DNA of 32,000 nt from Idiomarina loihiensis L2TR (GTDB lineage: Bacteria; Pseudomonadota; Gammaproteobacteria; Enterobacterales; Alteromonadaceae): the NCBI RefSeq assembly GCF_000008465.1, contig NC_006512.1, positions 570,001 through 602,000 on the forward strand, in the 5' to 3' direction. Numbering within the stretch: position 1 is the stretch's first letter; every line of letters begins with the position of its first letter. Both the position numbers and the translations under genes were made by a program. Below, one piece after another: positions 1 through 32,000 of this stretch. The notes under the pieces are model-generated. The model worked only from the letters and a program-made list of their open reading frames with translations. It made no database searches and was not told where the DNA came from.

Positions 1-241
1 CAGTATGCAGCAGGTTTTCTATCAGCTTATTGAAAAGCAAATACAAACCATTATGTTGGCGAATGTAAGGCCGGAGTATGTATTTCAAGTATTAGATCCG
101 GCTGTAGTACCGGAACAGAAAAGTGCGCCGTCGCGCGCCTTAATTTGTATTGTTGGTACATTCTTAGGCGGCTTCTTATCGCTATTAGTTGTATTTATTC
201 GTCACTTAATTCGCTCAAGCAAAAGTAAAGCTGATTCTTAA
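1..241 (+). CDS. 3' end of a Wzz-type polysaccharide co-polymerase / chain-length determinant (partial, starts upstream of the window)
   Basis: The frame is open from base 2. LANVRPEYVFQVLDPAVVPEQKSAPSRALICIVGTFLGGFLSLLVVFIRHL gives a GNVR-like motif, a Pro-rich segment and the C-terminal TM helix typical of PCP proteins. The ORF stops about 15 aa after that TM, so there is no Wzc-type kinase domain. Confidence 0.6.
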   Translation, partial: SMQQVFYQLIEKQIQTIMLANVRPEYVFQVLDPAVVPEQKSAPSRALICIVGTFLGGFLSLLVVFIRHLIRSSKSKADS

Positions 242-305
242 AGTAGCCTGATGCTATCGCGTCAGGTGCTATCCTTCTATTTAAAAAAAGCAGTTATTAA
301 AAACC

Positions 306-2102
306 ATGTTCAAACGCCTAAAAGCATTATTTAAATTATTAACCCCAGAGCAACGAAAGCGCTTAATAGGCTTACAGTTTTTAGTGGTGTTAATGGCTTT
401 TGCAGAAGTTGCAGGTGTTGCGGCAATCGGGCCGTTTATGGCTTTGGTGGGTGACATAAGTCTGTTGCAAGGCGAAGGTAAACTTGCTCAACTATATACT
501 GTAAGCGGTTTTGAAAACCCCGAAGACTTTCTTTTCTGGCTGGGAATTGCCGTATTAATAGCACTGTCTGGCGCGGCAGCGGTTTCAATGTTCACCACTT
601 GGCGGCTGTCCTTATACGCTGCTCAGGTAGGGGCTGAAATATCAACTCGTTTATATAAGCATTATATGCAGCAGTCTTGGCTCTTTCATGCTAGTGGCAG
701 TAGCAGTCAATTAACAAATCGTATAGCCCAGGAAGCTGGCCGTGTAACGAATGTGGTCATTCAACCACTAATGCAAATGAACGCTAAAGGTGTTTTGGCA
801 TTAGTTATGGCAACAGCTATTTTTATTTTTAATCCGACAGTAGCTTTAGCCGGGCTCTTAATATTCGGGTTGGCATATGTTGCACTGTATAAAACAGTAC
901 GTAAACAATTAGGTAAGAATGGACGCGCTATATCTGAAGCAAATCAGCAACGCTTCAAACTAATGAACGAAGGTTTTGGTGGTATTAAAGACACGCTATT
1001 ATTAGGTCGGCAAGCTGAGTTTAATGAACGCTTTGAAAAATCTAGTCATAAGTTAGGTCGAGCACAAGGGGTTACAAGGGGGCTTGCACAAGTACCACGC
1101 TATGCAATGGAGCTTATAGCATTCGGTGCAGTTATATTTTTAGTACTGTATTTGTTATCCGCTTATGACGGTAACCTTGGGAATATTTTACCAGTTCTAT
1201 CGGTGTATGCCTTGGCTGGTTTTAAGCTGCTTCCAGCCTTTCAGCAAATGTACACGAGCTTGGCGCAAGTAAAAGGAAATATAGCGTCGTTTGATAGTAT
1301 TGAAGAAGATTTAACTGCAAGCCAGGAAATTGAAGATATAAAGCCAGCGTCTAGCGCTGGTAAGCTCTCTCCGAAAAAGCTGATAAAGCTTGATAACATC
1401 AGTTTCGGCTATCCGGACAAAGAAGAAAAAGCATTAGTTGAATTTACTCTAGATATTCCGGTAAACCAAGTGATTGGTTTGGTCGGTGCTTCTGGTTCTG
1501 GTAAGTCAACCGCTATAGATGTGCTTTTGGGCTTAATAGAGCCTCAGAGTGGTTCTTTAATAGTGGACGGAGAAGAAATTAAAGGCGGGAAGAAGAGAGC
1601 GTGGCAAAACAATGTGGGCTTCGTACCTCAGGCTATATTCTTAGCCGACTCTAGTATTAGAGAGAATATTGCTTTCGGAATACCTCCAGAAGAAATTGAC
1701 GAGAGCCGCGTAACTAGCGCTGTTAAAATGGCTCATTTAGATGAATTGCTTAAGCGCTTACCCGAAGGTTTGAGTACACGAGTCGGCGAACGTGGTATTC
1801 AGCTTTCGGGCGGTCAAAGACAAAGAATAGGCATTGCGCGTGCGTTATATGACGACGCAGAAGTTTTAGTTCTGGACGAGGCGACCAGCGCCCTTGACGG
1901 TATTACTGAAAAGCTGGTTATGGATGCTATTCACGACTTTTCAGGTAAGAAGACGATTATTATGATTGCGCATCGATTAACAACGGTTAAGCAGTGCGAT
2001 TCAATATATATATTAGAAAATGGAAGGGTTTTGGATAAAGGTCATTATGATGATCTAGTTTCCAGAAATAAAACTTTTCAGGAAATGGCACACCACAGCT
2101 AG
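306..2102 (+). CDS. Fused TMD-NBD ABC exporter (MsbA/PglK-like half-transporter)
   Basis: 598 aa. The N-terminal ~300 aa are hydrophobic with multiple TM segments. The NBD has Walker [11 protein letters not shown]-loop VGFVPQ, signature LSGGQRQR, Walker [13 protein letters not shown] and H-loop IMIAHRL. Confidence 0.85.
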
Positions 2103-2119
2103 CAGATAATAAGACAAAG

Positions 2120-3178
2120 ATGAAAATATTAGTAACAGGCGGAGCAGGCTTTATCGGCTCGGCGGTCATTCGCCATTTAATAAAAAATACCAGTCATATC
2201 GTTATTAACATTGATAAGCTGACTTATGCAGGAAATGTAGAGAGTTTATTACCAGTTAGCGATAGCGAAAATTATGTTTTTGAGCAGGTTGATATCTGTA
2301 ATGCGCCAGAAGTAAAGCGAGTATATATAGAGCATAAACCGGATGCAGTAATGCACCTAGCGGCCGAAAGCCACGTTGATCGCTCAATCGAAGGGCCTTC
2401 AGAATTCATTCAAACAAACATCGTTGGTACTTACACGTTACTTGAGGCCACGCGCTCATATTGGTCTAATTTATCAGAAGAGATGAAATCAACGTTTCGG
2501 TTTCATCATATCTCCACCGATGAGGTTTATGGTGATTTAGGCGATCCTACTGAGCTTTTTACAGAAACAACGGCGTATGCCCCTAGCTCGCCTTATTCCG
2601 CTTCAAAAGCAAGCTCCGACCACTTAGTTAGAGCTTGGCATCGAACTTATGGTTTGCCAGTCATTATAACCAACTGTTCAAATAACTACGGTCCTTACCA
2701 TTTCCCTGAAAAGCTAATTCCACACATAATTTTAAATGCTTTATCTGGGAAAGAGTTGCCTGTTTATGGAGACGGAAAGCAAATACGAGATTGGCTTTAC
2801 GTTGAAGACCATGCTCGAGCACTAGTCAAAGTTGTGACTGAAGGCAAAGTTGGGGAAACGTATAATGTTGGAGGCCATAACGAGAAGCAAAATATTGAAG
2901 TGGTGAACACAATTTGTGAATTGCTTGACGAATTAAAACCGAGCGCTTCAGGTAAGCCTTATAAAGAACAAATTACGTTTGTTAAAGACCGCCCAGGCCA
3001 CGATAAGCGCTACGCCATTGACGCATCTAAAATAGAGGATGAGCTAGGGTGGACTCCAGAAGAGAGCTTTGAAACAGGCCTTCGTAAAACTGTTGAATGG
3101 TATCTAAATAATAAAAATTGGTGGCAGCGCGTACTAAGTGGTGACTATCAGCTTAATAGAATTGGAGAGTCAATATGA
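2120..3178 (+). CDS. rfbB: dTDP-glucose 4,6-dehydratase
   Basis: 352 aa with [16 protein letters not shown] Rossmann motif, [22 protein letters not shown] (YxxxK), [17 protein letters not shown] and RDWLYVEDH. The stop overlaps the rfbA start (ATGA at 3175-3178). Confidence 0.95.
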
Positions 3179-4053
3179 AAGGCATAATTCTCGCCGGTGG
3201 TTCAGGGACTCGTCTGTACCCAATTACTATGGGTGTATCAAAGCAGCTATTGCCTATCTACGATAAACCAATGATCTACTATCCACTGTCAGTACTCATG
3301 CTGGCGGGAATTCGTGAGGTTTTAATCATATCGACACCAGAGGATCTGCCTAATTTTAAAAAACTATTAGGTGATGGTTCCAAATTCGGTATCGAATTAT
3401 CTTACGCTGAGCAACCGAGTCCTGATGGTTTAGCACAGGCTTTTATCATTGGAGAAGAATTCATTGGTGATGACACTGTGTGCCTAGTACTTGGTGATAA
3501 CATTTATTATGGGCATGGATTTAGACCCAAACTGCTAGATGCTGTAAAACGAACTGAGACTGATGGTGGGGCAACCGTCTTTGGCTACCAGGTAAAAGAC
3601 CCTGAGCGTTTTGGAGTGGTGGAATTTGATAACGACAACAAGGTTCTGTCAATTGAAGAAAAACCAGCCGAACCAAAATCAGATTTTGCGGTTACCGGTT
3701 TATACTTTTATGACAACGACGTGGTTGAGATTTCTAAAAATGTGACTCCTTCAGCGAGAGGAGAGTTAGAGATAACGGACGTCAACAAAGCCTATTTAGA
3801 AAATGGAAGCTTAAACGTCGAGTTATTGCGCCGAGGCTTTGCATGGTTAGATACTGGTACGCACGAGAGCCTGCTCGAAGCTGCCCAGTTTGTCGAAACT
3901 ATCGAAAGACGCCAAGGGTATAAAATTGCATGCTTAGAGGAAATTGGATTTAATCAAAAATGGCTCTCGGAATCTCAATTGTTAAAAAATGCTAACCTGT
4001 TGAAGAAAAATGGATACGGTCAGTATTTGTTAGATTTGATAAGAAGTAAATAG
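3175..4053 (+). CDS. rfbA: Glucose-1-phosphate thymidylyltransferase
   Basis: 292 aa with [43 protein letters not shown] and EITDVN, the classic RmlA signature and length. Confidence 0.95.
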
Positions 4054-4313
4054 TCCTTCAGTGATGCTTCATGTAGAAAATGTCGATAAACGTTAGTAGA
4101 AAGAGGGAAGCACAATTACCATCTTTGGGGATGGAGAAAACGGTTTTATGTGGGAATGCCTTCCCATTAGCTATTTCTAGATGGACTAGGCGTTTCGTGT
4201 TGTGACGTATAAAAATTAAGTGATGTAGTTCTTAAGTTTAACAAAAATATAGCTAATAGCTATTTGAGCAAGAAAAACTAACCGACCAACTAAATAATAT
4301 ATTCGAATAAATT

Positions 4314-4871
4314 ATGGCTTATCTAACAGAAAATGAATTAAAGAAAAAAGGCTTTAAGCATTTAGGAAAGAATGTGCGGATTAGTGAAGATGCCCGTATA
4401 TATAACCCTGAATTAATTAGCATAGCTGATAATACACGTATCGATGATTTTTGCGTGATATCCGGACTGGTCAGTTTCGGAAGGAATGTGCATATAGCTC
4501 CTCAGTGTCTAGTGGCTGGTGGGGAAAAAGGGATAACCTTCTCTGACTTTTCTGGGCTAGCTTATCAATGTCAGGTTTTTGCTCAGAGCGATGATTACTC
4601 TGGCCGAACTTTGACCAACCCTACGGTTTCTGCAGACTTTAAAGCTGAGAAAAAAGCGCCGATAGTTTTGGGCAGACATGTAATAGTGGGGGCTGGTAGC
4701 TTGATATTTCCTGGGGTTACCGTCGCCGAAGGGTGTTCAGTTGGCGCTCTTTCTTTAGTCAATAGAAGCACTGACTCATGGGGAATTTATGCAGGTAACC
4801 CGGCTAAAAGAGTGAAAGAACGAGAAAAAAGTTTGCTCGAGTTAGAGCAGAGTTACTTAAGCAAGGATTGA
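4314..4871 (+). CDS. Left-handed beta-helix (hexapeptide-repeat) acyl/acetyltransferase, candidate N-acyltransferase for the dTDP-4-amino sugar
   Basis: 185 aa with hexapeptide repeats, e.g. IVLGRHVIVGAGSLIFPGVTVAEGCSVGALSLV. It lies between rfbA and the WecE-type transaminase. Confidence 0.75.
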   Translation: MAYLTENELKKKGFKHLGKNVRISEDARIYNPELISIADNTRIDDFCVISGLVSFGRNVHIAPQCLVAGGEKGITFSDFSGLAYQCQVFAQSDDYSGRTLTNPTVSADFKAEKKAPIVLGRHVIVGAGSLIFPGVTVAEGCSVGALSLVNRSTDSWGIYAGNPAKRVKEREKSLLELEQSYLSKD

Positions 4872-4880
4872 GTTTTGACG

Positions 4881-5606
4881 ATGAATGATAAAGCAAAGGT
4901 TGCATTAGTTACTGGTGGAAGTAAAGGTATTGGCCTTGAAATATCAAGGCTTTTAGTGGGAAAGGGCGTAAAAGTTATAAGTTTAACGAGAACGACTTAT
5001 AAGCCTATTCAGTCTCGTTTATTCGAAGAATTCAACGTTGATTTAAGCAATGATGATAGTGGCGAGAGAGTCCTAGAGTACTTGCGAATGAATGAAGTTA
5101 ACGAAATATCGTATTTGGTGAATAATGCAGGAGTAACTAAAGACTCCTTAATTGAAAAAATGTCTATTGGCGATTGGGATACTGTACTAGCATCAAATCT
5201 AAAGTCGGCCTTTCTTATCACAAAGTCTTTGCTTCCACTGTTACGTGAGTCGGATACCCCTAGTATAGTAAATGTTAGCTCCATAATAGGTAACGTAGGG
5301 AACATAGGACAATCTAATTATTCAGCTTCAAAGGGGGCTTTGATTTCACTAACTAAAACTTGGGCTAAGGAGTTTAATAGAAAGGATCATAAAATTCGGG
5401 TGAATAGTGTTTCACCGGGTTTTATAGCAACAGATATGCTTAGAGGTGTCCCTGAGAGGTTTTTAAATAGAATTACAGAACAAACCCCTTTAGGTCGGTT
5501 AGGAATGGCAAGCGATGTTGCTGATGCAGTAGTATTTCTCCTAAGTGATGAAGCCAGATTTATTAACGGAGCCGATGTGCCTGTTGATGGCGGCTTAGTC
5601 TGGTAG
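4881..5606 (+). CDS. Classical short-chain dehydrogenase/reductase, FabG (3-oxoacyl reductase)-like
   Basis: Motifs TGGSKGIGLE (TGxxxGIG), NNAGV and YSASKGAL (YxxxK). The ATG at 4881 is preferred over the TTG at 4875 given in the ORF track. Confidence 0.85.
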   Translation: MNDKAKVALVTGGSKGIGLEISRLLVGKGVKVISLTRTTYKPIQSRLFEEFNVDLSNDDSGERVLEYLRMNEVNEISYLVNNAGVTKDSLIEKMSIGDWDTVLASNLKSAFLITKSLLPLLRESDTPSIVNVSSIIGNVGNIGQSNYSASKGALISLTKTWAKEFNRKDHKIRVNSVSPGFIATDMLRGVPERFLNRITEQTPLGRLGMASDVADAVVFLLSDEARFINGADVPVDGGLVW

Positions 5607-5632
5607 TTCAACCTTGAGCTTGTGAGTATTTG

Positions 5633-6775
5633 ATGATTCCATTTAATAAGCCGCCTTTGACAGGCAACGAAGTTCAATACATTACAGAAGCATTGAAGGG
5701 TAATAAGATTTCCGGAGACGGCCCTTTTGGAAAACGCTGTCAGCAATGGTTTGAAGAAAATTTACCAACTCAAAAGGCTCTTTTAACGCCTTCCTGTACT
5801 GCAGCACTCGAGCTTGCCGCTATCCTTATTGATGTCCAGTCTGGCGATGAAATAATTATGCCAAGCTACACCTTCGTTAGCACAGCCAACGCATTTGTAT
5901 TGCGGGGAGCTAAAATCGTTTTCGTCGATATTCGCCCTGATACGATGAATATTGATGAAACGAAAATTGAGGCTGCAATTACAGATAGAACTAAAGCGAT
6001 TGTTCCCGTCCATTATGCGGGAGTTAGTTGTGAAATGGACGCCATTATGGATATTGCTGGGCGTTATAGTCTTTACGTTATCGAAGATGCAGCTCAGGGA
6101 GTAATGAGTAGCTATAAAGAAAGACCTTTAGGCACTATTGGCCATTTGGGCGCTTTTAGCTTCCATGAAACCAAAAACTATACGAGTGGTGGCGAAGGCG
6201 GCCTGTTAATAATTAATGATGCTCGATTTACAGAACGAGCTGAAGTTATTCGTGAAAAAGGTACTAATAGAAGTCAATTTTTTAGAGGGCAAGTAGACAA
6301 GTATACTTGGGTTGATATTGGTAGTAGCTACCTGCCTAGTGAAATGCAGGCGGCATACCTTTGGGCTCAGCTTGAGAAAGCAAATGAAATAAATGATGCT
6401 CGACTCCGTACTTGGAAATCTTACTATGATTCTTTTAGAAAATTAATTCAGGAAGGTTTTATAGAGTTGCCGATAATTCCTGATTATTGTATCCACAATG
6501 CTCATATGTTCTATATAAAAGTTAAAAACTTACAAGTGCGAACTGAGTTACTCGAATTTTTAAAAAATAAAAATATTTTGGGGGCTTTTCACTATATACC
6601 TTTACATTCGACTCCTGTAGGTAAGGACTGGGGGCGATTTTCTGAGGATGAAGTGTATACAACATCTGAAAGCGAACGTTTGTTAAGACTACCAATTTTT
6701 TTTGGTATAAAAGATGAAGAAGTTTCGCTAGTAGTAAAAGAAGTATCAAATTTCTTTAAGGAACCTCATGCTTAA
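5633..6775 (+). CDS. wecE: dTDP-4-amino-4,6-dideoxygalactose (Fuc4N) transaminase, WecE/RffA type (DegT/DnrJ/EryC1 family)
   Basis: MIPFNKPP...GDGPFGKRCQQWFEE..LLTPSCTAALELAA..IIMPSYTFVSTANAFVLRGAKIVFVDIRPDTMNIDE..FSFHETKNY..IREKGTNRSQFFRGQVDKYTW is nearly colinear and highly similar to E. coli WecE as I remember it. The start is taken at ATG 5633, one codon inside the track's TTG 5630. Confidence 0.85.
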   Translation: MIPFNKPPLTGNEVQYITEALKGNKISGDGPFGKRCQQWFEENLPTQKALLTPSCTAALELAAILIDVQSGDEIIMPSYTFVSTANAFVLRGAKIVFVDIRPDTMNIDETKIEAAITDRTKAIVPVHYAGVSCEMDAIMDIAGRYSLYVIEDAAQGVMSSYKERPLGTIGHLGAFSFHETKNYTSGGEGGLLIINDARFTERAEVIREKGTNRSQFFRGQVDKYTWVDIGSSYLPSEMQAAYLWAQLEKANEINDARLRTWKSYYDSFRKLIQEGFIELPIIPDYCIHNAHMFYIKVKNLQVRTELLEFLKNKNILGAFHYIPLHSTPVGKDWGRFSEDEVYTTSESERLLRLPIFFGIKDEEVSLVVKEVSNFFKEPHA

Positions 6776-7904
6776 AGAAAAAAATCTCTATAAGGGTAAA
6801 AATTTATTTTTCATAAGTAATAGAGATAAATTTTTTAAGTTACAGGCAGATTCTTTAGTTAACAAAGCGGGTGTTAGAAAGGATTCGATAATTGCTATCG
6901 TTTTCGAAGTTGATAAAAAAGTTGAAATTACTAAAGTCGAGGGTATAGAGTATGTGGATTTTAATGTTTCCGATTTGAATTTTATGATAGAAGCTAAATC
7001 TTTTACCTTCATGTCTTTAAATAACTGGAACGCGCCTATTGCTGAAACGCTTATCAATAAAGACAAGCGAGTTTTACAGAAACTATACATATTTATTACG
7101 GACGACGAAGTCGAACGATGGAAGATAAATTATGAAAAAAATAACTGCTTAACTGAAGATATTGGCTCTCATATTTCAAAGAGTTGTATATTAGTCTTAC
7201 AGTGTGTGAAAAATTTTATAGCGCCCGTTCCATATTTTAAAGAATTAATTTTAAAGGTTTTAGATAGAAAAGATATTGAGTTTATCAATTGTTCTATAAT
7301 ATTTGAGATCTTACCTTTCAATCAGTCGCAGCTTCTGAGGGACTCAACTGGAAGAGATGAGTCATATTTAAAAAGTAATAAAAAGAGAGTTTTAGTTGGC
7401 ACAAAAAGTTATAAGTTAATACCTTTTTTTAAAGTGTTTAAGGATTTTAACCGGTATCAAAAGAATTCTGGTGAAGCGGTAGAGCTTCTCGTGTTCCAGA
7501 GCTTGTCGAATAGGTTTTTAATAGATGCCTTTTTACTTTTTAGAAAGCTTTTAAGGCTAAAAGACAGTAACGTTACATACCTAAGTGAAATGCCTCCCCA
7601 TTTGTACTCATCACTCATCGGTAGTTGTGACTACATTTTATTGCAGGATAGAGGTGGAGCGAGTACAGCTAGAGTCTTTGCTAAGTGGGGGGCTGGAGCT
7701 TTGTTGATAAAAAACGGGTCTCCAAATTATTACTTCTTTAAAGACGTATATAAAATTGACTTTATATCTTTTGATGAGAAGTTAAAGATATCAGAGCGGA
7801 TAAGACATGAAGATTTAGACTTGCTTTGTAATTCCTATAGAATCATTGAAGAAGAAAAACGCTCTATTGAAGTGTACGGGAAATTGTATGATGAAAAGCG
7901 TTAA
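6768..7904 (+). CDS. Hypothetical protein, putative divergent WecF-like (GT56-type) 4-amino-6-deoxyhexose glycosyltransferase
   Basis: 378 aa; the ATG overlaps the wecE stop. The gene is extremely AT-rich (10/60 and 16/60 G+C in the lines starting 6781 and 7201). KKRVLVGTKS..(about 80 aa)..NVTYLSEMPPHLYSSLIGSCDYILLQDRGGASTARVFAKWGAGALLIKNGSPNYYFF matches, in spacing and key residues, E. coli WecF ILVGNSG..(about 80 aa)..[56 protein letters not shown], which I recall from memory. A position directly after wecE mirrors the ECA cluster. The CDS is solid; the function is tentative. Confidence 0.5.
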   Translation: MLKEKNLYKGKNLFFISNRDKFFKLQADSLVNKAGVRKDSIIAIVFEVDKKVEITKVEGIEYVDFNVSDLNFMIEAKSFTFMSLNNWNAPIAETLINKDKRVLQKLYIFITDDEVERWKINYEKNNCLTEDIGSHISKSCILVLQCVKNFIAPVPYFKELILKVLDRKDIEFINCSIIFEILPFNQSQLLRDSTGRDESYLKSNKKRVLVGTKSYKLIPFFKVFKDFNRYQKNSGEAVELLVFQSLSNRFLIDAFLLFRKLLRLKDSNVTYLSEMPPHLYSSLIGSCDYILLQDRGGASTARVFAKWGAGALLIKNGSPNYYFFKDVYKIDFISFDEKLKISERIRHEDLDLLCNSYRIIEEEKRSIEVYGKLYDEKR

Positions 7905-8409
7905 AAAGGCTCTACTTTCCTTGCGAAAAAAGTTGGTTAGGTTTTATTGGACACATAGGGTTCGCTCCAGGGCTTCTGCTAGCGGAGTTGACCTTAGGGT
8001 AAACTCCAAGTCTATTGTAACAAGTAAGACGGTATTGGGTAACAACGTGAATTTTAATGGAATGCAGGTTGCGGGAGGTGGGAAGGTAATCATAGGAAGT
8101 AACTTCCATTCTGGACCCGAGTGCTTAATGATCTCTCAAAACCATAATTTTAATTCTGGCGAGGCCATCCCCTACGATTCAACTTACATATTTAAAGATA
8201 TTATTATAAAGGATAACGTCTGGCTTGGGAGTAGGGTAATTGTACTTGGTGGCGTTACGGTTGGAGAAGGGGCTATTATTCAAGCGGGAAGTTGTGTCGT
8301 AAGTGATATTCCAGATTACGCTGTTGCTGGCGGACACCCTGCTAAAGTTTTTAGTTATCGAGATATTGACCACTATAAGAAGTTAAAAGCTGCTGGGAAG
8401 TTCCATTAA
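7888..8409 (+). CDS. Hexapeptide-repeat O-acetyltransferase (LacA/Maa/WcaF-like)
   Basis: IIIKDNVWLGSRVIVLGGVTVGEGAIIQAGSCVVSDIPDYAVAGGHPAKV is a typical LbH C-terminus. The start is taken at ATG 7888 (MMKSVKK), overlapping the upstream stop, rather than the track's 7846. Confidence 0.8.
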   Translation: MMKSVKKALLSLRKKLVRFYWTHRVRSRASASGVDLRVNSKSIVTSKTVLGNNVNFNGMQVAGGGKVIIGSNFHSGPECLMISQNHNFNSGEAIPYDSTYIFKDIIIKDNVWLGSRVIVLGGVTVGEGAIIQAGSCVVSDIPDYAVAGGHPAKVFSYRDIDHYKKLKAAGKFH

Positions 8410-8421
8410 CGGGTTTTATTT

Positions 8422-9612
8422 ATGCAAAATACTTTAAGTTTAATTGGGCGTACAGAGCCCCTGTTTATCAGCGACATCTTAGTTAATGAAGATAAAATAA
8501 GTGAATTAGTTCAGTCTTCATCCTTTTTGGTTATTGGTTCGGCTGGTTCAATTGGTCAAGCAGTTACTAAGGAAATATTTAAAAGAAACCCCAAAAAACT
8601 TCATGCAGTTGATATTAGCGAGAATAATTTGGTTGAGCTTGTCAGAGACTTGAGAAGCTCTATTGGTTATATAGAGGGTGACTTTCAAACATTCGCCTTA
8701 GACATTGGCTCTCTGGAATATACTGCTTTTATAAAAAAAGATGGGCAGTATGATTACGTACTGAACCTTTCCGCGCTAAAGCATGTGAGAAGTGAAAAAG
8801 ATCCTTATACGCTTATGAGGATGATAGAAACCAATATTTTTAATACGGTTAAGACGCTAGAACAGTCGAAAGAAGCCGGGGCGCGAAAGTACTTTTGTGT
8901 CTCTACCGATAAAGCCGCGAACCCAGTCAATATGATGGGAGCTTCAAAACGCATTATGGAAATGTTTCTTATGCAGGGTAGTGAGTCGATCGAAATCTCA
9001 ACTGCTCGCTTTGCTAACGTAGCTTTTTCAGACGGCTCTCTTTTGCATGGGTTCAACCAAAGAATTCAGAAAAAGCAACCTATAGTTGCCCCGAACGACA
9101 TTAAACGCTACTTCGTTACTCCGCAGGAATCTGGCGAGTTGTGCTTAATGTCGTGCTTGTTTGGTGAAAACAGAGATATATTTTTCCCTAAATTAAGCGA
9201 AGCGCTTCATTTAATTACATTTTCTGAAATTGCAGAGAAGTATTTGAGAAGTATCGGTTATGAACCATACCCTTGCAGTTCTGAAGACGAAGCCAGAGAG
9301 CTTATTAAGACCTTACCGGAACAGGGGAAATGGCCTTGTTTGTTTACTTCCAGCGACACAACAGGTGAAAAAGACTTCGAAGAGTTTTTTACCGACAATG
9401 AAGTGCTGGATATGGAGCGGTTTAGTAACATTGGTGTGATTAAAAATGACGCTATTTATGATGAAAAGCTGTTAGAACATTTCAGTAAAGCAATTAATGA
9501 ACTACGAACCTCTCACTCCTGGACGAAAGAAGACATAGTAAAGCTATTTCACGAAATGATACCTGCATTCGGTCATAAAGAGATGGGTAAATATCTCGAC
9601 AGTAAAATGTAA
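8422..9612 (+). CDS. CapD/PseB-family NDP-GlcNAc 4,6-dehydratase, first enzyme of a legionaminic-acid-type pathway (LegB/LgaA-like)
   Basis: 396 aa with Rossmann VIGSAGSIGQAV and CVSTDKAANPVNMMGASKRIME, the family signature STDKA.NP.N.MGA.KR. It is the first gene of a seven-gene block in the lgaABCDEFG order. Confidence 0.75.
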   Translation: MQNTLSLIGRTEPLFISDILVNEDKISELVQSSSFLVIGSAGSIGQAVTKEIFKRNPKKLHAVDISENNLVELVRDLRSSIGYIEGDFQTFALDIGSLEYTAFIKKDGQYDYVLNLSALKHVRSEKDPYTLMRMIETNIFNTVKTLEQSKEAGARKYFCVSTDKAANPVNMMGASKRIMEMFLMQGSESIEISTARFANVAFSDGSLLHGFNQRIQKKQPIVAPNDIKRYFVTPQESGELCLMSCLFGENRDIFFPKLSEALHLITFSEIAEKYLRSIGYEPYPCSSEDEARELIKTLPEQGKWPCLFTSSDTTGEKDFEEFFTDNEVLDMERFSNIGVIKNDAIYDEKLLEHFSKAINELRTSHSWTKEDIVKLFHEMIPAFGHKEMGKYLDSKM

Positions 9613-9624
9613 TTTGAGAAAAGT

Positions 9625-10767
9625 ATGTCACATCATTTAAGCGAGTTTATTCGTTCTCTTTATAAAACCAAAGATTTCATTCCGCTTCATGCCCCAACAT
9701 TTGGCGATCAGGAAAAATCCAATGTGCTAGACACCATTGAAACAACCTTTGTGTCGAGTGTTGGTAAGTACGTTGACGAATTTGAAAGAGAAATAGAGCG
9801 TTTTACTGAAAGCCCAAAAGCAGTAGCTACAGTTAATGGAACCGCGGCACTGCACACTGCACTTTATATGGCAGGTGTAAAACAGGGCGATTTGGTAATT
9901 ACTCAAGCATTAACTTTTGTTGCAACCTGTAATGCTATTCACCATATGGGTGCTGCCCCTGTATTTGTAGATGCATCACGTGAGACCTTAGGGCTTTGCC
10001 CCGTCGCGTTAGAGTCTTTCCTTGAGTATAACGCCAAACTAGATGGTGAACGGTGTATCCATAAAGAATCCAGGCAGGTAATAAGAGCTGCCGTTCCAAT
10101 GCATACCTTTGGGCATGCCGTTCATTTGGATGAGATACAGCGTATTTGCAAAAAGTGGCATATTACTCTAGTGGAAGACGCTGCAGAGAGCTTAGGGTCT
10201 TATTATAAGGGTAAACACACAGGCACAATTGGTGAGTTTGCCGCTTTAAGCTTCAACGGTAATAAAATTATTACAACTGGCGGTGGCGGTATGGTGCTTT
10301 GTGCTAGTGATGTTGACGGGCGGTGTACGAAACATATTACAACTACCGCTAAAGTACCTCATCCTTATGAGTTTTATCATGATGAGCCGGGCTTTAACTA
10401 TCGGATGCCGAATTTAAATGCCGCACTAGGTTGTGCGCAGATGCAAAGGTTGCCTTTATTTCTGGAGCAGAAACGTCAGCTGGCTAACGATTATCGAGCG
10501 TTCTTTAAAGGCTCGAACTATGAGTTTGTCGATGAGCCAAACCATAGTCACTCCAATTTTTGGCTTAACGCTGTACTTTGTGAAGATAAAGGTGCGCGCA
10601 ATGCTTTGCTCGAAGAACAAAACAGCGCAGGGATAATGTGCCGGCCTATATGGCAGCTTATGCATAAGTTACCGATGTTTGCAGAGTGTTTAAGAGGTGA
10701 TTTAGAAGTGTCCGAAGATATAGAAGCGCGTCTTGTAAATATCCCAAGTTCACCAATTTGTAGATAA
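9625..10767 (+). CDS. DegT/DnrJ/EryC1-family PLP aminotransferase (LegC/LgaB-like)
   Basis: 380 aa with FIPLHAPTFGDQE, VEDAAESLGS and ALSFNGNKIITTGGGGMV (Schiff-base Lys context). Confidence 0.8.
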   Translation: MSHHLSEFIRSLYKTKDFIPLHAPTFGDQEKSNVLDTIETTFVSSVGKYVDEFEREIERFTESPKAVATVNGTAALHTALYMAGVKQGDLVITQALTFVATCNAIHHMGAAPVFVDASRETLGLCPVALESFLEYNAKLDGERCIHKESRQVIRAAVPMHTFGHAVHLDEIQRICKKWHITLVEDAAESLGSYYKGKHTGTIGEFAALSFNGNKIITTGGGGMVLCASDVDGRCTKHITTTAKVPHPYEFYHDEPGFNYRMPNLNAALGCAQMQRLPLFLEQKRQLANDYRAFFKGSNYEFVDEPNHSHSNFWLNAVLCEDKGARNALLEEQNSAGIMCRPIWQLMHKLPMFAECLRGDLEVSEDIEARLVNIPSSPICR

Positions 10768-10777
10768 TGGAATTACA

Positions 10778-11941
10778 ATGAAAAAAGTCGCAGTATTCAC
10801 AGGAACTCGAGCTGAATATGGGCTTTTGTATTGGTTGCTTAAGGATATTCAGGATGCAGATGACTTAAAACTACAGTTGCTGGTTTCTGGTTCCCATTTA
10901 TCTCCAGAGTTTGGTCATACTGCAGATCAGATAGAAGCTGATGGTTTTGAAATTTCTGAAAAAATTGAAATGTTACTTTCATCAGATTCAGCGGTAGGCA
11001 GTGTAAAAAGTCTAGGACTCGGTATTATTGGGTATGCTGACGCCCTTGAGCGGCAACAGCCGGATATTTTGGTTGTTTTGGGCGACCGCTATGAAGCACT
11101 GGGAGTGACGCAAGCCGCTATGTTAATGCGTGTGCCTGTGCTGCACATTCACGGAGGCGAGATAACCGAAGGCGCTTATGATGATGCTATTCGGCATGCG
11201 ATAAGTAAATTAAGTTTGTTACACGCAACCTCCACTGAAAGCTATCGCAAACGAGTCATACAATTAGGTGAAGCCCCTGAAAGGGTTATCACTGTAGGAG
11301 CTATAGGACTCGATCATCTTAAGCGCTCTGAGTTCATGTCTCGTCAGGAACTATCCGAATCTTTAAAGTTTTCTTTAGATGGCGACTTTGCAATTGTGAC
11401 TTATCATCCAGTAACACTCGCAAATGAACCTGCAGAAGAGGCTTTCGAAAATATTACGGAGGTTCTGGACACTTATCCTTGGCTTAAAGTAATTATAACT
11501 TATCCAAACGCTGATGAGGGTGGGCGAAAGATTATCCCTCTGATAGAAGCTTATGCTGCAAAGCATAAAGAGAGGGTTATTGTCGTTCCTTCGTTAGGGC
11601 AGCGTCGTTATTTGAGCGCAGTTAAGCATGCAACAGTTGTTATCGGTAACTCATCCAGCGGTATCATCGAGGTTCCTTCTTTCAACGTGCCTACTGTAAA
11701 TATAGGGGCGCGCCAGTTTGGACGACTTGCTGCCGAAAGTGTAGTTAACTGTTCTCCAAGTGAAGTGGGGATCAGGAAAGCGTTAGAGCAAGCAATTGAT
11801 ATGTTTAAGTCTAATGCATTAAGCTCGGTGGTTAATCCTTACGGTAAAGGTAATGCTAGTGCAAAAATCCTTAATCTAATTCGTAAAGCAGACTTAACAA
11901 CCATAAAGACATTTCACGATTTAGATTCAGAACAAGGTTAA
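10778..11941 (+). CDS. neuC: Hydrolysing NDP-(di)N-acetylhexosamine 2-epimerase, NeuC family (LegG/LgaC-like)
   Basis: 387 aa with AVFTGTRAEYGLLYWLL, VVLGDRYEAL and HIHGGEITEGAYDD. Confidence 0.85.
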   Translation: MKKVAVFTGTRAEYGLLYWLLKDIQDADDLKLQLLVSGSHLSPEFGHTADQIEADGFEISEKIEMLLSSDSAVGSVKSLGLGIIGYADALERQQPDILVVLGDRYEALGVTQAAMLMRVPVLHIHGGEITEGAYDDAIRHAISKLSLLHATSTESYRKRVIQLGEAPERVITVGAIGLDHLKRSEFMSRQELSESLKFSLDGDFAIVTYHPVTLANEPAEEAFENITEVLDTYPWLKVIITYPNADEGGRKIIPLIEAYAAKHKERVIVVPSLGQRRYLSAVKHATVVIGNSSSGIIEVPSFNVPTVNIGARQFGRLAAESVVNCSPSEVGIRKALEQAIDMFKSNALSSVVNPYGKGNASAKILNLIRKADLTTIKTFHDLDSEQG

Positions 11942-11946
11942 TAAGA

Positions 11947-13020
11947 ATGACATTGATAATCGCTGAAGCGGGGGTTAATCATAATGGTGACGCAAAGCTG
12001 GCTCGTGATTTAGTAACCTCTGCTCATAAGGCTGGTGCGGATATTGTAAAATTTCAAACGTTTAAAGCGAAGAACATTGTTACAGAGAAGGCAACTCAAG
12101 CTAATTACCAGAAAAAGAACCTTGGTAGAGAAGAAAGCCAGTTAGCAATGCTACAACGCTTGGAGTTGAGTCACGAACTCCACTATGAACTGGTTGATTA
12201 CTGTAATGAGCTAGGTATTGAGTTTCTTTCAACCGCATTTGATGATGAGAGCCTGAACTTTTTAGTCAATGATTTGGGGTTGAAGCGTTTAAAATTACCG
12301 TCTGGCGAAATAACTAATGCCCCTTTAGTTTTAAAGCATGCTCAAACCGGGTGTGATTTAATTGTTTCGACAGGCATGGCAACAATGGCCGAGATCGAAT
12401 CGGTTTTAGGTGTTATTGCTTATGGTTATTTAAACCCGCATGCCAAACAAGCTACCCGAGCAGATTTTGAAACGGCATATGCATCAGAAAGTGGGCAGCA
12501 AATTCTGCGTGAAAAAGTGACGGTTTTGCATTGCACTACAGAATATCCTGCGCCTATGGAAGAAATTAATTTAAACGCGATGAACACCATCGGAACTACG
12601 TTCCGGTTACAAATTGGTTATTCCGATCACAGCCGAGGCATTACCATTCCGATTGCTGCCGTTGCCAAAGGCGCAACGATTATTGAAAAACATTTTACTT
12701 TGGACCGAAATCTGGAAGGACCGGATCATAAAGCGTCATTAGAGCCTGACGAACTTGCTGAAATGGTTACAGCTATTCGTGATGTGGAAAAAGCAATGGG
12801 CGACGGTGTTAAACGCCCGACGGTATCAGAAGTAAACAATAAAAATATTGCCCGTAAAAGTTTGGTTACAGTGAACCCTTTGAAAAAAGGCCAAGTGATA
12901 ACAGCCGATGATATTGCTGTGAAGCGCCCTGGTGGAGGTCGCTCGCCGTATGATTATTGGAAAATTATCGGGCAGCAATGTGACAGAGACTATCAGTCAG
13001 GGGATACGTTGATTGACTAA
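11947..13020 (+). CDS. neuB: Nonulosonic acid synthase, NeuB family (LegI/LgaD-like)
   Basis: 357 aa with IIAEAGVNHNGD and HCTTEYPAP, plus a C-terminal SAF-like domain IARKSLVTVNPLKKGQVITADDIAVKRPGGG. Confidence 0.9.
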   Translation: MTLIIAEAGVNHNGDAKLARDLVTSAHKAGADIVKFQTFKAKNIVTEKATQANYQKKNLGREESQLAMLQRLELSHELHYELVDYCNELGIEFLSTAFDDESLNFLVNDLGLKRLKLPSGEITNAPLVLKHAQTGCDLIVSTGMATMAEIESVLGVIAYGYLNPHAKQATRADFETAYASESGQQILREKVTVLHCTTEYPAPMEEINLNAMNTIGTTFRLQIGYSDHSRGITIPIAAVAKGATIIEKHFTLDRNLEGPDHKASLEPDELAEMVTAIRDVEKAMGDGVKRPTVSEVNNKNIARKSLVTVNPLKKGQVITADDIAVKRPGGGRSPYDYWKIIGQQCDRDYQSGDTLID

Positions 13021-13654
13021 GCGATATTTAGTTCTTGGCGGTGGTGGCCATGCTAGGGTTATCATTGATATTTTAGCCTCCTATAACATTCCAATAGAGG
13101 CAATTGTGGCTCCTGAGCTAGGACGAATGCAAGAGTTTAAGGGATTGAAGCATCTTCGAAAAGACGAGGAGGTAAGGCACTATAACGCCGACGAGGTAAG
13201 CTTGGTTAATGCGTTAGGGTCTTTGCCTGGCCAATATAACTTGCGAGAAGGGTTATTTAAACGCTTTAAAAAAGCCGGCTATCAATTTTTAACGGTCGTT
13301 TCGGAAGCGGCTATAATATCTCAGTATGCGGTGCTGGAAGAAGGCGTTCAAGTATTGCCCGGCGCGATTCTAAACGCTTGTAATGTTGGCGAGAACTCAA
13401 TAGTTAATACGGGAGCTATAGTCGAGCACGATGTAACTATTGGAAAGCATTGCCATATCGCTCCGGGAGCAACGATTTGTGGCAATGTAACACTTGGCGA
13501 TAATGTGCACATTGGAGCAGGAGCAACAGTCATCCAGGGGATTGATATTGGCGATAGCGCTGTCGTTGGAGCGGGCTCCATTGTTTCAAAAAATCTTTTT
13601 GCAAGAGACAGGCACTACCCAGCAAAATCATTTATTAAGAAGGGAAGTCAGTAA
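13013..13654 (+). CDS. NeuD/PglD-family sugar N-acetyltransferase (LegH/LgaE-like)
   Basis: 213 aa with a TTG start overlapping the neuB stop. It has the N-terminal LVLGGGGHARVIIDIL and hexapeptide repeats IGKHCHIAPGATICGNVTLGDNVHIGAGATVIQGIDIGDSAVVGAGSIV. Confidence 0.8.
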   Translation: MTKRYLVLGGGGHARVIIDILASYNIPIEAIVAPELGRMQEFKGLKHLRKDEEVRHYNADEVSLVNALGSLPGQYNLREGLFKRFKKAGYQFLTVVSEAAIISQYAVLEEGVQVLPGAILNACNVGENSIVNTGAIVEHDVTIGKHCHIAPGATICGNVTLGDNVHIGAGATVIQGIDIGDSAVVGAGSIVSKNLFARDRHYPAKSFIKKGSQ

Positions 13655-13655
13655 G

Positions 13656-14711
13656 ATGAGTTACGATTGGCGCAATGCAGTTGTCGGTCCGTCAGTTTCT
13701 GTCAAGGACACTTTGGAGAAGCTAGATAAAGAAGCATTACGTATCGTTTTAGTCTGTGATGACTCGATGAAGTTACTTGGTGTTGTAACAGACGGTGATA
13801 TTCGCCGAGCGTTACTAAAAGGGATGGGTTTGGAATGTGACGTTCATAAAATAATGAATCCATCACCAACGACAATAACGAACAATACGTCTAGAAAAGA
13901 CGCCGTTGCGTTAATGCAAAGCAAAAGCATACTGGCTACTCCTATTCTGGAAGAAGGCAAACTAATTGGTCTCGAAACCCTTCAACAAGCAAAAAGCCGT
14001 AAGCAGTATAGTAACCCTGTATTCATTATGGCAGGTGGTTTTGGAACACGCTTACGTCCCCTGACAGATGACACTCCTAAGCCAATGCTGAAAGTGGGTG
14101 AACGCCCAATACTAGAAACCCTGATACTTAATTTTATTAAAGCGGGCTTTTCTAAGTTTTATATTTCAACACATTACCTGCCGCACGTTATTCGAAACCA
14201 CTTTGGTGACGGCAGTAAATGGGGTGTAAACATTACTTATGTGCATGAGGAGACTCCTCTTGGCACAGGTGGAGCCCTTGGTCTGTTGCCGGACGATACA
14301 CCTGAACACCCTCTTATTATGGTGAACGGCGATGTACTGACCAACGTAGATTTTGAACGCGTATTAGACTTTCATGTGCAGAACGCTGCACTGGCAACTA
14401 TGTGTGTGCGTGAATACGACTATCAAATACCTTACGGAGTGATAGTTGGTGACGGTGAACGCATTATTAGTATGGAGGAAAAACCTATTCAACGGTTTTT
14501 CGTGAATGCTGGTATTTATGTGATTAATCCTGAAGTATTTAAAACAGTCGATAAAAATCGCCATATAGATATGCCAACGTTATTGCAGAAATACCTGGAC
14601 GCTAATAAAGAAGTTTTGATGTTTCCTATTCATGAATACTGGCTGGATATTGGTCGTATGGATGATTTTGAGCGCGCACAAGCTGATATTAAAGGCTTGT
14701 CTTTTGAATGA
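13656..14711 (+). CDS. CBS-domain sugar-1-phosphate nucleotidyltransferase (PtmE/LgaF-like)
   Basis: The true start is most likely ATG 13656 (MSYDWRN), 2 nt after the upstream stop and preceded by AAGGGAAG. The track's 13494 start lies inside the previous gene. It has a CBS pair (LRIVLVCDDSMKLLGVVTDGDIRRALL) followed by FIMAGGFGTRLRPLTDDTPKPML. Confidence 0.8.
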   Translation: MSYDWRNAVVGPSVSVKDTLEKLDKEALRIVLVCDDSMKLLGVVTDGDIRRALLKGMGLECDVHKIMNPSPTTITNNTSRKDAVALMQSKSILATPILEEGKLIGLETLQQAKSRKQYSNPVFIMAGGFGTRLRPLTDDTPKPMLKVGERPILETLILNFIKAGFSKFYISTHYLPHVIRNHFGDGSKWGVNITYVHEETPLGTGGALGLLPDDTPEHPLIMVNGDVLTNVDFERVLDFHVQNAALATMCVREYDYQIPYGVIVGDGERIISMEEKPIQRFFVNAGIYVINPEVFKTVDKNRHIDMPTLLQKYLDANKEVLMFPIHEYWLDIGRMDDFERAQADIKGLSFE

Positions 14712-14712
14712 C

Positions 14713-15414
14713 ATGAATAGTTCAGAAACTCTTATAATTATACCTGCAAGAGGCGGCAGTAAACGCCTTCCAAGAAAGAACGTTAAGCCGTTAGCGGGTA
14801 AGCCTCTTATTTGTTGGACAATAGAAGCCGCAATAAAAGCTAATTTAGATGCGAAAATAATCGTGACCAGTGACGATGATGAAATACTTGGACTGGCTGA
14901 TACATATAAAAGTAAAGGGGTTTACAAGCGCAAGCGGCCTGACAATTTAGCAACGGATACAGCAAGTACAGTCGACGCAATAATAGATGTTATTGAGTCT
15001 GAAAAAGAGTTGGGTAATAACCCACAAACAATTATTCTGCTGCAGCCTACTTCGCCGATTCGAAACGAAGATGATATTCGCAATGCGTTTCTTTTGTATA
15101 ACGATACAGAAGCTCATAATTACAGAAATACTGTGGTTAGCGTTTGTGAAGTGGAGCATCCAACTGCCTGGGTTGGGTGGGTTGATGAAAATATGTCATT
15201 TACGGGTACGGAACTGCTGAATAAACGCTCTCAAGACTACGAAAAAGAATACAGGCTTAATGGTGCTGTTTATGTAGCTTCTGTTGAGCACATTTTTAAA
15301 GAGAAATCGCTGTTCTCTCAAAAGTTAAAAGCATCGGTAATGCCGAGAACCCGCTCTATTGACATTGATGAAGAGGTTGACTTTAAAGTTTGTGAGGGAT
15401 TACTAAGTGGTTGA
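14713..15414 (+). CDS. CMP-nonulosonate synthetase / acylneuraminate cytidylyltransferase family (LegF/LgaG/NeuA-like)
   Basis: The start is taken at ATG 14713 (MNSSETL), 2 nt after the upstream stop. LIIIPARGGSKRLPRKNVKPLAGKPLICW and LLQPTSPIR are family motifs. Confidence 0.85.
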   Translation: MNSSETLIIIPARGGSKRLPRKNVKPLAGKPLICWTIEAAIKANLDAKIIVTSDDDEILGLADTYKSKGVYKRKRPDNLATDTASTVDAIIDVIESEKELGNNPQTIILLQPTSPIRNEDDIRNAFLLYNDTEAHNYRNTVVSVCEVEHPTAWVGWVDENMSFTGTELLNKRSQDYEKEYRLNGAVYVASVEHIFKEKSLFSQKLKASVMPRTRSIDIDEEVDFKVCEGLLSG

Positions 15415-16435
15415 TAATTTATTTGTCGTAGAGTCACCCTTACAAGCTTTAGTAGCTTTAGAGCTCAGTCTACGTTTTAAGGACGCTCGAAACGGCATTG
15501 TGTACCGTTTTGTAGAGGGGCGAGAGCAAAATAACGAGCAGATAGAGAATGTTATCAGTAAAGGGGAATGGTCGTTCAGAAAAAAAGTGCTGTTTGACAG
15601 CAGTAGCGGCCTATCTAGTCATAGAAGCATTGTAAGAGAATTAAATTACTTTAACAAAACTTTTCCAGAGAGTATTAAACAGTTATTTATTGGTGAGTTT
15701 AGAGCTCAATGGATGCACTTTATGAGGGTTGCAGTTGCGCCATCTCTAACTGTACTAATGGATGATGGTGCAGCAACCTTAATGGTTAAAAGGGAGTTTA
15801 TAGATAAAGGGATATATTATCCAACAGCACTTTGGGCGCATGGAAGTTTCATGAAAAGGCTTGTGAAGCGACATATGTATAGTCGTTTTTTACGAAATAA
15901 CGAGCTACAGTCCCATCTATATTTCGCCTCAGCTTTTATTAAAACCGAAGCTCTATACCCTATAGATTTTTCTGCGGTGAAAAAACTGTTTAAAAGCAGT
16001 GAAAAAGGCGCTAGAGAAAAAGCTGTATTTTTCTTTGGCTCTAAATATAGCGAGGTAGGAATAGTTTCGCGTGAGTATGAACTTGCCTTCCTTGAGCGAG
16101 TGAAGCGGTTCTACTCGTTGTATGACTGTGACTTAGTTTACTGCGCACATAGAGATGAAAGTGATGAAAAGTTAAATGTGCTTAGAAATACACTAAAATT
16201 TAAGGTTGTAATGCCAGAAACGCCGGCCGAGATATTCTTATTAGAGAATAACCAGAGAATACTTGAAGTGTCAGGTGCTTACACGAGTGTTTTGAATAAC
16301 GCGAAAGTGCTACTACCAGATGTTTTAGTTAGAGCTTTCCAATTGGCCCCAGAGGAAATAAGCGTTGAGCACAGAAAAAATATCGAGCTTGTCTATAAAC
16401 ACTTTAATCGCGAAGATATTAAGCTTGTTTTGTAA
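15407..16435 (+). CDS. Hypothetical protein, candidate nonulosonic-acid (sialyl-type) transferase
   Basis: 342 aa. The GTG start overlaps the cytidylyltransferase stop by 8 nt, implying translational coupling. The N-terminus NLFVVESPLQALVALEL resembles the first strand-helix of polysialyltransferase-like proteins. It contains VLMDDGAATL (D/E-D/E-G-like) and CAHRDESDEK (His motif, HR rather than HP). The CDS is likely; the function is inferred. Confidence 0.5.
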   Translation: MVDNLFVVESPLQALVALELSLRFKDARNGIVYRFVEGREQNNEQIENVISKGEWSFRKKVLFDSSSGLSSHRSIVRELNYFNKTFPESIKQLFIGEFRAQWMHFMRVAVAPSLTVLMDDGAATLMVKREFIDKGIYYPTALWAHGSFMKRLVKRHMYSRFLRNNELQSHLYFASAFIKTEALYPIDFSAVKKLFKSSEKGAREKAVFFFGSKYSEVGIVSREYELAFLERVKRFYSLYDCDLVYCAHRDESDEKLNVLRNTLKFKVVMPETPAEIFLLENNQRILEVSGAYTSVLNNAKVLLPDVLVRAFQLAPEEISVEHRKNIELVYKHFNREDIKLVL

Positions 16436-16497
16436 TTCAGTTTGGTTGCAAGAAATGCTACTTTGGCAACCATTGATTAATGCTCAAAAGGCGGATA

Positions 16498-17760
16498 ATG
16501 AAAGATAAAATTTGTGTGATAGGAATGGGCTACGTTGGGTTACCATTAGCTGTAGCTTTTGCCGAAAAGTACTCAGTTGTAGGTTTTGATATCAATTTCT
16601 CTCGAGTTCAGGAGCTTGAAGCTGGACAGGATAGTACGTTAGAGGTTTCTTCTAAAGAACTACAAGCTGTAAAGGATCTGCTGAAATTTACAAATAACGC
16701 AGCAGATATAAGAGATGCAAATATTTATATTGTTACAGTTCCTACACCTATCGATAGAAGTAATAAGCCAGACTTATCTCCCTTGGAGAAAGCATCTGAG
16801 ACGGTTGGAAGTGTTTTGAAAGCAAAGGATATTGTCATCTACGAGTCGACTGTATACCCAGGGGTTACCGAAGAAGTTTGCGTTCCCGTATTAGAAAAGG
16901 TTTCGAAGTTAAGCTACAACCAAGATTTTTTCTGTGGCTACTCACCAGAACGTATAAACCCAGGAGATAAGCAGCACACAGTAAAAAATATTTTAAAAGT
17001 TACTTCCGGTTCAACGCCAGAGACAGCAGAAAGAGTTGATGCTTTGTATTCATCGATAATAACAGCGGGAACCCATTTAGCATCAAGTATAAAAGTGGCT
17101 GAAGCATCTAAGGTAATAGAGAACACACAGAGAGATGTTAATATCGCGCTGATAAATGAATTAGCTATGATATTTAATGAAATGGGTATAAATACTGATG
17201 AGGTAATAGAAGCTGCTGCGACTAAGTGGAACTTTATTAAGTTAAAACCAGGGTTGGTAGGTGGTCACTGTATAGGGGTCGATCCATACTATTTAACTTA
17301 TAAAGCTGAAGAGTTAGGTTACAAGCCTAACCTTATATTGTCTTCCAGGCAGATTAATAATGGAATGGGTAAATATGTAGCTGATGCGACTATTAAAGAG
17401 CTTATTGATAAAGAAAAATTAGTTAAAAATGCAAATGTATTAATTTTGGGCTATTCATTTAAAGAGAATTGTCCGGACGTAAGAAATACAAGAGTGGTTG
17501 ATGTAGTAGAAAATCTTTATAAATACGGAGTGAATGTTCATATACACGACCCGTGGGTAGCTAAACCTACATCGACTGATGGATTGACTTTTGTTACAGA
17601 AGTTAGCAGTAAGAGTAATTTTTATGATGCTATAATTCTGGCTGTAAACCATGATTGCTTTAGTAGCTATACGGAAAATGATTTTGCAAAACTTGTTCGA
17701 GGGAAGTTCATCCTCATAGATGTAAAGTCAGTAAAAAATTTTTCGACTTGGAAACTATAG
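16498..17760 (+). CDS. tviB: UDP-N-acetylhexosamine (GlcNAc/GalNAc) 6-dehydrogenase, TviB/WbpO family
   Basis: KICVIGMGYVGLPLAVAF, YIVTVPTPI, VYESTVYPGVTEE, YSPERINPGDK, KVAEASKVIENTQRDVNIALINELA and the catalytic Cys in GLVGGHCIGVDPYY are colinear with Salmonella TviB as I remember it. The start is taken at ATG 16498; the track's alternative is 16480. Confidence 0.8.
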   Translation: MKDKICVIGMGYVGLPLAVAFAEKYSVVGFDINFSRVQELEAGQDSTLEVSSKELQAVKDLLKFTNNAADIRDANIYIVTVPTPIDRSNKPDLSPLEKASETVGSVLKAKDIVIYESTVYPGVTEEVCVPVLEKVSKLSYNQDFFCGYSPERINPGDKQHTVKNILKVTSGSTPETAERVDALYSSIITAGTHLASSIKVAEASKVIENTQRDVNIALINELAMIFNEMGINTDEVIEAAATKWNFIKLKPGLVGGHCIGVDPYYLTYKAEELGYKPNLILSSRQINNGMGKYVADATIKELIDKEKLVKNANVLILGYSFKENCPDVRNTRVVDVVENLYKYGVNVHIHDPWVAKPTSTDGLTFVTEVSSKSNFYDAIILAVNHDCFSSYTENDFAKLVRGKFILIDVKSVKNFSTWKL

Positions 17761-17813
17761 TCAAATTATGCGAACCAGTAAAACTTATTCTCAAGCCAAA
17801 TAATGTGGAAATT

Positions 17814-18626
17814 ATGAGTTTAGTTTCGGTAATTATTCCAGTTAAAGATAGAGTCCTTCCCCTTAAAAGAGCTATTGAATCTGTAAAAAAACAAAGCCAT
17901 AGAAACATTGAAGTAATTATAGTCGAAAACAACTCAAAGTCTCCCCCCAAAATAAAGGCTGCGATTGAAGATATGGGGGACCCCGCTTTAAAATTTTTTT
18001 CATTGTCAAGTTGTGATAATGCTAATGTAGCTAGAAATTATGGGATCTCGAAGGCCAGTGGAGATTATTTAGCTATTTTAGATTCAGATGATGAATTTTT
18101 TCCAACCCATATTGAAGACTGTTTAAAGCTACTGACCGAGAGTTGTTGTGACTTCGTGTTCGGCTCAATTTATTTAGATGATGGGGCATCAAAGATAGCA
18201 AGATATTCTCGAAATCTTACTTTTGGTGAGAGTGGAATAGAGTACCTTTTCGGTAAAAATGCGGGGTGGGCACCTACTCCGACCTATTTTCTACGTAAAG
18301 AGGTGACGACAAATGTAGTTTGGGATGAAAATCTCAGACGTCATCAGGATTTTGATTTTTTCATTCGCGTGGTAAGCAAATATCGTGTCATAGCTAAAAA
18401 GGAACCTTCAGTTGTTGTTCATTGGAAGAAAGGAGAGAAAAGAACCTATGATAGTAGTTCAATGCGAATTTTTTATGATAAGTGGAGGAGTAAAATGGGC
18501 CTGATAGAAAAAATTAGCTATAGTAAAAACAAAGTTAGAATTGCTATTTTGAATAGGGATATGCATAACTTGGCCTTTTTTACGTTAGAATATTTTAAGG
18601 CTAAAATCTGTGCCTATTTTAAATAA
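17814..18626 (+). CDS. Family 2 (GT-A) glycosyltransferase
   Basis: MSLVSVIIPVKDRVLPLKRAIESVKKQSHRNIEVIIVENNS and the DxD-type ILDSDDEF. The start is taken at ATG 17814 rather than the track's 17748, which overlaps the upstream gene. Confidence 0.8.
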   Translation: MSLVSVIIPVKDRVLPLKRAIESVKKQSHRNIEVIIVENNSKSPPKIKAAIEDMGDPALKFFSLSSCDNANVARNYGISKASGDYLAILDSDDEFFPTHIEDCLKLLTESCCDFVFGSIYLDDGASKIARYSRNLTFGESGIEYLFGKNAGWAPTPTYFLRKEVTTNVVWDENLRRHQDFDFFIRVVSKYRVIAKKEPSVVVHWKKGEKRTYDSSSMRIFYDKWRSKMGLIEKISYSKNKVRIAILNRDMHNLAFFTLEYFKAKICAYFK

Positions 18627-19134
18627 ACCCTAGATTAAATTAATATCATATTTAGTGTCAGACCCTTTAACGAGGAAGTTTTTTAATGGCGTTATTCCGC
18701 CATTCGTTATTGATTTCTTGATGTTTCTTCATGATACAGAACTTGTTGAATGAGTGCTGGATATGGTTTATGAAATGGGAAAACCAGCAAGTGATATTGC
18801 ATAGTGAACCGGGGATAAGTCGGCTCTAAAGTTAAGGCATAGGTTGTGGGGTGACTAGGTAATTCTATGCTTGGAGCGACTCGGAAACTGTTTGGGAAAT
18901 AGTCCAAGGAAACAATCACTTAAAATGTTTAGCCTGGTTTGATGCCGGCAGTGCTTGTCGTTCATCAACTTAAGCAAAGCGAGATGCCAGTTACTTCCTG
19001 ATGAATTATTCTAATTAACAGTGATTGCATCAATTTAACTATGGTCTACTGCCGGGAAAAATTAGTTAAATTTTCCGGGGCTTTCTGACCATTGCAGTAT
19101 AGGTTTTTAAAAATATTTATTATAGGGGTTTGGG

Positions 19135-20256
19135 GTGGTAATTCTCCACATTATAGCAGGGCTAGAGAAAGGTGGTGCTGAGTCTACGTTAAAACGTTTG
19201 TGCTTAAATGGCACTGAACACGAGCATGTAGTAGTATCTTTGTCAACTTTGGGTAGTGTCGGCCTAGAACTTCAAAAGGCTGGGGTGAAAGTTTACTGCT
19301 TAGATATTAGGCCATCAATAACCAGCGTAGCAGCGATATTTAGATTATATAAAATCATAAAGCTTCGCAAACCGAGCGTTGTACAAACATGGATGTATCA
19401 TGCGGATCTAGTCGGTGGGATTGTGTCGCGCGTTGCCGGCGTTAAAAAGATATATTGGGGTGTACATCATACCTATTTGATAAAAGGTCAATCAAAAAGA
19501 GTTACTATATTTATTTCGAGAATAAATTCGGTTTTGTCACATTTCATACCAACGAAAATTGTATATTGTGCTAATAGTGCTCGTGTAGCGCAGGAAAAGA
19601 TCGGATATAACAAGAAAAGTGGGATAGTGATTTTTAATGGCTATGATACCTCTAAGTTTAAACGAGATTTAAAGCTACGCTCAGTATATAGAGAGAAGTT
19701 GGGACTAAAAGAGACCGATTTTGTTATAGGTCATGTAGGCCGTTATGATTCTCTTAAAGACTATCCAAACTTAATTAATGCTATTAGGAAAGTAAAATAT
19801 AAAGTAGGTGGTCTGAAAGTTATTTTAGTGGGGGCTGGGCTTTCAAAAGATAATCGTGAGCTATTAAACGTTATTTCAGAAAGTACTCTTATTAGTAAAT
19901 TCCACCTTCTAGGTCCCAGCGATGATATTCCAGGTATTATGAATGCTATTGATGTCTTCGTCCTTTCTTCATCAAGCGAAGCTTTCCCAAATGTTTTAAA
20001 TGAGGCTATGGCATGTGGAACTCCCTGCGTATCAACTGACGTTGGAGACGCGTCAGCAATAGTCGGAATGACAGGGTGGCTTTCAGCTGCTGGGGATAGC
20101 AGCGCATTAGCTGAGAAAATCTATGCAGCTTACAAGGAATTTAGTGAAAATAAAGCAAACTGGGAAGAGCGCCAATATTCTTGTCGAGAGCGTATCGTGA
20201 CTAACTTTAGTAGTCAAAGTATGGTTAGTAACTATACACTCTTGTGGCAATCTTAA
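19135..20256 (+). CDS. Family 4 (GT-B) glycosyltransferase
   Basis: 373 aa. GTG 19135 is the only in-frame start after the TAG at 19123, and AGGGG lies 6 nt upstream. Motifs are ILHIIAGLEKGGAES and EAFPNVLNEAMACGTPCVSTDVGD (E-x7-E region). Confidence 0.8.
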   Translation: MVILHIIAGLEKGGAESTLKRLCLNGTEHEHVVVSLSTLGSVGLELQKAGVKVYCLDIRPSITSVAAIFRLYKIIKLRKPSVVQTWMYHADLVGGIVSRVAGVKKIYWGVHHTYLIKGQSKRVTIFISRINSVLSHFIPTKIVYCANSARVAQEKIGYNKKSGIVIFNGYDTSKFKRDLKLRSVYREKLGLKETDFVIGHVGRYDSLKDYPNLINAIRKVKYKVGGLKVILVGAGLSKDNRELLNVISESTLISKFHLLGPSDDIPGIMNAIDVFVLSSSSEAFPNVLNEAMACGTPCVSTDVGDASAIVGMTGWLSAAGDSSALAEKIYAAYKEFSENKANWEERQYSCRERIVTNFSSQSMVSNYTLLWQS

Positions 20257-20344
20257 AACCATTGATGTAGTTTTATTCTGATATATAGCTCGTTTAAACT
20301 ATACTTAGATAAACTACTTATAACTATTAAAACAGGCGAAGAAC

Positions 20345-21355
20345 TTGATTTTAGTAACAGGTGGTGCTGGATATATAGGAACTCATTGTTGCGTTGAGTT
20401 AATAGAATCTGGCTATGATATTGTTGTATTAGATAATTTGAAAAATTCGACCTTAGAAGGTCTTCGGCAAGTCGAGCGTATAGTAAACAAGCGAGTTAGA
20501 TTTGTAGAAGGCGACGTTAGAGACTTAGGTTTATTAGAAAAACTATTTGGTGAATTTAAGTTTAACGCAGTTCTTCATTTAGCAGGCTTAAAGTCAGTGA
20601 ATGAGTCATTGTCGCACCCAGTAGAATATTATGAAAATAATGTAACTGGTTCATTATCCCTATTAAAGGTAATGGAGAAATTTGGTTGCAAATGTATCGT
20701 GTTCAGTTCATCAGCAACTGTTTATGGCCATCCTGAATGTGTTCCTATTTCCGAAAATTCGACTTTATCAACTATTAATCCATACGGCTCTTCTAAATTA
20801 ATGGTAGAAAATATATTGAGAGATTTATCAAGTAGCACCCTGGGTTGGTCTATTGGTATTCTTCGTTATTTTAATCCTGTGGGTGCTCATGAGTCTGGCC
20901 TTATTGGTGAATTACCACTTGGAGTTCCAAATAATTTAATGCCGTATATAGCTCAAGTAGCATTAGGGAAACTGGAGAAATTGACCGTTTTTGGAAATGA
21001 TTACAATACAAAAGATGGGACAGGAGTTAGAGATTATATACATGTAGTTGATTTAGCGAAAGGGCACGTAGAAGCTCTGAGAGAGCTATTTGGTAAAGAG
21101 GACTTATTCATCGCTAATTTAGGAACAGGCGTAGGGTATAGTGTTCTTGAACTTATTAAGAATTTTGAAAAGATATCTGGTAGAAAAGTTCCATATGAGG
21201 TAGGAAATCGAAGAAGAGGGGATGTAGCAGCTTGTTATGCAGACCCTTCATATGCTAAGTCAAGATTTGGCTGGAGTGCTGAGTTCGATATAGACAGGAT
21301 GTGTCATGATACATGGCGCTGGATGGTTAAAAGCAATAAAACATCAGTAGATTAA
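20345..21355 (+). CDS. galE: UDP-hexose / UDP-HexNAc 4-epimerase (GalE/Gne family)
   Basis: 336 aa. TTG is the only possible in-frame start after the TAA at 20321. Motifs are [21 protein letters not shown] and NPYGSSKLMVE (YxxxK). The sequence alone cannot separate Glc/Gal from GlcNAc/GalNAc specificity. Confidence 0.85.
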   Translation: MILVTGGAGYIGTHCCVELIESGYDIVVLDNLKNSTLEGLRQVERIVNKRVRFVEGDVRDLGLLEKLFGEFKFNAVLHLAGLKSVNESLSHPVEYYENNVTGSLSLLKVMEKFGCKCIVFSSSATVYGHPECVPISENSTLSTINPYGSSKLMVENILRDLSSSTLGWSIGILRYFNPVGAHESGLIGELPLGVPNNLMPYIAQVALGKLEKLTVFGNDYNTKDGTGVRDYIHVVDLAKGHVEALRELFGKEDLFIANLGTGVGYSVLELIKNFEKISGRKVPYEVGNRRRGDVAACYADPSYAKSRFGWSAEFDIDRMCHDTWRWMVKSNKTSVD

Positions 21356-21405
21356 ATTTTGATTGTATTTTATTTGGCGGAAAATAACGGACAGGCATTT
21401 CAATT

Positions 21406-22443
21406 TTGCTAATATATTACTTCACATTTATCTTTCTATTTATTTTAGGTCTTGGCTATCAACATCTTAACCTTGGGAAGGACTCTAAAGTAGCTCTAAT
21501 TGGATGTGTAATTCTAGCTCTTTTATTTATATATGGCTTCCGTTTTGAAGTTGGAGTTGACTGGTTTAACTATATACGAGTTTACGAAAGAGACGTAGCA
21601 AATGCACTAACCTTTACAACCCCGGAGTTAGGCTATAAGTATTTAAACGTACTGTCAGGTGCACTCGGTTCGGGCATTCATGGAGTAGTGTTTGTCGCGA
21701 CTCTAATGCTTTTAGTTTTTTCTTTTTTAGCCCCGATGCGACTCGGTATTAACCCCTTTTACTTTATGGCCTTAGTTGCTCCTTACCATTTAGTGGTCGC
21801 TGGTATGAACTTAACGAGCCAATCTATAGCCATCTCTATTTTTATTTATGCGGTTACTTTCCTAATGCAGAAAAGGAAAGTGACGTATGCCTTCCTTATT
21901 TTATTTGCTGCGCTGTTTCATTTTTCTGCCATCTTGTTGTTGTCATTTTTGTTTATCGACTTTAGGAAAAGCTATCTTATTCCGCCTTTACTCTTTATTT
22001 TCCTACCGGTAGTGGGAGCAGCTTTCTTCTTTTATGGACATTACTTTGAGTCAGAGATGGAAAATGCCGGGGTAATTCTACGTGTTGGCTTCTTATTTCC
22101 TGTCGCTCTTCTTATTCTGGCCCATAAGAAAAAGTGGCTTAAACTCGATAAAATACGCTTTAGACTATGCTTAGTGACTGTTTTAATTGGTCCAATGTTA
22201 CTGGCAGCGTCACTGCTTTCCTCTACACTGGCTGACAGATTCTCATACTATTTTATACCATTAGCGGCTTTGTTAGTCATGGAGCAAGTTATTCACTCAA
22301 AACGCAGACCTTCTGATTTGATGACCTATGCTTCACCAATAATGTTTTTAACGGCTGTAACTGCTTTTGTAGCTTGGCATGTTGCGAGCTCTTACATTCC
22401 TAAATACCAGTTTCAGCACTTGTTTTTTGCGGCGGCTAGCTAA
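21406..22443 (+). CDS. EpsG-family integral membrane protein, putative Wzy-type repeat-unit polymerase
   Basis: 345 aa, hydrophobic almost throughout (about 10 TM segments). It has the GFRFEVGVDWFNY motif typical of EpsG-family polymerases, a TTG start and an AT-rich composition. Confidence 0.65.
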   Translation: MLIYYFTFIFLFILGLGYQHLNLGKDSKVALIGCVILALLFIYGFRFEVGVDWFNYIRVYERDVANALTFTTPELGYKYLNVLSGALGSGIHGVVFVATLMLLVFSFLAPMRLGINPFYFMALVAPYHLVVAGMNLTSQSIAISIFIYAVTFLMQKRKVTYAFLILFAALFHFSAILLLSFLFIDFRKSYLIPPLLFIFLPVVGAAFFFYGHYFESEMENAGVILRVGFLFPVALLILAHKKKWLKLDKIRFRLCLVTVLIGPMLLAASLLSSTLADRFSYYFIPLAALLVMEQVIHSKRRPSDLMTYASPIMFLTAVTAFVAWHVASSYIPKYQFQHLFFAAAS

Positions 22444-22445
22444 TA

Positions 22446-23366
22446 ATGAAGCGAAACCTAATTAAATTTGTAAATGACAAAGCAAAATATAACGATTTAT
22501 ACCGAAAGTCTTTGATGACTAACTTGAGTAACTCAGGAACGAAGGTCAGCTCTTTAGGGGTATTTGAGTCTGTAGGAAGTACGCTCTCGTTTTTGTGCCT
22601 TAACTTTAAGAATGAAAAAATAGTTTCTTCTAATTTAAAAACCAACCTATTTTCTTTACTGTTTTGCTTCAAGCCGCAGGTACTAATAATTAATGGTTTG
22701 GGTAGGTATAGAACGAGCCAAAGGTTTAGGCTTCTACTACGGGTGCTGTTGGATTATCGAAACTCCAGTGTCCAGGCTATATTCCAGAATTACGCGGATT
22801 ACCGCTTTTATAGACGCTTCTGCAATCATGCTAAGGTCTACTGGGTTCCTGGTTCTGGCGGGGTGTCACGAAAAATCGGGGCGAGCGAAAACTCCTTTGT
22901 CGCGATTCAGCGCGACAGTAAGTTGTCGTTAGTTGCTAAGTCTATTCAAGAGTGTGCGAGTTTGATTCAAGAAGTTAAAGCGGGTGACTCGTTATCGTTC
23001 ACTTTAGTTGGTTGCTCTATTAGAAATGAACTAGCAAAAGCTCAACTTCCGAACTTTGAAAATGTTGGCCGGTACGCTCAAGATGACATCTTTATCGATG
23101 GAAGAAGCTTTATACAGCCGGAAGGCTATGGTGAAGGTATCCCTCATACGCTGGTTGATGCAATGTGTAGTGGCATGAAAGTTTTTATAAAGAAACAATG
23201 TTTCCTAAGGTACGGGTTGCATAAGTTACATTGTAAGTTTTCTTGTATCGGTAATGGATGGGGTGAGTTAGGAGCGACTGCTAATGCTAGTAAGGAAGTC
23301 TCTCTGGAATCAGTAAACGAATCTTACATAAGTATAATATCTAGCATGAATAAGCTGAAAAAATGA
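22446..23366 (+). CDS. Putative GT-B glycosyltransferase (short, divergent)
   Basis: 306 aa. VYWVPGSGGV and PEGYGEGIPHTLVDAMCSGMKVF resemble the GT4/GT1 C-terminal nucleotide-sugar binding region. The gene is tightly packed, starting 2 nt after wzy and with its stop overlapping the next gene. Confidence 0.5.
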   Translation: MKRNLIKFVNDKAKYNDLYRKSLMTNLSNSGTKVSSLGVFESVGSTLSFLCLNFKNEKIVSSNLKTNLFSLLFCFKPQVLIINGLGRYRTSQRFRLLLRVLLDYRNSSVQAIFQNYADYRFYRRFCNHAKVYWVPGSGGVSRKIGASENSFVAIQRDSKLSLVAKSIQECASLIQEVKAGDSLSFTLVGCSIRNELAKAQLPNFENVGRYAQDDIFIDGRSFIQPEGYGEGIPHTLVDAMCSGMKVFIKKQCFLRYGLHKLHCKFSCIGNGWGELGATANASKEVSLESVNESYISIISSMNKLKK

Positions 23367-24289
23367 AAGTATTATTAACTGGTAGTACAGGCTTTCTGGG
23401 GGCTCATTTAAATAAATACTTTCTTGGGAAAGGGTTGAGCACTGTTACACCAGTACGCAAGCCTGGAAATGGTAATGAGCAAACAACTAATATCCGTCTT
23501 TCGGCTTTAAGTGACTTAACGACTAAAATTTTAGTTTCAGAGAACGTGGGTATATTTGTTCACTGTGCGGGAGTTGCACATAAAAAAAATGTATCTGCAG
23601 ATGATTTTTTTCGAGTAAATACCGAACTTACCTTGTTACTAGCACGGCGAGCTGCGATGGCTGGAGTAAAGCGGTTTATCTTTTTTAGTTCGATTGGAGT
23701 AAACGGCGCCTCAAGTGATTCTCCTTTCAACGCATGTGATAGTGGTGCTCCTTATGACGCGTACACAGAGTCAAAATATGATGCTGAGGAAGGTTTAAAA
23801 GCGGTATCGCAAGAAACAGGTCTGGAGGTGGTAATAATAAGGCCTCCTCTCATTTATGGCGTTAATGCCCCGGGAAACTTTGCGAAGTTCGTAAAATTAG
23901 CAAACATTCCAATTCCCAAGCCTCTGGGAAGCATAAAAAACAAAAGAAGCTTTGTTTCAGTCAATAATTTATGTGATTTCACATATCTATGTTTAACACA
24001 TCCGGGCGCTGCAAATGAGACTTTTCTAGTAAGCGATGGCGAGGATCTGTCTACCTCGGAGTTTTTAAGGAAAATTTCAAAAGCCATGGATAAGCCCGCT
24101 ATGCTTATACCGTTCCCTGTTAATGTGATGAAACGCTTGGCTGGCGTTGTTGGTAAGAAAGAACTGATCGATAAGCTGGTGGTAAACCTGCAAGTTAATA
24201 TTGAAAAGAATAAAGTCTTGTTAGGTTGGGAGCCAAAAGTTTCGGTTGATGAGGCTTTAAGAAATGCTCTCTCACAAGAGAAGGCATAG
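23363..24289 (+). CDS. NAD-dependent sugar epimerase/reductase of the extended SDR family
   Basis: 308 aa with VLLTGSTGFLGAHL and YTESKYDAE (YxxxK). There is an ATGA overlap with the upstream gene. It sits immediately before the initiating transferase, as in many O-antigen loci. Confidence 0.75.
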   Translation: MKVLLTGSTGFLGAHLNKYFLGKGLSTVTPVRKPGNGNEQTTNIRLSALSDLTTKILVSENVGIFVHCAGVAHKKNVSADDFFRVNTELTLLLARRAAMAGVKRFIFFSSIGVNGASSDSPFNACDSGAPYDAYTESKYDAEEGLKAVSQETGLEVVIIRPPLIYGVNAPGNFAKFVKLANIPIPKPLGSIKNKRSFVSVNNLCDFTYLCLTHPGAANETFLVSDGEDLSTSEFLRKISKAMDKPAMLIPFPVNVMKRLAGVVGKKELIDKLVVNLQVNIEKNKVLLGWEPKVSVDEALRNALSQEKA

Positions 24290-24311
24290 TTACTAAAGAG
24301 GCAATGACTGG

Positions 24312-24863
24312 ATGTTATTAAGAGCGTTTGATTTAGCTTTTTCTTTTGTGGGCTTAGTTACCGGGCTGCCCATACTTATTTTGCTGACCTTAATAGGTTT
24401 ATTCGATACCGGCTCCCCCATATTCCGACAAGAGCGGGTAGGCAAAAACAAAAAACCTTTTGTTCTGGTTAAGTTCAGAACCATGAAAAAGGACACCGCA
24501 TCAGTAGCCAGCCATTTAGCCAGTAGTGCATCTATTACCAAATTCGGACATTTCTTGCGCCGCACTAAGCTGGATGAACTCCCTCAGCTTTGGAATGTTC
24601 TAAAGGGCGAGATGAGCTTAGTTGGCCCACGGCCGGGGCTTTTTAATCAGGAAGAGTTAACCCAGGCGCGCGAAGCAAAAGGCGTGTTTAACGTTCGCCC
24701 TGGTATAACCGGGTTAGCGCAGGTAAACGAAATAGATATGTCCACACCGCAGTTACTGGCAGAAACCGACGCAAAAATGATTAGTACACTCAATATAAAA
24801 AACTACTTTCAGTATATTTTAATGACGGTTACCGGCAAAGGTTCTGGAGACAGAGTGAAATGA
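24312..24863 (+). CDS. Small monotopic initiating phosphoglycosyltransferase (bacterial sugar transferase family, PglC/WbfU-like)
   Basis: 183 aa with one N-terminal hydrophobic helix, PIFRQERVGKNKKPFVLVKFRTM and LDELPQLWNVLKGEMSLVGPRP. Confidence 0.9.
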   Translation: MLLRAFDLAFSFVGLVTGLPILILLTLIGLFDTGSPIFRQERVGKNKKPFVLVKFRTMKKDTASVASHLASSASITKFGHFLRRTKLDELPQLWNVLKGEMSLVGPRPGLFNQEELTQAREAKGVFNVRPGITGLAQVNEIDMSTPQLLAETDAKMISTLNIKNYFQYILMTVTGKGSGDRVK

Positions 24864-25915
24864 AGGTTTTAGTAACAGGCACAGCGGGCTTTATTGGTTT
24901 TTACACGGCCTTAAAGCTGCTAAAACAAGGCCATACCGTAGTTGGGCTGGACAGCATAAACGACTACTATGATGTAAACCTAAAATATGGCCGCCTACAA
25001 GAAAGCGGTATAAAGCAAAGCAATATTGAATACGGTGCAACGGTTCAGTCCGGTTTATACCCTGACTATTCTTTTGTGCAATTAAAACTTGAAGACAAGC
25101 CCGCATTAGACGCCTTGTTTGAACAAGAGCAATTTGACGCCGTCTGTAACCTGGCCGCCCAGGCAGGTGTTCGTTACTCGTTGGAAAACCCCAATGCTTA
25201 CATAGACTCCAACATTGTCGGTTTTATGAATGTGCTGGAGGCTTGCCGCCATAACGGCGTTAAAAACTTAAGTTATGCGTCCAGTTCGTCGGTGTATGGC
25301 TTGAACGAACAAATGCCGTTTTCAACTTCGCATAGTGTGAACCACCCGGTGAGCTTGTACGCGGCCACCAAAAAGTCGAACGAGCTTATGGCGCACACCT
25401 ACGCGCACTTGTATGGCATGCAGTGCACCGGGTTACGGTTTTTTACCGTTTATGGTCCCTGGGGCAGACCCGACATGGCACCTTTTATTTTCACCAAAGC
25501 CGCATTAAAAGGCGACACCATTAAAGTGTTTAATAACGGCAAAATGAAGCGTGACTTTACCTACATTGACGACATTGTTGAAGGTGTAGTGCGGGTTATT
25601 GAGAACCCATGTAAAGCCAGCAGCGAGTGGAGCGGTAAACAGCCAGACCCATCCAGCTCCTCGGCACCTTATAAAATTTACAATATAGGCAATAGCCAAC
25701 CTATTGAGCTTATGACTTTTATAGAGGCCGTTGAGAATGCGGCCGGTGTGGAAATACCAAAAGACTTTCAGCCCATTCAGCCCGGCGACGTTGTCGCCAC
25801 TTATGCCGATGTGTCTGAGTTAGAAAGCGATATGGGCTACAGGCCGTCAACGCCGGTAACCGAAGGTATGAAGCGTACCGTTGACTGGTATCGCAATTTT
25901 TATGGTATGGCTTAA
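24860..25915 (+). CDS. NAD-dependent nucleotide-sugar epimerase, UDP-glucuronate 4-epimerase-like
   Basis: 351 aa with VLVTGTAGFIGFY, DSINDYYDVNLKYGRL, SSSSVYG, YAATKKSNE (YxxxK) and FTVYGPWGRPDMA. There is an ATGA overlap with the upstream gene. Confidence 0.8.
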   Translation: MKVLVTGTAGFIGFYTALKLLKQGHTVVGLDSINDYYDVNLKYGRLQESGIKQSNIEYGATVQSGLYPDYSFVQLKLEDKPALDALFEQEQFDAVCNLAAQAGVRYSLENPNAYIDSNIVGFMNVLEACRHNGVKNLSYASSSSVYGLNEQMPFSTSHSVNHPVSLYAATKKSNELMAHTYAHLYGMQCTGLRFFTVYGPWGRPDMAPFIFTKAALKGDTIKVFNNGKMKRDFTYIDDIVEGVVRVIENPCKASSEWSGKQPDPSSSSAPYKIYNIGNSQPIELMTFIEAVENAAGVEIPKDFQPIQPGDVVATYADVSELESDMGYRPSTPVTEGMKRTVDWYRNFYGMA

Positions 25916-26028
25916 GCGGTTACTTTTCTCTGTTAACAAATTGCTGTATCTTACTTGTCACTTTTACCTGTTGCTGCACTCAAGTTCTAATACTGGGTTT
26001 TAATACAAAAATAATTGAGGGTTATACC

Positions 26029-28800
26029 TTGCTGACTATGAATAAAAATGCTTTAAACGCCACGCAATTTTCTGTTTCTACGGTTCTTTTTGCTGCTGTT
26101 TTTGCTTTGGTAACAAGCATGTTTTCAGTAAATGCGGCGGCGCAAGCCATGCCTAGCCAGGAACAGCTTGAGCAATTACAAAGCTTACCGCGTGCACAGC
26201 AAGAGGCGCTGGCGCGTCAGTATGGTATTGACCCTTCAGCAATTGACCAGTTTAATGCTGCCCAGCGCGACGGCGACTCCAGTGCCAAGCAGGAAGTGGA
26301 TGTTGTTAGCGAGCGTTCAGGTAATGGAGACACCGGGCAAACCAGTTCGTCTTTTATGTCGGAAAATTTACAAAAAGAATTTAACCGGGGGCGTTCAGAG
26401 CTGAAGCCTTTTGGTTACGACATATTCTCGGGTGAACCCAATACCTTTGCTCCGGTGGCGCATGCGCCTATTCCTGCAAACTACATAATTAGCGTGGGCG
26501 ATGTTATTCACGTTGAAATGTTTGGTAAGCAGGACGAGAGCTTTAAGCTAACCGTAAACCGTGACGGCAGTATTGTATTACCAGACGTAGGTGAAATGAA
26601 AGTTGCGGGCATGACCTACTCCTTAATGCAGGAAATGATCCACCACGAAGTTCAGGAGCGCTTAATTGGGTATAAGGCGGCAGTAACTATGGGCGAGCTC
26701 CGCTCTATTCAGGTGTTTATTGTGGGCGAAGCCTACAAACCGGGAGCCTACACGGTAAGCTCGCTGGCGACTATAAGCCAGGCCTTGTATGTGGCCGGTG
26801 GCGTTTCAGATATTGCCTCGCTGCGTTCAGTACGTTTAATGCGCGGCGGTAAAGTTGCGTCTGAATTCGACTTATACGACTTACTGCTACAAGGTGACGC
26901 TTCTGCCGACAAAACTCTGAAAAGTGGCGATGTTATTTTTATTCCGGCACGTGGCGACATGGTAGCGGTAAAAGGTGAAGTAAAACGCCCGGCGCTTTAT
27001 GAATTAAAAGGCGATGAAACGCTAGAAGACGCTCTGGAATTTGCCGGTGGCGCAAAAGACTCCGCCTATTTGCAGTCGGCTGAGCTGCGCAGAATAGTAA
27101 AAGGCAAACGCTTAGTCAGTACAGTTGATTTAACTGCAGAAAAAGACTTAAACCGTGAATTAAGCGGTGGTGATGCCTTAACCGTGCGTGAGGTGTCGCA
27201 AGAGTTGGATAATAGTTTGATGGTGGTAGGGGCTGTCACCCGCCCGGGCTATTATGAATGGCAAGACGGTATGCGTATTAATGACATATTGCGCGACGTT
27301 CGCCACGACTTGTTAGAACAGGCCGACTTAGGCTACGGCCTGGTAGTGCGTGAGCAAGGCCCGCGCCGCAACGTAAAAGTTTTACAGTTTGATGTGGCCG
27401 ACGCCATTAATGGTGTAGAAGGTGAGAACCTGCGCTTAAATGAGCGTGATCAGCTGGTAGTTTTCAGCCGTTTTGAAACCAAGGCCGAAGAGCGTGACAG
27501 CCTGTCGCGTTATACTTTGTCAGAACAGGAACGCGAATACCAGCAGCGTCAGCGTCAGTTAGATGCTTATCGCGATGCCTACTTAAATGACGTAGTTAAT
27601 ACAAAACTGGCTGGCTCATCAGAAAGCCCGGACGCCGAGAACGAAGACAAAATTGTGCCTTTGCGCGAGCTGTTTACCGAAAAGCAGGAAGAAGAGCCTA
27701 CAGTGAAGAAAGAGCTGGCTATGTATTCCCGCCAGAACTTACTTGAGCCTATTATGCAACGCATACAGCGTCAGCGCACGGCAACTGGGACCGCGCCTTT
27801 TGTGTCGGTAGCCGGTGAAGTTATGCACCCGGGTATTTACCCTTTAGTTGAAAATGCCACGGCGGAGAAATTGCTGGCCGCAGCCGGTGGCCTGAAAAAT
27901 GGTGCTTACACCGAACAAGCAGAAATTACCCGCTGGGCTATTGGTAAAGATACCGCCAATACTGACTATTTAAAAATAGACTTAGCCGAGGTTATTAATG
28001 GTGAAGTAGACGTACCTTTGCAGGGGCGTGACCGTTTAAATGTACTGAGTATTCCTGAATGGCAAAATACCTATGAAGTGACCTTGCGTGGCGAAGTTCG
28101 CTTTCCGGGGACTTATTCTATTAAACGCGGCGAAACACTGAGCGACGTTATTAAGCGCGCAGGCGGCTTTACCGACCATGCCTTTTTGGAAGGGGTGGTA
28201 TTTACCCGCGAAGAGCTGCAGGAGCAGGAACAAAAGCGTAAAGAAATGCTGGCACAGGAGCTGCAGCGTGAAATTGCCAGTAATATGATTACCGGCACCG
28301 GCGACGCTAACCAGTCTTACGACCAAATGCGCACTTTGCTGGCCGACTTAATGTCGACACCGGCGGTTGGTCGTTTAATTATGGATTTACCCAAAGTGTT
28401 GTCAATGAACGGCAGCCGCGACGTACAGCTAAAAGACGGGGACACACTGCATGTGCCTTCGCGTAGCGACTCTATTAGCATTATGGGCGAAGTGCAAATG
28501 GCCACCTCTTACCGGTTTGATTCTGAGCTTACGGTTGATGACTACATTAGCCGTAGCGGCGGAACAAAAGAAAAGGCCGATACTGACCGTATATATATAG
28601 TAAAAGCCAACGGCGCAATAGAACCTTATAAAGGCGGTAGCAGCTGGTTTGGTTTTGGCGGCGGTACCGACTTAGGCCCGGGTGACGCTATTGTGGTACC
28701 GCTGGATACTACCTATACTGAGAGCTTAGAGTTGTGGTCAGAGATTACTAATATTATTTACAACTCGGCTGTAGCCGTAGCAGCTATCAGTAGTATTTAA
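26029..28800 (+). CDS. Large outer-membrane polysaccharide export (OPX) protein, Wza/OtnA-like with multiple SLBB domains
   Basis: 923 aa; the start is TTG 26029 or ATG 26038. It has a Sec signal (..SMFSVNAAAQA) with no lipobox Cys and a Poly_export-like region (KPFGYDIF..ISVGDVIHVEMFG..RDGSIVLPDVGEMKVAGMT). Six G-E/A-V-x-x-P-G-x-Y beta-grasp repeats follow (IVGEAYKPGAY, VKGEVKRPALY, VVGAVTRPGYY, VAGEVMHPGIY, LRGEVRFPGTY, IMGEVQMATSY). The C-terminus has a hydrophobic helix, ITNIIYNSAVAVAAISSI. Confidence 0.85.
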   Translation: MLTMNKNALNATQFSVSTVLFAAVFALVTSMFSVNAAAQAMPSQEQLEQLQSLPRAQQEALARQYGIDPSAIDQFNAAQRDGDSSAKQEVDVVSERSGNGDTGQTSSSFMSENLQKEFNRGRSELKPFGYDIFSGEPNTFAPVAHAPIPANYIISVGDVIHVEMFGKQDESFKLTVNRDGSIVLPDVGEMKVAGMTYSLMQEMIHHEVQERLIGYKAAVTMGELRSIQVFIVGEAYKPGAYTVSSLATISQALYVAGGVSDIASLRSVRLMRGGKVASEFDLYDLLLQGDASADKTLKSGDVIFIPARGDMVAVKGEVKRPALYELKGDETLEDALEFAGGAKDSAYLQSAELRRIVKGKRLVSTVDLTAEKDLNRELSGGDALTVREVSQELDNSLMVVGAVTRPGYYEWQDGMRINDILRDVRHDLLEQADLGYGLVVREQGPRRNVKVLQFDVADAINGVEGENLRLNERDQLVVFSRFETKAEERDSLSRYTLSEQEREYQQRQRQLDAYRDAYLNDVVNTKLAGSSESPDAENEDKIVPLRELFTEKQEEEPTVKKELAMYSRQNLLEPIMQRIQRQRTATGTAPFVSVAGEVMHPGIYPLVENATAEKLLAAAGGLKNGAYTEQAEITRWAIGKDTANTDYLKIDLAEVINGEVDVPLQGRDRLNVLSIPEWQNTYEVTLRGEVRFPGTYSIKRGETLSDVIKRAGGFTDHAFLEGVVFTREELQEQEQKRKEMLAQELQREIASNMITGTGDANQSYDQMRTLLADLMSTPAVGRLIMDLPKVLSMNGSRDVQLKDGDTLHVPSRSDSISIMGEVQMATSYRFDSELTVDDYISRSGGTKEKADTDRIYIVKANGAIEPYKGGSSWFGFGGGTDLGPGDAIVVPLDTTYTESLELWSEITNIIYNSAVAVAAISSI

Positions 28801-28839
28801 TACTAAGTTGTAAAGAAGTGTTAAAGGCTCAATTACTTG

Positions 28840-28889
28840 AAAAAAATAGAAAAATCTAGTTTGCAATTTGTTGCATAGCAACATACTAT
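28840..28889 (+). promoter_or_regulatory. Predicted sigma70-type promoter for the yjbE-like gene, with an A-tract UP-like element and an inverted repeat in the spacer
   Basis: -35 TTGCAA (28861-28866), exact 17-nt spacer, -10 TACTAT (28884-28889). A-tracts at 28840-28854 fall at about -56 to -42. The inverted repeat TGTTGC-ATA-GCAACA (28869-28883) fills the spacer. Confidence 0.5.
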
Positions 28890-28964
28890 GGAAGTTGCTG
28901 TTAATTAAAATAGTTTTAGTAACAGCGATACATGTATCTATATCTCTGGAGTGAGGTTAACATT

Positions 28965-29261
28965 ATGAAAACATTAGCATTATCAGTAGTTGCTGCGTTA
29001 GGCTTAGCTGCCGCGCCAGCAATGGCACAAGACGGCGCTGCAGGCGCAAACGCTTCTGAAAGCGGCTACGGCGGCTTATCAACTGAAGCTTGGGTATTTG
29101 CAGGTGTTGCAGCAGCAGCAACTGTAGCAGTTGTTTCTGACAGCTCTTCAAACTCAGCTATCGACCCAACTGACCCGACTGATCCGACAGACCCGGATCC
29201 AATCGTTACAGTTACTGGTACAGGCACTAACACCTATACTATTACTATTCCAGGTCAGTAA
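28965..29261 (+). CDS. Small secreted Ala/Gly/Ser/Thr-rich protein, YjbE/GfcA-like
   Basis: 98 aa from ATG 28965, with RBS TGAGG 8 nt upstream; the track's 28932 start adds 11 unlikely residues. It has the signal peptide MKTLALSVVAALGLAAAPAMA/QDG, a second hydrophobic stretch AWVFAGVAAAATVAVV, DPTDPTDPTDPDP, then TVTGTGTNTYTITI. Size, composition and position before a YjbF-like lipoprotein match yjbE/gfcA. Confidence 0.65.
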   Translation: MKTLALSVVAALGLAAAPAMAQDGAAGANASESGYGGLSTEAWVFAGVAAAATVAVVSDSSSNSAIDPTDPTDPTDPDPIVTVTGTGTNTYTITIPGQ

Positions 29262-29287
29262 GTTTTACTGAAGTAAGAATACGTGAC

Positions 29288-29343
29288 CAGTAACCTGAGT
29301 TAAGTGTGAAGAAGCGCTTCTTTGCGTCTTGCTTAGGTTACTG
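29288..29343 (+). promoter_or_regulatory. Nested RNA stem-loop in the yjbE-like 3' region
   Basis: The outer stem pairs CAGTAACCTGAG (29288-29299) with CTTAGGTTACTG (29332-29343), 12 bp including one G-U. It encloses the palindrome AAGAAGC/GCTTCTT (29309-29322). Confidence 0.45.
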
Positions 29344-29347
29344 TGAT

Positions 29348-29376
29348 AAAATACCGCCGAAGGGCGGTATTTTTTT
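29348..29376 (+). terminator. Rho-independent terminator between the yjbE-like and yjbF-like genes
   Basis: ATACCGCC (29351-29358), GAAG loop, GGCGGTAT (29363-29370): a perfect 8-bp GC-rich stem followed by a run of 7 T (29370-29376). AAA precedes it. Confidence 0.8.
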
Positions 29377-29397
29377 GTCCAGCTATTGAGGAAGATC

Positions 29398-30108
29398 ATG
29401 TCTCGTTTGTTGCTGATACCCATTGTTTTATTGCTGTTAAGCGCTTGCACGGCGGTAACAGATGAAGTGCGCGCCACTATAGAATACGCTTTTGAAGGCG
29501 GCGAAGACGCCGAGCTTTCCCAGGAAAAAATAGACTCTTTTCCCTACACCTCACTTTACGCGCAATGGTCCGACAACCCCCGAAGTTTAATTGTACTGGG
29601 TTACGTGAATAAACCCGATGACTGGCATTTTATTACAGCGGAAAAAGAGACTCTGGTATTACGCAATGGCCGGGTTATACGGACTCAGGCTCTTAATAAG
29701 AATCTGCTGGCGGTATCTAATTTAAAAGACGACCCGTTACGCTGCATAGTAACCAGCCAGGCAAACTGCCCAACCCACTGGCGACGGCAGTACGACATTG
29801 AAATGGCTAATAAAGTGGTCAGCCGCGAAGCTTCCTCTGAGTTTTCTGTGCAGGACAAACAAGTATTAAACTTACCCATTGGCCCGGTTAATACCACCTA
29901 CGTGGTTGAAAAAGGGGAGTTTACTCTTAGCGGTCAGGAGTTTGTGAATGAGTTTTGGCTGGAAGACGACGGGCACGTTGTAAAAAGTCGGCAGACGTTA
30001 TTTCCGGGCGGCGATAAATTAACCCTGACTCAGGTTACCTGGATAGGCCGCGATTATTCTGCAAGCCGCAATGCGCGCGAAGAACAACAAGGGCAAGAAG
30101 CGCAATGA
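29398..30108 (+). CDS. Lipoprotein, YjbF/GfcB-like
   Basis: The start is taken at ATG 29398, with RBS GAGGAAG 4 nt upstream; the track gives TTG 29386. MSRLLLIPIVLLLLSAC has a lipobox L-S-A-C. The protein is about 236 aa and sits between the YjbE-like and YjbG-like genes. Confidence 0.7.
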   Translation: MSRLLLIPIVLLLLSACTAVTDEVRATIEYAFEGGEDAELSQEKIDSFPYTSLYAQWSDNPRSLIVLGYVNKPDDWHFITAEKETLVLRNGRVIRTQALNKNLLAVSNLKDDPLRCIVTSQANCPTHWRRQYDIEMANKVVSREASSEFSVQDKQVLNLPIGPVNTTYVVEKGEFTLSGQEFVNEFWLEDDGHVVKSRQTLFPGGDKLTLTQVTWIGRDYSASRNAREEQQGQEAQ

Positions 30109-32000
30109 GAAAACCAATGAAACTGATGCTCCGGAACACGCTACTTATTAGTGCTTTGTTTTCACTGAACGCCGTTGCTCAACAAGCTAAGTATGAATTT
30201 GAAGGCCCGGTGCGGTTGCAGCAAGTACTGAATGACGCTGAAAGCGAAGGCTTGTTAGCCGACGCATACTGGCCTTTAGTGAGGCTGGTTAAAACCGACG
30301 ATAAAGCCGAAATAGAACAACAACGTAACCAGATACTGGCGCAACTGACCGAGCTGGAACAGTATTGGCAGTCGCGCAGAGAAACCGAAAAAGCGCAAAG
30401 CGCCGCATTACTGAAAAGCCAGGTAAAAAGCTGGCAACTGGGTAAACAATTATGGGGGCAAATTAGCATTGAAAATGCCCGTACGGAATTAGCCAGCAAC
30501 CCCTTACTGCCTGCGGGAGAATATAAGCTTTATGTACCTGAACGTCCGGACTCGGTGCACGTATATGGTGTTGTCAGTACCCCTGGTGATTACCGCTATG
30601 CCAGTGGTAAAACCGTAGCCGACTGGCTGAACAGTATAGATGACAGCGAAGGGCTGGGGGCGGCCTATAATAAAAGCCAGGCCGTGCGTATTAGGCAAAA
30701 CCAGCAACAAACAGCGGACTGGGCTTATTATAAACAAAGTGACGCCGAGCTTCTGCCCGGCGACATTCTCTGGTTAGGCTTTGAACCTAACCAGTTGCCG
30801 CCTAAATTTGAAAGTTTAAATGCGGATATTCGTGACTTACTAATGCATTTTGTTGCTAATGAGTCTGAGCGTAATAGCTTAAACCTGCCAGTTCATGAAG
30901 TTGAAAATAACCATGCCACTTCCAGTTGGCATTGGTCACGCAGAGACTTGTCGCCCAGTTATGGTGACTATGGCTCTGTCGGCTTGCTGCAAACGCCTAC
31001 CGCCCGTATGGCCGAAGAAGGGGCTTTGGCTATTACCTACAGCGACATGGAAGAATATCGCCGTTATACGGTAAACCTACAGTTGCTGCCCTGGTTGGAA
31101 ACTACCGCCTTTTATACCGAGTTTCCTAACCGTAAGTACAGTAATGTCCCTGACTTCAGTGGTGACAACGTTTTTGCGGACAAAGGTTTTGATATAAAAG
31201 CCCGTTTATGGGAAGAGAGTTATTGGGTACCGGAAGTGAGTGTGGGCTTTCGTGACTTTGTTGGTACCGGGCTTTTTGATGCCGAGTATATTGTAGCCAA
31301 TAAACGCTTTGGCCCTTTGGATGTGAGCTTAGGTGTAGGTTTTGGTCGCCTGGGTACACGTGATGATTTCACTAACCCCTTTTGCGAGCTGTCTGACGAG
31401 TACTGTGATCGTGAAACAGGTTATGGATCTGGCGGTGGTCAACTGGAGTATGATCGCTGGTTTACCGGTCCTGCTGCCTTATTTGGTGGGGTGGAGTACC
31501 ATACGCCCTGGGAGCCGCTGAGTTTAAAAGTTGAGTACGAAGGCAATGACTATTCTGACGAGCGCGCCGGAGTGCCTATTAAAGTCGACAGTCGCTGGAA
31601 CTTTGGTGCCAATTATCAGGTAACCGACTATTTTGACGTGCAACTGAGTTACGAGCGTGGCAACACCTTTATGTTTAACTTTAGCTTGCGCACTAACTTC
31701 GGCACGCTGAACCAAATAAAGGTAACGCCGGACAAAACCGTACCCACACCGGAAAAACGTAAAGAGTCGTTAGACGATGTGAACTGGTCAGCCATGAACC
31801 TGGCTATGCGTGAGCAGGGGGCTTTTAGTGCGGCGCGTTTTGCCGCAGAAGACGACGAAGTGACCCTATTTGCTTACCACTTGCGGTATCGCGACAGCAG
31901 CGAGGCTTATGACCGGGCTGCACGTATTATGGCGGCCGAGTTACCAGACAGTGTGAAAACCTACAACCTGGTGGATATGACGCTGTTTGATCCGAACGTG
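30105..32000 (+). CDS. Fusion ORF: GfcC/YjbG-like periplasmic domain joined to a YjbH/GfcD-like outer-membrane protein (partial, runs off the 3' end of the window)
   Basis: This ORF is not in the supplied track because it has no stop in the window. My manual translation of the frame starting at ATG 30105 (ATGA overlap with the upstream stop) found no stop through 32000, i.e. 632 codons. Residues 1-250 carry the signal MKLMLRNTLLISALFSLNAVA, GEYKLYVPERPDSVHVYGVVSTPGDY and LLPGDILWLGFEPNQLPPKFESLNADIRDLL (GfcC-like). From about residue 281 come SPSYGDYGSVGLLQTPTARMAEEGAL, LLPWLETT, DKGFDIKARLWEE, GTGLFDAEYIVANK, LFGGVEYHTPWEPLSLKVEYEGN and LSYERGNTFMFNFSLRTNF (YjbH-like). Confidence 0.8.
   Translation, partial: MRKPMKLMLRNTLLISALFSLNAVAQQAKYEFEGPVRLQQVLNDAESEGLLADAYWPLVRLVKTDDKAEIEQQRNQILAQLTELEQYWQSRRETEKAQSAALLKSQVKSWQLGKQLWGQISIENARTELASNPLLPAGEYKLYVPERPDSVHVYGVVSTPGDYRYASGKTVADWLNSIDDSEGLGAAYNKSQAVRIRQNQQQTADWAYYKQSDAELLPGDILWLGFEPNQLPPKFESLNADIRDLLMHFVANESERNSLNLPVHEVENNHATSSWHWSRRDLSPSYGDYGSVGLLQTPTARMAEEGALAITYSDMEEYRRYTVNLQLLPWLETTAFYTEFPNRKYSNVPDFSGDNVFADKGFDIKARLWEESYWVPEVSVGFRDFVGTGLFDAEYIVANKRFGPLDVSLGVGFGRLGTRDDFTNPFCELSDEYCDRETGYGSGGGQLEYDRWFTGPAALFGGVEYHTPWEPLSLKVEYEGNDYSDERAGVPIKVDSRWNFGANYQVTDYFDVQLSYERGNTFMFNFSLRTNFGTLNQIKVTPDKTVPTPEKRKESLDDVNWSAMNLAMREQGAFSAARFAAEDDEVTLFAYHLRYRDSSEAYDRAARIMAAELPDSVKTYNLVDMTLFDPNV

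What the first reader, a model, noticed from the sequence alone, without database searches (positions are those of the whole stretch)
30105..32000. GfcC/YjbG-like and YjbH/GfcD-like proteins encoded as one uninterrupted ORF, absent from the supplied ORF track
The frame opening at ATG 30105 stays open to the end of the window (I checked 632 codons by hand). The track shows only minus-strand shadow ORFs here. The first ~250 aa are colinear with E. coli GfcC/YjbG as I remember it, including the C-terminal ..LWLGF....LP.K...LN..I...L segment where GfcC normally ends. In place of a stop there is a roughly 25-35 aa linker (ESERNSLNLPVHEVENNHATSSWHWSRRDL), and then the sequence enters the conserved mature N-terminus of YjbH (..GSVGLLQTPTARMAEEG..). 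The second part has no signal peptide or lipobox of its own, which argues for a genuine evolutionary fusion rather than a missed stop. In E. coli these are two separate genes of poorly understood function. A natural fusion is Rosetta-stone evidence that the periplasmic beta-grasp protein and the large outer-membrane protein work as one physical unit.
Basis: partly seen in the sequence, partly recalled or inferred. Interest (0 to 1): 0.7.

Follow-up and report, generated by a model that had tools for sequence, protein, structure and literature searches.

The report
Known fused GfcC–YjbH capsule-export gene
The window ends in a real, conserved gene that joins a periplasmic capsule protein (GfcC/YjbG) to its outer-membrane double-barrel partner (YjbH/GfcD), but this exact Idiomarina loihiensis protein was already deposited as a fusion, and the fusion argument is already published and tested.

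Summary
From ATG 30105 the frame stays open for 632 codons to the window end. Pfam places Caps_syn_GfcC_N (aa 26-146), Caps_syn_GfcC_C (160-247) and YjbH (285-626) in that one frame. The 37-aa spacer has no hydrophobic stretch and no Cys.

It is not a missed stop. The ORF is 100% identical to Idiomarina loihiensis AAV81409.1/Q5QWW2 and to two 959-aa metagenome proteins. Intact fused orthologues run through Idiomarina and Aliidiomarina down to about 40% identity.

It is not new. The I. loihiensis protein carries the source name [quoted passage not shown]. The GfcC–GfcD Rosetta-stone inference was published from Burkholderia OtnG (2011, reviewed 2012). A GfcB–GfcC–GfcD complex was shown biochemically in 2021.

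What I add is modest:
- The fusion arose at least three times: Idiomarina/Aliidiomarina, Pseudidiomarina, Paraburkholderia.
- The linker is as long as the lost YjbH signal-peptide region and carries a motif seen only in fused proteins.
- YjbF–GfcC fusions also exist.

The gene was missing from the ORF track because ORFs that run off the window end are not listed.

Verdict: genuine feature, correct interpretation, already known; low interest.

The parts
30105..32000 (+). Fused yjbG-yjbH (gfcC-gfcD / wbfC-wbfB) gene: the first 632 of 959 codons, cut by the window end. NCBI starts the identical I. loihiensis protein at the in-frame ATG 30117 (MKLML..., 955 aa).
   Evidence: Open frame. Pfam GfcC_N + GfcC_C + YjbH in one frame. 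100% identical to 959-aa P0287/P0293 and to 955-aa P0284 = AAV81409.1. Fragment P0076 is 100% identical over aa 463-632 and continues 327 aa to a stop.
30105..30179 (+). Predicted Sec (type I) signal peptide MRKPMKLMLRNTLLISALFSLNAVA|QQ. It is the only export signal of the whole fusion.
   Evidence: Read from the sequence: basic n-region, hydrophobic core LLISALFSL, A-V-A before the likely cleavage site, no Cys. AF2 pLDDT is below 50 for residues 1-25 of the 92% homologue. No signal-peptide predictor was run.
30180..30845 (+). GfcC/YjbG-like periplasmic module (N and C domains, ending in the short C-terminal helix ..DIRDLLMHFV).
   Evidence: Pfam PF20616 aa 26-146 and PF06251 aa 160-247. 3P42 matched at E = 1.8e-14. 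The AF2 model of homologue P0001 superposes on 3P42_B with TM 0.81 and rmsd 2.8 A over 219 columns. Stand-alone GfcC/YjbG proteins stop 0-1 residue after the equivalent ..LLTHRIPD.
30846..30956 (+). Linker (aa 248-284). It is hydrophilic and has no Cys. The first half is variable; the second half is conserved (HWSRRDLSPSY). It occupies the place of the signal peptide of stand-alone YjbH.
   Evidence: Max 12-residue hydropathy 0.11, against 1.67-2.68 in split YjbH. The motif H-x(1,2)-R-x(0,1)-D is present in 40 of 65 fused and 0 of 42 split proteins. pLDDT is 81-91 over residues 250-290 of the model.
30957..32000 (+). YjbH/GfcD module: the 12-stranded N-terminal barrel and most of the periplasmic middle domain. 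The 13-stranded C-terminal barrel lies beyond the window.
   Evidence: Pfam PF06082 aa 285-626 = profile 1-338/658, 445.5 bits. The AF2 model of P0001 has 12 strands at 308-532, an alpha/beta domain at 562-646 and 13 strands at 689-930. This matches the published GfcD model (PMC11494523).
29398..30108 (+). yjbF/gfcB-like lipoprotein gene. Its stop overlaps the start of the fusion gene (ATGA).
   Evidence: Pfam YjbF, 201 bits. The N-terminus MSRLLLIPIVLLLLSAC has a lipobox-like LSAC.
28962..29261 (+). Small secreted Ala/Gly/Ser/Thr-rich protein with a PTDPTDPTDPDP stretch, in the position of yjbE/gfcA.
   Evidence: Translation. No Pfam or NCBIfam match. The assignment rests on position and composition only.
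26029..28800 (+). Large outer-membrane polysaccharide export (OPX, Wza-like) protein with about ten SLBB-type repeats. No Wza_C domain was detected.
   Evidence: Pfam Poly_export, SLBB (6 stretches) and SLBB_2 (4 stretches). A weak match to my GfcC HMM lies near the C-terminus.

Best explanation
This is the 5' two-thirds of a genuine single gene of Idiomarina loihiensis that encodes a 955-959-aa precursor.

Domain order:
- one N-terminal Sec signal peptide;
- a periplasmic GfcC/YjbG (WbfC) module;
- a roughly 37-aa hydrophilic linker;
- a YjbH/GfcD (WbfB) outer-membrane protein made of a 12-stranded barrel, a periplasmic middle domain and a 13-stranded barrel.

Shown here: the domains, the absence of an internal export signal, conservation of the fused state, and the operon context (OPX, yjbE-like, yjbF, fusion) at the end of a Wzy-type polysaccharide locus.

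Inferred mechanism: the precursor is exported once through Sec. The YjbH part is inserted into the outer membrane, whose barrel N-terminus faces the periplasm, so the GfcC module hangs covalently tethered beneath it. The fusion replaces the weak non-covalent GfcC-GfcD contact measured in E. coli. The YjbF lipoprotein, still a separate and translationally coupled gene, would bind the tethered GfcC module. The assembly would then act with the OPX protein in surface polysaccharide export or anchoring.

Inferred origin: loss of the stop at the overlapping yjbG/yjbH junction, after which the former YjbH signal-peptide codons lost their hydrophobicity and became the linker.
For: - Open frame and domains.
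- Structure: the AF2 model of the 92% identical full-length homologue has mean pLDDT 84.2 and pTM 0.81. It contains a GfcC fold (TM 0.81 to 3P42) and 12- plus 13-stranded barrels.
- Not an error: 100% identity to proteins held under several independent accessions (AAV81409.1, AGM35436.1, WP_011233826.1) and to ENA and JGI metagenome proteins.
- Conservation: fused single ORFs in Idiomarina rhizosphaerae, aminovorans and abyssalis, Aliidiomarina sedimenti, indica and halalkaliphila, and others. All 65 fused homologues keep both modules.
- Monophyly: the Idiomarina/Aliidiomarina fused clade has 100% bootstrap support.
- No internal signal peptide in fused proteins, while every split YjbH has one.
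- Linker length: 42-43 aa from the GfcC end to the PTARM motif, equal to the 42 aa from Met1 to PTARM in split E. coli YjbH. Stand-alone GfcC stops exactly where the linker begins.
- Published biochemistry: GfcB pulls down GfcC and GfcD. KD to GfcD is 9.1 uM for GfcBC and 257 uM for GfcC alone (PMC8592465).
- Published double-barrel model with a lateral gate (PMC11494523).
Against: - No protein-level data exist for this organism, so cleavage in the linker after export cannot be excluded.
- Neither coordinates nor PAE of the model were available to me, so the docking of GfcC against the barrel is not demonstrated. High pTM and linker pLDDT are only suggestive.
- The last 327 residues lie outside the window and are taken from identical or near-identical database proteins.
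- The function of the whole yjbEFGH/gfcABCD module is still unsettled in the literature.
Confidence: 0.85

Rival explanations
1. Sequencing or assembly artefact: two ordinary genes, yjbG and yjbH, are joined by a missed stop or a frameshift in this assembly.
For: In split genomes the two genes overlap or abut, so a single base error could join them. One such artefact does exist: the Buttiauxella MAG L013 appears fused only because ambiguous bases (XXX) cover the junction, and it keeps the YjbH signal peptide.
Against: The junction is 100% identical in independent I. loihiensis records and two metagenome proteins. The fused state is conserved in 12 species-representative Idiomarinaceae genomes (10 in the Idiomarina/Aliidiomarina clade, 2 Pseudidiomarina) and 65 protein clusters, down to about 40% identity. 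The linker has lost the signal peptide, which a recent error would retain.
Confidence: 0.01
2. One gene, two proteins: the precursor is exported as a fusion and then cleaved in the variable first half of the linker. This would release free GfcC and YjbH in strict 1:1 stoichiometry.
For: The first half of the linker is poorly conserved, as expected for a spacer. Stoichiometric coupling is already suggested for the overlapping gfcB/C/D genes (PMC8592465).
Against: No recognisable cleavage motif is present. The second half of the linker is conserved and predicted with pLDDT near 90. Three independent lineages keep the fusion with linkers of different sequence.
Confidence: 0.1
3. The YjbH part is also made on its own from an internal start codon, so the fusion is only one of two products.
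For: In-frame Met codons exist at aa 247 and aa 303.
Against: Any product starting there lacks a signal peptide. It could not reach the outer membrane, so such a product would be non-functional. Split orthologues always carry a signal peptide.
Confidence: 0.03

Closest known systems
Idiomarina loihiensis protein AAV81409.1 / WP_011233826.1 / UniProt Q5QWW2
   Same: 100% identical over all 628 comparable residues. It is the same gene. Its source name is 'Fusion of WbfC-and WbfB-like uncharacterized domains involved in polysaccharide synthesis'.
   Different: Nothing, except that NCBI starts it 4 codons downstream, at MKLML. NCBI's current name, 'YjbH domain-containing protein', hides the fusion.
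Burkholderia OtnG and Paraburkholderia plasmid homologues (GfcC-GfcD fusion proteins of about 940-995 aa)
   Same: Same architecture: GfcC module, linker without a signal peptide, then YjbH. The genes are preceded by a small protein and a YjbF lipoprotein. OtnG is the published basis of the GfcC/GfcD Rosetta-stone inference (PMC4017328, PMC8592465).
   Different: The origin is independent. The YjbH parts are only about 36% identical to the Idiomarina clade, whereas that clade is 44-46% identical to split gammaproteobacterial YjbH. Bootstrap support for joint monophyly is 0 of 100. In Paraburkholderia the fusion is followed by wza-wzb-wzc; here the OPX gene lies upstream.
E. coli GfcC + GfcD (group 4 capsule) and YjbG + YjbH; Vibrio WbfC + WbfB
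   Same: Homologous modules in the same gene order (B/F, C/G, D/H) with overlapping reading frames. The proteins form a GfcB-GfcC-GfcD complex at the outer membrane (PMC8592465). GfcD/YjbH are modelled as double barrels (PMC8346858, PMC11494523).
   Different: There they are two polypeptides, each with its own signal peptide. Here they are one polypeptide with one signal peptide.
KpsD-type (class 2) OPX proteins
   Same: This is another case in which a GfcC-like module is covalently fused to an export component (10.1101/2022.02.11.480155).
   Different: There the GfcC module sits at the C-terminus of a Poly_export-SLBB protein, not at the N-terminus of a beta-barrel protein.

Membership tests
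GfcC / YjbG / WbfC (Pfam PF20616 + PF06251) | Both Pfam domains score above their gathering cut-offs | tested here: met
   52.8 bits against a cut-off of 22.1, and 38.2 bits against a cut-off of 20.
GfcC / YjbG / WbfC (Pfam PF20616 + PF06251) | Fold of the solved E. coli GfcC structure (3P42) | tested here: met
   phmmer E = 1.8e-14. The AF2 model of the 92% identical homologue gives a Foldseek TM of 0.81 and rmsd 2.8 A to 3P42_B.
GfcC / YjbG / WbfC (Pfam PF20616 + PF06251) | Stand-alone periplasmic protein of about 250 aa that ends after the C-terminal helix | tested here: not met
   There is no stop after the ..LLMHFV helix, and the frame continues into YjbH. Of the 148 newly returned representative GfcC relatives, 123 are stand-alone.
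YjbH / GfcD / WbfB (Pfam PF06082) | Pfam YjbH match from profile position 1 | tested here: met
   445.5 bits, profile positions 1-338 of 658, cut off by the window end. The rest is present in the identical database proteins.
YjbH / GfcD / WbfB (Pfam PF06082) | 12-stranded barrel, periplasmic domain and 13-stranded barrel | tested here: met
   DSSP on the AF2 model of P0001 gives 12 strands at 308-532, an alpha/beta domain at 562-646 and 13 strands at 689-930. This agrees with PMC11494523. It is a model, not an experiment.
YjbH / GfcD / WbfB (Pfam PF06082) | Own N-terminal signal peptide | tested here: not met
   Linker hydropathy maximum is 0.11, against 1.67-2.68 in split homologues.
YjbH / GfcD / WbfB (Pfam PF06082) | Outer-membrane localisation | not testable with these tools
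   This needs cell fractionation. It was shown only for E. coli GfcD (PMC8592465).
GfcC-YjbH fusion proteins (OtnG-type architecture) | Both modules in one ORF, with no internal export signal, conserved among orthologues | tested here: met
GfcC-YjbH fusion proteins (OtnG-type architecture) | Common descent with the Burkholderiaceae fusion | tested here: not met
   0 of 100 bootstraps for joint monophyly. All gammaproteobacterial YjbH, fused and split, group apart from Paraburkholderia. The architecture is shared; the fusion event is not.
yjbEFGH / gfcABCD operon | A YjbF/GfcB lipoprotein gene immediately upstream with overlapping frames | tested here: met
   Pfam YjbF at 201 bits, lipobox-like LSAC, ATGA overlap.
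yjbEFGH / gfcABCD operon | A small Ser/Thr-rich YjbE/GfcA protein gene upstream | tested here: inconclusive
   ORF 28962-29261 has a signal peptide and a Thr/Pro/Asp/Gly-rich tail but matches no family.

The most novel reading that the evidence does not exclude
The fusion arose independently at least three times. In at least two of those lineages (Idiomarina/Aliidiomarina and Paraburkholderia) the former signal-peptide region now carries a similar H-x-x-R-D-L motif that split YjbH lacks. On this reading the linker is not a passive tether. It is a convergently evolved, structured clasp that marks the physiological GfcC-YjbH interface. If so, these natural single-chain proteins would be good material for solving the still unsolved GfcC:GfcD complex.
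Probability: 0.25. Interest if true: 0.35.

Novelty: already known. Interest (0 to 1): 0.15.

Why it matters
A natural fusion is evidence that two proteins work as one unit. For GfcC/YjbG and GfcD/YjbH that argument is valid, but it was made in 2011 from Burkholderia OtnG, and direct binding data followed in 2021. The Idiomarina gene was itself labelled a fusion in its source record.

The residual value is practical:
- Current NCBI naming ('YjbH domain-containing protein') hides the fusion.
- The fusion recurs in several lineages, which strengthens the inference.
- Stable single-chain versions could help structural work on a complex whose barrel component has no solved structure.

Tried and rejected
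- NCBIfam gave no hit for the fusion, YjbF or the small ORF.
- The original GfcC structure paper (PubMed 21449614) and the I. loihiensis genome paper (tried as PMC539801) are not held. The OtnG claim is therefore cited through PMC4017328 and PMC8592465, and I checked it on Paraburkholderia plasmid homologues instead.
- The tblastn coverage in the genome scan at first suggested fusions in many Enterobacterales. ORF-level HMM analysis showed these are adjacent split genes joined by the tool.
- The Buttiauxella MAG L013 looked like a fourth fusion. I rejected it because ambiguous bases cover the junction and the signal peptide is retained.
- The Niveispirillum plasmid hit H18 is an OPX gene followed by a separate YjbH, not a fusion.
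- The representative search with the GfcC part did not reach Burkholderia OtnG within the 150 proteins listed.
- Coordinates and PAE of the AF2 model are not exposed, so I could not measure domain contacts.
- I did not use the second structure job, because it would not have returned that information either.
Full report
**1. The observation**

Translation from ATG 30105 gives 632 sense codons to the last base of the window. The ATG overlaps the stop of the preceding ORF as ATGA.

Pfam places three families in this one frame, all above their curated cut-offs:
- Caps_syn_GfcC_N, aa 26-146.
- Caps_syn_GfcC_C, aa 160-247.
- YjbH, aa 285-626, which matches profile positions 1-338 of 658.

The first part matches the solved E. 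coli GfcC structure 3P42 (E = 1.8e-14, aa 53-249). The ORF list shows only short ORFs here, because that tool omits ORFs that run off an end of the source.

**2. Is it a true single gene?**

Yes.

- A homologue search returned 65 clusters of full-length fused proteins (942-1075 aa) carrying GfcC and YjbH modules. They range from 92% down to about 36-40% identity and are named mostly from Idiomarina and Aliidiomarina. Stand-alone YjbH proteins of about 700 aa follow, from Alteromonas, Vibrio and Enterobacterales.
- Cluster look-up showed the window ORF is 100% identical over all 632 residues to two 959-aa metagenome proteins. It is 100% identical over 628 residues to Idiomarina loihiensis AAV81409.1 / AGM35436.1 / WP_011233826.1 / Q5QWW2.
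- A fragment, P0076, is identical over the last 170 residues and continues 327 residues to a stop. The complete protein is therefore 959 aa, or 955 aa from NCBI's start at ATG 30117.
- I scanned one genome per species and located my own GfcC and YjbH HMMs on stop-to-stop ORFs. Both modules lie in one ORF in 12 Idiomarinaceae genomes. Ten are in the Idiomarina/Aliidiomarina clade: I. rhizosphaerae, I. aminovorans, I. abyssalis, three unnamed Idiomarina assemblies, a Pseudomonadota MAG (BLK54) that groups with I. abyssalis, and Aliidiomarina sedimenti, A. indica and A. halalkaliphila. Two are Pseudidiomarina. The modules lie in two ORFs in all the Alteromonadaceae and Enterobacterales genomes I counted.
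- One apparent enterobacterial fusion (Buttiauxella MAG L013) is an artefact. Ambiguous bases cover the junction, and the YjbH signal peptide is still present.

**3. The junction**

- Every split YjbH has a hydrophobic signal peptide within the 62 residues upstream of the conserved PTARM motif (maximum 12-residue Kyte-Doolittle hydropathy 1.67-2.68).
- Fused linkers score -0.47 to 0.62. The one exception is an Ala/Gly-rich insert in P0041, at 1.32. The window's linker scores 0.11 and has no Cys.
- Stand-alone GfcC/YjbG proteins stop 0-1 residue after ..LLTHRIPD, which aligns with the window's ..LLMHFVANES.
- The distance from that point to PTARM is 42-43 aa in Idiomarina. Met1 to PTARM in split E. 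coli YjbH is 42 aa.

I infer that the fusion arose by loss of the stop at the overlapping gene junction, and that the former signal-peptide codons then evolved into a hydrophilic linker. An internally initiated YjbH would have no export signal, so a separate functional YjbH product is unlikely.

**4. Structure**

AlphaFold2 on the 92% identical full-length homologue P0001, with a 65-sequence alignment, gave mean pLDDT 84.2 and pTM 0.81.

- The N-terminal module superposes on GfcC 3P42 (TM 0.81, rmsd 2.8 A).
- The remainder has 12 strands (308-532), an alpha/beta periplasmic domain (562-646) and 13 strands (689-930). This is the architecture published for GfcD (PMC11494523; PMC8346858).
- The linker region is predicted with pLDDT 81-91. 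That suggests a structured connection, but I could not inspect coordinates or PAE.
- No solved YjbH/GfcD structure exists in the PDB copy searched.

**5. Context**

The window is a Wzy-type surface-polysaccharide locus. It holds:
- dTDP-sugar genes;
- a nonulosonic-acid set: a Polysacc_synt_2-family protein (8422-9612), an aminotransferase, a UDP-GlcNAc 2-epimerase, NeuB, an acetyltransferase and a cytidylyltransferase;
- glycosyltransferases;
- an EpsG-family polymerase with 9 hydrophobic segments;
- an initiating sugar transferase.

These are followed by a 923-aa OPX protein with about ten SLBB repeats and no detected Wza_C domain. Next comes a small secreted Thr/Pro/Asp-rich protein in the yjbE position, then a YjbF lipoprotein (LSAC lipobox), and then the fusion. 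In the close relative L002 the fusion is followed by a Polysacc_synt_2-family (CapD/WbpM-type) gene and pgi, which ends the locus.

**6. Mechanism**

Shown: one signal peptide, two modules, and a retained, translationally coupled yjbF.

From the literature: E. coli GfcB pulls down GfcC and GfcD. GfcBC binds GfcD with a KD of 9.1 uM, and GfcC alone binds at 257 uM. GfcD is an outer-membrane beta-barrel protein and not a lipoprotein (PMC8592465). GfcD's C-terminal barrel has a lateral gate proposed to release lipid-anchored polysaccharide (PMC11494523).

Inferred: the precursor crosses the inner membrane once, and the barrels insert into the outer membrane. Barrel N-termini are periplasmic, so the GfcC module is held under the barrels at high local concentration. 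There it can bind YjbF and cooperate with the OPX protein. Cleavage after export cannot be excluded; I put it at about 0.1.

**7. Comparison with what is known**

- The exact protein is named in its source record as [quoted passage not shown]. WbfB, WbfC and WbfD are the Vibrio gene names found in the same order next to wza in a V. cholerae capsule locus (PMC1847822). Their equivalence to YjbH, YjbG and YjbF is from my own knowledge.
- The Rosetta-stone inference for GfcC and GfcD was drawn from Burkholderia OtnG by the authors of the GfcC structure. It is listed in a survey of fusion-based predictions (PMC4017328) and repeated together with binding data in PMC8592465.
- I confirmed the betaproteobacterial architecture directly. 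Two Paraburkholderia plasmids encode 953- and 939-aa proteins with GfcC_C and YjbH domains, preceded by yjbF and followed by wza-wzb-wzc.

**8. What is added here**

Neighbour-joining trees (100 bootstraps) of the YjbH part show the following:
- The Idiomarina/Aliidiomarina fusions are monophyletic (100%).
- The Pseudidiomarina fusions form a second group (87-90%), nested among split Idiomarinaceae YjbH (100%).
- The Paraburkholderia fusions lie outside all gammaproteobacterial sequences.
- No bootstrap replicate joins any two fused groups.

The GfcC-part tree agrees for the Pseudidiomarina group. That group clusters with split P. planktonica at 97%, and joint monophyly of the two gammaproteobacterial fused groups gets 0%. 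At least three independent fusions is the most parsimonious reading. The alternative is repeated fission with re-acquisition of a signal peptide.

Further points:
- A motif H-x(1,2)-R-x(0,1)-D occurs in 40 of 65 fused linkers and 0 of 42 split proteins. It recurs as FHARDLP in Paraburkholderia. This is unexplained.
- Among the 150 best 50%-identity representatives of GfcC relatives, 123 are stand-alone and 3 are GfcC-YjbH fusions.
- Two representatives are YjbF-GfcC fusions. They mirror the high-affinity GfcB-GfcC heterodimer.

**9. Verdict**

The feature is already known, both for this exact gene and as a published fusion inference that has since been tested experimentally. Interest is low (0.15). 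The only mildly novel thread is the recurrent fusion with a possibly convergent linker motif.

Noticed in passing
window 26029-28800 (+): A 923-aa OPX (Wza-like) protein with Poly_export plus about ten SLBB/SLBB_2 repeats. No Wza_C outer-membrane helix was detected, and there is a weak GfcC-like match near its C-terminus. It sits directly upstream of the yjbE-like/yjbF/fusion genes. This fits the published idea that OPX proteins without Wza_C pair with a beta-barrel partner.
   Followed up: partly
window 28962-29261 (+): A small secreted protein with an Ala/Gly-rich middle and a PTDPTDPTDPDP...TGTGTNTYT tail. It has no family match and lies in the position of yjbE/gfcA.
   Followed up: partly
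window 8422-16435 (+): A complete-looking nonulosonic-acid (legionaminic or pseudaminic acid-type) gene set: a Polysacc_synt_2-family protein, DegT aminotransferase, UDP-GlcNAc 2-epimerase, NeuB, hexapeptide transferase, CBS-nucleotidyltransferase and cytidylyltransferase. It is followed by a protein with a weak polysialyltransferase-family match.
   Followed up: no
window 6768-7904 (+) and 22446-23366 (+): Two ORFs of 378 and 306 aa inside the polysaccharide locus with no Pfam match and no hydrophobic segments. They may be unclassified glycosyltransferases or modifying enzymes.
   Followed up: partly
proteins P0205 (586 aa) and P0236 (494 aa): Metagenome proteins that fuse YjbF/GfcB to GfcC (Pfam YjbF + GfcC_N + GfcC_C). 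So both neighbouring pairs of the B-C-D trio occur as natural fusions.
   Followed up: partly
L013:5803-8721 (Buttiauxella MAG): An apparent GfcC-YjbH fusion in an enterobacterial MAG is caused by ambiguous bases at the gene junction. The internal signal peptide is intact and sister genomes are split.
   Followed up: yes
L081:3266-6127 and L083:3332-6151 (Paraburkholderia plasmids): The annotated starts of these fused proteins give N-termini without a signal peptide (VTISTPVRLGDW...). The true start is probably further upstream. Their linker carries FHARDLP, which resembles the Idiomarina HWSRRDL motif despite the independent origin.
   Followed up: partly
L024, L026, L027, L066, L067 (Idiomarina baltica, I. 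tyrosinivorans, I. aquatica, Pseudidiomarina planktonica, Idiomarina sp. MAG): Some Idiomarinaceae carry a split yjbG/yjbH pair that forms a lineage separate from the fused Idiomarina clade. I did not determine whether these genomes lack the fused gene or carry both.
   Followed up: no
P0001 residues C428 and C435 (window ORF aa 427 and 434, nt 31383-31406): Two cysteines in ..NPFCELSDEYCDR.. are invariant across all 65 fused homologues. They lie in a loop of the N-terminal barrel between strands 406-415 and 458-467 and probably form a disulfide.
   Followed up: no
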